From: an uncultured Sutterella sp. | GTDB taxonomy: Bacteria; Pseudomonadota; Gammaproteobacteria; Burkholderiales; Burkholderiaceae_F | Length of the DNA: 64,000 nucleotides | Direction: 5' to 3' | Assembly (NCBI GenBank): GCA_900767875.1 | Contig: CAAGAT010000074.1 | Location: 34,270 to 98,269 of the forward strand | Translations under genes and position numbers: made by a program | The notes under the pieces: model-generated | What the model was told of the DNA's origin: nothing | The model's input: the letters and a program-made list of their open reading frames with translations, nothing else | The model's database searches: none | In this document: in pieces, positions 1 through 64,000 of the stretch | Numbering within the stretch: the first letter of the stretch is position 1 | How the letters are laid out: each line of letters starts with the position of its first letter

Positions 1-1032
1 GGCCTGATGAACCGCGCCCACGCCTACAAGGCGTTCCTCGAAGCCAATGAGGGAGCGGGCGAAGAGCCGGACGCGGGCGTGTCCATGGGGCTGTTCTGCT
101 ACCCCGTTCTGATGGCCGCCGACATTTTGATGTTCAACGCCGACCGGGTGCCCGTCGGCCGCGACCAGATCCAGCACCTCGAGATGGCCCGCGACATGGC
201 CGTGCGCTTTAACAACACGTACGGCCGCGGCAAGGACTTTTTCGTGCAGCCCTTCGAGCAGATCGAAGAGAACGTGGAAATCCTGCCGGGTCTGGACGGC
301 CGCAAGATGAGCAAGAGCTACAACAACGTCATTCCGCTCTTTGAAGGCGGCGAAAAGGCCCTGCGCGAAGCCATCGGCCGCATCGTCACCGACAGTAAGC
401 TCCCGGGCGAGGCCAAGGACCCCGACAGCACGTCCCTGACGCGCATCTACGAGGCCTTCGCCACCAAGGACGAGTACGAGGCCTTCCGAGGCGAACTCAT
501 CGGCGGCATGGGCTGGGGCGAGGCCAAGAAGGCGCTCGTCGAGCGCATCAACGCCGAAATCGGCCCCATGCGCGAAAAGTACGAGTACTACGTCTCGCAT
601 CCGGCCGAGCTCGAAGACATCCTGCAGACCGGCGCCGCCAAGGCGCGCAAGATCGCCACGCCCTTTATCGAAGAGCTGCGCCACGCCGTGGGTCTGCGCA
701 GCTTTGCCGCCGTTGGCCAAGCCAAGACGGTCGGCGCCTGCGACAAGCAGCAATCGAGCAAGCCCCTGGGCGTCATCAAGCAGTACCGTGAAGCCGACGG
801 CCTCTTTTACTTCAAGCTCACCGAAGGCGCGACCACGCTTCTGACCTCCGAGGGCTTTGCCAACGGGCGCGACGCGGGCATGGCCGTGGGCAAACTCAAG
901 GCCCAGGGCCTGACGGACACGGCAGGCGTGACGCTGTGCGAGGGCGTCACCCGCGAGCGCGTCAACGCCACGCTGGCGGCCATGCGTGCGGCCGACGAGG
1001 AAAAGAAAAAGGCCAAGGCCGCCAAGGCCTAA
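1..1032 (+). CDS. trpS: tryptophanyl-tRNA synthetase, 5'-truncated at window edge; catalytic C-terminal half fused to a YegP/DUF1508-like domain and Lys/Ala-rich tail
   Basis: ORF 7..1032 with frame open to position 1 and no start context. Class I KMSKS motif (GRKMSKSYNN). Segment KQYREADGLFYFKLTEGATTLLTSEGFANGRDAGMAVGKLKAQG matches the YegP-family consensus. Ends in EEKKKAKAAKA. Confidence 0.85.
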   Translation, partial: GLMNRAHAYKAFLEANEGAGEEPDAGVSMGLFCYPVLMAADILMFNADRVPVGRDQIQHLEMARDMAVRFNNTYGRGKDFFVQPFEQIEENVEILPGLDGRKMSKSYNNVIPLFEGGEKALREAIGRIVTDSKLPGEAKDPDSTSLTRIYEAFATKDEYEAFRGELIGGMGWGEAKKALVERINAEIGPMREKYEYYVSHPAELEDILQTGAAKARKIATPFIEELRHAVGLRSFAAVGQAKTVGACDKQQSSKPLGVIKQYREADGLFYFKLTEGATTLLTSEGFANGRDAGMAVGKLKAQGLTDTAGVTLCEGVTRERVNATLAAMRAADEEKKKAKAAKA

Positions 1033-1104
1033 AGCCAAATAATCCTGCCCCACCGCACCGGCGACCTGAGGCGGGACACAGGCCGCGGCGCTTGCCGCGG
1101 CCGA

Positions 1105-1147
1105 CAAAAAAGGGCGCAGTCCTTTAACGGAGTGCGCCCTTTTCTTT
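1105..1147. terminator. bidirectional rho-independent terminator between convergent trpS and mop
   Basis: AAAAAA-GGGCGCAGTCC-TTTAAC-GGAGTGCGCCC-TTTTCTTT: GC stem flanked by an A-run on one side and a T-run on the other. Confidence 0.7.
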
Positions 1148-1161
1148 GCAGCCTAAAAAAA

Positions 1162-1371
1162 TTAGGCCACGGCCACCATCACGGAGGAGGCCTTGATCAC
1201 GGCGTAGGCTTCGCCGCCGATCTTCAGGCCAAGGTTCTTGGCCGAAGCGGTCGTGATCGAGGAAACGATCTTTTCCTTGGCTTCGGTTTCGATCGTCACT
1301 TCGGTCGTCACGGGGCCTTCCTTGATGGCGATGATGGTGCCCTTGAGGCAGTTGCGAGCGGAAATCTTCAT
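1162..1371 (-). CDS. mop: molybdenum-pterin-binding (TOBE domain) protein Mop, 69 aa
   Basis: 69-aa single TOBE-domain protein (MKISARNCLKGTI..); typical molbindin size and sequence. Confidence 0.8.
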   Translation of the reverse strand: MKISARNCLKGTIIAIKEGPVTTEVTIETEAKEKIVSSITTASAKNLGLKIGGEAYAVIKASSVMVAVA

Positions 1372-1814
1372 GGCGTTACTCCCAAAAATTCAATCCATGT
1401 TGATGACTGAAGCGCCGCCCTCACGGCGGATCGCCTCAAAAACGGCGAAGTTTATAAACCATTGTTTGGCGCTGCTCAAGGGGTTTTCCATAGGACATAC
1501 CCGCGTTTTTACCAATCGGAACAGCGCCTGTTCCAAAAAAAATGGGGCTCGCCCCGGCGCCGTTGCGGCGCATGAAGGCAAAGCCCCGACCCAGGAAAAC
1601 GAACCGTTTTGATCGACCGTGCGCTCCCTCCCCAATAAAGAAGCTTTGTTTGCCCGGCCGATGACGGAGAACCGTGGCGAGGAACATTCCGATCGGGCTG
1701 CCGGCGTGGCGCCGCGCTTGCGATTGACCCGAAATGCATCGCCGCAATAGCGTTATACCTAAAATGAATAGCGATTGCAAGTCCTCTGTTTTTTGGGAAT
1801 CGACGGGACGCCGG

Positions 1815-1860
1815 ACAAAAAGAAACGGCCCAGCGGAAACACTCTCCCGTCGGGCCGTTG
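1815..1860 (-). terminator. rho-independent terminator downstream of cstA
   Basis: AACGGCCC ... GGGCCGTT stem followed on the minus strand by TCTTTTT, immediately after the cstA stop codon. Confidence 0.55.
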
Positions 1861-1881
1861 TCGGCGAAACGTCAGGGCCGC

Positions 1882-3558
1882 TTAGGCGCGCTTGACGATC
1901 GGCGCGGCGTCGCGCAGCTTGAGCACGCAGTGGTAGACCACCAGCACCGCCAGCACGATGAGGGCGGCGGCAACCACGAACTGCAGACCGTGGATGAGCC
2001 ACACGAAGGTGCCGTCCATCCAGGCGCGCACGATGCGGATGATGGCCTGCACGAGGGCGGTCATCGTCACGACGAACATGATCGTCATGGGCGCGTAGAG
2101 CATCCAGCCCTTGCGGCCGGTCGACTTAAGGTACACGGCCATGCCGGTGAGCACCAGAGCCGAGAGCAGCTGGTTGGCCGAACCAAAGAGCGGCCAGACG
2201 CTCATGTAGCCGGCCATGCAAAGCGCATAGCCCGCGATCAGCGTCAGGCACGTCGAAAACACCGTGTTGGTAAAGAGCTTTTGAACCGCGGTCTTTTCCT
2301 TGCCCGGTTCGGGCGTAAAGAGTTCCTGCAGCGACATGCGGCCGATGCGGGCCACCGCGTCCACGGAGGTCAGCGCCAGAGCCGAGACGCACATCGTCAG
2401 GATGCAGGCGGCCACCTGCTGGGGCACGCCGAAGATTTCCGTCAGGAAGGCGGCCACGGAGCCCGAGAAGGTCTGGAAGGGCGTGCCCGAGGGCAGCACG
2501 CCGTCGGTGGCGGCCGCGCACACGACGATGAGGGCCACCACGCCGAGCACCACTTCCAAGCACATGGAGCCGTAGCCGACCATGCGCATGTCCTTTTCAT
2601 TGGAAATCATCTTCGAGCTCGTGCCCGAGCTCACCAGAGAGTGAAAGCCCGAGACGGCGCCGCAGGCGATCGTCACGAAAAGAATCGGGAAGAGGTCGAG
2701 GTTATTGACCGTAAAGCCCGTAAAGGCCGGCATGTTGATCGAGGGGTTCTGAATGAACACGCCGATCACGCCGGCGATGATCATGCCGATCAGCAGGAAC
2801 ATCGACAGGTAGTCGCGCGGCTGCTTCAAAAGCCACATCGGCATCACCGACGCGGCAAAGAGGTAGGCGAAGACCACATAGCGCCAGGTTTCGGCATCGG
2901 CGTAGACGGGCAGGTAGATGCCCGCGGTCACCATCGCGACCATCAGCACGACGCCGACCACGAACTGCACGCCCGAGGAAGGCTTGCGGTACTTGAGGTA
3001 CAGACCGAAGAGCACGGCCACGAACATGTACAGCAGCGAAATCGACGCGGCGGCCGCGTTGGGCATGACTTGCGTGCCGTCCTTGGCGTAGCCGTTGAAC
3101 GTATTGGCCACCATGTCGCAGAAGGCGGCGATCACGAGCAGCGTAAAGAGCCAGCAAAAGAGCAAAAAGAGCTGACGGCCCGTGCGGCCCACGTAGGACT
3201 CGATGATCATGCCGACGGACTTGCCGCCGTTTTTGACGGACGCATACAGGGCCGAGAAGTCCTGCACGGCGCCGAAGAAGATGCCGCCGATGATCATCCA
3301 CAACAGAGCCGGAGCCCAGCCGAACATGGCGGCGATGATCGGGCCGGTGACGGGACCCGCGCCCGTAATGGACGTGAACTGGTGCGCAAACACCACCCAG
3401 CGCGACGCCGGGGTAAAATCCTTGCCGTCGTTTTTCTCCACGGCCGGCGTGGGGCGGTTCGGATCGATCCCCCACGTTTTTTCCAACCACCGCGCATAGC
3501 CGAAATAACCAAAGGCCAAGGCCACGATGGCGATCATCATGATTCCGATCCCGGTCAT
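1882..3558 (-). CDS. cstA: carbon starvation protein A family peptide/pyruvate transporter (CstA), 558 aa
   Basis: Polytopic membrane protein; N-terminus MTGIGIMMIAIVALAFGYFGYARWLEK..ITGAGPVTGPIIAAMFGW is the CstA signature. Confidence 0.9.
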   Translation of the reverse strand: MTGIGIMMIAIVALAFGYFGYARWLEKTWGIDPNRPTPAVEKNDGKDFTPASRWVVFAHQFTSITGAGPVTGPIIAAMFGWAPALLWMIIGGIFFGAVQDFSALYASVKNGGKSVGMIIESYVGRTGRQLFLLFCWLFTLLVIAAFCDMVANTFNGYAKDGTQVMPNAAAASISLLYMFVAVLFGLYLKYRKPSSGVQFVVGVVLMVAMVTAGIYLPVYADAETWRYVVFAYLFAASVMPMWLLKQPRDYLSMFLLIGMIIAGVIGVFIQNPSINMPAFTGFTVNNLDLFPILFVTIACGAVSGFHSLVSSGTSSKMISNEKDMRMVGYGSMCLEVVLGVVALIVVCAAATDGVLPSGTPFQTFSGSVAAFLTEIFGVPQQVAACILTMCVSALALTSVDAVARIGRMSLQELFTPEPGKEKTAVQKLFTNTVFSTCLTLIAGYALCMAGYMSVWPLFGSANQLLSALVLTGMAVYLKSTGRKGWMLYAPMTIMFVVTMTALVQAIIRIVRAWMDGTFVWLIHGLQFVVAAALIVLAVLVVYHCVLKLRDAAPIVKRA

Positions 3559-3698
3559 GATTGTGACTCCCTAAAATTTTTGTGTTTTCCACGCCGACCG
3601 CCTATGAGTGGCGTTTTTTCGGCGCAATAGTCCGCATCTTACGCCGAATGGACGATTACACTAACGTTCACTCACACTTTTTCAGCTAGAGAAATTCC

Positions 3699-4508
3699 AT
3701 GACTTTCTTTTCTCCCTCCTACGTCACGGACTCCCCGGCCAGTATCGGAAATGTGGAGTTCGGCACGCCCCCCGTCAAAATCCTCTCGAGCGTGTGTGGC
3801 CGCAATGCCGAGGAAATGATCGAACAGGCCAAGGCGATCGAAGAGGCCGGCGCCGACGTCATCGAATGGCGCGCGGACTACTTTGACGAGGCGGGCGACT
3901 GGCGCGAGGCCGTGCGCCAAATGAAGGCGGCCGTCGCCAAGCCGATCCTCTACACCTTCCGCACCCGTGCCGAAGGCGGCGTGTGCACCACTCCCCTGTC
4001 GGATACGTCCTACCGCAAAAAGGTGATCGAGGCGATCGAGTCCGGGCTCTTTGAAGCCGTGGACATTGAGATTGCCCGCGGCCGAGCCGAGCAGCTCGTT
4101 GATGCGGCCCGGCAAGCCGGCGTCACGAGCATCGTGAGCTGGCACTACCTTGACCCCGAATGGCTCAAAGCCGACGATGTCTCCGACGACACCTTTGTGC
4201 GTCTGGCCCAAATGACTGAAGTCAACCCCGACATCGTCAAGATCGCCGTCATGCCCACCAAAGCCAATGACATCACCTACTTTATGGATTCGGTGGCCCT
4301 CTGGACGGACACGTATCAGCCCCCGGTTATCGCCATGTGCATGGGCAAAGTCGGCGCCCTCACGCGTGTGGGGGCCTCGGCCTTCGGCTCGTGCGCGACC
4401 TTTGCGAGCGCCGCGCAGACCTCGGCCCCGGGGCAGCTTGATGTGGCCACGACCCGCAAACTGCTTGAGCTTTTCTCCGACGATCCCGAGATCATCCGGC
4501 CCGAGTAA
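3699..4508 (+). CDS. aroD: 3-dehydroquinate dehydratase, type I
   Basis: 269 aa; ILYTFRTRAEGG and the ADVIEWRADYF region are typical of type I DHQase. Confidence 0.85.
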   Translation: MTFFSPSYVTDSPASIGNVEFGTPPVKILSSVCGRNAEEMIEQAKAIEEAGADVIEWRADYFDEAGDWREAVRQMKAAVAKPILYTFRTRAEGGVCTTPLSDTSYRKKVIEAIESGLFEAVDIEIARGRAEQLVDAARQAGVTSIVSWHYLDPEWLKADDVSDDTFVRLAQMTEVNPDIVKIAVMPTKANDITYFMDSVALWTDTYQPPVIAMCMGKVGALTRVGASAFGSCATFASAAQTSAPGQLDVATTRKLLELFSDDPEIIRPE

Positions 4509-4536
4509 GTTTTTGCGCTTTTCTTGATCTGGGCAA

Positions 4537-4590
4537 AAGGGCGCCTTTCCCGCCGAGGCAATCGGGAAGGCGCCTTTTTTATAATTTTTT
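4537..4590 (+). terminator. rho-independent terminator after aroD
   Basis: GGGCGCCTTTCCCG ... CGGGAAGGCGCC stem followed by TTTTTTATAATTTTTT. Confidence 0.75.
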
Positions 4591-4652
4591 GGTTGCGCCG
4601 ACGGTCTCTGTGCCGGAGCCCCGGCCAAGCATCCATTGGAGAAGAGACAAAA

Positions 4653-5924
4653 ATGAAAACCTACGACTTTGCCTACGGCCGCGGCCGCAAACAGTTCTCG
4701 ATCGACGAGAGCCTGGTTCTCAAGGAAGTTCGCACCGAAGAATTCACGCCGATGAGCGACGTCAAGCAGGGCGTGCTCGATGCGATCTACAACCCGATCG
4801 GCTGCGAGGCGATCGACAAGATCATCAAGCCGGGCGACACGGTGGCCTTCATCTGCAACGACCCGACGCGCGTGGCCAACAGCTTTGACTTCATGCCCGT
4901 GCTCGTCAACGAGATGAACAAGCTCGGCGTCAAGGACGAAGACATGCACATCGTCTTTTCACTGGGCACGCACCGCGACATGACGCATGAGGAAATGGTC
5001 GAAGCCGTGGGTCCGGAAGTGTCCTCGCGCCTGAAGATGTACAACAGCACGGCCACCAAGGACGAAGACTTCGAATACTTCGGCACGACGAGCCGCGGCA
5101 CGCCGGTGTGGATCAACAAGCACCTGTGCCACGTCGATCACGTGATTCTCACGGGCACGATCGTGCACCACTACTTCTCGGGCTACGGCGGCGGCCGCAA
5201 GGCCATTTTGCCCGGCTGCGCCGCGATGGAAACCGTGCGCGTCAACCACAGCTTCATGCTCGACAAGAACGCGGCCCTCGGCCGCACCGTCGGCAACCCC
5301 TGCTACGAGGATCAGATGGAAGGCGTGGCGCTTTTTGCCAAGGGCCGCTCGCTTTTCCTCTTTAACGCCATTCTCAACGCCAAGCACCGGTTCCTGCGCA
5401 TGTTCGCGGGCGACTACATCGCCGCGCACAAGGAGGCGTGCAAGTTCGTCGACGAAGTCTACGGCTGCGTGATTCCCAAGCTCGCCGACCTCGTGATCGC
5501 CTCGTGCGGCGGCTATCCCAAGGACATCAACGTCTATCAGATGCAAAAGACGATGGACAACGCCATGTGCGCCGTGCGCGAAGGCGGTGTGGTGATTCTG
5601 CTGGCCGACTGCGAGGAAGGCTCGGGCTCGAAGGTGCTCGAAGAAACCTTCCGTCGCCTCAAGACCCCCGAAGCGATCAAGGCCGAACTCGAGGCCAACT
5701 TCCGCATCGGCGCCAACAAGGCCTTTGCCATCACGCGTCCGATCTCGCACGCCCGCTACATTCTGGTGACGCGTCTGGATCGGCAGCTCGCCAAGGACAT
5801 GCTCTTTTCGGGCGCCGTCGACACGGTCGAGGAAGCGCTTGAAATCGCCAAGCAGTACGTCGGCGACAAGCCCTCGATCATTCTGATGCCCGAAGGCAGC
5901 CTCACGGTTCCGCGCGTGGCATAA
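4653..5924 (+). CDS. larA: LarA-family nickel-pincer-nucleotide-dependent 2-hydroxyacid racemase/epimerase (lactate racemase homolog), 424 aa
   Basis: Start chosen at MKTYDF after the GGAGAAGAGA RBS (the ORF-track start 4524 is upstream). The conserved NPN-tethering lysine context HHYFSGYGGGRKAILPG is present. DUF2088-type N-terminal domain. Confidence 0.8.
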   Translation: MKTYDFAYGRGRKQFSIDESLVLKEVRTEEFTPMSDVKQGVLDAIYNPIGCEAIDKIIKPGDTVAFICNDPTRVANSFDFMPVLVNEMNKLGVKDEDMHIVFSLGTHRDMTHEEMVEAVGPEVSSRLKMYNSTATKDEDFEYFGTTSRGTPVWINKHLCHVDHVILTGTIVHHYFSGYGGGRKAILPGCAAMETVRVNHSFMLDKNAALGRTVGNPCYEDQMEGVALFAKGRSLFLFNAILNAKHRFLRMFAGDYIAAHKEACKFVDEVYGCVIPKLADLVIASCGGYPKDINVYQMQKTMDNAMCAVREGGVVILLADCEEGSGSKVLEETFRRLKTPEAIKAELEANFRIGANKAFAITRPISHARYILVTRLDRQLAKDMLFSGAVDTVEEALEIAKQYVGDKPSIILMPEGSLTVPRVA

Positions 5925-6035
5925 CGCCTCTCGGGCCATTGTTTGCCCAATTGTCGCCCATTGAGCCCGTGCCCGCCCCCGACGGGGTCCGCGCGGGCTA
6001 AATTTTGAGCAAGCTCCCCAACCGTTTGCCGCCCT

Positions 6036-6716
6036 ATGTCCGAAACCTTCTCGCCCTGCATTCGTTTTGATCTGGCCCGCAGCGCCCGCATCGGTCTGCC
6101 CGAGGCGGTGTTCTGCGAGGGCAAGCCCCGCCGCGCCCTGCACACGCTGCTCACCCGTTTTGCCCAAGACAAAGCCACGCCCATTCTCTTTACGCGCCTT
6201 GACGAAGCGCTCTACCGTTCCTTTGAGGAAGAGATCACGCGCGTGTACGACTACGACCCCTTAAGCCGCACGGCCTGGAACGCCAAACTGCCCGCACGCC
6301 CCGAGGGCAAAGCCGCGATCGTCTCGGCGGGCACGGCCGACGGCGCCGTGGCGCGCGAGGCCGCACGAACGCTCACGTACCTGGGCTGGCGTTGCGAACT
6401 GTTCGAAGACTGCGGCGTGGCCGGTCTGTGGCGCATTCAAAGCGTCATCGATGAAATCAACACGGCCGACGTGATCGTCGTGACCGCCGGGCTTGACGCC
6501 GCCCTGGCCAGCGTGCTCGGGGGCCTGACGCACCGCCCGCTCATTGCGGTGCCCACATCCGTGGGATACGGCGTGGCGCAGGGCGGACAGGCGGCCTTGA
6601 GCAGCATGCTGAGCTCGTGTGCGCCGGGCGTGGCCGTCATGAACATCGACAACGGGTACGGGGCCGCCTGCGCCGCCGCCCGCATTCTCAACGCCGTTTA
6701 TCCGAGCAAGGACTGA
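6036..6716 (+). CDS. larB: LarB, pyridinium-3,5-biscarboxylic acid mononucleotide synthase (PurE-like)
   Basis: 226 aa; PurE/AIR-carboxylase-like C-terminal half (VIVVTAGLDAALASVLGG..IAVPTSVGYG); sits between larA and larC. Confidence 0.8.
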   Translation: MSETFSPCIRFDLARSARIGLPEAVFCEGKPRRALHTLLTRFAQDKATPILFTRLDEALYRSFEEEITRVYDYDPLSRTAWNAKLPARPEGKAAIVSAGTADGAVAREAARTLTYLGWRCELFEDCGVAGLWRIQSVIDEINTADVIVVTAGLDAALASVLGGLTHRPLIAVPTSVGYGVAQGGQAALSSMLSSCAPGVAVMNIDNGYGAACAAARILNAVYPSKD

Positions 6717-6718
6717 AA

Positions 6719-7507
6719 ATGCCGCATGAACACTCCCACAGCGCCGCGAGCGCCATCTCCCGCCCCGTGCTGACCGTCCGCGTGCACGCCGGCCTGAATG
6801 CCGGCAACCTTCTGGCCGGTCTTTTTGCCGTGAGCGGCATATCCCGCTTTTACAGCGCCGATGCCTTTTTCAAGAGCGTCTTTGCCGGCGCGCAGGCCGC
6901 CTTGTCTGTCAAGCCCGTGAGCGTGTGCGGCATCGGCGGCGTGACGGCCGTCTTTTCTCTGCCCGAGCAGGGGCACGAGCACGGCCACGTGCACCGCGCT
7001 CCGGCCGAGATCCTGCACTACTACGAAACGGCCGCGTCATTGTCCGAAGGGGCCCTGGAACTGGCCTCGCGCATTTGGCTCACGCTGGCGCAGGCCGAGG
7101 CGTCCGTGCACGGCGTGCCGCTTGAGGCCGTGCACTTTCACGAAGTCGGCCGCATGACCAACATCTGGGCCGTGGGTCTGATTGCCGAACTCTTTGCCGC
7201 GCTCAACCCGGTGCGCTTCGTCTCGTCCTCGCTGCCGCTGGCCGACGGCACGGTGCGCTGCGCGCACGGCCTCGTGCCCAATCCGGCGCCCGCCACCCTG
7301 GCGCAGCTCGAGGGCGTGTCGGTGCGCGCCTACGAGGGCAGCGGCGAAACCGTCTCGCCCACGGGGCTGGCCATCCTCAAGGGACTCGGCGCCCAATTCG
7401 GCGCCTGGCCCGAAATGAGCGTCACGCGACAGATCACCGCCTTTGCCGAGGGCAAGGTCTTTGAAGGCGCCAACGGCCTCGTCTTTGCCATGGGCCGCGC
7501 GCTCTAG
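6719..7507 (+). CDS. larC: LarC nickel-insertion protein, N-terminal (LarC1/DUF111) domain only, 262 aa
   Basis: His-rich QGHEHGHVHR, the FHEVGRMTNIWAVGLIAE motif and TPTGLAILKGLGAQFG all match the DUF111 N-domain. The ORF stops where the CTP-binding C-domain would begin. ATG lies 2 nt after the larB stop. Confidence 0.7.
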   Translation: MPHEHSHSAASAISRPVLTVRVHAGLNAGNLLAGLFAVSGISRFYSADAFFKSVFAGAQAALSVKPVSVCGIGGVTAVFSLPEQGHEHGHVHRAPAEILHYYETAASLSEGALELASRIWLTLAQAEASVHGVPLEAVHFHEVGRMTNIWAVGLIAELFAALNPVRFVSSSLPLADGTVRCAHGLVPNPAPATLAQLEGVSVRAYEGSGETVSPTGLAILKGLGAQFGAWPEMSVTRQITAFAEGKVFEGANGLVFAMGRAL

Positions 7508-7603
7508 GGCCGCTTCAGAGCGCACCACATGCAAACGGCGCGCCGAATTTACAATCGGTGCGCCGTTGCCTTTTGGGGGCCGCCGTCCCCCTCCTTATCC
7601 GCC

Positions 7604-8989
7604 TTAGAACGGGAGTTTGACGCTCGGATCCACGGACAAAATGAACTTGGCAAAGCGATCCTTGATGCGCGAGAGCGCTTCGGGCGTATCGCCCTCGACT
7701 CGGATCACGGCCACAGGCGTGGTGTTCGAGGAGCGCGCCAACGCAAAGCCGTCCTTAAATTCCACGCGCAACCCGTCGATGAGAATCACGTCTTCGGCGT
7801 CGTCGAACTTGGCCGCTTCGCGCAGCTTTTCAATGAAGGCCTTGTTCTGCCCTTCCTTTTCAAATTCGATGTGCAGTTCGGGCGTGTTCACGGCCGTGGG
7901 AAGTGCATCCAAAACGGCCGACGGATCGGTGCTGCGGCTCACAATCTCAAGCAGGCGCGCGGCCGCGTACATGCCGTCGTCAAAACCCGGCCAGCGGTCG
8001 TCGTTGAAAAAGAGGTGGCCGCTCATTTCACCCGCAAAGGGAGCGCCCGTTTCGCGCAAGCGGGCCTTGACGAGCGAGTGGCCCGTGGCGCTGATCGTGG
8101 GCACGCCGCCGCGCTCGCGGATCCAGGGCACCAGCGCGCGGGTGCACTTGACGTCGTAGATGATCTGAGCGCCCGGATGGCGCTTGAGCACATCCTCGGC
8201 AAAAAGCATCATCTGACGGTCCGGATAAATGATGTGGCCCGTGCGGGTCACCACGCCGAGGCGGTCGGCGTCGCCGTCAAAGGCAAGGCCGAGTTCGGCA
8301 TCGCCCTTTTGCACCGCGGCAGTGAGGTCCGTGAGGTTGGCGGGCTTGCTCGGATCGGGATGGTGATGCGGAAAGTTGCCGTCGATTTCAAAGTAAAGCG
8401 GCTCGACCTCGACGCCCAGCCCCTTGAATAGGCGCGCCGCCAGGGGGCCGGCCACGCCGTTGCCGCAGTCCACGGCCACCTTCATGGGGCGGGCGAGCTT
8501 GACGTCGCCGAGAATATTTCCCAGATAGGCGGGCGTGACGTCCACTTCTTCAATGCGGCCGGGCTTGTCGGCCTTGACGACGTCGCCGGCTTCAATCGCG
8601 TCGGCGATGGCGGCGATCTCGTGCCCGAAAAGCGTCAGGCCCCCGAGCATCATCTTCAGGCCGTTGTACTCGGACGGGTTGTGCGAGCCCGTGACGGCCA
8701 CGCCCGAGCCGCAGCCGAAATGGTGCGTGGCAAAGTACAGCACCGGCGTGGGCACCATGCCGATATCCTTGACGTTCACGCCGGCCGAGACGATCCCCCG
8801 CATGAGCGCGCCCGTCAGCGAAGGCCCCGACAGACGCCCGTCGCGGCCGACGCACACCGTGTCGATGCCCTTGCGGACGGCCCAGGTGCCGAGCACCTCG
8901 CCGACGGCACGCACCACCTCTTCGGTGAGGGTCTTGCCCACGATGCCGCGGATGTCATAGGCCTTGAAAATGGGACGATCAAGCTGCAT
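7604..8989 (-). CDS. phosphomannomutase/phosphoglucomutase (alpha-D-phosphohexomutase family)
   Basis: Active-site GSHNPSEYNG; start set at internal MQLDRPIFKAYDIRG (462 aa) rather than the TTG-initiated 550-aa track ORF. Confidence 0.85.
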   Translation of the reverse strand: MQLDRPIFKAYDIRGIVGKTLTEEVVRAVGEVLGTWAVRKGIDTVCVGRDGRLSGPSLTGALMRGIVSAGVNVKDIGMVPTPVLYFATHHFGCGSGVAVTGSHNPSEYNGLKMMLGGLTLFGHEIAAIADAIEAGDVVKADKPGRIEEVDVTPAYLGNILGDVKLARPMKVAVDCGNGVAGPLAARLFKGLGVEVEPLYFEIDGNFPHHHPDPSKPANLTDLTAAVQKGDAELGLAFDGDADRLGVVTRTGHIIYPDRQMMLFAEDVLKRHPGAQIIYDVKCTRALVPWIRERGGVPTISATGHSLVKARLRETGAPFAGEMSGHLFFNDDRWPGFDDGMYAAARLLEIVSRSTDPSAVLDALPTAVNTPELHIEFEKEGQNKAFIEKLREAAKFDDAEDVILIDGLRVEFKDGFALARSSNTTPVAVIRVEGDTPEALSRIKDRFAKFILSVDPSVKLPF

Positions 8990-9258
8990 AAATTTTCTCC
9001 TGACGCCTGTCGGTTTTGTCTTCGGATGTTGGGATTGTAGACAGTTCGACTTTTGCCAAGGCCCCGAAGTTGTTTTCGTCTTTTGCAGCCGCGTGCGTCC
9101 GTTGAAGGCGCGTTTGCCCTCGGAAGGCGAAAAACGGCCGCGCAAAGACTGTGCGCAGGCATTAAAATGTGTCTCCATTGTCTCAAAGCCATCCGCTTTG
9201 AACGGCTTGGCTCGGTCCGAGACGGACCGAAACGGAAAAACCGAAAACCGGAGCAACT

Positions 9259-11061
9259 ATGCGTACCACTTACTGTGGCTTGGTCGATGAGAAGCTGATC
9301 GGCCAGACTGTCACCCTTTACGGGTGGGCACACCGTCGTCGCGACCACGGCGGCGTGATTTTTATTGACTTGCGCGACCGTGAAGGCCTCGTTCAGGTGG
9401 TTTGCGATCCGGACCGCCCCGATGTGTTCGCTACGGCCGACAAGATCCGCAACGAATTCTGCCTTTCCGTGGTCGGCACCGTGCGCGCCCGCCCCGAAGG
9501 CACCAAGAACGAACACCTGATCTCGGGCGGCGTCGAAGTTCTGTGCAAGGAACTCGAAATCCTCAATCCGTCCCTGCCGCCCCCCTTCCAGCTCGACGAC
9601 GACACGGTGAGCGAATCGGCCCGTCTGACCTACCGCGTGCTCGACCTGCGCCGTCAGCAGATGCAGAACAACCTCAAGCTGCGCTTTAAGGTGACGCAGG
9701 CCTTCCGTCACTTCCTCGACGAGAACGGCTTCATCGACATCGAAACGCCGTTCCTGACCAAGTCCACGCCCGAAGGCGCCCGCGACTACCTCGTGCCCTC
9801 CCGCACGATGGACGGCCACTTCTTCGCGCTGCCGCAGTCGCCGCAGCTGTTCAAGCAGCTGCTGATGGTCGCCGGCTTTGACCGCTACTATCAGATCGTC
9901 AAGTGCTTCCGCGACGAAGACCTTCGTGCCGACCGTCAGCCCGAATTCACGCAGGTTGATATTGAAACCTCCTTCCTGAAGGAAGAGGAAATCCGCGACA
10001 TCATGGAACGGCTCATCCGCCGCGTCTTCAAGCAGGTTCTCGACGTGAACCTCGAGGCCGACGGCAAACGCTTCCTCGTGATGCCCTACAAGCAGGCCAT
10101 GGCCGACTACGGTTCGGACAAGCCCGACCTTCGCGTCAAGCTCAAGCTCGTCGAAGTCACGGACATCGTGGCCGACAGCCAGTTCAAGGTCTTTACGGCC
10201 GTCAAGTCCCTGCACAACGGCAAGGTCGTGGCGCTGCGCGTTCCGGGTGCCGCCGCCATGCCGCGCTCGGAAATCGACGGCTACACGGAATTTGTCAAGA
10301 TCTACGGCGCCAAGGGCCTGGCCTACATCAAGATCAACGACGTGACCGCCGGCCGCGAAGGCATGCAGGGTCCCGTGGTCAAGAACCTCTCGGACGAAAT
10401 CGTCGCCAAGATTGTTGAAGTCACCGGCGCTCAGTCCGGCGACGTGATCTTCTTCGGCGCCGACAAGGCCAAGATCGTCTACGACAGCCTCGGCGCTCTG
10501 CGTCTGAAGATCGGTCACAGCGAATTCGGCAAGAAGCACGGCCTGTTTGAAGACGCCTGGCGTCCGCTGTGGGTCATCGACTTCCCGATGTTCGAGTACT
10601 CCGAAGAGGATCAGCGCTGGGTCGCCTGCCACCATCCCTTCACGAGCCCGAAGGACGAATGCGTGGACATGCTCGAAACCGATCCGGAAAACTGCTACGC
10701 CAAGGCCTACGACATGGTTCTGAACGGCTGGGAAATCGGCGGCGGCTCCGTGCGTATCCACCGTGCCGACGTTCAGAGCAAGGTGTTCAGCGCCCTGAAG
10801 ATCGGTCCGGAAGAAGCCCGCATGAAGTTCGGCTTCCTGCTCGACGCCCTTCAGTTCGGTGCGCCTCCCCACGGCGGCATCGCCTTCGGTCTGGACCGCA
10901 TCGTCACCATGATGACCGGTGCGCCGTCCATCCGTGATGTGATTGCCTTCCCGAAGACGCAGCGCGCCCAGTGTCTGCTCACCGGCGCTCCGAGCCCGGT
11001 CGACGAAAAGCAGCTGCGCGAACTGCACATTCGCCTGCGCAACGAACCCAAGAAGGATTAA
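9259..11061 (+). CDS. aspS: aspartyl-tRNA synthetase
   Basis: 600 aa; N-terminal OB fold, class II motifs, GDD insertion domain; strong family resemblance over the full length. Confidence 0.95.
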
Positions 11062-11079
11062 TCGCCTTCACGGAAAGAC

Positions 11080-11104
11080 TCGGGGAAAAGCCTCTTTTCC
11101 CCGA
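11080..11104 (+). terminator. hairpin after aspS
   Basis: CGGGGAAAAG-CC-TCTTTTCCCCG perfect inverted repeat; no strong U-tract. Confidence 0.4.
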
Positions 11105-11271
11105 GGCCACACGGCTCGACAAAGCTTGCTTTGCCGGGCCGTTGTTTTTGGTGCAATCGGAAACAAAATCCGCGGCTCGTGCGCCGACGCTTGCCGCTAT
11201 ACTTGGCTCAAATCGGTGCGACAGACGCCGAAAATGCAGACTTTCCCCGATACGGGGCCCCGAACAAGACA

Positions 11272-11652
11272 ATGTCCCTTACCTCCACCAAACAACGCCG
11301 GGCCATCGGCGAGCGCCTCGCGCAGGAGCGCAACCGCTTAAGCTACACGCCGCTGCAGATCGCGCAGCTTCTCGGCGTGCCGCTCGAGACCTACGAGCGC
11401 TACGAGGCCGGCCTTGAGGATCCGGGCGTGTTCAACATGCAGCGCCTCTATACGATCGGCTTTGACGTGATGTTCGTCGTCACGGGCGACCGCTACCGTC
11501 CGGTGCAGGAGGAAAGCGAGCTGCTGCAGCGCTTTCGGGAACTGTCGCTGCGCGGCAAGACCTCCATCTTCATGACGTTGGATGCGCTCGAGCGCCTCGC
11601 GCCCAACCTCAAGGAAAACATCAAAAAGAAGTTCCGCGACACGCTCAGCTGA
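11272..11652 (+). CDS. XRE-family helix-turn-helix transcriptional regulator, 126 aa
   Basis: Start at internal MSLTSTKQRR; HTH segment YTPLQIAQLLGVPLETYERYEAG. Confidence 0.6.
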   Translation: MSLTSTKQRRAIGERLAQERNRLSYTPLQIAQLLGVPLETYERYEAGLEDPGVFNMQRLYTIGFDVMFVVTGDRYRPVQEESELLQRFRELSLRGKTSIFMTLDALERLAPNLKENIKKKFRDTLS

Positions 11653-11791
11653 CCGCCCCGCCACGCTTTGCAATGGAGCTCCCAACGCTCCTTGCACCCG
11701 AAAAACAACAGTTTCATCAAGGAAAGCGCGCACGAAGAGCGCCGCCGCAAATCAGATATGGCAAACTGAGAATCCGTTGAGCGCATTTGCC

Positions 11792-14269
11792 ATGTTTCTG
11801 ACTTCCATTCCCCGCATCGCACGCCTGCTGCTGGCGTTTGTCGTCCTTCTTCTTGTGTTGGCGGTTGCTGCCGTCGGCACGCTTTTCTACGTCCTGGACG
11901 AAAAGGCCGTCAAATCGACCATCGATGCGTACGCCAAAGAGGCTCTGAACGCGCAGGTCGAATACGCCGGCCCCGTCTCGCTCAAGCATCTGACATCGCT
12001 TCAGGTGCACATTCCCGCCCTACGGTTCACGGATTTGGCAACGGGCAGCCTCATCGGCTCGATTGAAGGGGCCGAGGCCGACGTGGCCATGTGGTCGGCT
12101 CTGTTGGGCGCGGTCAACGTCAATTCCATCCGCATCGACGGCGCCAAGCTGTCGCTGCGCGTGCCCTCTTTGAGCGGCGACACCCTGTACGACGAAACCT
12201 TCGGCGCGGTGCGCTTTCCGGCCAATCTGCGCGTGAGCGAATTTCGCCTCAACAACGCCCGTATCGATCTGTCCACCGGGCAAAACGAAACCAAGCGCGC
12301 CTGGACGGTGAACAACCTGGCCCTGGCCACCGGGCGCCTGTCGCCCGAAATGACGACGCCGTTTGAGTTTTCGGCGCATTTTGAGGCGGCCGACGCCGGC
12401 AAATCCGTGCCGGCGGCGCTTCCCGCGCCCGTCGTTGAACCGAGCTTGCCGCAGACCACGCCTGAAGCCGCGCAGCCGGCTCCGGCCCCCGACGAAACGC
12501 CGACGCCCAAGGACGAGGCCGCTGCCGCCTCACCCGCCACGCCGGCTCCCTCTGCCCAAACCGCGGCAGACGCGCCGGCCGACCCGGCCCCCGCTCCCGC
12601 CCACGCCCCCGATTACGTCGACACGTCCGCAAATCCGCAGCCGCCCGCCGGCACGCAGCCGAGCGAGCCGACGATGGCCCTCACGCCGCTCGAGGCCAAG
12701 CCCGACACCCCGGCGCCGGAAACCGACAAAGCGCCCGCGGTGCTGTCCGAAGGCGGCACGAGTGCCTCGGCATCGCACCTTTTCTCCCAGGCCTGGGCAC
12801 AGAGCAACCTGCCCGCCTCAGTCATGCCCTTCGTGAACGTGGATCCCACGACTTTGTCGGGCGACCTCTCGGCCAAGGGCAAGCTCGCCATCTCCGTCAC
12901 GGACCGCTTCGTGATGCTCGAGAGCGTGGGCATTTCCGGTGAAATCAATCAGCAAGGTCAGGCCTGGACGGCCGTGGCCAAGGCCGACCGTCTGCGCTTT
13001 AAGGGTAGCGAGCTGTCGGGCAGCAACCTCACGGCCAGCCTGTCGCAGCCGGCGGACACCACGGGCGACATTCACGTCGGCGCGGTGGACTTCCGCGTGC
13101 GCCCCGGCGTGCTCGAAAGTCCCGAAATGCGCTTTTCGCGCACCGAAGAGCGCGGCGGCCGCGTGGCCACCTTCGAAGCGGCCAGTTCCGTGCGGGCCGA
13201 CTTCGTCAAGCAAAAGGCCGACCTCGACAATCTGACGGCCCGCGTGAGCATCTCGGGCGACCCGCAGCTGCCCACCGACTTCAACGCCTCGGTGTCGGGC
13301 TACATCAAGGCCGATCTGACGAGTCAGGGTGCACAGGTGGGTCTGTCGGGCGACTTTGCCGGCGCTCCCATCAGCTTTAACGGCGCCGTGCGCAACGCCG
13401 AAGCGCTCCCCGAGCTTGAGGGCGAACTGATGATCGGTGCGGTCAACCGCGACACGCTGCCGGGCGCCGAAATGCTCGCCTGGATGCAGCACTTCAATTT
13501 CTCGGGCGCCGTGCGCATCGGCAACATCACCGCGGGCGGCATCAGCGGCACGCAGTTAAACGGCATCCTGTCGATTCAAAACGGTCGCGCCGTCATCGAC
13601 TCGTTGGTCATCAACACGGCCGAAGGGCGTCTTTTCGGGACCTTCGAACTGGCCCAGGACACCTTCTGGCTCTTTAACGGCCGCATCGACGGCGTCTCGC
13701 TCGACAAGTTCATCATCCCGGTGGCGGGCGCCAGTCCCGTCTCGGGCATCGCCAACGGCGATCTGACGCTCTCGGGGCAGCGCTTTGACCCGGCCAGCCT
13801 CAGCGGCACCGCCAAGCTGCGCGTGTTGCGCCCGGCCTACATCGGGCTTGACGCGGCCGCCGTGCGCAACCACCTGGTCACCAACGCCGACACCGCGCTC
13901 ATTACCCGTGAGGGTGCCCGCACGGACCTCGATGAGGCCAGCCTGGCGGTGACCCTGACGGGCAACCGCCTCACGCTGCAGAACATCGTGGCGCGCTCGG
14001 TGTACGTGCGCGGCAAGGCCGACGCCGCCGTGAATCTGACGAGCGGCGAGCTGCAGGGCACCGCGAGCCTGATCTTTGCGCCGCAGCAGGGTGTGCCCTC
14101 CATTCACCTGGCGGCCGCCCTCTCGGGCACCGGCAAGGCTCCCGCCTGGAGCTTTGAGTGGGAAAAATCCGCGCAGGCCCTCGCGCGTGCCCAGGGTAAG
14201 CCTATCCTCGAAGACAAGGACGAGGGCAAGAGCATCTGGCAGAGCGTCAAGGACTTCTTCCGCTTCTGA
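11792..14269 (+). CDS. AsmA-family outer-membrane biogenesis protein with a Pro/Ala-rich low-complexity insert
   Basis: Start at MFLTSIPRIARLLLAFVVLLLV (N-terminal TM anchor). AsmA-like N- and C-terminal regions flank a roughly 130-aa P/A/T/E-rich segment. Confidence 0.7.
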   Translation: MFLTSIPRIARLLLAFVVLLLVLAVAAVGTLFYVLDEKAVKSTIDAYAKEALNAQVEYAGPVSLKHLTSLQVHIPALRFTDLATGSLIGSIEGAEADVAMWSALLGAVNVNSIRIDGAKLSLRVPSLSGDTLYDETFGAVRFPANLRVSEFRLNNARIDLSTGQNETKRAWTVNNLALATGRLSPEMTTPFEFSAHFEAADAGKSVPAALPAPVVEPSLPQTTPEAAQPAPAPDETPTPKDEAAAASPATPAPSAQTAADAPADPAPAPAHAPDYVDTSANPQPPAGTQPSEPTMALTPLEAKPDTPAPETDKAPAVLSEGGTSASASHLFSQAWAQSNLPASVMPFVNVDPTTLSGDLSAKGKLAISVTDRFVMLESVGISGEINQQGQAWTAVAKADRLRFKGSELSGSNLTASLSQPADTTGDIHVGAVDFRVRPGVLESPEMRFSRTEERGGRVATFEAASSVRADFVKQKADLDNLTARVSISGDPQLPTDFNASVSGYIKADLTSQGAQVGLSGDFAGAPISFNGAVRNAEALPELEGELMIGAVNRDTLPGAEMLAWMQHFNFSGAVRIGNITAGGISGTQLNGILSIQNGRAVIDSLVINTAEGRLFGTFELAQDTFWLFNGRIDGVSLDKFIIPVAGASPVSGIANGDLTLSGQRFDPASLSGTAKLRVLRPAYIGLDAAAVRNHLVTNADTALITREGARTDLDEASLAVTLTGNRLTLQNIVARSVYVRGKADAAVNLTSGELQGTASLIFAPQQGVPSIHLAAALSGTGKAPAWSFEWEKSAQALARAQGKPILEDKDEGKSIWQSVKDFFRF

Positions 14270-14296
14270 TCCCCACCCCTCTTCAAAAGCGCTTGC

Positions 14297-14330
14297 GAAG
14301 CGGCCCACCGGGCCGCTTCGGCGTCTTTGC
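14297..14330 (+). terminator. hairpin terminator after the asmA-family gene
   Basis: GAAGCGGCCC-ACCG-GGCCGCTTC stem followed by a short T-containing tract. Confidence 0.45.
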
Positions 14331-14501
14331 GGCACCCCATGCCATCTTGGAAAGCTGGCTGAGGGTCCACAAACGACTCAGCGTTCCCTTTGCGGACGCG
14401 AAACGGCCGCGAGGGTCACTCGAACTGTCGCGGCCGTCATGCTCAGAGGAAAACGCGGGCGGTGCGTTTGACCGCCGACGCGCTTCTCAGATTTTGTTTT
14501 C

Positions 14502-15128
14502 TCAGTAATCGCGCGCGGCGTACTTGTCGGCAAGCTTATTGAGGTAGGCGATCACTTCGGGACCGGTCCAGTCCACAAAACCGCGCACGAAGCCCACGAG
14601 GTTGCCCTGACCGTCGAGCACGAAAAAGCTCGGCACCACATCGAGCGGCACATCGTCGCCGATCACCTGCTTGGTGTCGATCAGGGTGCTGAAGTCTTCG
14701 CCAAGACCGTAGCGCTTCATGAACTTCTTGACGTCCTTGACGTTGTCGTCCACGGACACGGAAATGACGTGCACCTTGCTCTTGGGATCCTTGTTGAAGT
14801 GGCGCTGCAGCTCGTGCATGGCCGGCATCGTACGGATGCACGGCTCACACCAGGTCGCCCAGACGTCCAGGAGCACGAGCTTGCCCTTGAAGGAATTCAG
14901 GGCCACCGGCTTGCCGTTCAAATCGGGCAGCACGGCCTTGGAAAAACCGCGGGTGTGACGCATTTCCAAAAAGTCGCGCAGCTGACCGGGCTTGCCCGCC
15001 ATGGGTTCGCCGTTTTCGACGATCTTGTTTTGGAAGGCCGGAACGTATTCCTCGGCCTGGGGCTGGGCCGCCACGGCGGACACGGACAGGCTTGCCGCCA
15101 GAGCAAGCGAGAGCAACAGACGTTTCAC
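14502..15128 (-). CDS. periplasmic thioredoxin-like thiol:disulfide oxidoreductase (TlpA/ResA/DsbE family); last gene of the octaheme-cytochrome cluster
   Basis: WATWCEPC active site. Start assigned to GTG (V of VKRLLLSLALAASLSVSAVAA signal peptide) preceded by AGGAGA. Confidence 0.8.
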   Translation of the reverse strand: MKRLLLSLALAASLSVSAVAAQPQAEEYVPAFQNKIVENGEPMAGKPGQLRDFLEMRHTRGFSKAVLPDLNGKPVALNSFKGKLVLLDVWATWCEPCIRTMPAMHELQRHFNKDPKSKVHVISVSVDDNVKDVKKFMKRYGLGEDFSTLIDTKQVIGDDVPLDVVPSFFVLDGQGNLVGFVRGFVDWTGPEVIAYLNKLADKYAARDY

Positions 15129-15166
15129 TTTAGGTCTCCTGAAATGCAATGGTTGTTGGTATGCGG

Positions 15167-15634
15167 TTAGGGCTTTGCGGCCGGCTTTTGGCGCCGGCGC
15201 AGACTGCGCCAGAAAAGCAGGGCGCCGACGGCTGCGGCAATCCAGGGCGCGGCCCAGAGTAGAAAAGTGGTGGCGTTAAAATCGGGCTGATAACGCACGG
15301 CCTCCCCGTAGCGCTCGGCCATGTAGTCGAGAATTTCGCCGCGGCTCGCCCCTTCCCGGAGCTTTTGATAAATGAGGGCCTTGAGCTCGCCGGATAGGGC
15401 CGTTTCCGACTCGTAGAGCGTGTTGTTGGCCGAGCTCGGATCGCGCAGCAGCTTGGAAACGGCGATGGCCTCGTCGTAAAGCGCGCGGCCGCTCAAGCCT
15501 TCGCTCTTTTGAGCCGGCTGCGTTGCCGATGCAACGGGCTCGACCGCCTGTGCCGGCATCGGCGTTGCCGTCACGAGCATGAGGGCCGCGCCCAAGGCCA
15601 CCAGGACCCCTTGAATGCGTTGCAAAAGCGTCAT
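15167..15634 (-). CDS. CcmH/NrfF-like cytochrome c maturation protein lacking the CXXC motif
   Basis: C-terminal ALIYQKLREGASRGEILDYMAERYGEAVRYQP aligns to E. coli CcmH (KVYELMQEGKSKKEIVDYMVARYGNFVTYDP). Where CcmH has LRCPKCQNN this protein has LRDPSSANN. Start codon overlaps the upstream CcmF-like stop. Confidence 0.7.
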   Translation of the reverse strand: MTLLQRIQGVLVALGAALMLVTATPMPAQAVEPVASATQPAQKSEGLSGRALYDEAIAVSKLLRDPSSANNTLYESETALSGELKALIYQKLREGASRGEILDYMAERYGEAVRYQPDFNATTFLLWAAPWIAAAVGALLFWRSLRRRQKPAAKP

Positions 15635-17523
15635 TTCCTGAGCTCCTTTCGGCGGCGGGTCAAAAGCGTCACGAGGCCCGCGAACATCATGAGAGCGGCG
15701 GCGCCCCACAGCCAGCTTGCCAGCGGTTTGACGGCCAGTCGCACGAGCCACTCGGTCTCGGAGAGCTTGTTGCCCATCGACACGTACAGGTCGCGCAACA
15801 GGCCGTGATCGATGCCCGCGGCCGTCATCTGCATGCCGTTGGACACAAAGGTCTGGCGCATCGGGAACAAATCCGTGAGGTGGCTCTCGTCCGAGGCCTT
15901 CAAAACCTCAATGTGTGCCGCGTCGCCAAAGTAGGCGTGCGTGTTGACCTTGTAGGTGTCGCGGTAGACGAAAATCACATCCCCAACGGGCTTGCCCGCG
16001 CCCGGCCCCATGCGCACGAGCGCCTCGGTTTCGTACTGCGCAATGCCCGTGGCTCCGACGATGGCCAGGGCGATCGACACGTGCGCGAGCACCGCGCCGA
16101 CGGCAGGGCGAGCGCCCGCCGTCACAAAAGGAGCAATGCTTGCGGCCGCCAGCCAGCCCGCGCTCGCAAAGGCCGCAAAGGTCATGCCGAGCTCCTTGGG
16201 CCCGGTCACAAACGCCAGGCTCCCGCACAAAAGAGCCACGACGGCGCATGCAGCGATGGTCGCCTTAAGGTGCCGCGCGCCCAAAATCTGCGCGCCGCCG
16301 GCCGCGACGGCCGCAAACAGGCTCATGGGCGCAAAGAAGCTGTTGAAGTAGGGAGCCCCCACCGTGAGGGACCCCAGGCCTGCCATGTCGTAAAAGACCG
16401 GATAGAGCGTGCCCACGAGCACGGCCGCCGCTCCCACGCACAGGGCGCACACGGCCAGCGTCAGGCCCGTGTCGAGCGCATCGGGATCGCTCACTTCGCG
16501 CGTCTCGGCCTTTTGGACCGCATCAATGCGCAGGGCATAAAAGACGAGCCCGGGCACGAGCACCAGAATGCAGGCGATGAGCAGCACGACGCCGCGCTCG
16601 GGGTCGGAGGCAAAGGCGTGCACGGACTGCATCAGGCCGCTGCGCACGATGAAGGTACCGAGCAGACACAGCGCAAAGGAAACGATGCCGAGCATCAGAA
16701 CCGTGCGCAGCATGCGCGCGCGCTTTTCAAAAAGAATCAGGGCGTGCAGCAGGGCGCTCACCGTGAGCCACGGAATGAAGGAGGCGTTTTCGACCGGGTC
16801 CCAGAACCACCAGCCGCCCCAGCCAAGTTCCGTGTAGGCCCACCAGGAGCCCAGCGCATTGCCCGCCGTCAGAAAAATCCAGGTGATGATGCCCACGCGC
16901 TTGAGCGCGGCCACGGCCTCGGGTGAGAGGCGCCGCATCCACAGCACGGCCGTCACGAGAGCAAAGACCACGGCCAGCCCGGCGTAGGCGGCAAAGATGA
17001 CGGGCGGATGCAGGATCATGCCGATGTCCTGCAGGATGGGATTGAGGTCGCGCCCCTCCAAGGGAACCGCCGGCAGGTTGCGCAGGAAGGGGTTGGCGGC
17101 CGTCAGCACAAAGGTGGCGAACACGCCCGTGACGGCAAGCATCACGCACTGAATGCGCGCGCTGAAGGCTTCGCGGCCGCGGTGAAAGAGCGCCTCCAGA
17201 CAGGCCGCCACCGCAATGAAAACGAGCCAGAGCAGCATCGAGCCCTCGTGGCTGCCCCAAAGCGCGGCCGTCTTGTAGAGCGTCTCAAGCTTGGTGTTGG
17301 AGTGGTCGGCCACATACGTGATCGAAAAGTCATCGATCAAAAAGGCGCGCAGCAAAATCCCCGCGACGACAATCAGGCACAGCGCTGCGGCGGGCGTGCA
17401 CACACGCCACAGGCCCGCCAGAGTCTTGTTGTCCCTGACGAGGCCGGCAAAAACCGCCGCGGCCCCAAAGAGGGACGAAGCCGCCGCCAAACACAGCAAA
17501 AAGTGACCGAACTCGGCAATCAC
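15631..17523 (-). CDS. CcmF/NrfE-like cytochrome c-type biogenesis protein (heme lyase), 630 aa
   Basis: WWFWDPVENASFIPWL (WWD domain); polytopic membrane protein; CcmF family over the full length. Confidence 0.9.
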   Translation of the reverse strand: MIAEFGHFLLCLAAASSLFGAAAVFAGLVRDNKTLAGLWRVCTPAAALCLIVVAGILLRAFLIDDFSITYVADHSNTKLETLYKTAALWGSHEGSMLLWLVFIAVAACLEALFHRGREAFSARIQCVMLAVTGVFATFVLTAANPFLRNLPAVPLEGRDLNPILQDIGMILHPPVIFAAYAGLAVVFALVTAVLWMRRLSPEAVAALKRVGIITWIFLTAGNALGSWWAYTELGWGGWWFWDPVENASFIPWLTVSALLHALILFEKRARMLRTVLMLGIVSFALCLLGTFIVRSGLMQSVHAFASDPERGVVLLIACILVLVPGLVFYALRIDAVQKAETREVSDPDALDTGLTLAVCALCVGAAAVLVGTLYPVFYDMAGLGSLTVGAPYFNSFFAPMSLFAAVAAGGAQILGARHLKATIAACAVVALLCGSLAFVTGPKELGMTFAAFASAGWLAAASIAPFVTAGARPAVGAVLAHVSIALAIVGATGIAQYETEALVRMGPGAGKPVGDVIFVYRDTYKVNTHAYFGDAAHIEVLKASDESHLTDLFPMRQTFVSNGMQMTAAGIDHGLLRDLYVSMGNKLSETEWLVRLAVKPLASWLWGAAALMMFAGLVTLLTRRRKELRK

Positions 17524-17619
17524 GCTTTCTTTTCCTTATGCATCGCCTTTCCCTTGGGAAAAGCGGTTGATTCGTTCGTCGGACTTTACGCGCCCAACCT
17601 TCCGTCTGGCTGAAAACCC

Positions 17620-18417
17620 TCAGAAGCGCTTGCGCGCAAAAATCGTGCGGGCCAGGGCAAAAAGCGCCGCAGCCCAAGCAATCAGCACGGCCGTCAGGGC
17701 CGAGGCGGGCACGCCCGAGGCCACCGACCCAAAAAGCGACTGATTCAAGAGGCGAAAGGCACTGGCCGGATTGGCGAGCATGAGCGCGTTGAGCACGCCG
17801 CGCGGCAGGCCGCCCGTCATCGAGACGGCCGCCACCAATAGCCCGAGGTCATAGAGCAGCACCACCGCCAGCCACACGAGCACGAGAATGGCCAGCGCCT
17901 GCGCCTTGGTGCGCACCGACAGGCTCACGCAGTAGGCGGCAAACATAAAAACGAGCCCGAGCAGCCAGGCCGTGGCCGCGCTCACCGCCAGCGCCGCCAT
18001 CATCTCGCCCACGGCGTAGGGCACGGCGGCAAAAGCGGCCGCCACCGGCATCACGGCAAAACCGAGCATCAGCACGATGGCCACGGCCGCCCCCTGCCCG
18101 ATCGCCTTGCCGAGCAAAAAGGCCGTGCGGCTGAGCGGATAGGTGAGCATCAAAATGAGCATGCCGCCCTCGAGTTCGCCCACCAAGGCGTCGTAGGCGA
18201 GCAAAATGGCCAGCAGCGGCAGCAAAAAGACCGTGAGCGAAACCAGCGAATTCATCACCACCGACAGGGGCGGATAGGCAAAGCTGCCCCCGATGGCGGC
18301 CGTGCCGAAAAAGACGGCCAGCGACAGGATGGCAAAAAGCAGCGCGCCCGAGACGAGCCAGCGGCTTTGCAGACAGTCGAGCAGCTCCTTGCGGGCCACA
18401 AGCCAAACGTTTCTCAT
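17620..18417 (-). CDS. NosY-like ABC-2 family permease
   Basis: 6-TM ABC-2 permease; start at MRNVWLVARKELLD overlaps the upstream ATPase stop (ATGA). Confidence 0.7.
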   Translation of the reverse strand: MRNVWLVARKELLDCLQSRWLVSGALLFAILSLAVFFGTAAIGGSFAYPPLSVVMNSLVSLTVFLLPLLAILLAYDALVGELEGGMLILMLTYPLSRTAFLLGKAIGQGAAVAIVLMLGFAVMPVAAAFAAVPYAVGEMMAALAVSAATAWLLGLVFMFAAYCVSLSVRTKAQALAILVLVWLAVVLLYDLGLLVAAVSMTGGLPRGVLNALMLANPASAFRLLNQSLFGSVASGVPASALTAVLIAWAAALFALARTIFARKRF

Positions 18418-19316
18418 TGCGCCTCCTCGCGTTGCGCCTGCCCGCTCTTGAGGCAATAGGCGGCAAAAAGGTCGGTCAGACCCGCCCGGCGGATGTCAAA
18501 GTCAAAGTCGTGCATCTCTTGCGTCAGAATCCGAATCACCTCGGGCACCTCGCGCTCGGGCACGCGCAGCGTCTCACCCTCGAGGTACTTGGCGGCGGGA
18601 CCGGCGAGCAAGGCCTGACGGTCAAAGCCGCGGATGACGGCCTTGAGGTTGGAGCGGCGCCGCAGCTCTTCGAGCGTACCGCTTGCGCGCAGTTTGCCGC
18701 CCGCCATCATGAGCACAAAATCGGCGTAGGGCTCGATGAGGCTGAGCTCGTGCGTGCACACGATCACGGTGCAACCCTGCGCGCGCAGCTTGGCCAGCTC
18801 GGCGTACATCCAGGAGGAAGCCTGCGGATCGAGCCCCACGGTGGGCTCGTCAAGAATCATGATTTTGGGCTGCGCCAGCAGCGCCTGCGCCAGTCCGAGG
18901 CGTTGACGCTGGCCATTGGAGCACTGGTTCATGCGGTTGTTGCGCACGGCCGATAGCCCGAGAGCCTCGAGCAACTCGTCGACGCGCGTGGGAGCCACCC
19001 CCTTGAGGGCGGCAAAGTATTTGAGGTGCGCGAGCATCGTCATCTGCTCGTAAAAGCTGATGTTTTCGGGCAGATAGCCGATGCTCAGGGGATCGGATCC
19101 CGGCACCTTGCCCAACACCGTCACGCTGCCCTCTGCGGGGTAAAGTAGCCCGAGAATGTTTTTGATGAGCGTGGACTTGCCCGCCCCGTTGTGGCCGATC
19201 AGCGCCGTGAGCGTGCCCTCTTTGAGCGAGCAGCTCACCCCGTCGAGCACCTTGCGCGAGCCGCGCCAAAAGCCCAGGTTCTTCACGCCGATCGTTTCGG
19301 CACGATTTTCCGTCAT
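18414..19316 (-). CDS. NosF-like ABC transporter ATP-binding protein
   Basis: Walker A GHNGAGKST, ABC signature, Walker B ILDEP; start overlaps the NosD-like stop. Confidence 0.8.
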   Translation of the reverse strand: MTENRAETIGVKNLGFWRGSRKVLDGVSCSLKEGTLTALIGHNGAGKSTLIKNILGLLYPAEGSVTVLGKVPGSDPLSIGYLPENISFYEQMTMLAHLKYFAALKGVAPTRVDELLEALGLSAVRNNRMNQCSNGQRQRLGLAQALLAQPKIMILDEPTVGLDPQASSWMYAELAKLRAQGCTVIVCTHELSLIEPYADFVLMMAGGKLRASGTLEELRRRSNLKAVIRGFDRQALLAGPAAKYLEGETLRVPEREVPEVIRILTQEMHDFDFDIRRAGLTDLFAAYCLKSGQAQREEAQ

Positions 19317-20608
19317 TTGTGTGCTCCCAAAACCGCAGGAGCGCTCATCAGCGGATGGCTGTCGGTGACTCCCTTGCCCCGGTCGATTTCAAGCCGCGCG
19401 GCAAACCAGCGCAGCAGCGCCGTCACCGGGCTTTCCATCAGAAAGCGCGCTTCCGGATAAATCCAGAAAATGCGGTCCAGACTGTCGTTGGGCTGGTAGG
19501 GCGTATCGGCGATGCCGTCGCCGTCGGCGTCCCAGCTCATGAAGGTGCTCCAGTAGTTGCCGCGCCCGTTTTCGCTCCACTCCAAGGGCGTCTTGCCCAC
19601 ATAGCGCACCTGAATCGTGTTTCGGTCAAAGGCGTTGCCCGTGACCACGGTTTTTTCGCCCCCGAGCGCCACGCCGATGCCGATGTCGGCGCCCGTAAAG
19701 GCGTTGCCCTCGACGCGGCTCGCGCCCGGGCCGTAAATGAAGAGTCCCTTGCCTTCGGTATCGAGAACCGCCTTTCCCTTGGGGTTGTGCACGCCCTCGA
19801 CCAAATTGGACTTGACGGTGCAGGCCTCGCAGACGTTGAGCAGGATGCCGAATTCGACGCTGTCACGGGCGGTGTTGTCGCGGCACAAAATCCGGCGGCT
19901 GCTCATCAGGGCAAAGCCGCCCACGGAATTGACCGTCGTATTGTCGTATCCGACGTCGTCGCGCGTGTACATCCAGTGAATGCCGTACTGGGTGTTGTCA
20001 AAAAAGTTGCCGCGCGACTCGGTGCCGTCCGTGTTTTCAAAGTAAAAGCCGTCGCGCACGTTGCGCACGGTGTTGTCGATGAGTTGCGAGCGCTTGACGT
20101 AGTTCAAAAAGACGCCATCGCCGCGATCGAGGATGTGCCGCCGTGCGTTGCCTTCGATCCGGCAGTCGCGCACGACGAGGTTTTCGAGACGGTCGGCCCG
20201 GATGCCAAAGCCCGGCCCGGATAAAGTGAGGGTCGTCAGGCGCACCCCCTCACAGCCGTCCATCACGCGCACGCCGCTGTCGCGCTTATACAGGTTGCCG
20301 CCGTAGTTGCGCACCGTCAGGTTTTCAATCGTGGTGCGCGAGCGTCGGATCGTGATGCCGCTGCCCCGGCCGCCCGCGTCAATGACCGCGCCGTCTTCGC
20401 CGCGCACGGTCAGGGGCTCTTTGAGAAGCAGATTGAGTTTGTAGACGCCCTTGGCAAAGACGATCGTATCGCCCTCCTCGACTTCGTCGAGAATAGCCTT
20501 GACGTCATCGGAGGGCGTCACGCGCCAAACCGCGGCCTGCGCACCGAGCGCAAAGACCGACAGAGTCAGCGCCAAGGCCGTTGGCCCAAATAAACGAAAG
20601 GGCTTCAC
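19313..20608 (-). CDS. NosD-like periplasmic copper-binding parallel beta-helix protein
   Basis: 431 aa with a signal peptide; repeated right-handed beta-helix units (NTVRNVRDGFYFEN, GNAFTGADIGIGV, GNAFDRNTIQVRY). Confidence 0.8.
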   Translation of the reverse strand: MKPFRLFGPTALALTLSVFALGAQAAVWRVTPSDDVKAILDEVEEGDTIVFAKGVYKLNLLLKEPLTVRGEDGAVIDAGGRGSGITIRRSRTTIENLTVRNYGGNLYKRDSGVRVMDGCEGVRLTTLTLSGPGFGIRADRLENLVVRDCRIEGNARRHILDRGDGVFLNYVKRSQLIDNTVRNVRDGFYFENTDGTESRGNFFDNTQYGIHWMYTRDDVGYDNTTVNSVGGFALMSSRRILCRDNTARDSVEFGILLNVCEACTVKSNLVEGVHNPKGKAVLDTEGKGLFIYGPGASRVEGNAFTGADIGIGVALGGEKTVVTGNAFDRNTIQVRYVGKTPLEWSENGRGNYWSTFMSWDADGDGIADTPYQPNDSLDRIFWIYPEARFLMESPVTALLRWFAARLEIDRGKGVTDSHPLMSAPAVLGAHK

Positions 20609-20621
20609 GATCGGGCGTCCT

Positions 20622-21113
20622 TTAGCGGTCGAGCAACTCGAGCGTCACGTCCTTGTAGGCGTAAAGCTTGCCGCCGTGCTTGGCCATGAAGGCCTGCGCC
20701 TTGTCTTGCGAGGAAAAGGCGGCCGGTTCGTTGCCCATGACGCCTTCGACGTCGTGCCCGTAGACAAACCAAGCCTTGGTCGCGTCGATGAGCGCCTGAT
20801 CCGAGGGGCTGTCCCAGTCGGTCGCGCCCATGTCGTGAATGAAAAAGCCGAGCAGACGACGCGCGTTTTCCGGCTGCAGGGCAAAGGTAAAGGCGTCGCG
20901 CCCCGAGCAGAACTTCACGGTCTCGTCTTCGGCGCCCTTGATGAAGACTTCGGCCTTGGGGCCGGGATAGTGGGCGATCACCATGCCGCACATGTGGCAG
21001 CGGTCGTGCGCCTCAAAGGCGACGGGCTTGACCGTTTCGGCGGCCTTGTCCGAGCAACCCGCCAAAAGAGCGCACAAGGCGGCGGCCATCAAAAATCGGG
21101 GAGCGGTCGGCAT
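20622..21113 (-). CDS. NosL-like copper chaperone lipoprotein
   Basis: Lipobox LAGCSDK, conserved HDRCHMCGMVI metal-binding segment, 163 aa. Confidence 0.8.
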   Translation of the reverse strand: MPTAPRFLMAAALCALLAGCSDKAAETVKPVAFEAHDRCHMCGMVIAHYPGPKAEVFIKGAEDETVKFCSGRDAFTFALQPENARRLLGFFIHDMGATDWDSPSDQALIDATKAWFVYGHDVEGVMGNEPAAFSSQDKAQAFMAKHGGKLYAYKDVTLELLDR

Positions 21114-21219
21114 CCGTTGTTTCCTTTGGGCGAGCTTGGCCCGGAAAAGTCACGAGAGACAACCGTCCAAGACGCCCCGCGGCGCCTCAACGGTTGGCTT
21201 TCAAAGCTTTAATTATGAC

Positions 21220-21303
21220 GATGCCGCCGGTGAAGGCGGCATCGGTCGGGCGGAAACTTGCGGTTTCCGTTTCAGACCCGAGCCCGGCTTGCGCCGGTCT
21301 CGG
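21220..21303 (-). other. three consecutive perfect or near-perfect stem-loops in the 211-bp gap between the NrfD-like gene and the NosL-like gene
   Basis: GATGCCGCC-GGTGAA-GGCGGCATC; CGGAAAC-TTGC-GGTTTCCG; CCGAGCCCGGC-TTGC-GCCGGTCTCGG. None has a strong U-tract. Confidence 0.45.
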
Positions 21304-21324
21304 AGGTCTGAGAGCATCCTCGGA

Positions 21325-22245
21325 TCAGAGCCCGTAGGTCTGACCGGCGTAGAGGATAAACAAGCGCAGGCACATCATGCCGACGACACTGCAAAGCCCC
21401 GTCAGGTAGAACACGCCCGTGCCCTTGGCCTTGCTCAGCAGGACCGGAACGATGAAGCCGATGGCGACGACGCCGACCCAGAAGAGCGTGGCCCACGTGC
21501 CCGTGCAGAAGGCCTGAGCGGCATTCTGAGCGGCGGCGTTGCCGGTGATCAGCGCAACGGCGATCATGAAGATGCACAGGGCTTCGGCGGCCATGATCGG
21601 CCACTCGGCGCCGTGCAGAATCTTCTGGTCGGGGCTGTGCTGGTCCTCACCGAACAAACCGGCGGCAACCATCTTGGCGGCGGCGGTACCGGCCGAAAGA
21701 CCGGAGGCCACGAAGAGGGCCGGCAGCACGGCCTGGTTGATCAGCGGGAAGCGGATCAGTGCACTGATCAGGAAGCCCGTGTAGGCGCAGATGGTCAGAG
21801 CAAAGACAAGCGTGATCCACTGAAGGCCGCAGCGGTGGTTGTCGAACCAGCCGATGATGCCGTCAAGGAACCCCAGCTTGAAGCTGTCGCGCAGTGCAAC
21901 CAGCGTGAGGATGCACACCAGCGGGATGTAGCACAGCAGCGCCATGACGCCCAGGCTCATCACGGAGGTGGGGTTGTAGAACACCAGAATGCGCCAGAAC
22001 CACAGCGGGTTGGTCAGGTCGAGGACCAGGCAAACCATGCCGAGCAGAATGGTCACGGACCCGATGAGGGACGCGGCCTTGAGGATCGGCGTGTTCTGGG
22101 CGGTCTGCTTCTTATACAGGTTGAGCACGATGGCAACGGCAACCGCACCGCCCGAGATACCCGCCAGGAACAGGTAGACGGCAATCGGCCACGGCCAACT
22201 GATGCCCTGCGTCAGACCAAGTGTAAAGTTCATGGTGATTTCCAT
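21325..22245 (-). CDS. NrfD/PsrC-family membrane quinol dehydrogenase subunit
   Basis: 306 aa, about 8 TM helices, NrfD/polysulfide reductase family; start 3 nt after the NrfC-like stop. Confidence 0.8.
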   Translation of the reverse strand: MEITMNFTLGLTQGISWPWPIAVYLFLAGISGGAVAVAIVLNLYKKQTAQNTPILKAASLIGSVTILLGMVCLVLDLTNPLWFWRILVFYNPTSVMSLGVMALLCYIPLVCILTLVALRDSFKLGFLDGIIGWFDNHRCGLQWITLVFALTICAYTGFLISALIRFPLINQAVLPALFVASGLSAGTAAAKMVAAGLFGEDQHSPDQKILHGAEWPIMAAEALCIFMIAVALITGNAAAQNAAQAFCTGTWATLFWVGVVAIGFIVPVLLSKAKGTGVFYLTGLCSVVGMMCLRLFILYAGQTYGL

Positions 22246-22247
22246 CT

Positions 22248-22946
22248 TTACACTCCTTTCTTCACAATCGGAATGTAGCGAAGCTGCGGTTCAGTACCGA
22301 GTTCCGGGCGGATACGCACGGAATCCTTCACCGCGAGCAGCTTGCTCACATACGACTTCGGGTCGTTGATGTCGCCGAAAATCAGCGCATCGTACTTGCA
22401 GCTTTCAACGCATGCCGGCGTCTCGTTCTTTTCGAGGCGCGTGTGCAGGCAGAAGTCGCAATTGTCAGCGGCCTTGGTCTCTTCGTTGATGAAGCGCACG
22501 TTGTAGGGACATGCCACGATGCAGTACTTGCAGCCGACACACTTGGACGTATCCATCGTCACGATGCCCGTCTTGGGATCGTGATGAGCGGCGCCGGTCG
22601 GGCACACCTTTGTGCAGGGGGAATTCTTGCACTGCTGGCAAGAAACGCGGATGTAACGGCGATCGGGCTCGTAACCGCGGTCGGTTTTGAGCTCGCTGCC
22701 CTGCAGCTCCAGCAACAGACGCGAGCGGCCCTTGGGCAGCTTGTTGGTCTCGTTACAGGCATCTCTGCAGTCTCTGCAACCGACGCACTTGTTCTGGTCA
22801 AAGACCATCACATAGTGCGGGCGGCTGCCGCCGTCGGACGTGGCCGCAGCCGCCGCCCCGGCAAGAGGCGACAGAAGCAGCGAGCCGGCTCCGGCACCTG
22901 CGAGGAATTTTCTCCTGTCAATCTTATCGCTCACGATATTCTCCAC
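22248..22946 (-). CDS. NrfC/PsrB-like 4Fe-4S ferredoxin subunit with Tat signal
   Basis: RRKFLAGAGAGSLL twin-arginine signal; four Cys clusters (CVGCRDCRDAC, CQQCKNSPCTKVCP, CVGCKYCIVACP, CDFCLHT..C). Confidence 0.85.
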   Translation of the reverse strand: MENIVSDKIDRRKFLAGAGAGSLLLSPLAGAAAAATSDGGSRPHYVMVFDQNKCVGCRDCRDACNETNKLPKGRSRLLLELQGSELKTDRGYEPDRRYIRVSCQQCKNSPCTKVCPTGAAHHDPKTGIVTMDTSKCVGCKYCIVACPYNVRFINEETKAADNCDFCLHTRLEKNETPACVESCKYDALIFGDINDPKSYVSKLLAVKDSVRIRPELGTEPQLRYIPIVKKGV

Positions 22947-22984
22947 AGACAGAACCGATTGGCATGGCCAAACGTTTCTGCCGA

Positions 22985-23629
22985 TTAGTCTTGCAACCGA
23001 GCCCTTGACTCGGCGTTGGCGATGGCATTTCTGAGGGCTCTTTGCTGCTCGGGGGCGACCCCGGCATCGAGAAGCATCTTCCAGTGACGCACGGCTTCGT
23101 CGTAGCGCTGGTGCAGGAACGCATCCTCTCCGAGGAGCATCCGCGTCTGCACGTCAAGCGGATTGGCCGACAAAACGCGTTCGATCACACGGCGGGTTTC
23201 GTCCGTCAGGTTCCGGGCGTCGCGATAGTACATCGCACGCGCCAGCCTTCCGAGCGTCTCGGCCCGCGCACCGTCCAGCATCAAAAGCGCGTTGAAGACT
23301 TCAACGGCTTCGTCGTACTGACCGGCCTCGTAGAGGGCCTCGGCAAGCTGCGAATGCGCCTGGGCGTTGCGGGGCATGTTTTTGACCATGCGCCGCGCCT
23401 CGGCGATCTTCGCCGCGAGCATGTAGTTGGTTTCCGCTCCCGTCCGGGCGCTCTGCCAGTCCGCGTACCGGCCAAAGCCGGCGTAGACGGCCACGCTCGA
23501 GACGAGCACGACAAACGCAAATCCCGCCGTCAGCGATTTGGTGCGATTCGAGCCCCGGCGGGCGTACACCGCCAGTGCCGCCGCAAAGGCCGCAAGAGCC
23601 AGTGCGATCAAACCGTCCAAACCGTTCAC
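22985..23629 (-). CDS. membrane-anchored TPR protein, CcmI/NrfG-like cytochrome c maturation factor
   Basis: N-terminal TM segment followed by TPR repeats (AEALYEAGQYDEAVEVFNALL ...). Confidence 0.65.
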   Translation of the reverse strand: MNGLDGLIALALAAFAAALAVYARRGSNRTKSLTAGFAFVVLVSSVAVYAGFGRYADWQSARTGAETNYMLAAKIAEARRMVKNMPRNAQAHSQLAEALYEAGQYDEAVEVFNALLMLDGARAETLGRLARAMYYRDARNLTDETRRVIERVLSANPLDVQTRMLLGEDAFLHQRYDEAVRHWKMLLDAGVAPEQQRALRNAIANAESRARLQD

Positions 23630-23686
23630 GTCAATGCCTTCACTTTGTTAAAGAGCTTGTCTTGGAAAGCCTTCACCGCCCGACCA

Positions 23687-24472
23687 TTACTGGTGCGGGT
23701 TGGGCATCCCGTTGATCACGGTCTTGCCCATGCCTTGATGGGCTCCGACTTTTTCAACCTTGACCAGTTCCAGTTCAAAGACCAGAGGAGATTCCGGGGG
23801 GATCTGACCGGCGCCAAACTCACCGTAGGCCAGGTTCGCGGGAACCGTGAAACGGAACTGCGCGCCTTCCTTCATGAGCTTGAGGCCTTCTTCCAGACCC
23901 GGGATGATGCTCATCACCACGAAACGAGCCGGTTGTTTGGCTTCGTACGTGCTTTCAAACACCGTGCCGTCCATGAGCTTGCCCGTATAGTTGACCGTCA
24001 CCACGTCCTCGGTACGGGGCGTTGCGCCGGAACCCTTTCTGAGCACTTCATACTGCAGACCGCTCTTGGTCGTCGTCACGCCCTTTTTCTTGGCGTTGTC
24101 GGCGAGGAACTTGACGGCCTTGGCCTTGTTTTCCTTGGCCAGCTTCTCGGTGGCGGCCGCTTCGAGCTTGTTGAGCTTTTCAGCGCGGCTGTTGAGGAAC
24201 TTGAGCAGGTCATCTTCGGAAATCTTGCTCTTTCCGCGGATGGCATCGATAAAGCCCTGTTCCACGAGCGCCATGTCGGCCGACAAGCCGAGCTTGCTCT
24301 GCTTGTAGATCTGATCAGAGATGTAGTTACCGACGGATGCCCCCATGCTGTAGGCTTCTTTCGCCTGCTGGGTGTCAAGGTCGCCTGCGAAGGCAACGGT
24401 ACCGGCACACATCAGAGCAGAGGCCGTCAGCACGATTTTCTTGAGGGATTGCATGGTGGTTTCTTTCTTCAA
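23687..24472 (-). CDS. periplasmic FKBP-type peptidyl-prolyl cis-trans isomerase (FkpA-like)
   Basis: Signal peptide; N-terminal dimerization helix and C-terminal FKBP domain (VVTVNYTGKLMDGTVFEST..FVV..IPGLEEGLKLMKEGA..LAYGE). Confidence 0.85.
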   Translation of the reverse strand: MKKETTMQSLKKIVLTASALMCAGTVAFAGDLDTQQAKEAYSMGASVGNYISDQIYKQSKLGLSADMALVEQGFIDAIRGKSKISEDDLLKFLNSRAEKLNKLEAAATEKLAKENKAKAVKFLADNAKKKGVTTTKSGLQYEVLRKGSGATPRTEDVVTVNYTGKLMDGTVFESTYEAKQPARFVVMSIIPGLEEGLKLMKEGAQFRFTVPANLAYGEFGAGQIPPESPLVFELELVKVEKVGAHQGMGKTVINGMPNPHQ

Positions 24473-24541
24473 AAATACAGTTGACTCACGGAAGGTGAGA
24501 TCACATTCCGCATAAAACTTGCTTTTCGCCTTCGCGCGGCC

Positions 24542-24967
24542 TTACGGACGCTCGAACTGCCGCCCCGACAATTTCCAGCCGTAGATTCCGTCGGGCATCT
24601 GCCACACGTTCGTGTAGCCGAGCTTCATGGTCTCATAGGCCGCGATTTCGCTGGAGCTGCAAAGGCGGTTGGCGCAGTAAAACACAATCAGCGCGTTTTT
24701 ATCCTTGGGCAGGAGCTTTTGCCAGTTGCCGACGTTGAAAAACTCGGCGCCCGGAATGTAGCCCTCGGCCCAGAGTTCGAGCGTGTTGACATCGTAGATG
24801 TGCACGCCGGGCTCGGTAAAAAGCTGCTCGGCTTCCGGAATGGAAACCTGACGGACTTTGTAGACGTAGTCTTCCGCCGCCGTCAAAGGAGCATCCCCGC
24901 CGGCAAAGCCGATCACAGGGAGCGCCAAAAGCGCACTGGCCGCAAGATTTTGCAGAAGTTTTTTCAT
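24542..24967 (-). CDS. periplasmic single-domain rhodanese-like sulfurtransferase
   Basis: Signal peptide; rhodanese fold with candidate active-site Cys in VFYCANRLCSS. Confidence 0.7.
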   Translation of the reverse strand: MKKLLQNLAASALLALPVIGFAGGDAPLTAAEDYVYKVRQVSIPEAEQLFTEPGVHIYDVNTLELWAEGYIPGAEFFNVGNWQKLLPKDKNALIVFYCANRLCSSSEIAAYETMKLGYTNVWQMPDGIYGWKLSGRQFERP

Positions 24968-25077
24968 TTTGTGTTTCGATGAGCCGTCTCTTATCCGGTC
25001 CTCGGCCCGAAAGCCGGCGCCCTTGGAGCACCGCCTTCGGCCGAGACTAGGAGATCGAGGTTTGCGAGTCGCTTGGA

Positions 25078-27129
25078 TTACTTCTTGGCTTCAGTCTTGA
25101 TGAGCGGGAAGTTGCCGTTATCAAGAATCTTCTGAGCCTGCGTCAGATAGGCATTGGCCGTATCAACGCGCTGCTTGAGGTAATCGGGAGCGTGAACACC
25201 CCAGGAACCGTCTTCTTCAACCTGCTTGATGATGTCGGCAGCCTTGTCGACGAGCAGCATGATTTCGGTCTTGGCTTCAACGGTGAGCTTCGTGACTTCA
25301 AGAAGCTTGTTGATGCGCTGCAGGGTGGCCTTGGCAACCTTGTGACCGTCCTTAACCGGGTTCTGCCACTTCATGACTTCACCGTAGATGGTCTTCTGGT
25401 CACCGTACTGCAGGCCCTTTTCGAGCTCGGACAGGAACAGGCTGTGGCAGCCCTTGTTGTCCATCACACCCTTTTCGGCGTTGGCCGTACGGGCGCAGGA
25501 CCACATCAGGTCAACGTAGCCGTGGCCTTCTTCGTCACGGGCAACGTGCCAGCCCTTGGAGTTGGAAGCACGAGACTGACCTTCGGCCGGGTTCATCATC
25601 TTCTTTTCCGGATCAACCATGATCTTGAAGAGGTGAGAACGACGAACGGCGTCGAAGCCCGCCATGTCGGGACGCTGGATGGCCGTGAAGTTTTCGCAGC
25701 TCATCGTGAACGGCATATGGCAGTCCACGCAGTCCATCTTCTGGTGGGTGTTGGTGTTGGCAACCACATCAGCCTGGGTCTTATGGCAATCCTGGCAGGT
25801 CTTGCGGATCGCGGGCTTGGTGTAATAGGACTTCCAATCGTTGCTGGTGACTTCGTGCGGATCGTGGCAGGTCACGCAGCGCATGCCCTTTTCATAGTGC
25901 TTGGACATCATCAGCTGAGAGCCTTCCGTACCGCAGGACGGGCAGGACGACTTCGTCTTGATGTTGAAACCCTTTTCAAGCTTGCCGTGAGCGGACGGAA
26001 GCTTGTAGTCGCTTTCCACGAAGTTGGAGCGCTGGTGGCAGCGTTCGCAGTTGGACTGGAAGCCGTTGGATTCGGCGCCCACGAGGTGGCCGCCGGCGCC
26101 GTGGCATTCTTCACAAGAGATGCCGCGCGAAACGGTGTGCTTCTGCAGTTCTTCGGCGTTGCCCAGAGCCTTGAAGAATTCGTCCTTGCTCTTAAAGTCG
26201 AACTTGAAGGCGTGGCAGACTTCGCAGTAGGAAGTCGCGGACTGGAACAGCAGCTTCTGTTCAAAGGTCGAACCGTAGGAGGTCATACCCCACTGGTGCG
26301 AAGCGGACGGACCGAACTGGCTGAGCTGGGTCGGGAAGTCCGGAATCACCTTCTGGATTTCCTTGGCCTTTTCGGGGGTCAGCCACTGAGCCCAACCGCG
26401 GGAGAACTGATTGCCGCCGGCAACCACGGTACCCGTACCCTTGCTCAGCAGGCCATCACGCACGTGGTAGGCACCGCGCACGAGCCACTTGTCGACGAAG
26501 CCGTACTTCGTGCGGGGCGTACCGATCGTGGCGTAAATGTCTTCGGGCATGATGCCGTCGGGCAGGATCGACGCCTGAGAGCCGTAAAGCTTCTTCTTCA
26601 GATCGTTGTCCACTTCGGGATGGTCGCCGGGGAAGCGAACCGTCTGAGCGTGACGGGAGCGCTTCCACTTCTGGTACTGGATCGCGTGGCATTCGCCGCA
26701 GCGTTCCGGACCGACGAAGCGGTTGGGGAAGTCAAGCACGGACTTGGCGGCCAGACGGTACTGCGAAGCGCTCGGGCGACCGCCCGCAAGCTTGGAGTAG
26801 GTCTGCGCGTTGCCTTCCGTCAGGAATTCCGAACCACGGGTCGAAATCTTATAGACGCCCTTGATGCGGCCTTCTTCCGCATACTTGAAAATGGGGTGAT
26901 TCTGGAAGAGCCAGTCCCACATTTCCTTTTCCTGGACGATGTAGTCCTGCAGCGTCTTGACGCCCATTTCCTTTTCGGTCGTCGACGGGTTATCCCAAAC
27001 CTTCTGCGTGACGGCGTTCACGGTCTTGTTGCCGACACCCGGGGTGGCAGCAGCCTGAGCACCGGAGGCAATCAGCGCAGCGGAGCAAAACAGCGTGGCA
27101 GTCGCCGTTTTGATCATTCTTGTTGTCAT
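25078..27129 (-). CDS. mccA: MccA/SirA-family octaheme c-type cytochrome (dissimilatory sulfite reductase type), 683 aa
   Basis: Start at [26 protein letters not shown] (signal peptide, GGAG RBS). Seven CxxCH motifs (CGECH, CEVCH, CEECH, CERCH, CVTCH, CQDCH, CVDCH). Eighth site is [18 protein letters not shown], i.e. CX12NKGCH = CX15CH at 25444-25497. Confidence 0.8.
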
Positions 27130-27314
27130 CTCAAATCTCCTAATTATTTTTAGCCTGCGCCGTCGGGAAGGGCGTCGCAGACGCCGTGGGGTCTTCAAGA
27201 GACTCCGCGAGCAATGAAAGCGTAACTTAAGGTTGCCTTCAGGGAATTAGGAGTTTTATCGCAGTCCCTCACGAACTTTGATTAAAGTCGAATGCGGCGT
27301 TTTAAGGGGGTGAT

Positions 27315-27328
27315 TTGATACAGATCAA
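27315..27328. promoter_or_regulatory. FNR/ANR-type binding site upstream of the octaheme cytochrome gene
   Basis: TTGATACAGATCAA is a perfect match to TTGAT-N4-ATCAA, about 190 bp upstream of the mccA start codon. Confidence 0.55.
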
Positions 27329-27497
27329 AATAAAAAAGGCCGAAATCGCTCAAAATACCTCTTAATGGGTGTTTTTTTGATCGAATTCCGACCTTTTCGG
27401 GGCATTGCACCCCGTCCCTTGCGGGCTATCCCGATGTAATTCCCTCGGCGTACCAAACCCGATTGGGCGGCGCGGCGACTACGCCCTCTGAACTATA

Positions 27498-27881
27498 TCA
27501 AAGGTCTTTGCGTTTGATCTCTTCGACGACGACCGCATCCTCGATGACGGTCGTGCGTTTGATGCCGGTGCGGGCCTGTCCGGCCTTCAGATCGTCGTCG
27601 GTGCGCTCTTGGTTTTGCGGCTCGGCGGCCGCCTCACCCGCACGGTGGCGCAGCATCTCTTCGGCCTGCTTTTGCATGCGCGCAAACGGATCGCCGTAAC
27701 GCCAGCGGCTGTACAGGCCGTAAAGGGCCACGCAGCCCACGAAGATCAGCGCGGCCAAAAACAAGCCCCCGATGATCGGCAGCAGCAAAATCGCCAGCCC
27801 CACCAAACCGGCCAGCACGACGGCCGAGGCCAGGAAAGCGACGACGGGATTGACGGGACGGCCGTTGATGTAAAGAGCCAT
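27498..27881 (-). CDS. small hypothetical membrane protein (2 predicted TM helices)
   Basis: 127-aa ORF with a hydrophobic N-terminal half and a charged C-terminal half; no family recognised. Confidence 0.4.
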   Translation of the reverse strand: MALYINGRPVNPVVAFLASAVVLAGLVGLAILLLPIIGGLFLAALIFVGCVALYGLYSRWRYGDPFARMQKQAEEMLRHRAGEAAAEPQNQERTDDDLKAGQARTGIKRTTVIEDAVVVEEIKRKDL

Positions 27882-28269
27882 GCTCTCAGTTCCTTATAAA
27901 GTCGAGGAAGTTGCAGTCAGTGTACCTGTCGATTGCGTTTGTTTGATCGGGGACTTGGCAACCGTTTGTTTCGTTCTTTCTCCCATATGGAGTCTGTGGG
28001 TGCGTTTTTCCAGCCCCGGAGCTGTAAAAGTCCAAAAAATCAGCCCGCACGAGGCTTTTTAAGCTTTCCCAAATCACAAATCCTTTATCATTCGCTTCTC
28101 AACGAACTTTTGCGATCCCGCCCCCCTTTTTCAGGGTTTGCCATAGCCGGCTGACGCCGCCTCGGCTGAAGGGTCCGCCGACGTTTTTTTGCGGATCCGC
28201 GGCTTGTGCGCCCCTCTTGATGTTTGAGAGAGCCGCACCGCGGCGATTGCTTACAGACAAGAAATTGAT

Positions 28270-29067
28270 ATGGATCAGACTAGCAATGTTCTGCCCGACG
28301 TCCAGAACCTGATGGACGGGCGCAATATTCCCATCGACCGCGTCGGCATCCGTGACCTGACGGTGCCGCTGCAGGTGCAAAGCGTCAAGGGCCCCCAGCC
28401 GACGGTGGCCAAGGTCTGCATGTGCGTGTCCCTGCCCGCCGACAAGCGCGGTACCCACATGTCGCGCTTTGTCTCGCTCATGGCCGACAATCCCGAGCCC
28501 CTGTCGAGCGACATGATGCGCGCCACGCTCGAAAAGATGCTCGAGCTGCTCGAAGCCGAGGAAGGCTACATCGAAATCTCCTGCCCGTTCTTTGTGACCA
28601 AGACGAGCCCGATGTCCAAGCTCAAGAGCCTGATGAACTACGACGTGCGCTTCATTGCCGAGCGCACGGCCGGCCGCACCCGCGTCGTGCAGGAAATCAG
28701 CGCGCCGGTGACGAGCCTGTGCCCGTGCAGCCGCGAAATCAGCGACTACGGTGCCCACAACCAGCGCTCGCACATCGTGGTGGCGCTCGAACTGGCCGGC
28801 CCCATGTCCCTGGAGGAACAGATCCGCTTTGCCGAAACCTCGGCCTCGTGCGAGTTGTGGAGCCGCCTCAAGCGCAACGACGAAAAGTACGTCACCGAGT
28901 TTGCGTACGACCATCCCAAGTTCGTCGAAGACATCATCCGCGACGTGTGCAAGCAGCTCAACGCGGACGATCGCGTCGTGTGGTACCGCGCCGAAGCCGA
29001 AAACTTTGAATCAATTCATAACCATTCGGCCTACGCCACGATTTCGCGCGACAAGCGTCACGCGTAA
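28270..29067 (+). CDS. folE2: GTP cyclohydrolase FolE2 (type IB, MptA family)
   Basis: 265 aa with full-length resemblance to the FolE2/DUF198 family (VCMCVSLPADKRGTHMSRF, CPCSREISDYGAHNQRSH). Confidence 0.85.
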   Translation: MDQTSNVLPDVQNLMDGRNIPIDRVGIRDLTVPLQVQSVKGPQPTVAKVCMCVSLPADKRGTHMSRFVSLMADNPEPLSSDMMRATLEKMLELLEAEEGYIEISCPFFVTKTSPMSKLKSLMNYDVRFIAERTAGRTRVVQEISAPVTSLCPCSREISDYGAHNQRSHIVVALELAGPMSLEEQIRFAETSASCELWSRLKRNDEKYVTEFAYDHPKFVEDIIRDVCKQLNADDRVVWYRAEAENFESIHNHSAYATISRDKRHA

Positions 29068-29163
29068 AATTCAAAAATCAGAAAAATCGGCAGGCGGTCT
29101 TTTTGACCGCCTGTTGTTATGCGGCCGCCGCGGCCGCCCTCCTTCCAAAGTTAGACACCCATC

Positions 29164-30894
29164 ATGATCGAAGACCAGAAACTGGCACTCACCGAAATGC
29201 TCAACCGCGCCCTGACCGCCTGCGGCCAGTCGCCCGAACCCATCCGTCTGGAGCGCCCCAAGCAGGCCGGTCACGGTGACCTGGCGAGCAACATCGCCCT
29301 GCAGTGCGCCAAGAAGGCGGGCAAGAACCCGCGCGAGTTGGCCACTTCTCTGGTTGAGGCCATGAAAAAGGACGCCGCCTTCGGTGACATTCTCTCGGAC
29401 GCGGAAATCGCCGGTCCGGGCTTCATCAACTTCCGCTTCTCGCAGGAAGCCAAGGTGCACGCCGTACGCGACGTGCTGCGCCGCGCCGAAAACTACGGCA
29501 AGAGCGATGCCTTTGCCGGCAAGAGCGTGCTGCTCGAGTACGTCTCGGCCAACCCGACCGGCCCCCTGCACCTCGGCCACGCCCGTCAGGGCGCCTTGGG
29601 CGACGTTCTGTCGCGCATCATGGCCACGCAGGGCTATCGCGTGATGCGCGAGTTCTACTACAACGACGCGGGCGTTCAGATTCACAATCTGGCCATTTCG
29701 GTGCAGGCCCGCGCCAAGGAACTCGCCGGCGAGCAGACGGCCGAAGCCTTCCCGGAAAACGGCTATCACGGCGACTACATCATGGACATCGCCCGTGACT
29801 TCACGGCCAAAAAGAGCGTGATCACGACCGCGGGCGAAACGATCGAATCGACGGGCGACACGAACGACCTCGACCTCGTCCGCCGCTACTCCGTGGCCTA
29901 CCTGCGCAACGAACAGGACGCCGACCTCAAGCAGCTCGGCGTGGCCTTCGACAACTTCTATCTGGAAAGCTCGCTTTACACCGACGGGCGTGTGGCCAAG
30001 GCGGTCGAGGCGATCGTCAAGGCGGGCTACACGTACGAGGCCGACGGCGCACTGTGGCTACGTACCACCGACGAAGCCTTCAAGGACTTTAAGGACGACA
30101 AGGACCGCGTGATGCGCAAGAAGGACGGTTACTACACCTACTTCGTGCCCGACGTGGCCTATCACCTGGCCAAGTTCGAACGCGGCTTTGACCGCGCCAT
30201 CAACATTCAGGGGGCGGATCACCACGGCACGGTCGCGCGCGTGCGCATCGGCCTGCAGGCCGCCTCCAAGACGCTGGGCATCACGATTCCCAAGACCTTC
30301 CCCGAGTACCTGCTGCACAAGATGCTGCTCGTCGTCAAGGACGGTCAGGAAGTCAAGATGAGTAAGCGCGCGGGCACCTACGTCACCCTGCGCGACCTTG
30401 TCGACTGGGTCGGCCGCGACGCCGCCCGCTTCTTCCTGGTCTCCCGCAAGTCCGACGCCGAATTCGTCTTTGACATCAATCTGGCCTGCTCCAAGTCCGA
30501 CGAAAACCCGGTCTACTACCTGCAGTACGCCCACGCGCGCATCTGCTCGGTGCTGCGTCAGGCCGCCGAAAAGGGCTTTGCCGTTCCGACAGCCGAAGAA
30601 GCCGCTTCGGCCGACCTCTCGAGCCTGACGGGTGCGGCCGCCACGGCGCTGGCCGGCAAGTTCGCCGGCTACGGCGAAACGCTGGCCGTGGCCGCCCGCG
30701 ATCTGGCCCCGCACCTGATCTGCGTGTACCTCAAGGAGCTGGCCGCCGACTTCCACGCCTTCTACAACGCCGAGCGCGTGCTCGTCGACGACGAAGCCGA
30801 ACGCAAGGCGCGTCTGGCCCTTTGCATGGCCGCCCGTCAGGTGCTGGCCAACGGTCTGGCCGTGCTGGGCGTGAGCGCGCCCGAACACATGTAA
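29164..30894 (+). CDS. argS: arginyl-tRNA synthetase
   Basis: 576 aa; class I HIGH motif ([11 protein letters not shown]); ArgRS N-terminal and DALR anticodon-binding domains. Confidence 0.95.
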
Positions 30895-30909
30895 CCCACA
30901 GAGGACACG

Positions 30910-31428
30910 ATGCGAAAGTACTCCGGCGCGGCGCTGTTCTGGTCCTTTTCGATGGGCGTGGTGACCGCGCTCATCCTCGCGGCCGCGGCGTTCATCGTCA
31001 TCACGAACGCCCCGATTCCGTTCGTCAACAAGATCCAGCAGGTCAACACCTCGGTCAACGAGGCGCTGTTGGACGGCAAATCGATTGACCCCAACCGCAA
31101 GCTCTACGATGCGGGACAGGGCAGTGAGCAGACCGAAAGCCAGGTCGCCGCGGTGACCGCCGGCGGCCAGGGCGCCAGCGAAGTGGTGGACACCGACCGC
31201 TGGTGGGTCAACGCGGGCACCTTCTCCGAGCTGCCCGACGCCGAAAAGGTGCGCGGTCAGATCGCCTTTACGGGCAACGACGCCCAGATCGAATACCGCC
31301 GCGAAGCCGGCAAGCGCGTCTACCGCGTGCGCCTCGGACCGTTTGAAAACGAAACGGCCGCCGAAGAGATCCGACAGACCCTGGCCGACAACGGCATTCA
31401 GGGCTCCGTCATGCACCAGTCCAACTAA
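30910..31428 (+). CDS. SPOR-domain septal peptidoglycan-binding protein
   Basis: N-terminal TM anchor; C-terminal SPOR domain (WWVNAGTFSE..YRVRLGPFENETAAEEI). Confidence 0.75.
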   Translation: MRKYSGAALFWSFSMGVVTALILAAAAFIVITNAPIPFVNKIQQVNTSVNEALLDGKSIDPNRKLYDAGQGSEQTESQVAAVTAGGQGASEVVDTDRWWVNAGTFSELPDAEKVRGQIAFTGNDAQIEYRREAGKRVYRVRLGPFENETAAEEIRQTLADNGIQGSVMHQSN

Positions 31429-31454
31429 CCTTTGACATTACTGAAAGCACTACG

Positions 31455-32114
31455 ATGATTTCCCGCCGACTTCTTCTGTCTTCGGCCGCGGCTCTGGGCG
31501 CGGTTCCGTTCCCGGATTTGCTTCTTGCCGCCCCCGTCAATCCGACGCTCGGCAAGGAATACACCGCGGTGCGCCCTGCGCTGGAATTTCCCAAGAGCCC
31601 CGTGGTCATTCACGACTTTTTTGCCTACACCTGCCCGCATTGCCTGTCGTTTGCGCCGCTGATGGAGCAGTACACCCTTTCCAAGAAGTCCGATCCGAAC
31701 GTCAAGATCGTGCCCGTGCCCGTGGCCTGGACCGACGATCTGTCGATCTTCCCGCGCGTGTACTACGCCTTTGAAGCCAAGGGTCTGATCGAGAAGCTGC
31801 ACATGAACTTCTGGACCTGGGTGATCCGCGAGGAACACGACTGGAAGACGCTCGAAGACATCGAAAAGGACGTGCTCGGCTGGGTCAAGGCCCACGGCGA
31901 AGATCCGGACAAGTTCCGCGAACTGCTCGGCAGCTTCTCGGTGGTGAGCAAGTACCATCAGGCCACCCGCATGTGGAAGAACTACGGCGTGGACGCCACC
32001 CCCTGCATCGGCGTGGACGGCCGCTGGATCACGGCGCCGCATCTGGCCGGTACCCGTCAGGGCGCCATCGACGTCACCGAATGGCTCGTCAAGAAAGCCC
32101 TCGAGGAAAAGTAA
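31455..32114 (+). CDS. dsbA: thiol:disulfide interchange protein DsbA
   Basis: Signal peptide; CPHC active site (FFAYTCPHCLSF); 219 aa. Confidence 0.85.
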   Translation: MISRRLLLSSAAALGAVPFPDLLLAAPVNPTLGKEYTAVRPALEFPKSPVVIHDFFAYTCPHCLSFAPLMEQYTLSKKSDPNVKIVPVPVAWTDDLSIFPRVYYAFEAKGLIEKLHMNFWTWVIREEHDWKTLEDIEKDVLGWVKAHGEDPDKFRELLGSFSVVSKYHQATRMWKNYGVDATPCIGVDGRWITAPHLAGTRQGAIDVTEWLVKKALEEK

Positions 32115-32885
32115 ATGCGCGTCTTCATCACAGGGGCCTCGAGCGGCATCGGCCAGGCACTGGCCCGGCGCTTTGACGCCATGGGCGCCGAACTCGGCCT
32201 GGTGGGCCGTAGCCGGGAAAAGCTCGAAGCCACGCTCGGCCAAATGCACAACGCCGAGCGCCATGCGATCTATGCCCTCGACGTCACCGACCGCGCGGCG
32301 CTTTTTGCGGCCGCCCGCGACTTTGACGCCAAGGCGCCCGTCGACATCGTGCTGGCCAACGCCGGCATTTCGATCGGCGTGAAAACCGAATACGAAGAAG
32401 ACCTCGACGTGCTCGAGAAGGTCTACCGCACCAACGTTTTTGCGATGGCCGCGACCTTTCATCCCTTCATCGAACCGATGAGCAAGCGCGGCGGCGGTCA
32501 GTTCGTCGGCATCGGCTCGGTGGCCGGCATCCGCGGCCTACCCGGTAGCGAAGCGTACTGCTCGAGCAAGGCGGCCGTGATCAGCTACCTCGAGAGCCTG
32601 CGCAACGACGTGCGCAAGTACGGCATCGCCGTCACGACGATCTGCCCGGGGTTCGTGCGCACGCCGCTGACGGCCAAAAACCCCTACCGCATGCCCTTCA
32701 TTCTCGAGACCGACGAATTCGCCGGCCGCGCGGTCAAGGCGATTCTGGCCAAGGACTCGTACCGCGTCATTCCCTGGCAGATGGCCTGGGTAGCGCGCCT
32801 ACTCAAGATCCTGCCCGACGCGGTCTTTGACCGTGCCTTAAGCGGCCGCGGCGAAAAGCCACGCGCCAAAGATCTCGACCTCTGA
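32115..32885 (+). CDS. short-chain dehydrogenase/reductase (SDR) family oxidoreductase
   Basis: TGASSGIG cofactor motif and the YCSSKAA catalytic motif. Confidence 0.85.
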   Translation: MRVFITGASSGIGQALARRFDAMGAELGLVGRSREKLEATLGQMHNAERHAIYALDVTDRAALFAAARDFDAKAPVDIVLANAGISIGVKTEYEEDLDVLEKVYRTNVFAMAATFHPFIEPMSKRGGGQFVGIGSVAGIRGLPGSEAYCSSKAAVISYLESLRNDVRKYGIAVTTICPGFVRTPLTAKNPYRMPFILETDEFAGRAVKAILAKDSYRVIPWQMAWVARLLKILPDAVFDRALSGRGEKPRAKDLDL

Positions 32886-32936
32886 TGCAAACGCCCCGAT
32901 TTCGGTCGGGGCGTTTCGTTTCGGGGGCGGATTCTT

Positions 32937-33881
32937 TCAGTCGTTCGCGTCGGGATCCTCGCGGCTGAGCATCTCGTAGAGCGCGTCGCGTTTAAGACCC
33001 GTCACACGGGCCGCCAGAGCCGCCGCGCGGCTCTTGGGAAGTTCCTTGGCCACGGCTCGCAGCCACTTGAGATCCTTGGCATCGAGCGTCTCCTCGCCCT
33101 TTTCCTGCATGTCCACCACCACGGCGTATTCGCCGCGGGCTTCGTGGGTCTTGACCCAAGCCGTGAGGTCCGCGGCGCTCATCGCGTCAAAGGACTCAAA
33201 CTTTTTGGTGAGCTCTCGAGCCACCACCACGCGCCGCTCGGGGTGCAGCACTTCGGCCAGATCCTTTAAAAGGTCGGCGATGCGGTGCGGCGCCTCATAA
33301 ACGACGAACGCCTCCTCTTTGGCGGCCAAGGCCAAGAGAGCCGCGCGCCGGGCCTTGCCCGAAGGGGGCACGAAGCCGGCGAAGGTAAAGCTGTAGGAGT
33401 CCAGGCCCGAGGCCGACAGGGCCGTCACCACGGCGCTGGCGCCCGGAATTGGGATCACGCGAAAGCCGGCCTCACGCACACTTTGCACGGCTCTGGCTCC
33501 GGGGTCGCTCACCGCAGGCGTGCCCGCGTCGGTCACCAGGGCGATGCGCTCGCCCTTTTGAAGACATTCGATGAGTTTGACCGCGGCTGAGCGCTCGTTG
33601 TGCTCGTGCACGCTGATCGTGGGCGTGTCGATGCCGTAACGGTCCAGGATCTTGCGCGTCTCGCGCGTGTCCTCGCAGGCCACGCGGTCGCAGATATCCA
33701 ACACCCAAAGCGCACGCAACGTGATGTCGGCCGCATTGCCGATCGGAAGCCCTACAATATAGAGCGCTGACTGCGGAAAGCTCTGCTGCGCCGTCTGCGC
33801 ACTCTGCATCAGGGGATCGGCCGCAAACCGAGGCGAAGCCCCCGTCCGAACCGTTTCATCTGTCTTTGAAGTGAACTGCAT
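32937..33881 (-). CDS. rsmI: 16S rRNA (cytidine1402-2'-O)-methyltransferase RsmI
   Basis: LYIVGLPIGNAADITLRALWVL..CEDTRETRKIL tetrapyrrole-methylase-fold signature. An internal start (MQSAQTAQQ) is possible. Confidence 0.85.
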   Translation of the reverse strand: MQFTSKTDETVRTGASPRFAADPLMQSAQTAQQSFPQSALYIVGLPIGNAADITLRALWVLDICDRVACEDTRETRKILDRYGIDTPTISVHEHNERSAAVKLIECLQKGERIALVTDAGTPAVSDPGARAVQSVREAGFRVIPIPGASAVVTALSASGLDSYSFTFAGFVPPSGKARRAALLALAAKEEAFVVYEAPHRIADLLKDLAEVLHPERRVVVARELTKKFESFDAMSAADLTAWVKTHEARGEYAVVVDMQEKGEETLDAKDLKWLRAVAKELPKSRAAALAARVTGLKRDALYEMLSREDPDAND

Positions 33882-35868
33882 CGTGAAAAATCCTGCCGTT
33901 GCCGGCCTTTTTTGCGCTTTTTCCTTGTGGTCGTCCTGCGCTGCGCTCGCGCAGCAAGCGCCGCAGACGGCGCCCTCCGCCGATCAGACACAGCCGGCGG
34001 CCGTGCAAAATCCCGCGGCCAATGCCAAACTTGAAGCGGCTCTCGGAACCGTTTCCGCAGCCGAAACCGCCGACGGCGCCCACTCCCCGGCACCGGCCGT
34101 TGAGCAAACCGCGCCGCAGGCCTCGCCCGAGACGGCGCCCGCCGACGCCACGGATGCGGCTGCACCGACCCTTCCGGCCTCCGATCCGCTCCCTGCGGAA
34201 TCGGGCGCGGACATGACGGCGCTGACGCAAACCGTTGAGGCGCCGATTGAAGACGCCACCCGCACGGTGGCCTTCCTGCTGCCCGCGGCGGACTCGCCGC
34301 TGGAAACGCCCACGCAGGCCGCCCTGCAGGGGCTGCTTGCCGCCAATTATGCATCAGAGCATCCGGTGCGGGTTCTGCTCGTGCGTCCGGGCTCGGACGG
34401 CTCGGCCGTCTCGCAGCTTAAGGCCGCCGCACAAGCCGGGGCCCAGGTCGCCGTCGGTCCCCTGGATCGGCGCGCGATCGATCAGATCGCCAAACTCAGT
34501 TATCTGCCCCTGCCCCTCGTGACGCTCAACGAAATCGAGCTTGACGAAACGACGCCGATGACGAGCGAAGAAATTGAAACGGAACGCGCGTTGCGTCAGG
34601 CCCGCAAGGACGCCGCCGCGCTGGCCGGCCAAACCGAGCAGCCGGTGCAAACGCAGATCGAAGCTGAACAGGCCGCCGCCGAACAAAGCGCGCCGGGCCC
34701 AGAAGGTGAAGAGAGCCAAGAGAGCGCCGGCCGCATCTCCTCGCAGACCAAGGTGCCCGGTCTCGTGCTCGCGCAGGACATCGAGCCGCCCTTTGTGAAC
34801 GTGCAGCCGCGACGCTTTCCGCGCAACATGCTCATGCTGGGCATGAGCATGGAACACGATGCGCGCTACCTGGCGCGCCTGGGTGTGGCGGCGCTGCCCG
34901 AGACGACCGAAGCGGGCGAAAAACCCAAGGTGCTGCTGATCGATCACGACACGCCCCTGGAAAAGCGCGTCTCGCAGGCCTTTGAGTCCGAACTCATCCG
35001 TCAGGGCTTTACGCCCGATCGCCTCACGGTCGACATGCAGGAATTCACGCGTCTGCGCAAGTTCTTCGAACTGGTGGTGGAAAAGCTCAACACCGAAGAA
35101 TTCGACGAAGTGCTGATCGATCAGGAAGCCGATCCGGTGGGCTGGCGTCAGCAGCAAATCCGCATCCGCCGTCTTGAAGCGGCCAAGCGGGCGCGCGTGG
35201 CCCTCTCCGAGCCCCCGTACTACGCCGCGTTCCTGGCGATGGACGCCAAGAACGCCTCGCTCGTGCGCTCGCGTCTGCCGATCCGCACCCGCGTCTGGGC
35301 CACGTCCCTGACCAACCCCGGCGAAACCAAGACCGACTCGGTCGCCCGCGCCATGACCTATGACCTGCTGCAGGTGGGCCTGGCCGATGCGCCGATGATC
35401 CTCAATTTCGATCCCGAATCCTTTGAGCAGACCTATCGGGTGCCCGTGCCCGAAACGACCCTGGATAAGCGCCTCTTTGCCCTCGGTGCCGACGCCCTCG
35501 TGCTGTCGCAGTCCGTGGCCAAGGGCGTGTCCTCCTCGCAGGTCAAGGGCCTGTTGGGGACCCTCACCTACAACCTCAATTACTCGCCTCTGGTGGACCG
35601 CCGTCCCCAGACGGCCATGATTCAGGGCGGCACCGTCAAGGTGGTGAGCGAACGGGACCTCGTGGACTTTGAAGTGCTCAAACAGAGCCGCCGTCTGCGC
35701 GCCCAGAGCCGCTCGCTCGAGCGTCTGACGCGCGAAGCCGAAAAGGCCGCCGAAGAGGCAGGCACGCTCGCGCCGCAGGACGGCACGCCAGCCATCGAAG
35801 AGCCGGGCGCTCCCGCGCCCGAGGCTCCCGCCGCCTCCCAAGAGGCCGCCCCCGCCGCTCTTCCCTGA
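33871..35868 (+). CDS. LpoA/LppC-like penicillin-binding-protein activator lipoprotein with extended A/P/E-rich low-complexity regions
   Basis: Signal and lipobox-like N-terminus (FSLWSSC). C-terminal periplasmic-binding-like domain. Divergent from rsmI, as yraL-yraM (rsmI-lpoA) are in E. coli. Confidence 0.5.
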   Translation: MNCIVKNPAVAGLFCAFSLWSSCAALAQQAPQTAPSADQTQPAAVQNPAANAKLEAALGTVSAAETADGAHSPAPAVEQTAPQASPETAPADATDAAAPTLPASDPLPAESGADMTALTQTVEAPIEDATRTVAFLLPAADSPLETPTQAALQGLLAANYASEHPVRVLLVRPGSDGSAVSQLKAAAQAGAQVAVGPLDRRAIDQIAKLSYLPLPLVTLNEIELDETTPMTSEEIETERALRQARKDAAALAGQTEQPVQTQIEAEQAAAEQSAPGPEGEESQESAGRISSQTKVPGLVLAQDIEPPFVNVQPRRFPRNMLMLGMSMEHDARYLARLGVAALPETTEAGEKPKVLLIDHDTPLEKRVSQAFESELIRQGFTPDRLTVDMQEFTRLRKFFELVVEKLNTEEFDEVLIDQEADPVGWRQQQIRIRRLEAAKRARVALSEPPYYAAFLAMDAKNASLVRSRLPIRTRVWATSLTNPGETKTDSVARAMTYDLLQVGLADAPMILNFDPESFEQTYRVPVPETTLDKRLFALGADALVLSQSVAKGVSSSQVKGLLGTLTYNLNYSPLVDRRPQTAMIQGGTVKVVSERDLVDFEVLKQSRRLRAQSRSLERLTREAEKAAEEAGTLAPQDGTPAIEEPGAPAPEAPAASQEAAPAALP

Positions 35869-35883
35869 TAGACAGCAGCACCT

Positions 35884-37713
<1,830 letters not shown>

Positions 37714-37737
37714 GGCCGACGTCGGAGAGCCGCAGCG

Positions 37738-39219
37738 ATGTTTGAAAGCCTTTCCTCACAGGAATTCTGGATGGCGCTGGCCGGTGCCGGCGCCCTTGTC
37801 CTGCAGATCACCCTCACGTTGGGCGTGACGCTGCGGGTGATCCTGACGCGCCATCCGCCGGGCAGCTCCTTTGCCTGGATTTTGCTCACCATCGCCCTGC
37901 CCTTCGTCGGGTTCGTTCTTTACGTCTGGCTCGGCGAGCGGCCCATCGGCAAATGGCGGGCGCGACGGCTGCGCAAGCTGCTGGCGCTCTGGGAAAAGGT
38001 CACCAACCAGGACTATGCCCAGGCGGGCATGCTGCCGTGCCTTCCGCACGGGCAGCGCCACAAAGGGCTGGCGCGTCTGGCCGAGCGCTTGGGCGACATG
38101 CCCATGACGCGCGGCTCCAAACTCGAGCTGTTGCCCGACTCCTTTCAGGCGCTCGAGCGCATTTGCGCCGACATCGAAGCCGCCCGCTCGTCCGTGTCCA
38201 TGGAGTTTTACATCTGGGGCGTGGGCGGATGGTGCGACAAGATCGCGCAGGCCGTGCTCGAGGCGGCCGAGCGCGGCTGCCACTGCCGCATTCTCGTCGA
38301 CGACATCGGCTCGCGCACCTGGCTCAAGACAACCTGGCCGGCCCGTCTGATTGCGGCGGGCGTGCACGTCTCGCGCGCTCTGCCCGTGAGCCTCATGCCC
38401 ATGGCCAAGGGCCGCGCCGACCTGCGGCTGCACCGCAAGACGGTCATCATCGACGAGCGCGTCGGGTATACGGGAAGCCTGAATCTCATCGACCCGGACG
38501 TCTTTCACGTCAGCGAAGGCGTGGGCGAATGGGTCGACGCCATGGTTCGCGTCGAAGGCACGGCCGTGCGCGACCTCAACCAGGTCTTTCTCTTTGACTG
38601 GGCACTGCAGCCCGACATCGAGGGCGAGCGCGTCACGCTCGAGCGCACCGAACCGGTTCCCCCCGCCGGTTCGGCCTGCGTCACCGTGGTGCCCTCGGGG
38701 CCCACAACGGTCGACGACGCCAACCAAAGGCTCATTCTCGAGGCGATCAGTTGCGCGCGCGAGCGCATTTTCATCACCACCCCCTACTTCGTGCCGGGCG
38801 AGACGATCATTCTGGCCCTGCAGAACGCGGCCATGCGCGGCGTGGACGTGCACGTGTGCATTCCCAGACGGCCCGACTCGCAGTTCGTGCGCTGGGCCAG
38901 CCGCCGCTACTTCAGCGATCTGATGAAGTCGGGCGTCAAGCTCGCGTTTTTCACCGACGGTCTGCTGCACACCAAGGCCATCACGGTCGACGCCACGTTC
39001 AGCCTATTTGGCACCGTCAATCTCGACAAACGCAGCCTGCATCTGAATTTTGAGATGATGCTGCTCATCTTCGACACGCAGTTCGTGGCCGACATGACCG
39101 CCCTGCACCGCCGCTACGAGGCCCGCTCCGTGGCGATCGACCCGCAGCGCTGGCACAAACGCAGCCTCTGGCAGCGCTTTCTTGAGGGCGCCAGCTACCT
39201 TTTAAGCCCCCTGCTCTGA
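37738..39219 (+). CDS. cls: cardiolipin synthase (PLD superfamily, two HKD motifs)
   Basis: N-terminal TM helices; HKD motifs HRKTVIIDERVGYTGSLN and HTKAITVDATFSLFGTVN. Confidence 0.9.
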   Translation: MFESLSSQEFWMALAGAGALVLQITLTLGVTLRVILTRHPPGSSFAWILLTIALPFVGFVLYVWLGERPIGKWRARRLRKLLALWEKVTNQDYAQAGMLPCLPHGQRHKGLARLAERLGDMPMTRGSKLELLPDSFQALERICADIEAARSSVSMEFYIWGVGGWCDKIAQAVLEAAERGCHCRILVDDIGSRTWLKTTWPARLIAAGVHVSRALPVSLMPMAKGRADLRLHRKTVIIDERVGYTGSLNLIDPDVFHVSEGVGEWVDAMVRVEGTAVRDLNQVFLFDWALQPDIEGERVTLERTEPVPPAGSACVTVVPSGPTTVDDANQRLILEAISCARERIFITTPYFVPGETIILALQNAAMRGVDVHVCIPRRPDSQFVRWASRRYFSDLMKSGVKLAFFTDGLLHTKAITVDATFSLFGTVNLDKRSLHLNFEMMLLIFDTQFVADMTALHRRYEARSVAIDPQRWHKRSLWQRFLEGASYLLSPLL

Positions 39220-39298
39220 GTCAGACGCCAAGCAAGATGAAGGGCGCTTTCCCGCTCCGGAAAAGCACCCTCGTGTCGTCCCAATGGGGGCTTATCGC

Positions 39299-40843
39299 CT
39301 ACGCCTTGAGCGTAACAAGTGAGTGACCGCTCATCGCCTCGGGGGCCTTGACGCCCATCAGCGCCAAAACGGTGGGCGCCACGTCGGCCAGCACGCCGTT
39401 TTCCACGCTTTGGACGCGGTCGGAGACGACCACGATGGGCACGGGGTTAAGCGAATGGGCCGTGTTGGGCGAGCCGTCGGCGTTGACCGCATTGTCGGCA
39501 TTGCCGTGGTCGGCGATGATCACCGTCTCGTAGCCGGCGGCTTGGGCGGCCTGCACCACGGTTTTGACGCACGCATCCACCGCCTTGACGGCCTTGAGGA
39601 TGGCCTCGTACACGCCCGTGTGGCCGACCATGTCGCCGTTGGCAAAGTTCAGGCACACGAAGTTGTACTTGCGCTTGGCCAGAGCCGCGGCGAGCTTATC
39701 GGCGACCGTATAGGCGCTCATTTCGGGCTGCAGATCGTAGGTGGCCACCTTGGGGCTGGGCACCAGGATGCGCTCTTCGCCGTCAAAGACCGCTTCGCGC
39801 CCGCCGTTCAAAAAGAACGTCACGTGCGCGTACTTTTCGGTTTCGGCGATGCGCAGCTGCTTGAGGCCCTGCTTGGAGACCCACTCGCCGATCGTATCGG
39901 GCACGTTTTCCTTGGGGAAAAGCACGTGCACGTTCTTGTACGTCGGATCGTACGGGGTCATCGTGGCAAAGAAAAGCTCCAGAGGCCGCATGTCCTCGAC
40001 GGCCTGCTGCGTGAGCACCGTGGTGAGTTCCTTGGCGCGGTCGTTGCGGAAATTGATGAAGACCACCGCGTCGCCTGGGCGGATGCGGCCGATCGCCTCC
40101 CCCTTTTCATCGCACAGCACGTGCGGCTTCATGAATTCGTCCGTGACGCCCGCCTCATACGAGGCTGTCACGGCCGCGGCCGGATCGGCAAAGGGCTGCC
40201 CGCAGCCGTTGACGAGCAACGCATAGGCCTCGCGCACGCGCTCCCAGCGCTTGTCGCGGTCCATGGCGTAGTAGCGACCGATGAGGCTGGAGATGCGGCC
40301 GGCAAGCGCGCCGCTCTCAAGCTTGGCCTGCAGCGCCTTGACAAAGCCGAGCCCGCTCTTGGGGTCGGTGTCGCGCCCGTCCATGAAGGCGTGCACGAAG
40401 CTCTTGTCGATGCCTTCCCGCTTGGCCAGCGCCAGCAGCGCCTCCAGGTGTTCCAGCGACGAGTGCACGCCGCCGTCGGAGAAAAGCCCCATCACGTGCA
40501 GCGCGCAGCCCGTCGAGCGGACGTGCTCGATCAGGGCGCGGATTTCGGGGTTGGCCGCCAGAGACTCGGCCGAGCCCCCGGGGGCGCGGCAGGCGCGGTT
40601 GATCTTCACAAGATCCTGATAGACCACGCGACCGGCGCCGATGTTGAGGTGCCCCACTTCGGAGTTGCCCATCTGCCCGGCGGGCAGGCCCACGTTTTCG
40701 CCGTCGGTGCGCAGCTGCGCGTGCGGATAGTCGCGCGTGAGGGCGTCGAGGTAGGCGGGGTTGCCGGCACGGATGGCGTCGGCCTTATCACCGATGCCGA
40801 TGCCCCAGCCGTCGAGAATCATCAGTAAGACATTGCGCGTCAT
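39299..40843 (-). CDS. gpmI: 2,3-bisphosphoglycerate-independent phosphoglycerate mutase
   Basis: Start at [16 protein letters not shown]; full-length iPGM resemblance. Confidence 0.9.
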
Positions 40844-40990
40844 AAATGTGTTCCAAGAAACGGGCGGCGCTCGAAAATGGCCGAGGATGACCCGCATCAC
40901 TCGGCCAAGCGCCCGGGGTCTGCCCGGGCGTTTTTCCGCCGCAAATCAAGCGCAAAGATAATAGCCGATTCGGCTTTGGGGCGCCGCCCC

Positions 40991-42235
40991 TCAGGCGGCC
41001 TTGACCGCCGGGGCGCAGGCCGCCTCGACGTAGTCGCGCCAGACCTCCTCGGCCGTGGGTAGACGCCAGCTGCCGTCGCTCAGGCGCTCGGTCACCTCCT
41101 TAAGGCGCGAGACGCTCGCCCCGCACGTCCAGACCTTGAAGTTGCGCATGTGCGTGCACAGGCAGCACTTGGAGTGCTCGGGCATCGGTTCGATCTTGAT
41201 CTTGCCGTGGCGCGCGAACCATTCCTTGACGTAGGAGCACTCGCCCTTTTGCAGCAGATAGCCGTAGGCCTCGCAGTTGGGACGAATGTCGCTCGTGATG
41301 GCGGGCGAATCCTTGAGCATGCGCATCGGGTAGCCCGTCGTCGAGTAGTGGTTGACCTCCACGTCCTCCTCGTTGGCGCTGATGTAGCGCTGCTTGACCT
41401 TCTCGGGCAGGCCGCTTTCGGCCGTCACGGCAAAGCGGGTGGCCACCTGCACGCCCGCGGCGCCCACGTCGCGCACGAAGTGCACCGCATCCTCGCTCGT
41501 GAAGATGCCGCCCGCAGCAAAGACGGGGATGTCGTAGTGATTGTCCTCGAGCCACTTGAGAACGTCGCGCACGATGTCCTCGAGGTTGTATTCGGCCCAG
41601 TCGTCCCCAAAGCCCAGGTGACCGCCCGCCAGGGGGCCTTCGACGACGATGTAGTCGGGCAGACGGCCGACCGCGGCGGCGCGCTTCATGAAGATCTGCA
41701 GAGCTCGGGTGCTCGAGACGATGGTGCCGATCAGGGCCTCACGGAAACGCGGATTGTCCTGCATGAGCTTCATACTCGACATGTGCAGGCCCGCCGAGAG
41801 CGTGATGCCGTCGATGCCGCCGTCCAAAGCCGCGTTCAGACGCGTCTTGAGCGTTTCCTGGCTCGTGTTCATCGTGAGCTTTTCCATGCAGTTGATGAGA
41901 ATGAGCCCGCGGCCGGTTTTGCGGCTCATGATGTCGGCGATGTAGCGGCGGGTGACGTCGGCCAGGCGCGCGAGATCAAACTGAATCGGGCTCTTGTCGT
42001 ACGTGTCGGCCAGATCCTTGTAGCGGTGGATCTTTTCCTTACACACGCTCGTGCCGAAGTGCTTGTCGGCCACTTCCATCAGAAGGGCGTCGGACAGATG
42101 GGCGATGCCGCCGAGCTTTTCCACGGCCAGCGCCAGTTCGGCATTGGAAATGTTCACGCCCATGCCGCCCACCATCAGCGGTGCGTAGGAGCGGTTGCGG
42201 AAAGTGATGGGAAAATCGGAAAGTCGATCGCTCAT
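40991..42235 (-). CDS. nitronate monooxygenase (NMO/2-nitropropane dioxygenase-like FMN oxidoreductase) with Cys-rich C-terminal extension
   Basis: NMO family core (LMVGGMGVNIS, VVEGPLAGGHLG) plus a roughly 90-aa C-terminal extension containing KGECSY..SKCCLCTHMRNFKVWTCG. Confidence 0.7.
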   Translation of the reverse strand: MSDRLSDFPITFRNRSYAPLMVGGMGVNISNAELALAVEKLGGIAHLSDALLMEVADKHFGTSVCKEKIHRYKDLADTYDKSPIQFDLARLADVTRRYIADIMSRKTGRGLILINCMEKLTMNTSQETLKTRLNAALDGGIDGITLSAGLHMSSMKLMQDNPRFREALIGTIVSSTRALQIFMKRAAAVGRLPDYIVVEGPLAGGHLGFGDDWAEYNLEDIVRDVLKWLEDNHYDIPVFAAGGIFTSEDAVHFVRDVGAAGVQVATRFAVTAESGLPEKVKQRYISANEEDVEVNHYSTTGYPMRMLKDSPAITSDIRPNCEAYGYLLQKGECSYVKEWFARHGKIKIEPMPEHSKCCLCTHMRNFKVWTCGASVSRLKEVTERLSDGSWRLPTAEEVWRDYVEAACAPAVKAA

Positions 42236-42252
42236 TGATTGGGTGTCCTTGA

Positions 42253-42295
42253 CGCGAAATGATGTTCAAACGATTGGGAACATCATTTTTTCGCG
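42253..42295. promoter_or_regulatory. inverted repeat abutting the NMO ribosome-binding site
   Basis: CGCGAAATGATGTTC-N10-GAACATCATTTTTTCGCG, 18-60 nt upstream of the NMO start codon, directly next to the AAGGA RBS. Confidence 0.4.
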
Positions 42296-42389
42296 TTTGT
42301 CACCCCAAAAACCGACCCCAAAATTCAGAGCATATCCGCATTTTTCGACCCCCCAAAAACGCTTCCGTTTGTGCTATGGGCAAAGCGTT

Positions 42390-42893
42390 TCAGGACCCGA
42401 AGGCGGATTTATAAGCTTGAATGGCCGCCAGCGTGTCGAGCCGATCCGGGTGCGCTTCGCTCTGGCGCCGCACCCGCTCGCGCTCGGGCGTGACTTTGCC
42501 GCCCGCCTTCGCGGTCATCATTTCAAAGACCGCCGGGTCAATGCGACCGCGGCACAAAAATTCGGTTTTGAGGGTGTTGCCCTCGCCCGCGGCCACGAGC
42601 TGAGCGCTCGTTTTGTGCATCCACGCGCGGGCCTGCTCCGAGGTCGGATCGCCGCCGAGCGTGGCAAAGCAGGCGATGTCGCGCGCGCGGATCTTGGCGG
42701 CGGCCGCCGCCATGTCTTCGGGGGCCATGCCGCGGTCGCACCAAAAGCACAGCACGATCGGGTTGTAGTCCGCCAGATCTTCGGGCATGTCCGCGGCGTT
42801 GACGTACCCGCACGCGCCGAGCGCGTCCTGCAGGGCGCGGGCGATGACGCGCGTATTGCCCGTTTTGGAGCTCACGACAATCAGAGGTTTCAT
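42390..42893 (-). CDS. flavodoxin-family protein, 167 aa
   Basis: Start at MKPLIVVSSKTGNTRVIARAL, a flavodoxin FMN-binding loop. Confidence 0.7.
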   Translation of the reverse strand: MKPLIVVSSKTGNTRVIARALQDALGACGYVNAADMPEDLADYNPIVLCFWCDRGMAPEDMAAAAAKIRARDIACFATLGGDPTSEQARAWMHKTSAQLVAAGEGNTLKTEFLCRGRIDPAVFEMMTAKAGGKVTPERERVRRQSEAHPDRLDTLAAIQAYKSAFGS

Positions 42894-42928
42894 GGGTTGT
42901 TCCCTTTGGTTGGGCCCCAAGGGGCGCG

Positions 42929-43831
42929 TTAGGAGTGGATGCGGGCGTTCCGGACGTCGAGCCAGTCGCTGCCCGGCTCCTCGGGCACGAGCACCGACAC
43001 GTTCAGGCTCGTGGTGGTGGCCAGACGGTGCGCGGCCGCGTAGGCCGCCGCCTGCCCGGCAAATTTGGGATCGTTGTCGGCAAAGATCACCACATAGCGC
43101 ACCTGCGGCGGAATGTGGGCAAAGTCGCTCAGATTGGCGCAGCCCAGCGTCGCCCACACGGGAATGCCCTTGAGGGTCTGCGCCGCCAGCGCCGTCTCGA
43201 TGCCTTCGGCCAGACCGAGCATGTCGCCCACGGGGCCTCCTAGGTGCACGGCGCCGCCCTTGGCCGCACCGGGCAGCAGTTTTTTGGGCACCTCGACGGC
43301 GGCCTTGTGGCCGTCCTGGTCCAGGTACGTGCGGTGCAGGTTGATGACGATGCCGTTTTCGTCCGTCACGCGCGCGAGCATGGCCGGGTGCTGCGTCAGC
43401 GTCCCGTCCTCGTGGCGGTATTCCAGGCTCGGATGGCAGCGCAGCTCGAAACCGGCGACGGCCGGGTTGAGTCCGCGGCCCCGCAGGTATTTGTAGACCG
43501 GATCACCCTCGCGCAGGGGAGAAGCCTGCGCCCAGAGCGCCATGCGCTCGCGGGCGGTTTCCTTTTGCTTGAGTTCGGCTTCCGTGAGCAGCACGCGAGC
43601 GTCGGCCTTTTGCCCCTGCCAGACGATGCCGCAGAAGCGCTCGACGATTTCCAGGGCCTCGATAAAGCCGCACTGGCGGTAGCGGGAAATGAGGTCAAAG
43701 CCGTCGCCCGCCCCGCAGCCGCGGCAGATGAAGTTTCCGCGGCCCCAGCGGTCGGTAAAGGAAAAGCGGTCCGTGCCGCCGCACACCGGACAGGGCCGCC
43801 CCTTGCAGCGGGCAAAATGGCTCTCGTCCAT
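42929..43831 (-). CDS. primase-like protein: N-terminal zinc-ribbon (P4-alpha/TraC type) plus C-terminal Toprim domain, about 300 aa
   Basis: CPVCGGTDRFSFTDRWGRGNFICRGCGAGDGFDLI matches the primase-helicase Zn-ribbon. C-terminal LAEGIETAL ... VVIFADNDPKF matches Toprim Glu and DxD. Start placed at MDESHF; the track ORF extends to 43960. Confidence 0.65.
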   Translation of the reverse strand: MDESHFARCKGRPCPVCGGTDRFSFTDRWGRGNFICRGCGAGDGFDLISRYRQCGFIEALEIVERFCGIVWQGQKADARVLLTEAELKQKETARERMALWAQASPLREGDPVYKYLRGRGLNPAVAGFELRCHPSLEYRHEDGTLTQHPAMLARVTDENGIVINLHRTYLDQDGHKAAVEVPKKLLPGAAKGGAVHLGGPVGDMLGLAEGIETALAAQTLKGIPVWATLGCANLSDFAHIPPQVRYVVIFADNDPKFAGQAAAYAAAHRLATTTSLNVSVLVPEEPGSDWLDVRNARIHS

Positions 43832-43920
43832 GCCGCAGGAGACGAAAATGGCCAGCCAATGTGACGGCAGCCTGGGTGCGCAGCGCCAGCGAGTTGTCGA
43901 GTTCGTGCACGAGGCTCCCC

Positions 43921-44442
43921 TTAAAAGAACATCAGCCCCAAGCGATCGTTCGTCTTCCAAGGATCCTGCGTGACCTCGAGCGAGCGCAGCACACCCGTTT
44001 TGTCAAACTGCGGCCACACGGCCATGTCAAAGCCGCCCGGCGCCTTGTAGCGGTACATCCAGGCGTGCTCGCCCACGAGAGTGAATTCGTACTTTTGGGC
44101 GCACTTGCCCCACAGGGCCCAGACGTCGGCTTCGGTGGATTTGCCGGGCGTGAGCAGACTGAAATACTTTTCCTGCAGTCCCAGCTCTCGCCCGACGACG
44201 CGGCCGTTTTGGTCCACGAAGATCCACCAGACGTCCTGCCCGAAGGGCTGGCCGCTGTAGGTGTAGCGCACCGTGCCGTCTTTCATGGGCGTTTTGGCGG
44301 CGGGCTCGCCCAGGTAGGAGATGACCTGCTGCTGCGTCGCGCCGAGCTCGACGAGCTGCGGGTGCGCGCAGCCGCCCAGCACGAGGGTCGTGCCCAGGGC
44401 GCAGGTCAGCAAAAAGGCGTTGAGGCGGCCAGTGGCGGACAT
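43921..44442 (-). CDS. lipoprotein of unknown function, paralog A
   Basis: Lipobox LVLGGCAHPQ; about 80% identical to the adjacent gene. Confidence 0.6.
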   Translation of the reverse strand: MSATGRLNAFLLTCALGTTLVLGGCAHPQLVELGATQQQVISYLGEPAAKTPMKDGTVRYTYSGQPFGQDVWWIFVDQNGRVVGRELGLQEKYFSLLTPGKSTEADVWALWGKCAQKYEFTLVGEHAWMYRYKAPGGFDMAVWPQFDKTGVLRSLEVTQDPWKTNDRLGLMFF

Positions 44443-44481
44443 AAGCGTTCTCCCGTCGGATTAAAGCCGCCCACGGACGGC

Positions 44482-44985
44482 TTATTCGTAATCGCTCGAG
44501 TCGTTGAGCGTCCAGGGGTCCAGCGTCGTTTCAAGCGAACGCAGCACCCCGTCGGCGTCAAACTGAGGCCAGACGGCCATGTTAAAGCCGTCCGGCGCCT
44601 TGTAACGGTACATCCAGGCGTGCTGCTTGACGAGCGGGAACTCATACTTTTCGGCGCACTTGCCCCACAGGGCCCAGACGTCGGCTTCGGTGGACTTGCC
44701 CGGCGTGAGCATGCCGAAATACTTTTCCTGCAGCCCCTGCTCGCGGCCGACCACGCGGCCGTTTTGATCCACAAAGAGCCACCAGACGTCCTGCCCGAAG
44801 GGCTGGCCGCTGTAGGTGTAGCGCACCGTGCCGTCGCTCATGGGCGTTTTGGCGGCGGGCTCACCCAGATAGGAAATCACTTCCTGCTGCGTCTGGCCCA
44901 TCGACAACAACTGCGGGTGTGCGCAACCGGCCAGAATCACGGCCGCGCAGGCGGCTGCGGCCAGTGCCGGAATGGTCTTGAACAT
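44482..44985 (-). CDS. lipoprotein of unknown function, paralog B
   Basis: Lipobox ILAGCAHPQ; shares ISYLGEPAAKTPM.DGTVRYTYSGQPFGQDVWW.FVDQNGRVVGRE.GLQEKYF with paralog A. Confidence 0.6.
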   Translation of the reverse strand: MFKTIPALAAAACAAVILAGCAHPQLLSMGQTQQEVISYLGEPAAKTPMSDGTVRYTYSGQPFGQDVWWLFVDQNGRVVGREQGLQEKYFGMLTPGKSTEADVWALWGKCAEKYEFPLVKQHAWMYRYKAPDGFNMAVWPQFDADGVLRSLETTLDPWTLNDSSDYE

Positions 44986-45027
44986 GTTCCGAACCTCCGG
45001 ATGCTTTCAACTCCCACGGGGAGCCGA

Positions 45028-45702
45028 TCAGAGCTTGTCGAGGTGATGCTCGACGGCAAAAACGGCCGCCTGAACGCGGCTCTTGATGTTGAGCTTGCGC
45101 AGCACGCTCTGCACGTGCACCTTGACGGTCGATTCGGCCAGATCGAGCGTGCGGGCGATTTCCTTGTTGGAAACGCCGCGGGCCAGCCAAGCCAGCGTCT
45201 GACGTTCGCGCGGAGTCAGGGACTCGATGTCGGCCGTGGCCGAGCTCGTGCGGAACGAGTCGTTGCGCAGCTTCATCACGAGCTTGCTCGTCATTTCGGG
45301 CGAAATGACCGAGTCGCCCGCCACGGCGTGGCGGATGCTCTGCAGCAGGAAGTCGGCGTCGATCTTCTTGAGCAGATAGCCGACGGCGCCCAGGCGCATG
45401 CATTCGGCCAGATCGTCGCCGTCTTCGCTCACCGTGAGCATGAGCACCTTCATGGTCGGATCGATTTCCAGAATCTGCGCCAGGGCTTCGTTGCCGCTCA
45501 TCGTGGGCATGTCCAGATCCAGAAGAACGATGTCGGGCTTGATCTGTTCGACCAACTTGACGCCCTCAAGGCCGTCGGCGGCCTCGCCCACGACCTCAAA
45601 GTCGCTCTGGCGGGTCAGCAACGCCTTAAGGCCGCTGCGAAAAAGCGTGTGATCGTCGATCAGCGCGATACGGATTTTTTCCTTGCTTGCTTCTGCAGTC
45701 AT
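45028..45702 (-). CDS. NarL/FixJ-family response regulator (REC plus LuxR-type HTH), no adjacent sensor kinase
   Basis: Start at MTAEASKEKIRIALIDDH; receiver Asp in VLLDLDMP; C-terminal LTPRERQTLAWLARGVSNKEIA LuxR HTH. Confidence 0.85.
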   Translation of the reverse strand: MTAEASKEKIRIALIDDHTLFRSGLKALLTRQSDFEVVGEAADGLEGVKLVEQIKPDIVLLDLDMPTMSGNEALAQILEIDPTMKVLMLTVSEDGDDLAECMRLGAVGYLLKKIDADFLLQSIRHAVAGDSVISPEMTSKLVMKLRNDSFRTSSATADIESLTPRERQTLAWLARGVSNKEIARTLDLAESTVKVHVQSVLRKLNIKSRVQAAVFAVEHHLDKL

Positions 45703-45826
45703 ATGAATACCTGCTGCTCGTTGATTTTCTCGGCATGCGCACGCGTGCTTTGGGGGCATGCGCAAATTTGTCAGTGAGATTAGCGCATTTTGCCCCGAGC
45801 AGGGTGATCGGCCGCCGGCAAATGCC

Positions 45827-45864
45827 GAAAAAAACCGCCCTCGAACACGCGTCCGGGGCGGCTG
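45827..45864 (-). terminator. rho-independent terminator downstream of secB
   Basis: Minus strand reads CAGCCGCCCCGGACGCGTGTTCGAGGGCGGTTTTTTT. Confidence 0.6.
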
Positions 45865-45920
45865 TGCGGCGGGCAAAAACGGTGCGGTCCGTACGGCGCG
45901 CACCGTCACTCACGCACCGA

Positions 45921-46463
45921 TTAGGCGTTGGCTTCGGTCGGAGCGGCCGCAGCGGTGCCTTCCTGCTGCTGCTTTTGAGCCTGCTGCGCGAGGCGCTGCT
46001 GGTACAGGCCTTCGAAGTTGACTTCGGGCAGATGCACCGGGGGCAGACCCGTGCGGTTGATGAGGTCGGCCAGGTTGGCGCGCAGGTACGGGTAGATCGT
46101 GGCGGCGCACAGCACGTGCAGCAGATGATGCACGCCTTCCTGCGGGATGCCGCGGATTTCGAAGATACCGGCCTGCTTGCCTTCCACGAGAAACATCGTC
46201 TGGCCCTTGACGGCCACCGTGATCGTGCCGCGCACCACCACTTCGTAGGTGTTCGGGATCTGCAAAGCGCGCTGGGACACTTCAAACTGAATGTCCACGT
46301 TGGGCTGCTCTTCGGGAGCGGTCATGAAGATTTCCGGAGCATGCGGCATTTCCAGCGATGCGTCCTTCATGTAGCAGCGGATGAGCTGGAAGAACGGTTC
46401 GTTCTTGTCCTGAGCCTGCTGGCCCTGCGCTTCAGTGTTTTCGATGCTGTTTTCTTCTGCCAT
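45921..46463 (-). CDS. secB: protein-export chaperone SecB
   Basis: 180 aa; FFQLIRCYMKDASLEMPHAP ... full-length SecB resemblance with an acidic/Q-rich tail. Confidence 0.9.
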   Translation of the reverse strand: MAEENSIENTEAQGQQAQDKNEPFFQLIRCYMKDASLEMPHAPEIFMTAPEEQPNVDIQFEVSQRALQIPNTYEVVVRGTITVAVKGQTMFLVEGKQAGIFEIRGIPQEGVHHLLHVLCAATIYPYLRANLADLINRTGLPPVHLPEVNFEGLYQQRLAQQAQKQQQEGTAAAAPTEANA

Positions 46464-46519
46464 TTTTGGCTGACTCCGTCAATGGGTTTCGTGAAAAAGG
46501 TGTGAGTTATCGGCGCGCG

Positions 46520-46921
46520 TTAGCGGCGAAACGGCGTGCCCGAGCGACGCCAGGCGTTGAGACCGCCCTGCAGCACGTAGACCTGCTTGCAACCGACGCC
46601 GCGCAGCAGGGGCGAGGCCATGCGGGCGCGCTTGCCGTTGTCGTCGACGAGCAGCACGGGCTTGTTCTTGTCGATCTTGTCGAGTTCGAGGTGGATGCGG
46701 TCGGCCGGAATGTTGATCGAGCGGGCGATGCATTCCTTCTTGAATTCGGCCGGATCACGCAGGTCGATGATCTGCGCGCCCTGGTGGTTGATCAGTTCGG
46801 TGGCCGAGGCGTTGTCCACTTCGGCAAAGCGGCGGCGGTTGACGTAGGGTGCCGCGAGCGTCACCACGCACACGAGAATGATGACCAAAAGCAGGATGTT
46901 GTCGATCAGAAATTGGTTCAC
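46520..46921 (-). CDS. membrane-anchored rhodanese-domain protein (YibN-like), upstream of secB as in E. coli yibN-grxC-secB
   Basis: N-terminal TM helix plus single rhodanese domain, 133 aa. Confidence 0.7.
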   Translation of the reverse strand: MNQFLIDNILLLVIILVCVVTLAAPYVNRRRFAEVDNASATELINHQGAQIIDLRDPAEFKKECIARSINIPADRIHLELDKIDKNKPVLLVDDNGKRARMASPLLRGVGCKQVYVLQGGLNAWRRSGTPFRR

Positions 46922-47211
46922 AGCCGTAGGTTCCTGTTTGCTTGCAAGTGCGCCCCCCGCGGGGGACGGCTTGGGGAAATATGGGGACGGGGGCCGCCCT
47001 TTTCAAGCGCGGCTCGGCGTTTGTCCCAACATGAACCGACGATTATAAAGACTCGACCCCTCAATAGGCGCCCCCGCCGTTTACCCCAACGAGGCCCGCG
47101 GGCGGCCTCGGGCGCGGGCGCATTCCACTAAAATAGGGGCGTCCCGCGGTGACGTTGTTGCGGCGGGCTTTTGTTCTGCCCGTCGGTTTTTCCTTGCATT
47201 TGCGCTCTCCG

Positions 47212-48519
47212 ATGCCTTTCGCGTTTTCTGCCAAACTCGTTGTCGCCGCGCTCTCGGCCCTGCTGCTGGCCGTGCCCGCGGCGGACGCGCCGGCCGCGCC
47301 AAGCTCGCAGTCGCAAAAGAAAAGCTCGCTGCAAAAGGAGCAGCGCTCCCTCAAGGGCGAAATCTCCTCGATCAAAAAGGACATCTCGCAAAAGGAAGCC
47401 AGTCTCGATAAGGTCAACGGAGAGCTCGAGGCCAGCGAAAAGGCCATTTCGCAGAGCAACCGCACCCTCAAGGATCTGGGCAGCAAAAAGACGGACGTGG
47501 AAAACCAGCTCGCCGACCTCAAGCGCGAGGCCGGCATCGTGAGCCTGCACGTCACCGAAGCCGAAAACCTCATCGCCAGCATCAGCCAGGCGCAGTTCGT
47601 CAACTCCCGGCGCCATCCCTGGCAGGCGGCCCTGTCGGGCAACAATCCCAACGACATCACGCGTCTGTCGGCCGTACTGCAGTACATGGCCCGCGAACAA
47701 GACCGCACGATCGATCGGCTCGCCAACCGCCGCAAAAACATTGAGGTGGTGACGGCCAAGACCAACCGCACGCAGCAGGAGCTGCTGCGCATCGAAAGCG
47801 CCGAGCAGAAAAACCGCGCCGAGCTCGAGCGGGAAAAAAACCGCCGCGAGTCGGCCTTCGCACAGCTCAAAAAGGAGCTCAGCACCCAAAAGGCCCGCTA
47901 CGAGCAGCTCGTCAAAAACGACCGGCAGCTCACCAACCTCATCGCCGACATCGACAAGCAGATCGCCGCGGCCGCCGCCAGCGAAAGCGCCCGCAAAAAG
48001 GCCCTGGCGGCCGCCAAAAAGCGCGAGCAGGAGGCCAAGCGCCCGAGCGCACGGCGTCAAACCGCCTCCTCGCGTCCGGACACGCGCCCGATCACCGTGG
48101 CGCCCGTGCGGGGCAACTTCGGCAAGCTGCGCGGCAAACTCACCATGCCCACCAAGGGCACGATCGTGGCCAAGTTCGGTCAAAAGCGCGAGGGTGCCGC
48201 CTCGACGCTGGCCTGGCGCGGCCTGCTGATCCGCGCCAAGCAGGGCCAGGACGTCGTGGCCGCCGCCTCGGGCACGGTCGTGTTCTCGGACTGGATGCGC
48301 GGCTTCGGCAACCTGCTCATCGTCGATCACGGCTCCAATTACCTGTCGGTGTACGCCAACAACGAAACGCTTTATAAGAGCGTGGGCGACGCCGTTAAAC
48401 AAGGCGACACAATTGCCAGCGTCGGCCGCTCGGGTGGTGAGGATGCCCCAGGCTTATACTTTGAGCTCCGCTACAAAGGCAAACCCTTTGACCCGGCGCG
48501 CTGGATCGCCAAGAACTGA
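47212..48519 (+). CDS. EnvC-like murein hydrolase activator (coiled coil plus LytM/M23 domain)
   Basis: Signal peptide, long coiled coil, C-terminal M23 domain (FGNLLIVDHGSNYLSVYAN..GLYFELRYKGKPFDP). Confidence 0.8.
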   Translation: MPFAFSAKLVVAALSALLLAVPAADAPAAPSSQSQKKSSLQKEQRSLKGEISSIKKDISQKEASLDKVNGELEASEKAISQSNRTLKDLGSKKTDVENQLADLKREAGIVSLHVTEAENLIASISQAQFVNSRRHPWQAALSGNNPNDITRLSAVLQYMAREQDRTIDRLANRRKNIEVVTAKTNRTQQELLRIESAEQKNRAELEREKNRRESAFAQLKKELSTQKARYEQLVKNDRQLTNLIADIDKQIAAAAASESARKKALAAAKKREQEAKRPSARRQTASSRPDTRPITVAPVRGNFGKLRGKLTMPTKGTIVAKFGQKREGAASTLAWRGLLIRAKQGQDVVAAASGTVVFSDWMRGFGNLLIVDHGSNYLSVYANNETLYKSVGDAVKQGDTIASVGRSGGEDAPGLYFELRYKGKPFDPARWIAKN

Positions 48520-48619
48520 CCGCGGGCCCGCGCGCCCCGCCTAGAAAAACACAAACGCCGGCCTGCGGCTGCGTCGGCTCCCCCGCCGCGCGTGTGCCCG
48601 CCGCTCCTTGGACTGAAAC

Positions 48620-50221
48620 ATGACTTCTCGACGCCTCAAAAGCTCCGCTTTTGCCCTTTTTCTGGCCTGCGGCCTGATCAGCGCCCCGGCCTGGTCGGCC
48701 GACGATCCGGCAAGCCCCGCCGCGGGGGAGGCGGCCGCTGCACCCGAGCAGAGCGCCCCCGCCGCCGAGAGCATTCCGCTTGAGGAAATCAGCCTTTTTG
48801 CCGACATCTTCGGCACCATCAAGAACTATTACGTCGATGAGGTCAGCAGCAAGGATCTCATTGAAAACGCCATTCACGGCATGGTCGAAGGGCTCGACCC
48901 GCACTCCTCGTACCTGGACTTCAAAGCCTTCAAGGACATGGAGGAGTCCACGATGGGTGAATTCGGCGGCCTCGGTCTGGAAGTGACCAAGGACGCGCAG
49001 GGCGTGCGCGTGGTCAACCCGATCGACGACACGCCCGCGGCCAAGGCCGGCGTCATGGCCGGCGACCTGATCGTCAAGATCGACGGCAAATCGACGGCCG
49101 ATCTGAGCCTGAACGAAAACGTCAAGCTCATGCGTGGCAAGCCCAAGACGTCCATTACGCTCACGATCGCCCGCAAGGGCGTCACCAAGCCGCTGGTGAT
49201 CAAGCTCGTGCGCGACATCATCAAGATTCAGTCGGTCAAGTCCAAGTCGCTCGGCGATGGCCTGGCCTACGTGCGCATCTCGCAGTTTCAGGAGCGCACT
49301 GCCGCCGACGTGGCCGACGCTCTGCTCAAGCTCAACAAGGCCTCGCCCCTCAAGGGCATTGTGCTCGATCTGCGCAACAACTCGGGCGGCCTACTCAATG
49401 CCGCCATCGGCGTGACGGCCGCCTTCGTCAAACCGGGCAGCCTCGTGGTCTCCACGCGCGGGCGCAATTCCGAAGACGAGCGCAAGTTCAACGCCGTCCC
49501 CGCCGACTACGCCACCGGCAAGAGCAACCAGGACGGCATCGCACGGCTGCCCGCGCTGACCAAGACCGTGCCCGTGGTCGTGCTCGTCAATTCGGCCTCG
49601 GCCTCGGCCTCCGAAATCGTGGCCGGCGCCCTGCAGGACCACAAGCGCGCCACCATCATGGGCACGCGCAGCTTCGGCAAGGGCAGCGTGCAGACCATCA
49701 TCCCGGTGCGCATGAAAAAGGACGAGACGACGGGCGTCAAGATCACGACGGCGCGCTACTACACCCCCTCGGGCCGCACGATTCAGGCCAAGGGCATCAC
49801 GCCCGACATCGCCGTGGACGACACGCCCGAAGGCAACTACCCCTCCTTCTCGATCCGCGAGGCCGAGCTCGCGCATCACCTCGAGGTGCAGGACAAGCAA
49901 AAGGCCAAGGACGACAAGAAGGCCGATCCCAAGAGCGATCCCAAGGCCGACGCCAAGACCAAGGACACCGACGCCGACGAGAACATGACGGACGAGGAAA
50001 CCGTCATGCCCAAGCTGCGCTACATCTTTGGCGACGACAAGGACTTCCCGCTGCAGCAGGCCAAGGCCTATCTCAAGGGGGAAAAGGTCATCACGCACGA
50101 GATGACCCAGGAAAAGCTCAAGGCCGAACGGGTCAAGAAAAAGGCCGCGGCTGATGCCAAAGCCGCCAAGAAGACCAACGCCAAGAAGGACACCAAGTCC
50201 GACGACGCCAACACGAAATGA
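48620..50221 (+). CDS. ctpA: carboxyl-terminal processing protease (S41 family, PDZ domain) with K/D/A-rich C-terminal tail
   Basis: PDZ (GGLGLEVTKDAQGVRVVNPIDDTPAAKAGVMAGDLIV); S41 catalytic region (VLVNSASASASEIVAGALQD..GTRSFGKGSVQT). Confidence 0.85.
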   Translation: MTSRRLKSSAFALFLACGLISAPAWSADDPASPAAGEAAAAPEQSAPAAESIPLEEISLFADIFGTIKNYYVDEVSSKDLIENAIHGMVEGLDPHSSYLDFKAFKDMEESTMGEFGGLGLEVTKDAQGVRVVNPIDDTPAAKAGVMAGDLIVKIDGKSTADLSLNENVKLMRGKPKTSITLTIARKGVTKPLVIKLVRDIIKIQSVKSKSLGDGLAYVRISQFQERTAADVADALLKLNKASPLKGIVLDLRNNSGGLLNAAIGVTAAFVKPGSLVVSTRGRNSEDERKFNAVPADYATGKSNQDGIARLPALTKTVPVVVLVNSASASASEIVAGALQDHKRATIMGTRSFGKGSVQTIIPVRMKKDETTGVKITTARYYTPSGRTIQAKGITPDIAVDDTPEGNYPSFSIREAELAHHLEVQDKQKAKDDKKADPKSDPKADAKTKDTDADENMTDEETVMPKLRYIFGDDKDFPLQQAKAYLKGEKVITHEMTQEKLKAERVKKKAAADAKAAKKTNAKKDTKSDDANTK

Positions 50222-50967
50222 GCACCATGACGACTGACCGTTACAGCCGCCACGAACTTCTCAAGGAAATCGGCCCCGAGGGCCAAAAGCGCATCGCCGC
50301 CACCCGCGTCTTCATCATCGGCGCGGGCGGCGTGGGGTGCCCGGCCGCCCTGGCTCTGGCCGAAAGCGGCGTGGCCTCGATCACGATCGCCGACGCCGAC
50401 GCCGTGGACCTGACCAACCTGCCGCGCCAGATCCTGCATACACCCGCGCGCATCGGCATGAACAAAGCCGAAAGCGCCCGCGTCGCGCTCTCGCTCGTCA
50501 ATCCGGACGTGCCCGTCACGCCCGTGACCGAGTATGTGGACGAGGCCAAGCTCTTGGAGCTGGCCGCCGAGGCCGACATTCTCATCGACGCAAGCGACAA
50601 CTTTCACACGCGTCACGCGAGCAACCGCGCCGCCAAGAAACTGCGCAAGGTGCTCATTTCCGCCTCGAGCGTGCGCTACAGCGTGCAGCTGGCCATCTTT
50701 GACTTTCGCACCGGCAATGCGCCCTGCTATCAGTGCACCTTCCCCGAGGACGACGGCCAGGACGTCAAGGCCTCGGCCACCGGGGTGCTCGCGCCCGTCA
50801 CCTCCATTGCGGGCATGATGGCCGCCGAAGAGGCTCTCAAGATCGCCGCCGGGCTCACGAGCCCGTCCGTGGGCAGCCTCATTGTCCTTGATACGCTTTC
50901 GTGGGAATTTACGCGCATGAAGCTCGCGCACGACCCGAACTGCCCGGTGTGCGCAGCCTCACGCTAG
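50218..50967 (+). CDS. moeB: molybdopterin-synthase adenylyltransferase MoeB (ThiF/E1-like)
   Basis: 249 aa; Rossmann GAGGVGCP; C-terminal CPVC; ATG overlaps the ctpA stop (ATGA). Confidence 0.85.
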   Translation: MSTMTTDRYSRHELLKEIGPEGQKRIAATRVFIIGAGGVGCPAALALAESGVASITIADADAVDLTNLPRQILHTPARIGMNKAESARVALSLVNPDVPVTPVTEYVDEAKLLELAAEADILIDASDNFHTRHASNRAAKKLRKVLISASSVRYSVQLAIFDFRTGNAPCYQCTFPEDDGQDVKASATGVLAPVTSIAGMMAAEEALKIAAGLTSPSVGSLIVLDTLSWEFTRMKLAHDPNCPVCAASR

Positions 50968-50971
50968 CGCG

Positions 50972-53305
50972 CTACCACAGACGCCCCCAGTAGAAGGTAA
51001 GCGAAGAGCTCTGACCGAAGGTGCGGCCGAGCACAAGGTAAATCGGCCCCACCCAGGAGTCGCTTGCCACAAAGACGCTGGCGGCGTGCTGCCAGGACTC
51101 GTCCTGCCCGCTCACCCGATCGCTGATCGCGCTGCTCCAGACGCGCCCGGCCTCGAGCGTGCCGCCCAAGTACACGGGCATACGCAACTCGCGCATGGTG
51201 CGGCTAACGTCGTGATAGAGCATCACGCGCCCGAAGAGCAGCCGATCGCCCGCGTAGCGCCCGTGGGGCGAGCCCGACAGGTTAAAGACCCCGCCGAGGT
51301 TGTAGTTGTCCGCGTCGCTCCCGAGGCCCCCCTTAAAGCTCAAGAGGGCCGTCGTGTACCGCCCGAGCCGCACGGGCAGCGCGGCCTGCGCGTCGTAGCG
51401 CACGTCCGGATTGCCCGCCCCCGTATCCTGAATGCCGCTCGGGTTGAGCGCGTAGGAAAGCGCCCCGTCAAGGTAAAAGCCGCGCCGCGGGAAACTCGCG
51501 TTGTCCAGAGTATCGAAATTGGCCCGCACGGACACGAAAGGCGAGGATTCGTCCTCCTTGATGTTGGTGATGAAGGTTTCGGTGCGGATGCGCCGCTTGT
51601 ACCAGCCCCCGCCCGTCGACACGCGCCCCAGACGCGGGAATTCATAGCCCAGATAGAGCGCCCCCTCGAGGGTTTCCGTGCGGAACTCCCCGACCGGAAT
51701 GCGGTTGTCGTCCACGTAAAGGTCAAAGGGCTCCCACTGATAGCTCACGCGTGGCATGACGAACCAGTTGCTTGCCGCGCCGAGCGGCTGCGTGAATTCG
51801 GACAAAAACCGCTTGATCTCGCCGACCTGAATTTCGTTGCGCCAGTGCGCGCCCCAGTCGTTGAGCCACCCCCATGTGTGCGAAAGCAGCACGTTGAAGG
51901 TGTTGGAGGACAGAAAGTCCGACTGAATGTTGCCCCCGAAGCGCAGCGTCGAGTAGCCGATCGACTGTTCCTCGGGCTCAAAGACAAGCACTTCCGTGCC
52001 GTTGGGGCCCGGCTCAAAGCGAAACGGCACGTTCATGAAGTCGCCCCCGGCCCAGATGTTGCGCGCCGCCTCGGCGGCCTCCTCGTTGGTGACGGGCCGC
52101 GAGGTGTCGATGTCGGCCTGCGCGAGCACGCGCTCGGGATTGACGCGCTTGAGGCCGGCCACCTGCACGCTCGAGATCCGGTGCTGACCGTCGTTGTCGG
52201 TCTTTTGCTGCCGCGCGGTCAGATAGCGCTCGTAGTCTTCGGGGCTGTCGGCGTAGGGCGCAAAAAGCTCCTTTTTGGCCATCACGGCCTTGTAGCCGAT
52301 GGCGATGATTTCCTCGGCCTTGAGAAAGTCCCCCGAGGTCAGCTCTCCGAGCTCGGGTTCGATGTAGATGTCCTCGGGCGTGAGCGAGGCCTTGGACTTG
52401 CGCACGTTCTGCTCGGTGAGGATGTTGACCACCTGCCCCATCACGCCCACGACGCCGCGGATGTCGCCGCGCTTACTCAAAGGCGTGCCCGTGTTGATCG
52501 CCACGACACGCTGCGCGCCCATGCCTCGGGCCAGGTCCACGGGCAGGTTGTCCACCAGGCCCCCGTCGACCAAGAGCCTTCCTTTGTGCTCAACGGGCCG
52601 AAAGGCCCCGGGCACCGACATCGAGCAGCGCATGGCCTGCGACAGGGTCACTTCCTTTTGCAGCACCACGGCCTGTCCGGTTTCCAGGTCCGTGGCCACG
52701 GCCGCAAAGGGGATGGCCAGTTTGGAGAGGTCATAGATGTGGTTGAAGGGCTCGGTCGAGCGCTGCAGAAAGATGTTGAGTTCCTGCGAAGGCACCACCT
52801 GTGCGGGCAGCTTGAGCCCGTCGCGCCCCACCCCCATTTCGAGCATGCCGTAGCCGCGCCGATTGTCGTCCTTGGCCTGCCAGTCCATGCGCTCGCGGTC
52901 GGGCACGGGCGAAAACATGCGCGGCCAGTCGACGGCCAGGGTGATGGCCTCGATCTGATGGGCGCTGTAGCCGGCGGCATAGGCGCCGCCCACCATCGAG
53001 CCCATGCTCGTGCCCGTGACCACGTCAAAGCGCACGCGCAGCTCTTCGAGCGCCTTGAGCGCGCCGATGTGCGCAAAGCCGCGGGCGCCGCCGCCCGACA
53101 ACACCAGGCCCAGACGCGGTTTGTCGAGGCTCGCCTCGGCCGCCTGAGCGGCCCCCGCGCCCAGGGCCGCCGCCAGCAGCACCAGGAGTCGAACGGACAA
53201 CGATTTCACAAAAGCCATAACCATGCACCCAAGGGGCGATTGACCAGCGCCCATGCCTGCGATCTTAACAAGGCCAAGGCGCACGGCCTTGTTCAAAAAG
53301 GACAA
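50972..53305 (-). CDS. patatin-like phospholipase fused to POTRA and Omp85-type beta-barrel (type Vd secretion, PlpD-like)
   Basis: GGGARGFAHIG oxyanion motif and GTSMGSMVG (GxSxG); C-terminal surface-antigen/BamA-like barrel. The true start is probably near MVMAFVKSLSVRLLVLLAA (about 53218). Confidence 0.8.
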   Translation of the reverse strand: MSFLNKAVRLGLVKIAGMGAGQSPLGCMVMAFVKSLSVRLLVLLAAALGAGAAQAAEASLDKPRLGLVLSGGGARGFAHIGALKALEELRVRFDVVTGTSMGSMVGGAYAAGYSAHQIEAITLAVDWPRMFSPVPDRERMDWQAKDDNRRGYGMLEMGVGRDGLKLPAQVVPSQELNIFLQRSTEPFNHIYDLSKLAIPFAAVATDLETGQAVVLQKEVTLSQAMRCSMSVPGAFRPVEHKGRLLVDGGLVDNLPVDLARGMGAQRVVAINTGTPLSKRGDIRGVVGVMGQVVNILTEQNVRKSKASLTPEDIYIEPELGELTSGDFLKAEEIIAIGYKAVMAKKELFAPYADSPEDYERYLTARQQKTDNDGQHRISSVQVAGLKRVNPERVLAQADIDTSRPVTNEEAAEAARNIWAGGDFMNVPFRFEPGPNGTEVLVFEPEEQSIGYSTLRFGGNIQSDFLSSNTFNVLLSHTWGWLNDWGAHWRNEIQVGEIKRFLSEFTQPLGAASNWFVMPRVSYQWEPFDLYVDDNRIPVGEFRTETLEGALYLGYEFPRLGRVSTGGGWYKRRIRTETFITNIKEDESSPFVSVRANFDTLDNASFPRRGFYLDGALSYALNPSGIQDTGAGNPDVRYDAQAALPVRLGRYTTALLSFKGGLGSDADNYNLGGVFNLSGSPHGRYAGDRLLFGRVMLYHDVSRTMRELRMPVYLGGTLEAGRVWSSAISDRVSGQDESWQHAASVFVASDSWVGPIYLVLGRTFGQSSSLTFYWGRLW

Positions 53306-53461
53306 TCTCGGTACTACTCCGAAGGCCGACGGCCTGCGGCGTTTTCCCGCGGGCCCGTCGGGGGCGTCTCACGCGGCCGCCCCGATACCTTACAATGAGA
53401 GAGTTTGCGCCGCGTGCGCCCGATTTATTCAAAGTCACCCACACTAAGAGGCCTTTTTCCC

Positions 53462-54196
53462 ATGGCGATGATTGAAATCAAAAATGTGAGCAAGTGGTAC
53501 GGTTCCTTCCAAGTGCTGAAAAACTGCTCGACATCCGTTGAAAAAGGCGAAGTGGTGGTCGTCTGCGGCCCGTCGGGCTCGGGCAAGTCCACCCTGATCA
53601 AGACCGTCAACGCGCTCGAACCCTTCCAGCAGGGCGAAGTGCTCATCAACGGCATCAACGTGGGCGACCCCAAGACGGATCTGCCCAAGCTGCGCAGCCA
53701 CGTGGGCATGGTATTCCAGCACTTCGAGCTCTTCCCGCACCTGTCGATCACCGACAACCTGACGCTCGCGCAGATGAAGGTGCTCGGCCGCTCGCGCGAC
53801 GAAGCCACCGAACGCGGTCTGGCGCTGCTCGATCGCGTCGGCCTGCTCAAGCACGCCTCCAAGTTCCCCGGCCAGCTCTCGGGCGGCCAGCAGCAGCGTG
53901 TGGCCATCGCCCGCGCCCTGGCGATGGACCCGGTGTGTATGCTCTTTGACGAACCGACCTCGGCCCTCGATCCGGAAATGATCAACGAAGTGCTCGACGT
54001 GATGGTGGGTCTGGCGCGCGAAGGCATGACCATGATGGTCGTGACGCACGAAATGGGCTTTGCCCGCAAGGTAGCCGACCGCGTGGTCTTTATGGAAGCC
54101 GGCGAAATTCTCGAAGATGCCAAGAAGGACGACTTCTTCGGCTCGCCGCGCAGCGAACGTGCCCAGCAGTTCCTCTCCAAGATCCTGTCGCACTAA
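53462..54196 (+). CDS. polar-amino-acid-type ABC transporter ATP-binding protein (GlnQ/HisP-like); no adjacent permease or binding protein
   Basis: Start at MAMIEIKNVSKWYG; Walker A GPSGSGKST, LSGGQQQRVAIARAL, Walker B MLFDEPTSALD. Confidence 0.85.
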   Translation: MAMIEIKNVSKWYGSFQVLKNCSTSVEKGEVVVVCGPSGSGKSTLIKTVNALEPFQQGEVLINGINVGDPKTDLPKLRSHVGMVFQHFELFPHLSITDNLTLAQMKVLGRSRDEATERGLALLDRVGLLKHASKFPGQLSGGQQQRVAIARALAMDPVCMLFDEPTSALDPEMINEVLDVMVGLAREGMTMMVVTHEMGFARKVADRVVFMEAGEILEDAKKDDFFGSPRSERAQQFLSKILSH

Positions 54197-54270
54197 TCCT
54201 TTGGGCAAGGCAGAAGCCGCGTCAAGCGCTTCTGCCTTGTTCTTAACCGGCGCACGTCCGGCACGTTTTT

Positions 54271-57200
54271 ATGGCCAAACGCAAAACCTTCGGCAACACC
54301 TGGTGGGGCCGCCAGTGGCTCGACGCCCTCTCGGACATCGATGAGTCCAACCGCCTGCCGCGAGGGCGCACGTACTTCAACACGGGCCGCGTCATCCAAT
54401 GCAATTGGAACGAACAAAAGGGCTGCGTCGAAGCCCTGGTCGACGGCTCGTCCTACTACCCGTACGAGGTGACGATCGGCCTGCCGCGCTGGCCTGCCGA
54501 GCGCGAAAAGGCGCTGCTGGACGCCATCGCGGCCGACCCGGCCCTGGTGGCCGATCTGCTGCGGGGCACGCTGCCGCCCACGGTGGCCGAATTGTGCGAA
54601 AAGGTCGGGCTGGACCTCTTTCCGCAAAGCTGGCGCGACATGCGCACCGACTGCACCTGCCCGGACAGCGCCCGCATCTGCAAACACCTGGCGGCGGTTT
54701 TTTACGCGCTCTCGGAAATGATCGACGCCAACCCCTTCGTCGTCTTTTTGCTGCACGGGCTGAGCCTGCGCGACGAACTCAAAAAACGCGGGGTGGACAC
54801 CACGGCGGCCACAACCGAGCGGCCCCTGCTTTTTTCCGAACTCGCGCACGCGGCCACGCTCGAGCGGCCCGATCCCAAGCGCATCGATGCCGACACAGGT
54901 CTGTCGCTGCTCAGAACGCTCTCCTACGGCTCCTTTGAGTCCATGCGCGAGACGCTTTTGACGCTCATTCCCGAGTCGGTGCCGCTACCCACCGAGCGCA
55001 ATCTCAAGGGGCAGATGCGACGCCTCTTAACCGAAGCCGAGCGCCTGTACCGCTTTTTGCCCGCCTTTGAGGAGTCCGTCTGGTTTGCGCGCTATGTGCT
55101 GCCCTGCTTTGAGGGGCGCCGGCCGGTCTTTGACGAAAATGCCGTGCGCTCGCTCAAGTTAAAGCTTGCGGCCCGCATCAGCGACGCGGGCGCCTTTGAG
55201 GTGACCCTGACGGGGCGCGCTTTTGAGACCGACGGCCGTCTGCGGCGCTTTGAGCTCACGCAAAAGGACCGGGTCTTTGAGATCCTGCTGCACATGCCCA
55301 CCTCCTTTACCCGCGAGGCCTCGCCCGAGATGGAGTGCTGGCGCGAAATCAGCGCCTCGGCCGCGCGCCTGACGGCCGCCTCGGTCATCGTGCCCGCCCT
55401 CGTCGATCCCAAGGGTGCGGTCGACGTCATTCCGCTGGTGGTCTGGACGCCGGCGGTGCGAAACGCCAAGGCCGCTTCCCTGGCCGACCGGCTCACGCAG
55501 GCCTGCAATCCCTTTGCCGACAAACTGTTTGAGACCTCTCCGGTGCCCGCGGGCGAGCACTTTGCCAAGGAGTCCGTCTTTTCGGCCATGACCCTGGCCA
55601 CAAGCGCGCTCATGCAAAACGTGGAGCGGCGCGCACCCAAGGGGATCGAAACCGAATCGATCGTCGTCATGCTCGCCCTGCAGGCGCGGTTTGACGCCAT
55701 GAGTGAGGCCGCCCCCATGGTGCGGCGCCACGTCATGACGGCCCTCAATGCCTTCATGCTCGGCGACGCGTACCCCTGGCGCCCGACGCTGACGGCAAGC
55801 GTGCACAAGGACGGCGTCAAGATCAATTTCGGCATTCTCGGCCGCGCCGCCCAAAAGGACGACGCGAGCCCGGGCCCGGCTCTGAGCGCCAAGCGCCCGG
55901 TGCTGCTCGCGCGCATTCTCAAGGAAGAGCGCTTTGAAAACGATCGCTTTGCGGTGCTCTCGGCCCTTAAGACGCTGAGCAAAGCCTGCCCGATGCTCGA
56001 GCCGATTGCCGCCGGCGGTGGCAAACCCGTCACGCTCGAGCGCAGCGAACTCAAGGACTTTCTCTTTGACATCGCGCCGGTATTGACGCTTTTGGGAGTG
56101 GCCGTGATGCTGCCCGAAAGCCTCAAACGGCTGCTGCGCCCGACGCTGACGGCACACCTCAATGTGGGCGCGGGCAAGTCGCTTCTCGGTAAGGACGCCT
56201 TTGCCAAATTCGACTGGCGCGTGGCCGTGGGCGACAAGGAGCTCACCCGCGAAGAGCTGCAGGAACTCATGAAGAGCGCCGGCCAGATCGTTCGCTTTGG
56301 CGAAGACTTCGTCTACCTTGATCCCAACACCCTCGAGCGCCTGGCCGAGGCCGTCGACAAGCAGCCCCAGCCCACGTATCTGGAAAAGATGCGCGCGGCT
56401 CTGACGGGCGAGTACGACTACCAAGGGCAGGCCGTGGACATGCGGGTGAGCCAAGAGATTCTCGAGCGGCTCAAAACGCTCACGACCGTCACCGACGTGC
56501 CGCCCCCGGCCAACCTTCAGGCCGCGTTGCGCCCCTATCAGGCCCGTGGCTTTTCGTGGCTGATGAAAAACCTGCGGCTGGGCCTGGGGTCCCTCATCGC
56601 CGACGACATGGGGCTGGGCAAAACGCTGCAGGTGATCGCCGCCCTGTTGCAGCTGAAAAACGACGGCGCCTTTGCCAAACAAAAGGCGCTGGTGGTGGTG
56701 CCCACCACGCTGATGACCAACTGGATGCGCGAGATCGCGCGCTTTGCACCCGCCCTCACGGTGGGACTCTATCACGGCGCGCGGCGCGCTCTGCCCGCCC
56801 CCAAGGATTTGCCCGACGTGACGCTCACCTCCTACGGGCTCATGCGCCGGGACACCGAAACTCTGGCCGCGGTGGGCTGGCGCTTGCTGGTGCTCGATGA
56901 GGCGCAGGCCGTCAAAAACGCCGCCTCGGGACAAGCCACGGCCGCCAAGGCCCTCGGGGCCGCGCAGACGATCGCCATGACGGGCACGCCCGTGGAAAAC
57001 CACCTCACCGAATACTGGTCGATTCTCGAGACCGTGCAGCCGCGGCTGTTGGGCTCGCTACGCGACTTTACGAACACCTTTGCCGGCCCGATCGAAAACG
57101 ACCGCGATCCGGCCGCCGCCGAAGCGTTCCGCCGCCTGACGGCGCCCTTTATGCTGCGGCGCCTCAAAAGCGACAAGTCGATCATTTCGGACCTGCCCGA

Positions 57201-57993
57201 GCGCACGACGATCGATCAGTTCACGCATCTGACGCCCGAGCAGGCCGCGCTGTATGAAAAAACTCTCGGCGAGCACATGAAAAAGCTCGCCAAACTCGAC
57301 GAAGAGGCCGCCGGCGACCCATCCGAGTCCGGGGAAGAAGCCGAGCAAGCCCAAAACCGGCGCATGGCGCGCCGAGGCCTGGTGCTCAAGCTCATCACGG
57401 CCCTCAAGCAAATCTGCAATTCGCCCTCGCAGTACCTCAGAGAGCATTGTCCGCAGGCCGACTCGGGCAAGGCCGCCGCCCTCTTTGAGATCCTCGAGCA
57501 GTGCCGTGACGCCAGCCGCAAGGTGCTCATCTTTACGCAGTACCGGGAAATGGGCGAGCATCTGGCCGAGTGGATCGGCGCGTGCTTTGCGCAAAAGCCC
57601 GACTTTCTGCACGGAGGCGTCCCCCTCAAGGAGCGCCAGGCCATGGTCGATCGCTTTCAGACGGACCGCGGCGTGCACGAGATGATCATTTCGCTCAAGG
57701 CGGGCGGCACGGGCCTCAATCTCACCTCTGCGAGCTGCGTCGTGCACTACGACCTGTGGTGGAACCCGGCCGTCGAGGCCCAGGCCACCGACCGCGCCTA
57801 CCGCATCGGACAGCGGCGCGACGTGCTCGTCTATCGCTTCGTGACCGAAGGCACGTTTGAAGAGCGCATCAACGACATGCTCAAGGCCAAGCGCGAGCTG
57901 GCGGATCTGACGGTGGCCACGGGCGAAACCTGGATCGGCGATCTGCCCACGGGAGAGTTGCGCAGCCTTTTGGCGCTGCGCAAAGAGGACTGA
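54271..57993 (+). CDS. SWIM zinc finger plus SNF2-family helicase (N-terminal SWIM, large middle region, C-terminal SNF2_N/HelicC), 1240 aa
   Basis: SWIM CTCPDSARICKHLAAVFYAL (CxCxnCxH). SNF2 motifs DDMGLGKTLQ and DEAQAVKN. Helicase C with QATDRAYRIGQ. Confidence 0.85.
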   Translation: MAKRKTFGNTWWGRQWLDALSDIDESNRLPRGRTYFNTGRVIQCNWNEQKGCVEALVDGSSYYPYEVTIGLPRWPAEREKALLDAIAADPALVADLLRGTLPPTVAELCEKVGLDLFPQSWRDMRTDCTCPDSARICKHLAAVFYALSEMIDANPFVVFLLHGLSLRDELKKRGVDTTAATTERPLLFSELAHAATLERPDPKRIDADTGLSLLRTLSYGSFESMRETLLTLIPESVPLPTERNLKGQMRRLLTEAERLYRFLPAFEESVWFARYVLPCFEGRRPVFDENAVRSLKLKLAARISDAGAFEVTLTGRAFETDGRLRRFELTQKDRVFEILLHMPTSFTREASPEMECWREISASAARLTAASVIVPALVDPKGAVDVIPLVVWTPAVRNAKAASLADRLTQACNPFADKLFETSPVPAGEHFAKESVFSAMTLATSALMQNVERRAPKGIETESIVVMLALQARFDAMSEAAPMVRRHVMTALNAFMLGDAYPWRPTLTASVHKDGVKINFGILGRAAQKDDASPGPALSAKRPVLLARILKEERFENDRFAVLSALKTLSKACPMLEPIAAGGGKPVTLERSELKDFLFDIAPVLTLLGVAVMLPESLKRLLRPTLTAHLNVGAGKSLLGKDAFAKFDWRVAVGDKELTREELQELMKSAGQIVRFGEDFVYLDPNTLERLAEAVDKQPQPTYLEKMRAALTGEYDYQGQAVDMRVSQEILERLKTLTTVTDVPPPANLQAALRPYQARGFSWLMKNLRLGLGSLIADDMGLGKTLQVIAALLQLKNDGAFAKQKALVVVPTTLMTNWMREIARFAPALTVGLYHGARRALPAPKDLPDVTLTSYGLMRRDTETLAAVGWRLLVLDEAQAVKNAASGQATAAKALGAAQTIAMTGTPVENHLTEYWSILETVQPRLLGSLRDFTNTFAGPIENDRDPAAAEAFRRLTAPFMLRRLKSDKSIISDLPERTTIDQFTHLTPEQAALYEKTLGEHMKKLAKLDEEAAGDPSESGEEAEQAQNRRMARRGLVLKLITALKQICNSPSQYLREHCPQADSGKAAALFEILEQCRDASRKVLIFTQYREMGEHLAEWIGACFAQKPDFLHGGVPLKERQAMVDRFQTDRGVHEMIISLKAGGTGLNLTSASCVVHYDLWWNPAVEAQATDRAYRIGQRRDVLVYRFVTEGTFEERINDMLKAKRELADLTVATGETWIGDLPTGELRSLLALRKED

Positions 57994-58003
57994 GGCGGAA
58001 GGC

Positions 58004-58043
58004 AAAACGCCGCGTCGGTTTTGGGGCCGCGCGGCGTTTCGTT
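58004..58043. terminator. bidirectional terminator between the SNF2 gene and lptG
   Basis: AAAACGCCGCG-loop-CGCGCGGCGTTTCGTTT, with an A-run and T-run on opposite sides. Confidence 0.6.
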
Positions 58044-58059
58044 TGGGATCTCGTGTCTT

Positions 58060-59196
58060 TTATCGACGCTCGAGGAACCACAGGGCACAGGAGGCGCACA
58101 CCAGCATCACGAAGGTCGGCACGACCGCCACGAGCATGGGTGGCCAGGTGTTGAGAATGCCCAGGAACGAGAAGATGTTGTTGAGGGCATAGAACGAAAT
58201 GCCGATCATCAACCCGCCGAAGATCTTGATCGAGACGCCACCCGAGCGTGCGTTCAGATAGGCAAAAGGCATGGCCACGGCCAGCATCACGAAGATGGCC
58301 AGCGGATAGAAGACCTTGAGCCAGAAGGCCACGCGGTAGCGGTCGGTCGTCTGATGGGTTTCCTTCAGATGCGCGATGTACTGCCACAGATCGGAAATGC
58401 CCATGCGCTCGGGTTTGATGGTCAGAACACCGAGAATGTCGGGGCGCATCTCCGAGGGCAGCACCAGATCGACGCCGCTGCGGCTCGTGCTCTTTTCCAC
58501 GACCGGCGTTTCGTCGTCGGTGATCTTGGGCAGCGTTTCGACCTTGGCGCCCTTCAGGTGCCAGCCGCGGCCGGCGATGTAGTTTGCCTCGGGCGCGTGC
58601 AGCACGCGGATGAGGTCGCCCTCGCGGTCAAATTCAAACACGCGCCAGGCGCCCGTGCGGCTGTGTTCGCCCGCGATGAGGTTGTGCACGTTCACAAAGC
58701 GCACCGCCGCCTGCGAGGCTTCGCCGTTTTGGACGTTGTCCTTGACCCACACGCCCGAGGCATAGCCGCGGGCCGACAGTTTGCGGTCAAAGAGGATATT
58801 GTCCATGTCGTTGCGCATCATGTCCGCGGCCGGCGTGATCCATTCGCCCAGAACATAGGTGGCGGCGATGAGCACCAGGGCGGGCACGGTCATCATCGAG
58901 GCCAGACGCAGGGGCGAGAGGCCCGAGACGCGCATGATCGTGAATTCCGAATTGGAGGCCAGGCGGCTCATCGTGTAGACGGCCCCGAGCAGCACGGCAA
59001 TGGGCATGACCTCATACAGGCGCGACGGGAGCTTGAGCATCGTCAGGAAAAGCGCCATCGAGATGCTGTAGCGGTTGCCGATGTCGCGGGCTTGGCTCAC
59101 CAAGTCAAAAAAGGCGATCAGCGCCACGAGCGCCACAAGCACGAACGTAGTCGACAGCAGTATTTCCTTGGAAAGGTGCCGGGTCAGGATTTTCAT
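58060..59196 (-). CDS. lptG: LPS export ABC permease LptG
   Basis: 378 aa; YjgP/YjgQ family; 1-nt overlap with lptF. Confidence 0.85.
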   Translation of the reverse strand: MKILTRHLSKEILLSTTFVLVALVALIAFFDLVSQARDIGNRYSISMALFLTMLKLPSRLYEVMPIAVLLGAVYTMSRLASNSEFTIMRVSGLSPLRLASMMTVPALVLIAATYVLGEWITPAADMMRNDMDNILFDRKLSARGYASGVWVKDNVQNGEASQAAVRFVNVHNLIAGEHSRTGAWRVFEFDREGDLIRVLHAPEANYIAGRGWHLKGAKVETLPKITDDETPVVEKSTSRSGVDLVLPSEMRPDILGVLTIKPERMGISDLWQYIAHLKETHQTTDRYRVAFWLKVFYPLAIFVMLAVAMPFAYLNARSGGVSIKIFGGLMIGISFYALNNIFSFLGILNTWPPMLVAVVPTFVMLVCASCALWFLERR

Positions 59197-60320
59197 TATT
59201 CACCCCTTCCCAAAAGCTTGTAGGGCAGCTCGGCCAGGCGCTGCGGAATCCAGCGCTGCAGCCAGACGCGGCGCACGAAAAGCAGCGTCGTGAAAAGCGC
59301 CACGGCGCCGTTGAGGATCACCAGGGCGGCGATCCAGTTGAGCTTGTCGATCTTGACCCAGCTTTCCATGACCGAAATGCCGTTCAGATACAGGATGAAG
59401 ATCAGCACGGCGATGATCAGACTCATGCTGCGGCCCGCGCGCGGATTGGTGTAGGAAAGCGGAATGGCCAGCAGCACCAGGTTGAGCGCGGCCAGCGGCC
59501 AGCACAAACGCCAGACCATTTCGGCCCGCGCCTGCGGCGTATTGAGGTCCATGAGACTGGCAAAGGACATCGTTTCGACATCGCGGTTGATGTAGGCCTG
59601 CTCGGCCCGCGTGCCGATGCGCAGCTCATACGTGTCGAATTCGGTCACGCGCCAGGCCGCGTCGCCCCGGCGGCTCGTGTCGTAGCGGCGCCCGTTCTTG
59701 AGCACCACGTAGCGCTCGCCCTTGGGCGTGGCGCGCACTTCGCCCGATTCGGCGCGCACGATGATTTCGCTCTCGCCGCTGCGCTCGCTCACAAAGACGT
59801 TCTTGACGTGCGAGCCGTCGGCGCTCACCTCCTCGATAAAGAAGATGCGCCGGCCGCCCATCGTTTCGATAAAACGCCCCGGGGCGATGCGGTTGACGTC
59901 GCTGCGCTGCTCGAACTGCTGCGCCGTGCGCTCGATCTGATCCTTGGCCCAGGGCGTGACGGCGATCGAAATGACGGCCACGAGCACGACCATCGGCAGG
60001 GAAAAGCGCAGCACCGGCGCGATCCAGCGCAGCAGGCTCAGACCGCCCGCGCTGAACCAGACGGGAATTTCGCTGTCCTGCCAGCTGCGCATCATCACCA
60101 TCAGCACGGCGATGAACATCGACAGGGCCAGCAGGGCGGGCAGGTTGGTAAACGACGAATAGGCCATGAGCTCGAAGACGGAGCGCGAATCGACGCTGCC
60201 GCCGGCGGCCTGACCGAGGATGGTCACCAGCCCGATCGTCACGACGACCGAAAAGAGCACCGTAAAGACCGCTCCGGCGCTGCTGGCAAGCTCACTAACC
60301 AAAAGTCGTTTAAAAATCAT
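59196..60320 (-). CDS. lptF: LPS export ABC permease LptF
   Basis: 374 aa; YjgP/YjgQ family; MIFKRLLVSELASS. Confidence 0.85.
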   Translation of the reverse strand: MIFKRLLVSELASSAGAVFTVLFSVVVTIGLVTILGQAAGGSVDSRSVFELMAYSSFTNLPALLALSMFIAVLMVMMRSWQDSEIPVWFSAGGLSLLRWIAPVLRFSLPMVVLVAVISIAVTPWAKDQIERTAQQFEQRSDVNRIAPGRFIETMGGRRIFFIEEVSADGSHVKNVFVSERSGESEIIVRAESGEVRATPKGERYVVLKNGRRYDTSRRGDAAWRVTEFDTYELRIGTRAEQAYINRDVETMSFASLMDLNTPQARAEMVWRLCWPLAALNLVLLAIPLSYTNPRAGRSMSLIIAVLIFILYLNGISVMESWVKIDKLNWIAALVILNGAVALFTTLLFVRRVWLQRWIPQRLAELPYKLLGRGE

Positions 60321-60428
60321 GTATTCAAATCGCCCGAGGCAACTCGGGCGTCTTGGATTATTTCAGACCGATTCTAACGGCCCGAGTCCCCTTGCGCGCT
60401 TAAGGATTCGGGCCGTCGACGGCTCCCT

Positions 60429-61970
60429 TTAGGCGGCTCGCGCGGCTTTCTGGTCCTTGACGTGCAGGAAGATCGTCACGCCGAAGAGCACCACGGCCGT
60501 CGCCAGCCAGCTCAGCCACAGGTTGCCGTCGGTCAGACCGGCCACGAGGTAGCCCACACCGGCCGACACGGCCACCAGAAGCGCATAGGGCAGCTGTGTG
60601 GAGACGTGTTCGATGTGCGAGCAGCCCGCACCGGCCGACGACAGAATCGTCGTGTCGGAAATGGGCGAGCAGTGGTCGCCGAAGACCGAACCGGCCAGCG
60701 TGGCCGACAGCACCACCACCGTCAGAGCCGGATCCAGGGCTTCGACGATCGGCACCACGATCGGAATCAGGATGCCGAACGTGCCCCAGGCCGTGCCCAT
60801 CGAGAAGGCCAGGAAGGCGGCGATCGCAAAGACGATCACGGGCAGGAAGGTCACGCCCATGCCGCTGGCGGTCACGATGTGCTGCATGAACTGCGGGGCC
60901 GACAAAAGCTCGCGGCACACGCCCGACAGGGTCCAGGCCAGAATCAGGATGATGTTGGCCGGCAGCATGAGCTTCATGCCTTCGACGCTGCCTTCGGCAA
61001 ACTGTGCGAAGGTCATCAGGCGGCGCGGCACGTACATCAGAAGCGCCACAAGAAGAGCGCCGAAGGAGGCGAACACCAGCGAAATGGACGCCGAGGAGTT
61101 GCCGATGGCGGCCATGAACGTGTGGTACTTGGCGTCCGCGCCCCAGTACCCGCCCGTGTACATCAGAGCCAGGACGGCAAAGACGATCAGAGCGCCCAGC
61201 GGCACGAGCATGTCCCAGGCCGTGCCCTTGGGGTTGTACTTGAGCTTGTCTTCGGTTGGGCTGTTGGAGGCGGTGGCGTCCACGCCCTTGAGGCGCACGC
61301 GCTCTTCGGCGCGGCGCATCGGGCCGAAGTCAAAGTCGGTCCAGCACAGGAAAAAGACGAGCGCCAGGGAGAACAGAGCGTAGAAGTTCCACGGAATCGT
61401 GGCCACGAAGGCCCCGAGTTCGCTGTCAAAAACGCCGGTGTCCTTCAAGGAGGAGCCCACCGCGGCGGCCCAGGAGGAAATCGGCGCGATGATGCACACG
61501 GGAGCGGCCGTGCTGTCGACGATGTAGGCGAGCTTGGCGCGGCTGATCTTGTAGGCGTCCGTGATCGGGCGCATGACCGTGCCCACCGTGAGGCAATTGA
61601 AGTAGTCGTCGATGAAGATCGCAATGCCCAGGCCGCTCGTGGAAGCCAGAGACGAGCGACGGCCGCTGATGATCTTGGTCGAGGCCTTGCCGTAGGCGAC
61701 GGTGCCGCCCGACAGACTGATCAGGTACACGAGCGCACCGAGCAAGGAGCAGAAGATCAGAATGTTGAAGTCGACCTTCTTGGCCATCATCGTAAAGGCG
61801 GTCTCCATGGTGCCCATCACGATGTGGGCGTCCGTGCCCACGGCGTAGATGAGCGTCCCCGTGAAGATGCCCACGAGCAGCGACGAGAACACTTCCTTGG
61901 TCAGGAGCGCCAGGCCGATTGCCACGATCGGAGGAACAATCGACCACCACTCGGCAGCATAGGGTTCCAT
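60429..61970 (-). CDS. Na+/H+ antiporter NhaC-family membrane transporter
   Basis: 513 aa, 12 TM, NhaC-family resemblance over the full length. Confidence 0.8.
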   Translation of the reverse strand: MEPYAAEWWSIVPPIVAIGLALLTKEVFSSLLVGIFTGTLIYAVGTDAHIVMGTMETAFTMMAKKVDFNILIFCSLLGALVYLISLSGGTVAYGKASTKIISGRRSSLASTSGLGIAIFIDDYFNCLTVGTVMRPITDAYKISRAKLAYIVDSTAAPVCIIAPISSWAAAVGSSLKDTGVFDSELGAFVATIPWNFYALFSLALVFFLCWTDFDFGPMRRAEERVRLKGVDATASNSPTEDKLKYNPKGTAWDMLVPLGALIVFAVLALMYTGGYWGADAKYHTFMAAIGNSSASISLVFASFGALLVALLMYVPRRLMTFAQFAEGSVEGMKLMLPANIILILAWTLSGVCRELLSAPQFMQHIVTASGMGVTFLPVIVFAIAAFLAFSMGTAWGTFGILIPIVVPIVEALDPALTVVVLSATLAGSVFGDHCSPISDTTILSSAGAGCSHIEHVSTQLPYALLVAVSAGVGYLVAGLTDGNLWLSWLATAVVLFGVTIFLHVKDQKAARAA

Positions 61971-62021
61971 TTTTTGTTTCCTTTGTTGTAGGTGTGTTTG
62001 CGTCGCACAAGTCCGAGAAAC

Positions 62022-62528
62022 TTACGACGGACGCGTATTTTGAATCTGGAAGCGCCGCGCAAGGGCAAGGCACACGGGTTCGGGCACGAAACCGGAAACG
62101 TCGCCTCCGAGGGCGGCGATTTCGCGCACGACGCTGCCGCTGACGAACTGACAGCTCAAGGCGGGCATCAGGAAAACGGTTTCCACCTCCGGCATCAGCG
62201 TACGGTTCATCCCGGCCATTTGAAACTCATACTCAAAGTCGCTCACGGCCCGCGCGCCGCGGATCGACACGGTCACGCCGTGCGCGCGCGCAAAGTCGCA
62301 CAAAAGCCCGTCAAAACCCTCGACCGTGACGTTTTCCAGGCCGCTTTGGCCCCGGCACGAGGCGCGGGCGAGTTCGACGCGCTCCTCGAGCGTGAAGAGC
62401 GTCTTTTTCTTGTCGCTGCGCGCCACGGCCAGAATCACGCGGTCAAACAATCGCGCGGCGCGTTTGAGCACATCGAAGTGTCCGAACGTAAACGGATCGA
62501 ATGTTCCGGGATAGACGGCTGTCGTCAT
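62022..62528 (-). CDS. coaD: phosphopantetheine adenylyltransferase
   Basis: [19 protein letters not shown] (T/HxGH nucleotidyltransferase motif); 168 aa. Confidence 0.95.
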
Positions 62529-62596
62529 GAATCTTGGGAATCGGTGCCGCCCGGAAAATGGACGGCCGACTTTAAGGGGATGTCAAACCTGCGATT

Positions 62597-63259
62597 TTAC
62601 CTGATTGCGGCCATGCACAACGCGACATGCACCGATCCCGCAAGGCTGCGGCGAACCGCCTCCAGCCCCCAGGCCGCCAGCGTCTCGTCGGGGATTGGAG
62701 CCTCGTTTTCCAGGTAGACGAAACCATTGGGTTTGAGGTGCTCCAGCGCCGCCGCTACGGCCTTTTCGTGCAGCGCCAGGGCAAAGGGCGGATCGATGAA
62801 GATCACGTCGAAGCGCTCGTCGGTTTTGTCCAGCCAGGCAAAGGCGTCGGCCGCCTCACAGCGAACCGTCCCGCGCGCCCCGAGCTTGTCGACGACCTGC
62901 GCGATGGCCGAGGCGCTCCTGCGGTCCTTTTCCAGGCTCACCACGCGCGCGGCGCCGTTGCTGGCGGCCTCGATCCCAAGCGCGCCGCTGCCGGCGAACA
63001 TATCCAGGAACGAGGCCTGCGACAAATCCCCGATGAAGTGCCGCAGCCAGTCAAAGAGCGTTTCGCGCACGCGCGAGGGCGTCGGGCGCAGTCCGTCGCG
63101 CGAGCCCACGGCCAGCGGGGTTCTTTTGAACCGGCCCGAGACAATGCGCACCGCACTGTCGCCGCCGCGGGTTGGTAAACTAGAGTGTTGGACTTTTCCG
63201 CCCGCTCCGGAGCCCGTGCGCCCGGTGGGGGCAGCCGGTTTTTTCTTCGCTTTTGTCAT
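62597..63259 (-). CDS. rsmD: 16S rRNA (guanine966-N2)-methyltransferase RsmD
   Basis: RIVSGRFKRTPL, DMFAGSGALGIEAAS and VIFIDPPF motifs. Start at MTKAKKKP; alternative upstream ATG at 63307. Confidence 0.85.
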   Translation of the reverse strand: MTKAKKKPAAPTGRTGSGAGGKVQHSSLPTRGGDSAVRIVSGRFKRTPLAVGSRDGLRPTPSRVRETLFDWLRHFIGDLSQASFLDMFAGSGALGIEAASNGAARVVSLEKDRRSASAIAQVVDKLGARGTVRCEAADAFAWLDKTDERFDVIFIDPPFALALHEKAVAAALEHLKPNGFVYLENEAPIPDETLAAWGLEAVRRSLAGSVHVALCMAAIR

Positions 63260-64000
63260 GGGATTTTTTTCACGCTTAAAAGACGGGCTCGCCCGTACCC
63301 GCGTCAACCTCGTCGGCCTTTTTTCGGGCGGCGTGGTCGATGAAGAGTTTTTCGAGTCGCTCGAAGAAACGCTGATTGCCGCCGACGTCGGCTACAAGCC
63401 GACGAGCCTCATCCTACAGCGTTTGCGCGATACGGTGAAGCTCAAGGGTCTCAAAACCCGCGACGAGGTTCGCCTGGCGCTGCGCGACGAAATCGAGCGC
63501 ATGCTCGCGCCGGCGCAAAAGCCCATGAATCTGGAGGCGGCCAAGCCGCTGGTGATCATGATGGTCGGCGTCAACGGCGCGGGCAAAACCACCACGATCG
63601 GCAAAATCGCCAAGTGGCTGGCCGCTCAGAACAAGTCCGTGCTACTGGCGGCGGCCGACACGTTCCGCGCCGCCGCGCGCGAACAGCTGGCCGTCTGGGG
63701 CGAGCGCAACAAGATCGACGTCATCACGCAGTCGGGCGGAGACCCGGCCGCCGTCGTCTTTGACGCCGTCAACGCGGGCCGTGCCCGAGCCAGCGACGTG
63801 GTCATCGCCGACACCGCCGGCCGCCTGCCCACGCAACAGCACCTGATGGAGGAGCTGGCGCGCATCCGCCGCTCGCAGGGCAAGGCCATGGAAGGCGCCC
63901 CGCACGAAGTGCTGCTGGTGGTCGACGGCACCAACGGGCAGAACGCGCTGGCGCAGGTCAAGGCCTTCGATCAGTACGCCGGGCTCACCGGTCTGATCGT
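63258..64000 (+). CDS. ftsY: signal recognition particle receptor FtsY, 3'-truncated by window end
   Basis: Not in the ORF track because it has no in-window stop. Translation from ATG 63258 gives MGFFSRLKDGLARTRVNL..VGVNGAGKTTTIGKIA..DTAGRL, the FtsY NG domain. Divergent from rsmD as in E. coli. Confidence 0.85.
   Translation, partial: MGFFSRLKDGLARTRVNLVGLFSGGVVDEEFFESLEETLIAADVGYKPTSLILQRLRDTVKLKGLKTRDEVRLALRDEIERMLAPAQKPMNLEAAKPLVIMMVGVNGAGKTTTIGKIAKWLAAQNKSVLLAAADTFRAAAREQLAVWGERNKIDVITQSGGDPAAVVFDAVNAGRARASDVVIADTAGRLPTQQHLMEELARIRRSQGKAMEGAPHEVLLVVDGTNGQNALAQVKAFDQYAGLTGLI

Follow-up and report, generated by a model that had tools for sequence, protein, structure and literature searches.

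The lar operon and its boundaries

The window, by which we mean the whole 64-kb stretch of DNA analysed here, carries on its plus strand a tight operon of larA (positions 4653–5924; 423 aa), larB (6036–6716) and larC (6719–7507; 262 aa), in the order and at the coordinates that an earlier note on this DNA had given. larC begins with an ATG at 6719, two bases past the larB stop codon, and ends with its own stop codon at 7505–7507. Upstream of larA lies aroD (3699–4508), an adjacency that the earlier note had singled out and that is kept across the lineage. On the other side, 96 bp separate larC from the stop codon of a convergent phosphomannomutase/phosphoglucomutase gene (pgm/pmm) on the minus strand (7604–8989).

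A hairpin with a U-run, in the manner of an intrinsic terminator, occupies positions 4535–4590 on the plus strand after aroD (stem AAAAGGGCGCCUUUCCC...GGGAAGGCGCCUUUU, then UUUUUUAUAAUUUUUU; fold of 4509–4600) and bounds the lar transcription unit on its 5′ side. The earlier note had posited a strong terminator here; the long hairpin and U-run agree with this, but a consensus terminator scanner does not list the element because its loop is too long. Between larA and larB, a GC-rich hairpin on the plus strand (5964–5999, then UAAAUUUUGAG; fold of 5922–6038) has a z of −2.2, with 7 of 200 shuffled sequences folding equally well, and is possibly a partial terminator or attenuator inside the operon. 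Two further hairpins, not assigned to a strand, lie between the convergent larC and pgm/pmm genes (7531–7590; fold of 7505–7606). Folded as the plus strand, this region reaches −46.3 kcal/mol (z = −3.75, none of 200 shuffles as good), resembling a bidirectional terminator. The same position is occupied by larE in Duodenibacillus.

An Rfam scan of the window returned no riboswitch and no other RNA family, and a Pfam/NCBIfam inventory of ∼45 further window genes includes neither a nickel transporter nor a PP-loop protein. All that it turned up was one protein of the ThiF/MoeB type and two rhodaneses.

LarA and LarB

LarA contains both domains of its superfamily, Lar_N (PF09861, 1.8e-60) and LarA_C (PF21113, 7.3e-22), according to Pfam. 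Alignment to 5huq and 6d6z locates the equivalents of the catalytic and cofactor-binding residues listed in PMC7583248: D70, R73, H107, H173, K183, H199, Y295, Q296 and K299 correspond to D72, R75, H108, H174, K184, H200, Y294, Q295 and K298 of the Lactiplantibacillus plantarum enzyme (LarA_Lp). The two catalytic histidines, the tethering lysine, the nickel-binding histidine and the counterparts of D72, R75, Y294, Q295 and K298 are all present, which removes the concern that this LarA might lack catalytic residues other than the lysine. The lysine context on which the earlier note had relied, GGGRKAILPG, spans residues 179–188 and places K183 on the tethering K184 of LarA_Lp.

The nearest solved structure is that of Mar2 (E 3e-84), and by structure and family the protein matches Mar2 (LarAH6, 6D6Z) and the Megasphaera elsdenii LarAH10 best. 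The window LarA has the catalytic and cofactor-binding residues of both, and like Mar2 it carries a Gln preceding the catalytic Lys and a Lys matching Mar2 K351. However, it falls under the curated equivalog cutoffs of both: the NCBIfam scores are 420 bits for LarAH10 (cutoff 540), 399 for the malate racemase MAR LarAH6 (500), 336 for LarAH5 (462) and 290 for LarA (460), and no equivalog cutoff is reached for the lactate, malate, LarAH10 or hexonate subfamilies. The specificity loop reads Y174-F175 rather than the Y172-K173 of Mar2, and a GANK motif stands in place of the GAHK of Mar2. Because of the sub-cutoff scores, the loop and the GANK motif, malate specificity is doubtful, and we describe the protein as a predicted nickel-pincer-dependent 2-hydroxyacid racemase/epimerase homologue.

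LarB matches the NCBIfam equivalog NF033503 at 248.8 bits (cutoff 175) and the LarB_Lp structures 7mj0 and 8soq with E ∼1e-42. Its C195, in an SSCAPG motif in which the Cys is conserved, is the equivalent of the catalytic Cys221, as expected of the LarB family.

A LarC reduced to LarC1, with a remodelled pocket

To our knowledge, LarC is the only biological cyclometallase described. In the August 2026 cryo-EM model, as laid out in the accessible part of PMC13510736, the substrate is CMPylated in the LarC2 domain and then moves ∼50 Å to LarC1, where the proposed insertion site is located. The same part of that report records that D15A, D124A and D128A each markedly reduce the activity of the Moorella thermoacetica enzyme (LarC_Mt), as does any alteration of the linker between LarC1 and LarC2. 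It further records that L. plantarum LarC requires the CTP-binding residues of LarC2 and turns the AMP-carrying analogue P2TAD into cofactor, and it makes no mention of natural LarC1-only enzymes.

The window LarC is homologous to the LarC1 domain of these CTP-dependent cyclometallases (12BI, 6BWO), and like theirs its gene adjoins larB. It matches TIGR00299.2 (‘nickel_LarC1’) at 124 bits (cutoff 90), whereas the match to Pfam Ni_insertion (PF01969) is limited to model positions 16–218 of 375. The alignment with LarC_Mt covers residues 87–240 of the 12bi chain (native 69–222; E 8e-24), and in a full alignment that includes a Solidesulfovibrio sequence (P0118) the short LarCs end at native ∼237, where the linker starts. 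The protein therefore stops at the boundary of LarC1 and linker, much as the earlier note had described, and has neither the 13-residue linker nor any of the CTP-binding LarC2 domain; the LarC2-based hexamer core of known LarCs cannot form. The NCBIfam LarC2 model NF052512 matches LarC_Mt at 128.6 bits. Across the entire 64 kb, translated in six frames, a LarC2 HMM has no match (best E 0.28), and since larC is followed by 96 bp and then a convergent gene, there is no space for LarC2. HMM and motif searches of all six frames, checked against positive controls, rule out that LarC2 or LarE lies unnoticed in another frame or at another place in the window.

An AF2 model of the window LarC is a confident, compact single domain (pLDDT 94.9, pTM 0.91). 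A fold search with this model had no match in a PDB library predating the release of 12BI, which fits the published ‘new fold’ statement. Within the domain, the His cluster (H92, H131, H139, H141 and H183, for H70, H108, H116, H118 and H160 of LarC_Mt) is kept, together with R93 (R71), E127 (E104, the proposed nucleophile), E142 (E119) and E210 (E187), and His-rich stretches read MPHEHSH and EQGHEHGHVHR. In contrast, the acidic pocket is remodelled. Relative to LarC_Mt the changes are S13N (N27), G14A (A28), D15G (G29), A122R (R145), D124T (T147), A125N (N148) and D128A (A151), so that three pocket aspartates are swapped for neutral residues and one Arg (R145) and two Asn (N27 and N148) are gained. 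Given the requirements for D15, D124, D128, linker and LarC2 described for known LarCs (PMC13510736), a LarC1-only enzyme lacking these aspartates contradicts the current model of LarC.

A LarC1-only clade

We define here a LarC1-only clade, whose members are ∼250 aa long, end at the linker boundary, cluster with other short LarCs and are encoded next to larB, as is the case for the window LarC. Among the 268 LarC homologues that we collected, the best 120 nearly all measure 215–300 aa; the few longer homologues that we examined (304–369 aa) carry His-rich tails. Members occur in Sutterellaceae, Desulfovibrionaceae, Rhodobacterales and others, and more than 100 independent sequences from many assemblies have in common both this length and a C-terminus of the form …NG-x-x-FA-[LM]-G. 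In a neighbor-joining tree the short LarCs are monophyletic relative to 16 full-length sequences. The His cluster, R71, E104, E119 and E187 (LarC_Mt numbering) are invariant or nearly so among them.

There are two groups within the short LarCs. By its residue pattern the window LarC belongs to a Sutterella-type subclass, class II, which is likewise monophyletic and in which the aspartates are replaced throughout; its substitutions are coordinated and conserved over ∼70 cluster representatives. Class I (Desulfovibrionaceae, Rhodobacterales, Parasutterella, Turicimonas and others; e.g., in Solidesulfovibrio and, as P0115, in Rhodovulum) has clade, length, end point and LarB/LarE association in common with class II and likewise lacks LarC2 in cis. 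The two differ in the pocket, which in class I is canonical (SGDM…EVGALDSxxD) and in class II reads NAxx…EVGR[ML][STA]NxxA.

Gene neighbourhoods were counted within ±10 kb of each homologue (64 kb for the window). Of the 59 class I loci, 44 have LarB beside the short LarC and 26 have LarE; of the 15 class II loci, all 15 have LarB and 9 have LarE. LarA is nearby in just 3 of 59 class I loci as against 13 of 15 in class II. For example, Solidesulfovibrio and Rhodovulum have larE-larB-larC operons with a short LarC, and Sutterella and relatives have larA-larB-larC-larE operons. None of the 73 distinct short-LarC loci has a LarC2 match within ±10 kb, whereas the LarC2 HMM used for the window recovered LarC2 in all 15 control loci with full-length LarC (84–143 bits), one split gene included. 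Clustering of 2028 neighbouring ORFs likewise revealed no nucleotidyltransferase-like family in five or more loci that might be a non-homologous substitute for LarC2. The gene nadD lies beside short LarC in Rhodovulum loci only, where it begins the operon. As the LarC1-only form stands inside complete lar operons clade-wide, the homologues indicate that this is a clade-wide architecture, and that the absence of LarC2 belongs to the family and not to this locus.

The LarBs that accompany short LarCs have their own character. Compared with LarBs linked to full-length LarC, they carry H158W in 55 of 58 cases and E180D in 52 of 58, as well as G181A and changes at N144 and E133, although just seven LarBs from full-length-LarC loci enter the comparison and the differences are confounded with phylogeny. 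With A127, W158, D180 and A181, the window LarB is typical of this set.

Loss of larE and selection on the remaining genes

A complete nickel-pincer nucleotide (NPN) biosynthesis locus would consist of larB, larC and larE. Here LarE is missing: the SGGxDS PP-loop motif occurs in no frame of the 64-kb window, and two LarE HMMs have no match in it, in keeping with the earlier note. The locus of Duodenibacillus (L010) reads aroD..larA-larB-larC-larE|pgm aspS, and the window and three related loci (L001, L007 and L009) have the same gene order minus larE. This synteny, with larE between larC and pgm, therefore indicates that larE is deleted from the operon in the lineage of the window. The earlier note had offered two readings, with LarC2 and LarE encoded elsewhere or a reduced or variant pathway; this choice is now sharpened, the loss of LarC2 being family-wide and that of larE a lineage-specific deletion.

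The LarE encoded after short larC at sister loci shares the SGGxDS PP-loop and CXXC…C of the Thermotoga maritima [4Fe-4S] enzyme (PMC9283937), a type absent from the window, but is a divergent subtype (AYSGGLDSRF…RCYxCK…RPCLLTRFPYG…LSGFYDR) that scores just above the TIGR00268 cutoff (154–160 bits against 150). A profile search gave 1146 LarE-type matches. The three match contexts P0136, P0125 and P0122 are ordinary Sutterella larABCE operons, and the LarE of the window's lineage was not met among them.

Purifying selection still acts on all three remaining lar genes. When the window is compared with L001, dN/dS is 0.012 for LarA, 0.07 for LarB and 0.13 for LarC, as against 0.03 for aspS, and LarA, at 97% identity, is conserved as much as aspS. 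aroD diverges fast, at 59–60% identity as against 88–97% for housekeeping neighbours. LarC evolves fastest of the three lar products, and its rate relative to LarA and LarB is higher in the lineage that lacks larE than in Sutterella pairs that have it, which could reflect relaxed constraint.

A proposed pathway built on LarC1 alone, and its alternatives

We consider it a little better than an even bet that the nickel-pincer pathway served by this locus works, with a LarC1-only insertase that is sufficient by itself and a LarE encoded away from the operon. The larA-larB-larC genes would form an intact, expressed operon of a Sutterellaceae bacterium, in which LarB would make the dicarboxylated pyridinium nucleotide from NaAD and LarA would act as a Mar2/LarAH10-like, NPN-dependent 2-hydroxyacid racemase or epimerase. 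LarE, deleted from the operon, would be supplied by an unlinked gene. LarC would be a natural single-domain nickel insertase of a clade that, after a single loss of LarC2, diversified across Sutterellaceae, Desulfovibrionaceae, Rhodobacterales and other lineages. We conjecture that the remodelled pocket takes up the thiolated pyridinium nucleotide directly, that the His-rich surface supplies the nickel, and that the Ni–C bond is formed without an in-cis CMPylation step.

More tentatively, and as something we would not yet call probable, we propose that LarC1-only proteins are CTP-independent nickel cyclometallases and that the window's lineage does without a dedicated LarE in the operon. CMP activation would be needless either because the AMP of NaAD stays on the pyridinium nucleotide up to nickel insertion, which the W158/D180 LarBs would fit, or because the Arg/Asn pocket of the Sutterella subclass binds the phosphate of the mononucleotide in place of the Asp triad.

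The canonical pathway could instead be scattered, with a stand-alone LarC2 and a LarE encoded elsewhere in the genome and acting in trans in CTP-dependent chemistry, which we regard as rather unlikely. In the only LarCs to have been studied, LarC2 and linker both matter (PMC13510736); L. plantarum LarC itself comes from two ORFs, control locus L086 encodes LarC1 and LarC2 as adjacent but separate ORFs, and lar genes are often unlinked, 33 of the 59 class I loci having no LarE within 10 kb. PMC13510736 draws an analogy, not a homology, with molybdenum insertion, by fused Cnx1 (G and E domains) or by separate bacterial MogA and MoeA: nucleotidylation of the cofactor precursor and metal insertion are separable there and may lie on one polypeptide or two, but no nucleotidylating partner was found here for short LarC. 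Were LarC2 a required partner, some of the operons should include it, yet it lies within 10 kb in none of the 73 loci even though LarB and LarE are commonly adjacent. Moreover, the short LarCs are one clade ending precisely at a domain boundary, and the crippling effect of linker changes in the Moorella enzyme suggests that an untethered LarC2 would work poorly.

Retention of AMP offers another, improbable route: LarB would leave the AMP of NaAD uncut, or an adenylyltransferase would restore it, and LarE would then yield P2TAD. This dinucleotide would mimic the CMPylated intermediate, so that LarC1 alone could insert nickel, and the product would be NPAD, the adenine-dinucleotide variant, or, once hydrolysed, the mononucleotide cofactor. 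The acceptance of P2TAD by L. plantarum LarC is consistent with such a route, as are the NPAD cofactor of ornithine cyclodeaminases (cited in PMC13524815), the systematic LarB differences and the nadD-led Rhodovulum operons. However, those LarB differences are subject to the phylogenetic confounding noted above, the window LarA closely resembles mononucleotide-using homologues, ornithine cyclodeaminases are not among the recurrent neighbours of short LarC, and class II has lost the aspartates that might bind the metal-pyrophosphate of a dinucleotide.

It is very improbable that the pathway died after the deletion of larE and that larA, larB and larC are becoming pseudogenes. The absence of larE from operon and window and the fast evolution of LarC would suit such decay, but at least four species (window, L001, L007 and L009) retain intact ORFs for all three genes, close LarC relatives (P0001–P0015) are also full length, the catalytic and cofactor-binding residues are all kept, and the low dN/dS values and LarA identity argue for maintenance. 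Finally, a sequencing or assembly error, or a frameshift at ∼7500 such as the earlier note had allowed for, has practically no chance of having cut the LarC ORF and is refuted: nothing beyond the unusual length speaks for it, whereas length and end point recur in the >100 homologues, the terminator-like hairpins and convergent gene follow directly, and LarC2 similarity appears in no frame.

Implications

As judged from its homologues, the short LarC is a conserved protein family and not a sequencing error. Common gut bacteria (Sutterella, Bilophila, Mailhella and Parasutterella) encode members of the clade in lar operons that are otherwise complete, and the substrate of the Sutterellaceae LarA may bear on gut hydroxy-acid metabolism. 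Genome mining that uses LarC as a marker of the pincer cofactor should recognise the short form. An Escherichia coli Duet complementation system for lar genes already exists (PMC11796402). The LarC1-only clade amounts to a natural experiment that can tell whether nucleotidyl activation is dispensable, supplied in trans, or replaced by AMP retention. If the CTP-independent reading is true, LarC1-only proteins would be a second natural solution to Ni–C bond formation.

Genomic context of the lar genes

The window encodes a LarA homologue (4653-5924), LarB (6036-6716) and a LarC-like protein (ATG at 6719, stop codon at 7505-7507), all on the plus strand. A GC-rich hairpin lies in the larA-larB interval, and two bases separate the larB stop codon from the larC ATG. 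Two strong hairpins directly follow larC (z = -3.75), and a phosphomannomutase/phosphoglucomutase gene (pgm; 7604-8989, minus strand) converges on it, followed by aspS (9259-11061, plus strand). Upstream are cstA (1882-3558, minus strand) and a type I aroD (3699-4508, plus strand). ORF maps, family scans and folds bear out the coordinates and gene description of an earlier note, including its placement of aroD immediately upstream with its own terminator, seen here as a terminator-like long hairpin followed by a U-run (4535-4590, plus strand). LarB, which the note placed after larA, scores above its equivalog cutoff and keeps Cys221.

The aroD..larA order is conserved, being common to the window and four LarC homologue loci (L001, L007, L009 and L010). 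One species of the window's lineage carries an MFS transporter gene between the two (L007:6092-7339), which could hint at the LarA substrate. Across this lineage aroD is only 38-60% identical, and its neighbours 77-97%.

The window LarA contains both LarA domains by family scan. Alignment to the L. plantarum LarA and Mar2 structures reveals a complete residue set for dependence on the nickel-pincer nucleotide (NPN): D70, R73, H107, H173, K183, H199, Y295, Q296 and K299. K183 is the tethering lysine, which the earlier note had already picked out. In an NCBIfam scan the protein falls under every curated subfamily cutoff, including those of its top match, LarAH10 (420 bits; cutoff 540), and of the malate racemase model LarAH6 (399 bits; cutoff 500). 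In the specificity regions defined in PMC7583248, Y174-F175 replaces the Y172-K173 of Mar2, and Q298 and K356 match Mar2 Q293 and K351. Because of these sub-cutoff scores and specificity-region residues, it is doubtful that this LarA is a plain malate racemase.

Elsewhere in the window, a cluster at 14502-27198 (minus strand) resembles MccA/SirA-type dissimilatory sulfite reductase systems; by its likeness to those of Wolinella and Shewanella, it is a candidate Mcc/Sir cluster. It encodes a 706-aa multihaem cytochrome (seven CxxCH motifs and one CX15CH motif), rhodanese, FKBP isomerase, a TPR protein, an NrfC-like Fe-S protein, NrfD, NosL, NosD, NosF/NosY-like ABC components, CcmF and a thioredoxin-like protein. 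A primase-like gene (Zn-ribbon, DUF7146, Toprim) followed by two ORFs lacking a family match (42929-44985, minus strand) is possibly a mobile-element remnant. The plus strand also has a 665-aa ORF (33871-35868) that matches neither Pfam nor NCBIfam, and encodes a 1240-aa Snf2-type helicase (54271-57993) whose kinship to SCO1167 and ZorD/DrmD shows in scores below threshold.

Short LarC proteins form a family

The 262-aa window LarC matches the NCBIfam 'LarC1' model; of the 375 positions in the Pfam model, it spans only 16-218. The alignment to PDB 12BI supplied the sequence of Moorella LarC, whose numbering, used below, is consistent with the residue names in PMC13510736. Short (LarC1-only) LarCs end near native residue 237, the start of a linker placed at residues 236-248 in that paper. 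The separate NCBIfam LarC2 model (NF052512) matches Moorella LarC, and our own LarC2 HMM, based on the domains of L. plantarum and Moorella LarC, has no match in the 64-kb window. LarC thus ends after LarC1 and LarC2 is absent, as first noticed from the sequence. An AlphaFold model (93 homologues) predicts one confident domain (pLDDT 94.9, pTM 0.91) of seven helices and a β-sheet, a predicted fold that agrees with the published LarC1 description; a PDB fold search with this model gave no match in a library older than 12BI.

A database search returned 268 relatives. The best 120 are nearly all 215-300 aa long, and the few longer ones among them (304-369 aa) carry His-rich tails in those examined. 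When 1.84 billion representatives were searched exhaustively with a profile, 8468 clusters belonged to the LarC family; the ∼20 closest are all short, and full-length proteins of ∼390 aa come next. Scanning a single genome for each species gave at least 80 loci; from these and look-up loci we analysed 73 distinct short-LarC and 15 full-length loci. With the LarC2 HMM, each of the 15 full-length loci, one of which encodes LarC1 and LarC2 as separate adjacent ORFs, gives a score of 84-143 bits, and nothing matches within ±10 kb at any of the 73 short-LarC loci. LarB adjoins short LarC in 59 of 74 loci and LarE in 35 of 74 (the 74 including one duplicate). Complete operons occur as larE-larB-larC in Solidesulfovibrio and Rhodovulum, and as larA-larB-larC-larE in Sutterella and relatives. 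In a neighbor-joining (NJ) tree of the LarC1 domain, in which full-length proteins are sparsely sampled, short LarCs group in a single clade, separate from full-length proteins. Short LarC is a family; we reject an accident or error, since the short homologues end together at a domain boundary.

Many short LarCs (P0110, P0055, P0072, P0093, P0106 and P0113) are extended at the N or C terminus by long His-rich tails, in which HxH repeats can run to ∼100 residues; the window LarC has only the short stretches MPHEHSH and EQGHEHGHVHR (residues 1-8 and 83-93). One Syntrophobacter sp. protein (L075:9707-11332) joins a LarC1 domain of class I (defined below) to a C-terminal extension of ∼190 residues lacking LarC2 similarity.

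Two subclasses of short LarC and their neighbours

In an alignment of the short LarCs with Moorella LarC, we inspected the positions shown in PMC13510736 to matter in the latter. All share H70, R71, E104, H108, H116, H118, E119, H160 and E187. Class I (59 loci; Desulfovibrionaceae, Rhodobacterales, Parasutterella, Turicimonas and others) keeps the acidic pocket D15, D124 and D128. Class II (15 loci, including the window; Sutterella and Duodenibacillus) is monophyletic in the NJ tree and carries coordinated changes: S13N, G14A, variable D15, A122R, D124 to S/T/A, A125N and D128A. In the same paper, Moorella LarC activity drops markedly when D15, D124 or D128 is replaced by alanine. Because these important residues are changed, the class II pocket is genuinely different. 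LarA is encoded nearby in 13 of 15 class II loci but only 3 of 59 class I loci, whose neighbours are other candidate cofactor users.

One candidate new pincer-cofactor user is a DUF362 protein into which a 4Fe-4S dicluster domain is inserted. It is encoded at L024:2510-3652 and 10 further loci (L017, L019, L029, L032, L035, L037, L040, L046, L048 and L075), no more than 5 kb from a class I short larC; these loci lack larA and come from Bilophila, Mailhella, Lawsonia, Oryzomonas and Syntrophobacter. Aldo-keto reductase genes, some fused to 4Fe-4S domains, adjoin short-LarC clusters (L004/L050:12321-13481, L040, L048, L063, L092:5726-6814 and L093) and lie directly upstream of larA in some Sutterella loci; they fit the NPMN-dependent family reported in PMC13524815. 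Alphaproteobacterial loci (L064:2617-3573, L047, L056, L057 and L059) share, upstream of larE-larB-larC(short), genes for Fe-S proteins and for a protein with a MoCF_biosynth (MogA/CinA-like) domain; this arrangement could be related to pyridine-nucleotide supply or nucleotidylation.

Loss of larE

Searches of the 64 kb for a PP-loop motif and with a LarE HMM were both empty, in agreement with the earlier note. The Duodenibacillus locus L010 has the order aroD..larA-larB-larC-larE|pgm(-) aspS(+). The window and three related species (L001, L007 and L009) have this order minus larE, so that larC abuts pgm, and group with L010 in the NJ LarC tree. Given this synteny and grouping, the simplest history is a single larE deletion in the window's lineage. 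Between the window and L001, LarA, LarB and LarC are 97%, 85% and 69% identical, with dN/dS of 0.012, 0.07 and 0.13, respectively (0.03 for aspS as comparison; dS saturated throughout). These genes do not appear to be decaying. Relative to LarB, LarC diverges somewhat faster in this lineage, which lacks larE, than in pairs that contain it. We did not find a LarE of the window's lineage; the LarE contexts examined were all ordinary Sutterella larABCE operons.

A distinct LarE subtype occurs with short LarC in gut Sutterellaceae and Desulfovibrionaceae (L005, L006, L010-L017, L019, L025, L028, L032, L035 and L045). It has the motifs AYSGG[LF]DSRF, RCYxCK, RPCLLTRFPYG and a C-terminal LSGFYDR, numbers 1146 database relatives and barely passes the TIGR00268 cutoff. 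In an uncultured Lawsonia sp., of an intracellular-pathogen genus, a LarE-type frame 3′ of short larC lies in three fragments (L046:3211-4193) and is possibly a pseudogene.

Proposed nickel insertion by a LarC1-only enzyme

At the domain level, the window proteins can be assigned to the LarA, LarB and LarC families. The window LarC differs from characterised CTP-dependent LarC in lacking the LarC2 domain and the Asp triad. That NCBI keeps one model for LarC1 and another for LarC2 shows that annotators can handle the split. In the papers examined, among them the 2026 LarC structure paper and a 2026 genome-mining paper that used LarC as anchor, natural LarC1-only enzymes are not mentioned; an earlier description is possible.

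In the current model, as set out in PMC13510736, the thiolated mononucleotide P2TMN is CMPylated in LarC2, and nickel is inserted in a LarC1 pocket beside the His cluster, with E104 as nucleophile. Measured against that account, short enzymes keep all features of insertion and none of activation. We lean, by a modest measure, towards short LarC being a self-sufficient LarC1-only nickel insertase, because none of the 73 operon neighbourhoods (±10 kb) holds a LarC2 partner. The same absence counts against the main rival, a trans-acting LarC2 encoded elsewhere, which we consider improbable.

The LarBs may bear on this. Those beside short LarC (window included) have W158, D180, A181 and a hydrophobic residue 144, versus H158, E180, G181 and N144 beside full-length LarC, which may reflect co-variation with LarC form; the contrast is confounded with phylogeny, has only seven 'full' sequences and is only a lead. 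A127 is common in LarBs beside short LarC; the engineered S127A variant, which carries this residue too, favours the dicarboxylated product.

The contrast at 158, 180 and 181 would fit an attractive sub-hypothesis, in which activation would be needless since NaAD would keep its AMP. Two further observations bear on it: P2TAD, an analogue that carries AMP, is accepted by L. plantarum LarC, and an adenine-dinucleotide pincer cofactor exists.

Follow-up and report, generated by a model that had tools for sequence, protein, structure and literature searches.

Organization of the locus

Positions 14502 to 27129 of the window (the whole 64-kb stretch of DNA that was analysed) contain 13 co-directional genes on the minus strand. 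Inspection of the ORFs shows that all of them are intact and lie where a first, sequence-only reading had placed them, with a GC3 of the coding type (0.71–0.86). Profile searches assign each gene to the family that had been named for it, NosF and NosY by generic models together with their position. The interval starts exactly at the ATG of a cytochrome gene (27129), which is preceded by AGGAG, and ends with the stop codon of a TlpA-like gene (14502). Its neighbours are housekeeping genes (aspS and an AsmA-like gene at one end, folE2 and argS at the other), and the genomic background, previously described as betaproteobacterial-looking, is that of the Sutterellaceae. In the order of transcription, the features are:

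27315..27328, no strand assigned: FNR/CRP-family binding-site consensus TTGATACAGATCAA, predicted anaerobic or activator-dependent promoter element, 186–199 nt upstream of the mccA ATG
25078..27129, minus: mccA/sirA, predicted periplasmic octahaem cytochrome c sulfite reductase, 683 aa, Sec leader (4rkm_A match)
24542..24967, minus: predicted periplasmic single-domain rhodanese in the sirB/sirI position (PF00581, E = 4e-10; signal peptide)
23687..24454, minus: predicted periplasmic FKBP-type peptidyl-prolyl isomerase, FkpA-like (FKBP_N E = 3e-21, FKBP_C E = 3e-26; position conserved)
22985..23629, minus: sirG-like, predicted membrane-anchored TPR apocytochrome chaperone, NrfG/CcmI-like (NF007692 1.6e-16, below cutoff)
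22248..22946, minus: sirC/mccC, predicted Tat-exported protein with four [4Fe-4S] clusters, NrfC/PsrB type (TIGR03149 1.2e-70, below the NCBIfam cutoff; Fer4_11)
21325..22245, minus: sirD/mccD, predicted NrfD-family integral-membrane quinol dehydrogenase (PF03916 2.4e-62; TIGR03148 2e-68, below cutoff; polytopic)
20622..21113, minus: nosL/sirJ, predicted lipoprotein Cu(I) chaperone (PF05573 8.3e-47; LAGC lipobox and CHMCGM motif)
19313..20608, minus: nosD/sirK, predicted periplasmic beta-helix protein (TIGR04247 356.9 bits, cutoff 300; PF05048)
18414..19316, minus: nosF/sirL, predicted ABC ATPase (PF00005 3e-30; 4-nt overlaps with nosD and nosY; position conserved)
17620..18417, minus: nosY/sirM, predicted ABC-2 permease (PF12679 3.5e-20; polytopic; position conserved)
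15631..17523, minus: sirE, CcmF/NrfE-type cytochrome c synthetase, predicted to be dedicated to the CX15CH haem (TIGR03145 4.8e-174, below cutoff; PF01578 and PF16327)
15167..15634, minus: sirF, CcmH/NrfF-like, without both active-site cysteines (PF03918 2.4e-27)
14502..15149, minus: sirH, predicted periplasmic TlpA/ResA-family thioredoxin with a WCEPC motif (NF002854 (ResA) 2.4e-23; TlpA 3e-19; Redoxin, AhpC-TSA)

The gene overlaps of 1–4 nt described earlier occur at three of the 12 junctions (nosD/nosF, nosF/nosY and ccmF/ccmH), each as a 4-nt ATGA, but the other junctions are gaps of 2–211 nt. The signal peptides, the Tat leader and the lipobox of the encoded proteins fit a periplasmic system.

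The octahaem cytochrome and its probable substrate

The cytochrome matches the structure of Wolinella succinogenes MccA (4rkm_A) over residues 14–671, with an E-value of 2.4e-215. Its sole matches in the PDB (E <= 0.01) are 4RKM and 4RKN, and no OTR, ONR, HAO or NrfA structure is matched at this threshold. Judged by these full-length matches, the protein is a cytochrome of the MccA/SirA type, as had been proposed, and not an OTR, ONR or HAO.

MccA contains seven CXXCH motifs and one CX15CH motif. The latter is spelled CX12NKGCH. Shewanella SirA has this very spelling, and there the motif is essential (PMC6976685). An alignment of 114 sequences, 112 of which are MccA homologues, shows that all eight haem motifs are invariant or nearly so across the homologues, and that the cysteines aligned to positions 411 and 507 of the W. 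succinogenes chain are kept in at least 112 of the 114 sequences. The copper ligands of the W. succinogenes enzyme are reportedly Cys399 and Cys495 (Hermann et al. 2015), and the 96-residue spacing of the aligned pair agrees with these positions. The protein is 72–96% identical across several genera and 56–65% identical to its Shewanella homologues.

MccA also reduces nitrite (PMC9250108), so that the in vivo substrate is not proven. It is conceivable, but improbable, that the enzyme acts in vivo on nitrite or some other N-oxide rather than on sulfite, and that a nitrate-respiring gut bacterium uses it as its alternative nitrite reductase: gut genome surveys credit Sutterella with nitrate/nitrite reduction (bioRxiv 10.64898/2026.06.24.733704; PMC4257093), and one Shewanella homologue is labelled nitrite reductase by its source. 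However, the features that distinguish MccA/SirA from NrfA, ONR and OTR, namely the two cysteines at the copper-ligand positions and the CX15CH motif, are conserved throughout. In Shewanella, sulfite reduction depends on the orthologous system, and a mutant in the regulator of that system is impaired in this activity alone (PMC6976685). Moreover, a periplasmic rhodanese, a sulfur-handling domain, is the neighbour of mccA in each of the three types of locus examined. Its gene comes after mccA in essentially all the loci of Sutterellaceae, Shewanella and Ferrimonas, and likewise in Edwardsiella; Campylobacter pinnipediorum has it fused with the cytochrome gene that comes next.

Comparison with the sir and mcc loci

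Sutterella, Duodenibacillus, Parasutterella and Turicimonas all have the same, conserved locus. Some 30 loci of Sutterellaceae and some 30 of Shewanella and Ferrimonas share one gene order, MccA-Rhd-FKBP-TPR-NrfC-NrfD-NosL-NosD-NosF-NosY, and the CcmF, CcmH and TlpA genes are always adjacent in the loci compared. Shewanella was already known to have this type of sulfite-reducing system; the present one belongs to a gut bacterium of the Sutterellaceae.

The sir locus of S. oneidensis MR-1 (SO_0476–SO_0488: sirEFH, sirA-(B/I)-G-C-D-J-K-L-M) consists of the same 13 gene families, with the same order of the 10-gene core (SirA, rhodanese, FKBP, SirG, SirC, SirD, NosL, NosD, NosF, NosY), an identical CX12NKGCH motif and a CcmF/CcmH/TlpA-type trio. 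The sole difference in gene content and order is the placement of this lyase trio, which is upstream and divergent in Shewanella and Ferrimonas but downstream and co-directional here, in a single 13-gene string. The ToxR-type regulator SirR of Shewanella is not adjacent here, where an FNR/CRP-type box precedes mccA. The hosts also differ: Shewanella is an aquatic gammaproteobacterium, the present organism a host-associated betaproteobacterium.

The mcc locus of W. succinogenes (4RKM/4RKN) shares the full-length homology of the catalytic subunit, the eight haem sites and the two cysteines, and MccC-/MccD-type electron-input subunits have been described for both (PMC8076601). In W. succinogenes, however, it is a system-II lyase, CcsA1, and no CcmF/CcmH/TlpA set that attaches the CX15CH haem (PMC6976685). 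The earlier statement that the locus mirrors both mcc and sir is therefore right for the content and core order of Shewanella sir, but does not extend to the W. succinogenes lyase. The mcc locus reportedly encodes a NosL-like protein (MccL) and a two-component regulator (MccRS), and no NosDFY.

Proposed attachment of the haems

SirE carries the WGGWWFWDPVEN (WWD) motif, and its gene is in a position orthologous to that of Shewanella sirE. The TPR protein has two N-terminal hydrophobic segments and its gene occupies the position of SO_0482, sirG (named after PMC6976685); its best NCBIfam match is NrfG (NF007692), and it also matches TPR_CcmH_CycH, both below cutoff. SirH has a CEPC thioredoxin motif and the gene position of SO_0476, sirH (PMC6976685). 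In SirF, LRDPSS replaces LRCxxC and both active-site cysteines are lost: LRDPSSAN aligns opposite LRCPKCQN of the CcmH structures 2HL7 and 2KW0. The Shewanella homologues keep one cysteine (LRCPxS/A), whereas those of the window's clade have LRDP.

NrfC, NrfD, NrfE, NrfF and NrfG are the best NCBIfam matches for five genes, all scoring below the equivalog cutoffs, as is expected for paralogous subfamilies, though this is not proof. The NrfEFG/NrfCD proteins of E. coli cytochrome c nitrite reductase follow the same logic, in which an accessory System I lyase serves a single atypical haem motif and is joined by an FeS/NrfD module. The client motif is CXXCK there and CX15CH here, neither nrfA nor nrfB is present here, and the NrfF-like protein is devoid of the CXXC motif.

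In S. oneidensis, sulfite reduction requires sirA, sirG and sirEF; the deletion of sirEF abolishes SirA, and the loss of sirH lowers SirA levels and delays sulfite reduction by 48 h (PMC6976685). The same study names sirAGCD as genes for sulfite reduction and reports that SirA maturation also needs the general Ccm system, including CcmI. By analogy with these genetic results, seven haems would be attached to the CXXCH motifs by a general Ccm system, necessarily encoded elsewhere, and the eighth to CX12NKGCH by the dedicated CcmF-type SirE, with SirF, SirG and SirH as its partners. The earlier proposal that a CcmF/H/I-like trio attaches the atypical haem thus stands as to the families present, but has to accommodate a CcmH-like protein without redox cysteines. 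To call the locus complete was too strong: the 13-gene sir set is there, but the general Ccm system that SirA needs in S. oneidensis (PMC6976685) is absent from the window.

The putative copper module

NosL is a member of PF05573 (8e-47) and NosD scores 357 bits with TIGR04247, above the 300-bit cutoff. The NosF and NosY positions are occupied by an ABC ATPase and an ABC-2 permease which match generic models only. The four genes are in the canonical L-D-F-Y order of N2O reductase maturation. However, Pfam scans of all the GC3-supported ORFs detect no nosZ, nosR or ccmABCDE in the 64-kb window, which bears out an earlier observation. The clients of NosLDFY are CuA and CuZ; here, the client would be the mononuclear two-cysteine Cu(I) site of the cytochrome.

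The scores of NosD, above the trusted cutoff of its family, and of NosL, a bona fide PF05573 protein, could also mean that these genes mature an N2O reductase whose nosZ is elsewhere, and are in the operon by chance. This is very improbable: they are inserted between sirD and sirE, nosD, nosF and nosY overlap by 4 nt, and the position of the Nos genes is kept in about 60 loci from three families. The window is devoid of nosZ and nosR, and the MccA copper site does require loading (PMC12949373).

By analogy with N2O reductase assembly, the NosL lipoprotein would hand Cu(I) to the NosDFY-like ABC machine, which would transfer it to MccA. Nos-dependent loading of MccA, as proposed earlier, is likely but unproven. 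Next to MccA, Duodenibacillus massiliensis, a Parasutterella MAG, Edwardsiella and C. pinnipediorum have no Nos module or only part of one, and both cysteines are kept in these loci, so the module is not universally required in cis.

Proposed electron input and catalysis

The NrfC-like protein has an RRKF twin-arginine leader and 16 cysteines in four cluster motifs. Family membership suggests that reduced (methyl)menaquinone is oxidised by the NrfD-type SirD and that SirC conducts the electrons through its four [4Fe-4S] clusters into the haems, eight in number, of MccA/SirA. Sulfite would be converted to sulfide in one six-electron step at the active-site haem, opposite a Cu(I) on the two conserved cysteines, as shown for W. 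succinogenes MccA. The FKBP isomerase may help with periplasmic folding.

Within the Pseudomonadota, methylmenaquinone has been reported only from Shewanellaceae, Ferrimonadaceae and Sutterellaceae (PMC11707229), the three families in which this type of locus was found among the homologues compared. The quinone has a low potential and is considered to make sulfite respiration possible (PMC6682613).

Possible regulation and physiological role

The 64-kb window has no perfect TTGAT-N4-ATCAA other than the box TTGATACAGATCAA. With 0–1 mismatch and at a similar distance, such a box is present in 21 of the 27 loci tested from the Sutterella/Duodenibacillus clade. Most members of the nearest clade have it at -193 to -206, and the S. 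wadsworthensis clade has it at -278 to -303. The half-sites are kept while the spacer varies. No such box was found in the loci of Parasutterella, Turicimonas, Shewanella and Ferrimonas. Its conservation upstream of mccA suggests anaerobic induction.

The interval 14502–27129 is very probably an intact 13-gene operon, on the chromosome of a gut bacterium of the Sutterellaceae, for a quinol-dependent, copper-containing octahaem cytochrome which reduces sulfite to sulfide, and for the maturation of this enzyme. From this one window, sulfite respiration without DsrAB, as predicted earlier, is a tentative reading. The significance is mainly for gut sulfur ecology. The Sutterella family is not usually counted among the intestinal producers of hydrogen sulfide.

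A less likely reading is that the locus is real and the host does not respire sulfite, the genes being cryptic or used mainly for sulfite detoxification, with the enzyme as an electron sink that is not electrogenic. An mccA-like gene is present in Sulfurospirillum arcachonense and S. barnesii, which are reported to be unable to use sulfite (PMC4794192). Most periplasmic reductases of this kind have been described as electron sinks, the membrane potential arising from the donor complex (PMC6682613), and no report of sulfite use or reduction by Sutterellaceae was found in the literature searched. Against this reading, the 13 intact genes are under evident purifying selection across genera, with conserved order and the MccA identities given above; the conserved FNR-type box would imply regulated anaerobic expression; and the host families make a low-potential methylmenaquinone suited to sulfite (PMC11707229). 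Besides, with a proton-motive formate dehydrogenase or hydrogenase as its source of electrons, such a sink would still amount to respiration. The sulfite to be detoxified could come from food, as a preservative, or from the breakdown of sulfonates.

Organization of the operon

Thirteen consecutive genes occupy the minus strand between positions 14502 and 27129, as the sequence-only reading had claimed, and the upper coordinate coincides with the start codon, ATG, of the cytochrome gene. The 13 ORFs have GC3 values of 0.71–0.86, typical of real genes in this window, whose GC content is 62–65%. Profile searches assign each of them to the family that had been named. In order of transcription, the genes of the operon (14502-27129, minus strand) are:

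mccA/sirA: octahaem cytochrome of 683 aa
rhodanese gene
FKBP gene: FKBP_N and FKBP_C domains
sirG: TPR protein, best NCBIfam match NrfG
sirC: NrfC-like ferredoxin with a twin-arginine leader and four cysteine clusters
sirD: NrfD-family membrane protein
sirJ: NosL
sirK (19313-20608): NosD, above the NCBIfam trusted cutoff
sirL: ABC ATPase at the NosF position
sirM: ABC-2 permease at the NosY position
sirE: CcmF/NrfE synthetase
sirF (15167-15634, minus strand): CcmH/NrfF-like protein
sirH: TlpA/ResA thioredoxin

Overlaps of 1–4 nt had been described between these genes. This is the case at nosD/nosF, nosF/nosY and ccmF/ccmH, which overlap by 4 nt (ATGA), but the other junctions are gaps of 2–211 nt. 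A scan for promoters and terminators between 14000 and 28300 is uninformative on the operon boundaries (1 promoter-like element versus 2.4 expected from shuffled sequences, and 21 terminator-like elements versus 18.6).

The operon has housekeeping genes on both flanks. One flank comprises aspS and an AsmA-like gene, and the other comprises a small membrane ORF (orf127) together with folE2 and argS. The argS-folE2-orf127-mccA junction is kept throughout the nearest clade, which indicates that the locus is stably maintained in the chromosome of these bacteria. From mccA to sirC, in its 5' half (window 22001-28000), the operon has a GC content of 0.56–0.60, below the values of about 0.63–0.65 in its surroundings and of about 0.61–0.67 elsewhere in the window. 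The difference could reflect an old lateral acquisition or constraints that the proteins place on composition. An origin of the operon from a mobile element or a plasmid is unsupported, considering the housekeeping flanks and the conserved junction.

The product of orf127 (27498-27881, minus strand) is a 127-aa protein without a Pfam match; it has two hydrophobic N-terminal segments, and its C-terminus is charged. In the nearest clade, the gene is kept (47–73% identity) between folE2 and mccA, in the same orientation as mccA and upstream of the FNR-type box described below.

The octahaem cytochrome

When the cytochrome is compared with all PDB chains (phmmer), the only matches are 4RKM and 4RKN, the structures of MccA from Wolinella succinogenes (E = 2.4e-215, query residues 14–671). 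The cytochrome had been proposed to be MccA unless it clustered with other octahaem families, and this assignment stands: an OTR, ONR, HAO or NrfA identity is ruled out, since no such chain is found at E ≤ 0.01.

The protein contains seven CXXCH motifs, at residues 144, 302, 339, 361, 418, 445 and 467, and a CX15CH motif at residue 545. The latter can be written CX12NKGCH, the atypical motif that is essential in SirA from Shewanella oneidensis (PMC6976685). The window protein was aligned with 112 full-length homologues and the 4RKM sequence (114 sequences). The eight haem motifs show no or almost no variation across the 112 homologues, and Cys399 (PSCGTEG) and Cys478 (TMSCENF) of the window protein, which lie opposite 4RKM chain positions 411 and 507, are conserved in 112–113 of the 114 sequences. 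With an offset of 12 residues, we take positions 411 and 507 to be Cys399 and Cys495 of W. succinogenes MccA, presumably the Cu(I) ligands of Hermann et al. 2015; their spacing in the chain, 96 residues, agrees with these residue numbers.

The copper atom sets MccA/SirA apart from OTR, and the enzyme catalyzes the six-electron reduction of sulfite to sulfide (PMC12949373). MccA also reduces nitrite (PMC9250108), and the possession of mccA is no guarantee of sulfite use (PMC4794192). SirA is the sulfite reductase of S. oneidensis (PMC6976685), where the genes involved in sulfite reduction are given as sirAGCD only (Brockman paper, PMC6976685). By orthology, SirD would oxidize quinol and transfer the electrons to SirC and then to MccA, and sulfide would be formed in the periplasm.

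A second, shorter MccA paralogue is encoded at two loci, in a Sutterella MAG (L068) and in Turicimonas muris YL45 (L069), at about 10001-12800, and NrfC- and NrfD-like genes of its own come after it. It matches only the C-terminal half of MccA (residues 337–675, 42% identity) and may be a different multihaem reductase that uses the same electron-input module.

Distribution of the locus and comparison with known systems

A search for MccA in one genome per GTDB species gave 76 loci, against which the 13 window proteins were compared by tblastn. The closest loci belong to Sutterella and Duodenibacillus MAGs, in agreement with the betaproteobacterial-looking background noted before. The identities, 93–96% for MccA and 81–84% at the nucleotide level over the locus, indicate that the window comes from a distinct species of the Sutterella/Duodenibacillus clade. 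MccA is 72–78% identical to the homologues from S. wadsworthensis, S. parvirubra, D. massiliensis, Parasutterella excrementihominis, P. muris and T. muris; the more distant identities are 56–65% (Shewanella), 54–56% (Ferrimonas) and 50–51% (two Acidobacteriota MAGs).

The order MccA-rhodanese-FKBP-TPR-NrfC-NrfD-NosL-NosD-NosF-NosY is identical in Sutterellaceae, Shewanella and Ferrimonas, with exceptions among five loci (L016, L032-L035). In P. muris, T. muris and a related MAG (L032, L033 and L034), the genes of the TPR protein, CcmF and CcmH (sirG, sirE and sirF) are absent in cis and TlpA directly follows NosY. The D. massiliensis locus (L016) keeps nosD as the sole gene of the Nos module, and in a Parasutterella MAG (L035) all Nos genes are missing and the lyase trio is divergent. 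The two cysteines and the CX15CH motif of MccA are all kept in these five loci.

The locus had been said to mirror both the W. succinogenes mcc and the Shewanella sir loci. This is true of Shewanella: the gene content and core order of the S. oneidensis sir locus (sirA...sirG, sirC, sirD, sirJKLM, sirEFH; gene names from PMC6976685) are those of the window locus. It does not extend to W. succinogenes, in which the CX15CH haem is attached by the system-II lyase CcsA1 (PMC6976685); no CcsA/ResC-type gene occurs at the window locus, where the lyase is of the CcmF type instead. The window locus differs from that of Shewanella in the orientation of the CcmF-CcmH-TlpA trio, which adjoins the core in both cases, downstream and co-directional in Sutterellaceae, upstream and divergent in gammaproteobacteria. 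Thus, the system is already known, and the window holds its Shewanella-type form in a new family, the Sutterellaceae.

Within Pseudomonadota, methylmenaquinone has been reported only from some Shewanellaceae, Ferrimonadaceae and Sutterellaceae (PMC11707229). Based on one genome per GTDB species, the same three families are the Pseudomonadota families that have a NosLDFY-containing sir-type locus. The midpoint potential of methylmenaquinone is lower than that of menaquinone, which is thought to allow polysulfide, sulfite and other acceptors of low potential to be respired (PMC6682613). That the quinone and the locus occur in the same families lends circumstantial support to the idea that the system is used.

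The haem lyase and the CcmH-like protein

SirE matches TIGR03145 (4.8e-174), PF01578 and PF16327, and its WWD motif, WGGWWFWDPVEN, is present. In S. oneidensis, the deletion of sirEF abolishes SirA protein and activity, the loss of sirG or sirH reduces both, and the maturation of SirA also needs the general Ccm system, with CcmI (PMC6976685). The absence of general ccmABCDE genes, noted before, is borne out within the 64-kb window by Pfam scans of every GC3-supported ORF. For the lyase to function as it does in S. oneidensis (PMC6976685), CcmABCDE must be encoded elsewhere in the genome.

SirF has the fold family of CcmH/NrfF (PF03918, 2.4e-27) and lacks the LRCxxC motif: LRDPSS lies opposite the LRCPKC of the CcmH structures from Pseudomonas aeruginosa and Escherichia coli (2HL7 and 2KW0), with D and S opposite the active-site cysteines. 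Judging from its sequence, SirF is a member of the CcmH family without a redox site. Among the homologues in L001-L067, neither cysteine is present in the clade of the window, in Parasutterella and in one Ferrimonas (LRDPSS), and the first cysteine only is found in Shewanella (LRCPxS/A) and in the S. wadsworthensis clade (LRCPVS). The thioredoxin SirH retains its CXXC motif. Since SirF has no LRCxxC, the dedicated lyase of the CX15CH haem seems to work without the canonical CcmH thiol pair; the combination of a CX15CH lyase and a cysteine-less CcmH would imply that thiols are handled unlike in canonical System I.

The proposed copper module

NosL matches PF05573 (8e-47) and NosD scores 357 bits with TIGR04247, above the 300-bit cutoff. 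NosF and NosY match the generic ABC_tran and ABC2_membrane_2 models alone, and are assigned tentatively, from their position and from the 4-nt nosD/nosF and nosF/nosY overlaps. No NosZ or NosR domain (Pfam) is found in any GC3-supported ORF of the 64-kb window, which agrees with the earlier statement that nosZ and nosR are missing. By analogy, NosL and NosDFY would load Cu(I) onto MccA; no report of a sirJKLM phenotype was found in the literature that could be read.

Both MccA cysteines are kept at loci without a complete Nos module, in D. massiliensis, the Parasutterella MAG, Edwardsiella and Campylobacter pinnipediorum. The Nos module therefore appears to be a lineage-specific helper rather than a universal requirement in cis. 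The locus of Edwardsiella piscicida (L078, 8490-12472) encodes an FeS protein, a cytochrome b, MccA and a rhodanese, and that of C. pinnipediorum (L077, 12048-14075) encodes MccA followed by a rhodanese-multihaem-cytochrome b fusion.

In each of the three locus types examined, mccA has a rhodanese domain beside it. In C. pinnipediorum this domain is part of the fusion; Sutterellaceae, Shewanella and Edwardsiella encode it in a gene of its own. The three types differ in their electron-input and Nos modules.

The embedded nosD could give a false call of N2O reduction in marker-based pipelines (cf. PMC12710354). The MccA homologues themselves carry labels such as "cytochrome c3 family" and even "nitrite reductase".

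Regulation

A TTGAT-N4-ATCAA palindrome of the FNR/CRP type, TTGATACAGATCAA, is located at 27315-27328, 186–199 nt upstream of the ATG of mccA, and is the only perfect site in the window. Of the 27 loci tested in the Sutterella/Duodenibacillus clade (among L001-L027 and L058), 21 have the box at a comparable distance with at most one mismatch; the half-sites are kept and the spacer varies. It is absent upstream of mccA in the Parasutterella, Turicimonas, Shewanella and Ferrimonas loci tested. The Shewanella sir locus has a ToxR-family activator, SirR, whereas the window operon has no such neighbour on either flank, and the regulator closest to it, a LuxR-type response regulator, is at a distance of 18 kb. 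The conserved position of the box, with its varying spacer, suggests that mccA could be controlled by a regulator of the FNR/CRP family, in place of the ToxR-like SirR of Shewanella.

Physiological significance

Sutterellaceae are common, and sometimes abundant, in the intestines of humans and animals. When H2S production in the gut is budgeted or genomes are surveyed, the enzymes considered are as a rule DsrAB (Desulfovibrio, Bilophila) and cysteine desulfhydrases, and in some cases AsrABC. A census of gut respiratory reductases from 2014 considered dsrAB as the sole sulfite reductase (PMC4257093), and a 2026 survey of gut gases credits Sutterella only with nitrate/nitrite reduction (bioRxiv 10.64898/2026.06.24.733704). 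A survey of the NrfD family places MccD in Gammaproteobacteria (35 of 51 species) and Epsilonproteobacteria (15 of 51) and does not mention Betaproteobacteria (PMC8076601). In an incomplete search of the literature, no paper was found that ties Sutterellaceae to an octahaem sulfite reductase, and an earlier mention is possible.

We consider it an evenly balanced proposal that Sutterellaceae are overlooked sulfite-respiring H2S producers, which use the haem-copper MccA/SirA and not DsrAB or AsrABC, and that this system and methylmenaquinone spread together, as a functional pair, into Shewanellaceae, Ferrimonadaceae and Sutterellaceae. Provided that the locus is active, sulfide could be made from sulfite with formate or H2 by Sutterella, Parasutterella, Turicimonas and Duodenibacillus. 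The sulfite might come from the breakdown of taurine, isethionate or sulfoquinovose by neighbours, or from food preservatives. The significance is modest and mainly ecological, for gut sulfur; the cysteine-less SirF and the patchy Nos module are also natural variants for studying the insertion of the eighth haem and of copper.

Other genes in the window

Two further features were observed:

4524-7507, plus strand: trio of LarA-like (lactate racemase), AIR-carboxylase-like (LarB-type) and Ni-insertion (LarC-type) genes
42929-43960, minus strand: ORF with primase zinc-ribbon, DUF7146 and Toprim domains

The Lar-type trio, which is unrelated to the operon, suggests the synthesis of a nickel-pincer cofactor. 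Housekeeping genes surround the primase/Toprim ORF, which may have been left behind by a mobile element or phage.

Follow-up and report, generated by a model that had tools for sequence, protein, structure and literature searches.

Loss of the CcmH redox cysteine pair in SirF, a CcmH/NrfF-family protein encoded in sir/mcc sulfite reductase loci

A stretch of 64,000 nucleotides from an uncultured Sutterella sp. (contig CAAGAT010000074.1; hereafter the window) encodes a CcmH-family protein that, based on homology and gene order, is the SirF ortholog of a sir/mcc sulfite reductase locus and that lacks the redox cysteine pair of its family. According to our sequence comparisons, the SirF clade is diverged from housekeeping CcmH, having kept the CcmH scaffold and lost the second cysteine. 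SirF is probably a CcmH/NrfF-family subunit of the lyase that serves SirA, an octaheme sulfite reductase, at its CX15CH site; the role of SirF there would most likely be redox-inert docking or positioning.

The window contains a complete sir/mcc sulfite-reductase set, encoded entirely on the minus strand in the order sirA, rhodanese, sirB, sirG, sirC, sirD, nosLDFY, sirE, sirF, sirH (Table 1). Hence sirF is flanked by sirE and sirH, and an octaheme SirA/MccA carrying a CX15CH motif is encoded in the same locus. The neighbours named in the preliminary description, namely a CcmF/NrfE-like protein (SirE), a TlpA-like thioredoxin with a WCEPC motif (SirH) and the octaheme SirA/MccA with its CX15CH site, were all recovered. 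The window SirA is 59% identical to Shewanella SirA and 54% identical to that of Ferrimonas; the true start of its gene is probably an internal ATG. SirE carries an intact WWD motif (WGGWWFWDPVEN) and matches the NCBIfam NrfE subfamily with an E-value of 4.8e-174, under the equivalog cut-off, and the nosLDFY homologs are putative copper delivery genes for the heme-copper active site. No canonical ccm genes were found within the window, the remainder of which consists of ordinary chromosomal genes. The GC content of the window is 63%.

Table 1. Features of the sir/mcc locus in the window, with the evidence for each assignment.
Feature	Position	Strand	Evidence
sirH, periplasmic TlpA/ResA-like thioredoxin, WCEPC	14502..15149	minus	Pfam AhpC-TSA, Redoxin, Thioredoxin_8; NCBIfam ResA, TlpA
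sirF, CcmH-family protein, 155 aa, Cys-free	15167..15634	minus	Pfam PF03918, PDB alignments, AF2 and Foldseek
sirF motif codons L63-R64-D65-P66-S67-S68, equivalent to the CcmH LRCxxC redox position	15431..15448	minus	phmmer alignment and codons
sirE, CcmF/NrfE-family heme lyase, 630 aa	15631..17523	minus	Pfam CcmF_C, Cytochrom_C_asm; NCBIfam NrfE
nosL, nosD, nosF, nosY homologs (sirJKLM)	17620..21113	minus	Pfam NosL, NosD, ABC_tran, ABC2_membrane_2
sirD, NrfD-like membrane quinol dehydrogenase	21325..22245	minus	Pfam NrfD, E 2.4e-62
sirC, 4Fe-4S ferredoxin subunit, NrfC-like	22248..22946	minus	Pfam Fer4_11
sirG, NrfG/CcmI-like TPR apocytochrome chaperone	22985..23629	minus	Pfam TPR_CcmH_CycH and NCBIfam NrfG, both below cut-offs; position as Shewanella sirG
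sirB/mccB, periplasmic FKBP-type prolyl isomerase	23687..24472	minus	NCBIfam PRK10902, E 3.8e-55
Rhodanese-domain protein	24542..24967	minus	NCBIfam rhodanese matches; position conserved in all loci
sirA/mccA, octaheme cytochrome c sulfite reductase, 7 CXXCH and 1 CX15CH	25078..27198	minus	Motif count; identity to known SirA
CX15CH codons in sirA, presumed SirEFG substrate	25444..25497	minus	Motif count

SirF is recognized by the Pfam CcmH profile with an E-value of 1.5e-27 and 96 bits at a cut-off of 25, covering profile positions 8-126 of 143. Its residues 59-120 align without a gap to the solved CcmH domains 2HL7 and 2KW0 (phmmer), with LRDPSS opposite LRCPKC; the underlying codons read CTG CGC GAT CCG AGC TCG. 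The thiol-disulfide motif LRCxxC, which defines the CcmH family, is missing from the sequence, and the entire protein contains no cysteine. Its layout comprises a signal peptide, a periplasmic three-helix domain and a C-terminal transmembrane (TM) anchor. An AF2 model built on a 58-sequence alignment (mean pLDDT 84, above 90 in the domain) predicts helices at residues 3-22 (signal or TM), 50-62, 79-93 and 98-109 and a TM helix at 121-148, and it places the motif in the loop following helix 1. When this model was searched with Foldseek, 2HL7 (TM-score 0.72, rmsd 2.6 Å) and 2KW0 were the only credible PDB matches. The fold of the CcmH family, a periplasmic three-helix bundle followed by one C-terminal TM helix, is thus present in SirF, and so is the genetic pairing with a CcmF-family synthetase: the sirF start codon (ATG at 15634) shares a 4-nt overlap (ATGA) with the stop codon of sirE, the CcmF-like gene upstream, and the two genes are adjacent in all sirE-bearing loci. 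The initial reading of this gene as a CcmH/NrfF homolog in which LRCPKC has become LRDPSS is confirmed by the Pfam match, the phmmer alignment and the codons. The YM(A/V)ERYG core and C-terminal TM anchor that it had pointed out are both kept, as YMAERYG and as the modelled helix 121-148.

The absence of cysteine codons could also stem from an error in the sequence. Both Asp65 (GAT) and Ser68 (TCG) are two substitutions away from a cysteine codon, the identical protein sequence is found on 110 public contigs, and the alignment to CcmH continues in frame and without gaps on both sides of the motif, which led us to reject a sequencing, assembly or frame error. Such an error is also excluded because LRDP[SGA][SAV] is invariant among the close SirF homologs down to 46% identity. 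A family other than CcmH was rejected since nothing but CcmH scored in Pfam or when the PDB was searched by sequence and by fold. These were the two outcomes that the preliminary description had itself named as fatal to its reading, and neither was found. The best NCBIfam match of SirF is NrfF (TIGR03147, E 9.6e-21), but its 73.8 bits fall short of the cut-off of 159.2 and neither nrfA nor any other CXXCK cytochrome gene was detected within the window by motif count; the NrfF equivalog was rejected on these grounds.

In order to place the protein among its relatives, we combined profile searches with a scan of contigs from one genome per species using SirF-specific patterns, in which the species of the window itself was not among the genomes returned. 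The scan yielded 17 loci, from Sutterellaceae (Sutterella, Duodenibacillus) and a few apparently mis-binned contigs, all with the gene order of the window, which points to a gut member of the Sutterellaceae as the source of the window. When 1.84 billion representative proteins were searched with a profile, about 45 relatives came out on top, all with the motif LR[C/D/A]Px[S/A/T/E]xN, and canonical CcmH proteins with LRC[PL]xCQN ranked solely beneath them. With a broader profile, a second search (word-indexed) gave 40 CxxS proteins, including those of Shewanella and Ferrimonas, together with 16 DxxS and 14 DxxA; the 13 CxxC proteins all stood at the bottom of the ranking. Every SirF-type protein found, including the CxxS type of Shewanella, is devoid of the second cysteine, the equivalent of the solvent-exposed one. 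At the position of the first cysteine we observed Cys, Asp and rarely Ala (P0052, P0066, P0011). Roughly half of the clade keeps Cys there, which is the state of the gammaproteobacterial and environmental members, and Asp is found in Sutterellaceae and at least two other gut lineages.

In a midpoint-rooted neighbour-joining (NJ) tree of about 95 columns, computed without bootstrap, the SirF-type sequences make up one side. Profile ranking, NJ tree and signature residues agree in grouping the window SirF with Shewanella SirF and not with housekeeping CcmH. The shared signature consists of I59, the absence of Cys at 68, E83, K85 and I113, and positions 59, 68, 83, 85, 112 and 113 carry SirF-specific states. 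The CcmH scaffold residues R64, P66, N70, S76, G95, R108-Y109-G110, Y115, P117, T123, L126, W127 and P130 are retained. A cysteine loss peculiar to this gene or to Sutterellaceae was rejected, since both searches and the collected loci show the loss to be clade-wide.

Next, we examined the genomic context of these proteins. Look-ups of seven SirF-type proteins led to eight loci, L018/L019 (Shewanella), L020 (Ferrimonas) and L021 to L025, all with a CcmF-like, then a CcmH-like, then a TlpA-like gene. In the six loci with 10-kb flanks this trio adjoins the rest of the sir locus; with the 4-kb flanks of L024 and L025, nos genes alone are visible upstream of it. The 4-nt overlap of sirE and sirF recurs in L018-L020 as called. 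Starting from SirF, a non-CXXC CcmH was found beside sirE in 24 loci. The reverse route, starting from SirA in a metagenome scan, gave 80 loci, of which 26 were long enough to include a CcmH-family ORF, and in 25 of these 26 the protein, likewise encoded beside sirE, is non-CXXC (13 DxxA, 3 DxxS, 5 CxxS and 4 CxxA). All full-length SirA ORFs collected (69/69) have seven CXXCH motifs and one CX15CH motif. The sole CXXC protein reached through SirA (L032, 613-1335, LRCLVCANESIAES) is the CcmH of a ccmF-ccmH-ccmI operon, whose tail lies upstream of a sirA with a product 75% identical to the window SirA. It is a housekeeping paralog, and because of its place in this operon tail a canonical CXXC CcmH can be seen to coexist with a sir locus as a separate gene. 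In Shewanella, too, the housekeeping CXXC CcmH is separate from the sir locus (PMC3769277).

Counting the window, none of the 50 CcmH-family genes classified inside sir loci encodes a CXXC pair. Whether cysteine loss is conserved in CX15CH-linked lyases had been raised at the outset as a check; for the CXXC pair it is, with all 50 in one clade. The loss is not peculiar to this gene, the second cysteine being absent from the entire clade and the first alone being lineage-variable. Furthermore, sirF was found in every sir locus bearing sirE, and sirE, sirF and sirG behave as a unit, because loci devoid of sirF have no sirE or sirG either. These results show that SirF-type proteins are linked exclusively to sir loci.

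The role of CcmH itself is a matter of debate. It has been regarded as a reductant, a mixed-disulfide tether or a substrate presenter, DTT does not replace it, and no structure of CcmFH with substrate exists (PMC10663686, PMC3601427); since DTT is no substitute, CcmH is thought to help with acceptor binding (PMC10663686). Its C-terminal cysteine (Cys28 in Pseudomonas aeruginosa, Cys46 in Escherichia coli) is solvent-exposed and has been proposed as the nucleophile or tether, while the N-terminal one is buried (PMC3884852, PMC8975832), and in AF2Complex models the C-terminal cysteine touches a cysteine of the apocytochrome (PMC8975832). For the sir system, deletion of sirE and sirF together abolished SirA in Shewanella (PMC6976685), and the lyase was dispensable for CXXCH cytochromes and NrfA (PMC6976685, PMC3769277).

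SirF should be incapable of dithiol/disulfide exchange because its second cysteine is lost and, in the Sutterellaceae lineage, the first has also been replaced (by Asp). We favour a model in which a System-I lyase, SirE-SirF-SirG(-SirH), would equip the CX15CH motif of SirA/MccA with its heme, the eighth of the protein. SirF would form a complex with SirE, by analogy with the CcmFH(I) complexes (PMC3884852, PMC10663686), and would bring this unusual stretch of SirA to the WWD/P-heme site of the synthetase. SirG, with CcmI, would chaperone the substrate apo-SirA, and the SirA thiols may be kept reduced by SirH or by housekeeping CcmG/DsbD. In the canonical route the two cysteines lie three residues apart, and one could be tethered while the other meets the heme; the CX15CH thiols, sixteen residues apart, would presumably not offer this tether geometry. 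The other seven SirA hemes may already be attached before SirEFG acts, and a similar discussion of heme order exists for NrfA in reviews (PMC3601427). The docking role, the complex with SirE and the division of labour between SirF and SirH are what we infer from these data.

The source of reducing power bears directly on this model. The preliminary description had suggested the adjacent TlpA-like protein, and this idea is plausible insofar as SirH still has its CXXC in 45 of the 47 loci. Three loci (L070, L072, L074) have neither sirE nor sirF nor sirG, yet carry sirH directly after nosY; since sirH stays in these loci, it follows SirA and not the lyase, which fits SirH as a SirA-directed thiol reductase independent of SirF. 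However, the suggestion does not hold in general. In L023 and L024, two related contigs of a single sample, SirH reads WATWNEPTKRL and has lost both cysteines, with a CxxS-type SirF alongside, and because of this loss SirH cannot be the general reductant; its candidacy as universal reductant is weakened accordingly. In Shewanella, deletion of sirH did no more than delay sulfite reduction (PMC6976685). Reduction of the SirA thiols by SirH is thus plausible, yet it is neither universal nor essential.

The same observations weigh on a monothiol route, in which a Cys-type SirF would form a mixed disulfide with one CX15CH cysteine to be resolved by SirH, the step falling wholly to SirH where SirF is of the Asp type. 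Such a route could draw on the first cysteine kept by about half of the clade, on the CXXC-bearing SirH encoded immediately downstream in nearly all loci and on existing mixed-disulfide models for CcmH (PMC3884852, PMC8975832). We nevertheless regard it as unlikely: the retained cysteine corresponds to the buried N-terminal one of CcmH and not to the exposed nucleophile (PMC3884852), it was exchanged for Asp at least three times while the gene was kept, L023 and L024 pair a Cys-type SirF with a Cys-less SirH, and the effect of the Shewanella sirH deletion was mild.

A protein without its catalytic motif might also be a largely dispensable relic of a duplicated ccmFH pair, kept by operon structure and translational coupling. 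In line with this reading, E. coli NrfF has been reported as non-essential (Grove 1996, cited in PMC3601427), System I* functions without CcmH (PMC3601427) and some sir loci are wholly devoid of sirEFG. The pattern of conservation makes it improbable. Among 19 SirF sequences, down to 46% identity, 38 columns are invariant, and the clade-specific signature includes E83 and K85. The dN/dS of sirF against orthologs is 0.17-0.30, values that are rough since dS is mostly saturated, and overlaps the range of sirE, sirG and sirH. These results show that SirF is under purifying selection, that is, maintained and not decaying. Its presence in every sirE-bearing sir locus and the joint loss of sirE, sirF and sirG also speak against a relic.

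The first motif position deserves separate consideration. With an NJ tree of SirE from 31 loci as a proxy, the residue at this position must have changed at least three times; the best tree and each of the 200 bootstrap replicates gave this same minimum. Serine, the usual conservative replacement of cysteine, never occurs there. Such a recurrent and specific Cys-to-Asp exchange, with at least three events and none to Ser, suggests that the position does more than fill space, and a pure scaffold model leaves it unexplained. It might be taken to mean that the Cys/Asp position has acquired a new non-redox chemistry, acting as an acid/base or as a ligand that activates the distant CX15CH cysteine, or contacting heme or copper. 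The toggling between Cys and Asp, the invariance of the adjacent R64, P66 and N70, and the location of sirF between the nosLDFY copper genes and sirH would be in line with this. The Ala variants speak against it, as does the arrangement in Shewanella and Ferrimonas, where sirEFH lie on the strand opposite to sirA and the nos genes, and we consider this reading very unlikely. An artefact of sequencing, assembly or frame behind the missing cysteines, or membership of the ORF in another family, has a negligible probability, as the motif is kept in dozens of species and nothing in favour was found, so that we count this reading as already refuted.

Returning to the docking model, a more specific version can be put forward tentatively. 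SirF may be a natural separation-of-function variant of CcmH, revealing non-redox positioning or stereo-control as the indispensable CcmH-type job, while the buried-cysteine site would have taken on a new function restricted to Cys or Asp, e.g. hydrogen bonding to, or activation of, the distant first CX15CH cysteine. If true, this would explain the repeated Cys/Asp switching. We see this version as possible, though on balance doubtful.

In the literature, SirF/NrfF (SO0477) has been described as similar to thiol oxidoreductases (PMC6976685, PMC3769277, PMC12285233), a label for which the sequence data offer no support. A mention of the SirF cysteine loss was found in none of PMC6976685, PMC3769277, PMC12285233, PMC3601427 and PMC3884852; earlier notice elsewhere is possible. 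While the sir system is already known, three points appear to be unreported: that the redox pair is lost throughout the clade, that a form without any cysteine exists and that Cys and Asp have switched repeatedly. System I cytochrome c biogenesis requires CcmH, and the SirF clade represents a natural experiment for separating its redox from its non-redox function: conserved and widespread CcmH paralogs, never with a CXXC motif and in some cases with no cysteine, have been maintained by purifying selection beside a dedicated CcmF paralog. SirF provides a useful separation-of-function case for cytochrome c biogenesis, though not a system of a new type. In addition, the sir locus marks gut Sutterellaceae as likely respirers of sulfite by an MccA-type enzyme that may thus contribute H2S to the human gut.

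Comparison with known systems places SirF closest to its counterpart in Shewanella oneidensis (SO_0477, annotated as NrfF), which shows the same order of CcmF-like, CcmH-like and TlpA-like genes, beside sirA-rhodanese-sirB-sirG-sirC-sirD-nosLD; the same holds for Ferrimonas. Both proteins belong to the same clade, share 36% identity over 124 aa and are without the second cysteine. They differ in that Shewanella SirF keeps the first cysteine (LRCP[SAI]SDNR), whereas the window SirF has Asp and no cysteine at all, and in that sirEFH of Shewanella are divergent from sirA, whereas the window genes form one co-directional array.

[quoted passage not shown] In contrast, CcmH carries LRCxxC and serves CXXCH sites in general, and SirF carries LRDPSS and would belong to a lyase dedicated to CX15CH. 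E. coli NrfF, part of the NrfEFG lyase for the CXXCK heme of NrfA, is likewise a CcmH paralog in a substrate-dedicated lyase with CcmF-, CcmH- and CcmI-like components; its substrate motif is CXXCK as opposed to the CX15CH of SirF. E. coli NrfF retains LRCPQC.

The same CX15CH motif in the same enzyme family, MccA, is served in Wolinella succinogenes by CcsA1 (PMC6976685, PMC12285233). This is unrelated machinery, a single System II synthase without a CcmH-type subunit, whereas SirEFG is of the System I type. System I* of Desulfovibrio and archaea provides a further example of a CcmF-type synthetase that works without CcmH thiol chemistry, there in the absence of both CcmH and CcmG (PMC3601427, PMC9084895). 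In System I*, however, the ccmH gene itself is absent, whereas in the sir loci the SirF protein is conserved and the cysteines alone are gone.

Among the collected relative loci L001-L103, residue 65 of the CcmH-family protein SirF, the former first-cysteine position, alternates between Cys and Asp; Ala is rare and Ser was never seen at this site. On a neighbor-joining tree of the CcmF/NrfE-like lyase SirE from 31 loci, used as a proxy for counting, at least three changes at this residue were required in 200/200 bootstrap replicates.

The lineage represented by loci L023 and L024, whose contigs derive from one shared ENA sample, has lost both active-site cysteines of the TlpA-like protein SirH (see table). 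Its SirF is of the CxxS type, leaving a single redox-motif cysteine in the SirF/SirH pair, located in SirF. In three further sir loci (L070, L072 and L074), sirE, sirF and sirG (TPR protein) are all absent, and sirH is kept, adjoining nosY. SirA retains its CX15CH site in these loci; the corresponding lyase must be either encoded elsewhere or of another type. Near sirA of a further relative, L032, lies the last part of a ccmF-ccmH-ccmI operon of the canonical kind, whose CcmH reads LRCLVCANESIAES; this establishes that the sir locus occurs together with a housekeeping CcmH of the CXXC type.

Coordinates of features in the window and in related sir loci
Feature	Locus	Position	Strand	Remark
SirF residue 65 codon	window	15440-15442		
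sirH	L023	10419-11045	+	WATW-NEPT-KRL in place of W..WCxPC
sirH	L024	4427-5053	+	WATW-NEPT-KRL in place of W..WCxPC
sirA	L070, L072, L074	10001-12040		
sirH	L070, L072, L074	about 18500-19500		immediately 3' of nosY
ccmF-ccmH-ccmI tail	L032	12-2476	+	~5 kb upstream of sirA
sirA	L032	7279-9333		SirA 75% identical to window SirA
sirA, mechanical ORF	window	25078-27198	-	TTG start
nosL	window	20622-21113		single copy
Tandem nosL paralogs	L001	4021-4401		compared with window nosL; also in other loci
Tandem nosL paralogs	L002	4100-4504		
Tandem nosL paralogs	L006	3940-4344		
Dehydroquinase/LarA-like/LarC-like group	window	3699-7507	+	
AsmA-family protein	window	11582-14269	+	895 aa
Predicted membrane protein	window	27498-27881	-	127 aa

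The mechanical sirA ORF of the window adds an Arg-rich leader of 23 aa, and the real start is probably an internal ATG. Outside the heme-binding motifs, the encoded SirA carries the cysteines C419/C422 (CPSC) and C501, which are candidate copper ligands. Just upstream of sirA, the predicted membrane protein (no Pfam match) is encoded with a high GC3 of 0.79. The AsmA-family gene immediately adjoins the sir locus, and its product contains a long low-complexity insert rich in Pro, Ala and Thr at about residues 270-380. Elsewhere in the window, a type I dehydroquinase, a LarA-like member of the lactate racemase family (Lar_N/LarA_C) and a LarC-like protein for nickel insertion are encoded together; this grouping suggests an enzyme dependent on the nickel-pincer cofactor.

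In most sir loci of Sutterellaceae, nosL is present as two tandem paralogs, one of which shares just 33-46% identity with the window NosL. Among the papers in the collection searched, none dealt with MccA-type sulfite respiration in gut Sutterellaceae-like bacteria. For L026-L105, the SirA loci that the metagenome scan returned, the source was read from contig names; those naming a source were mostly from human gut metagenomes, and many others bear uninformative accessions. MccA-type sulfite respiration seems to be common among gut Sutterellaceae-like bacteria.
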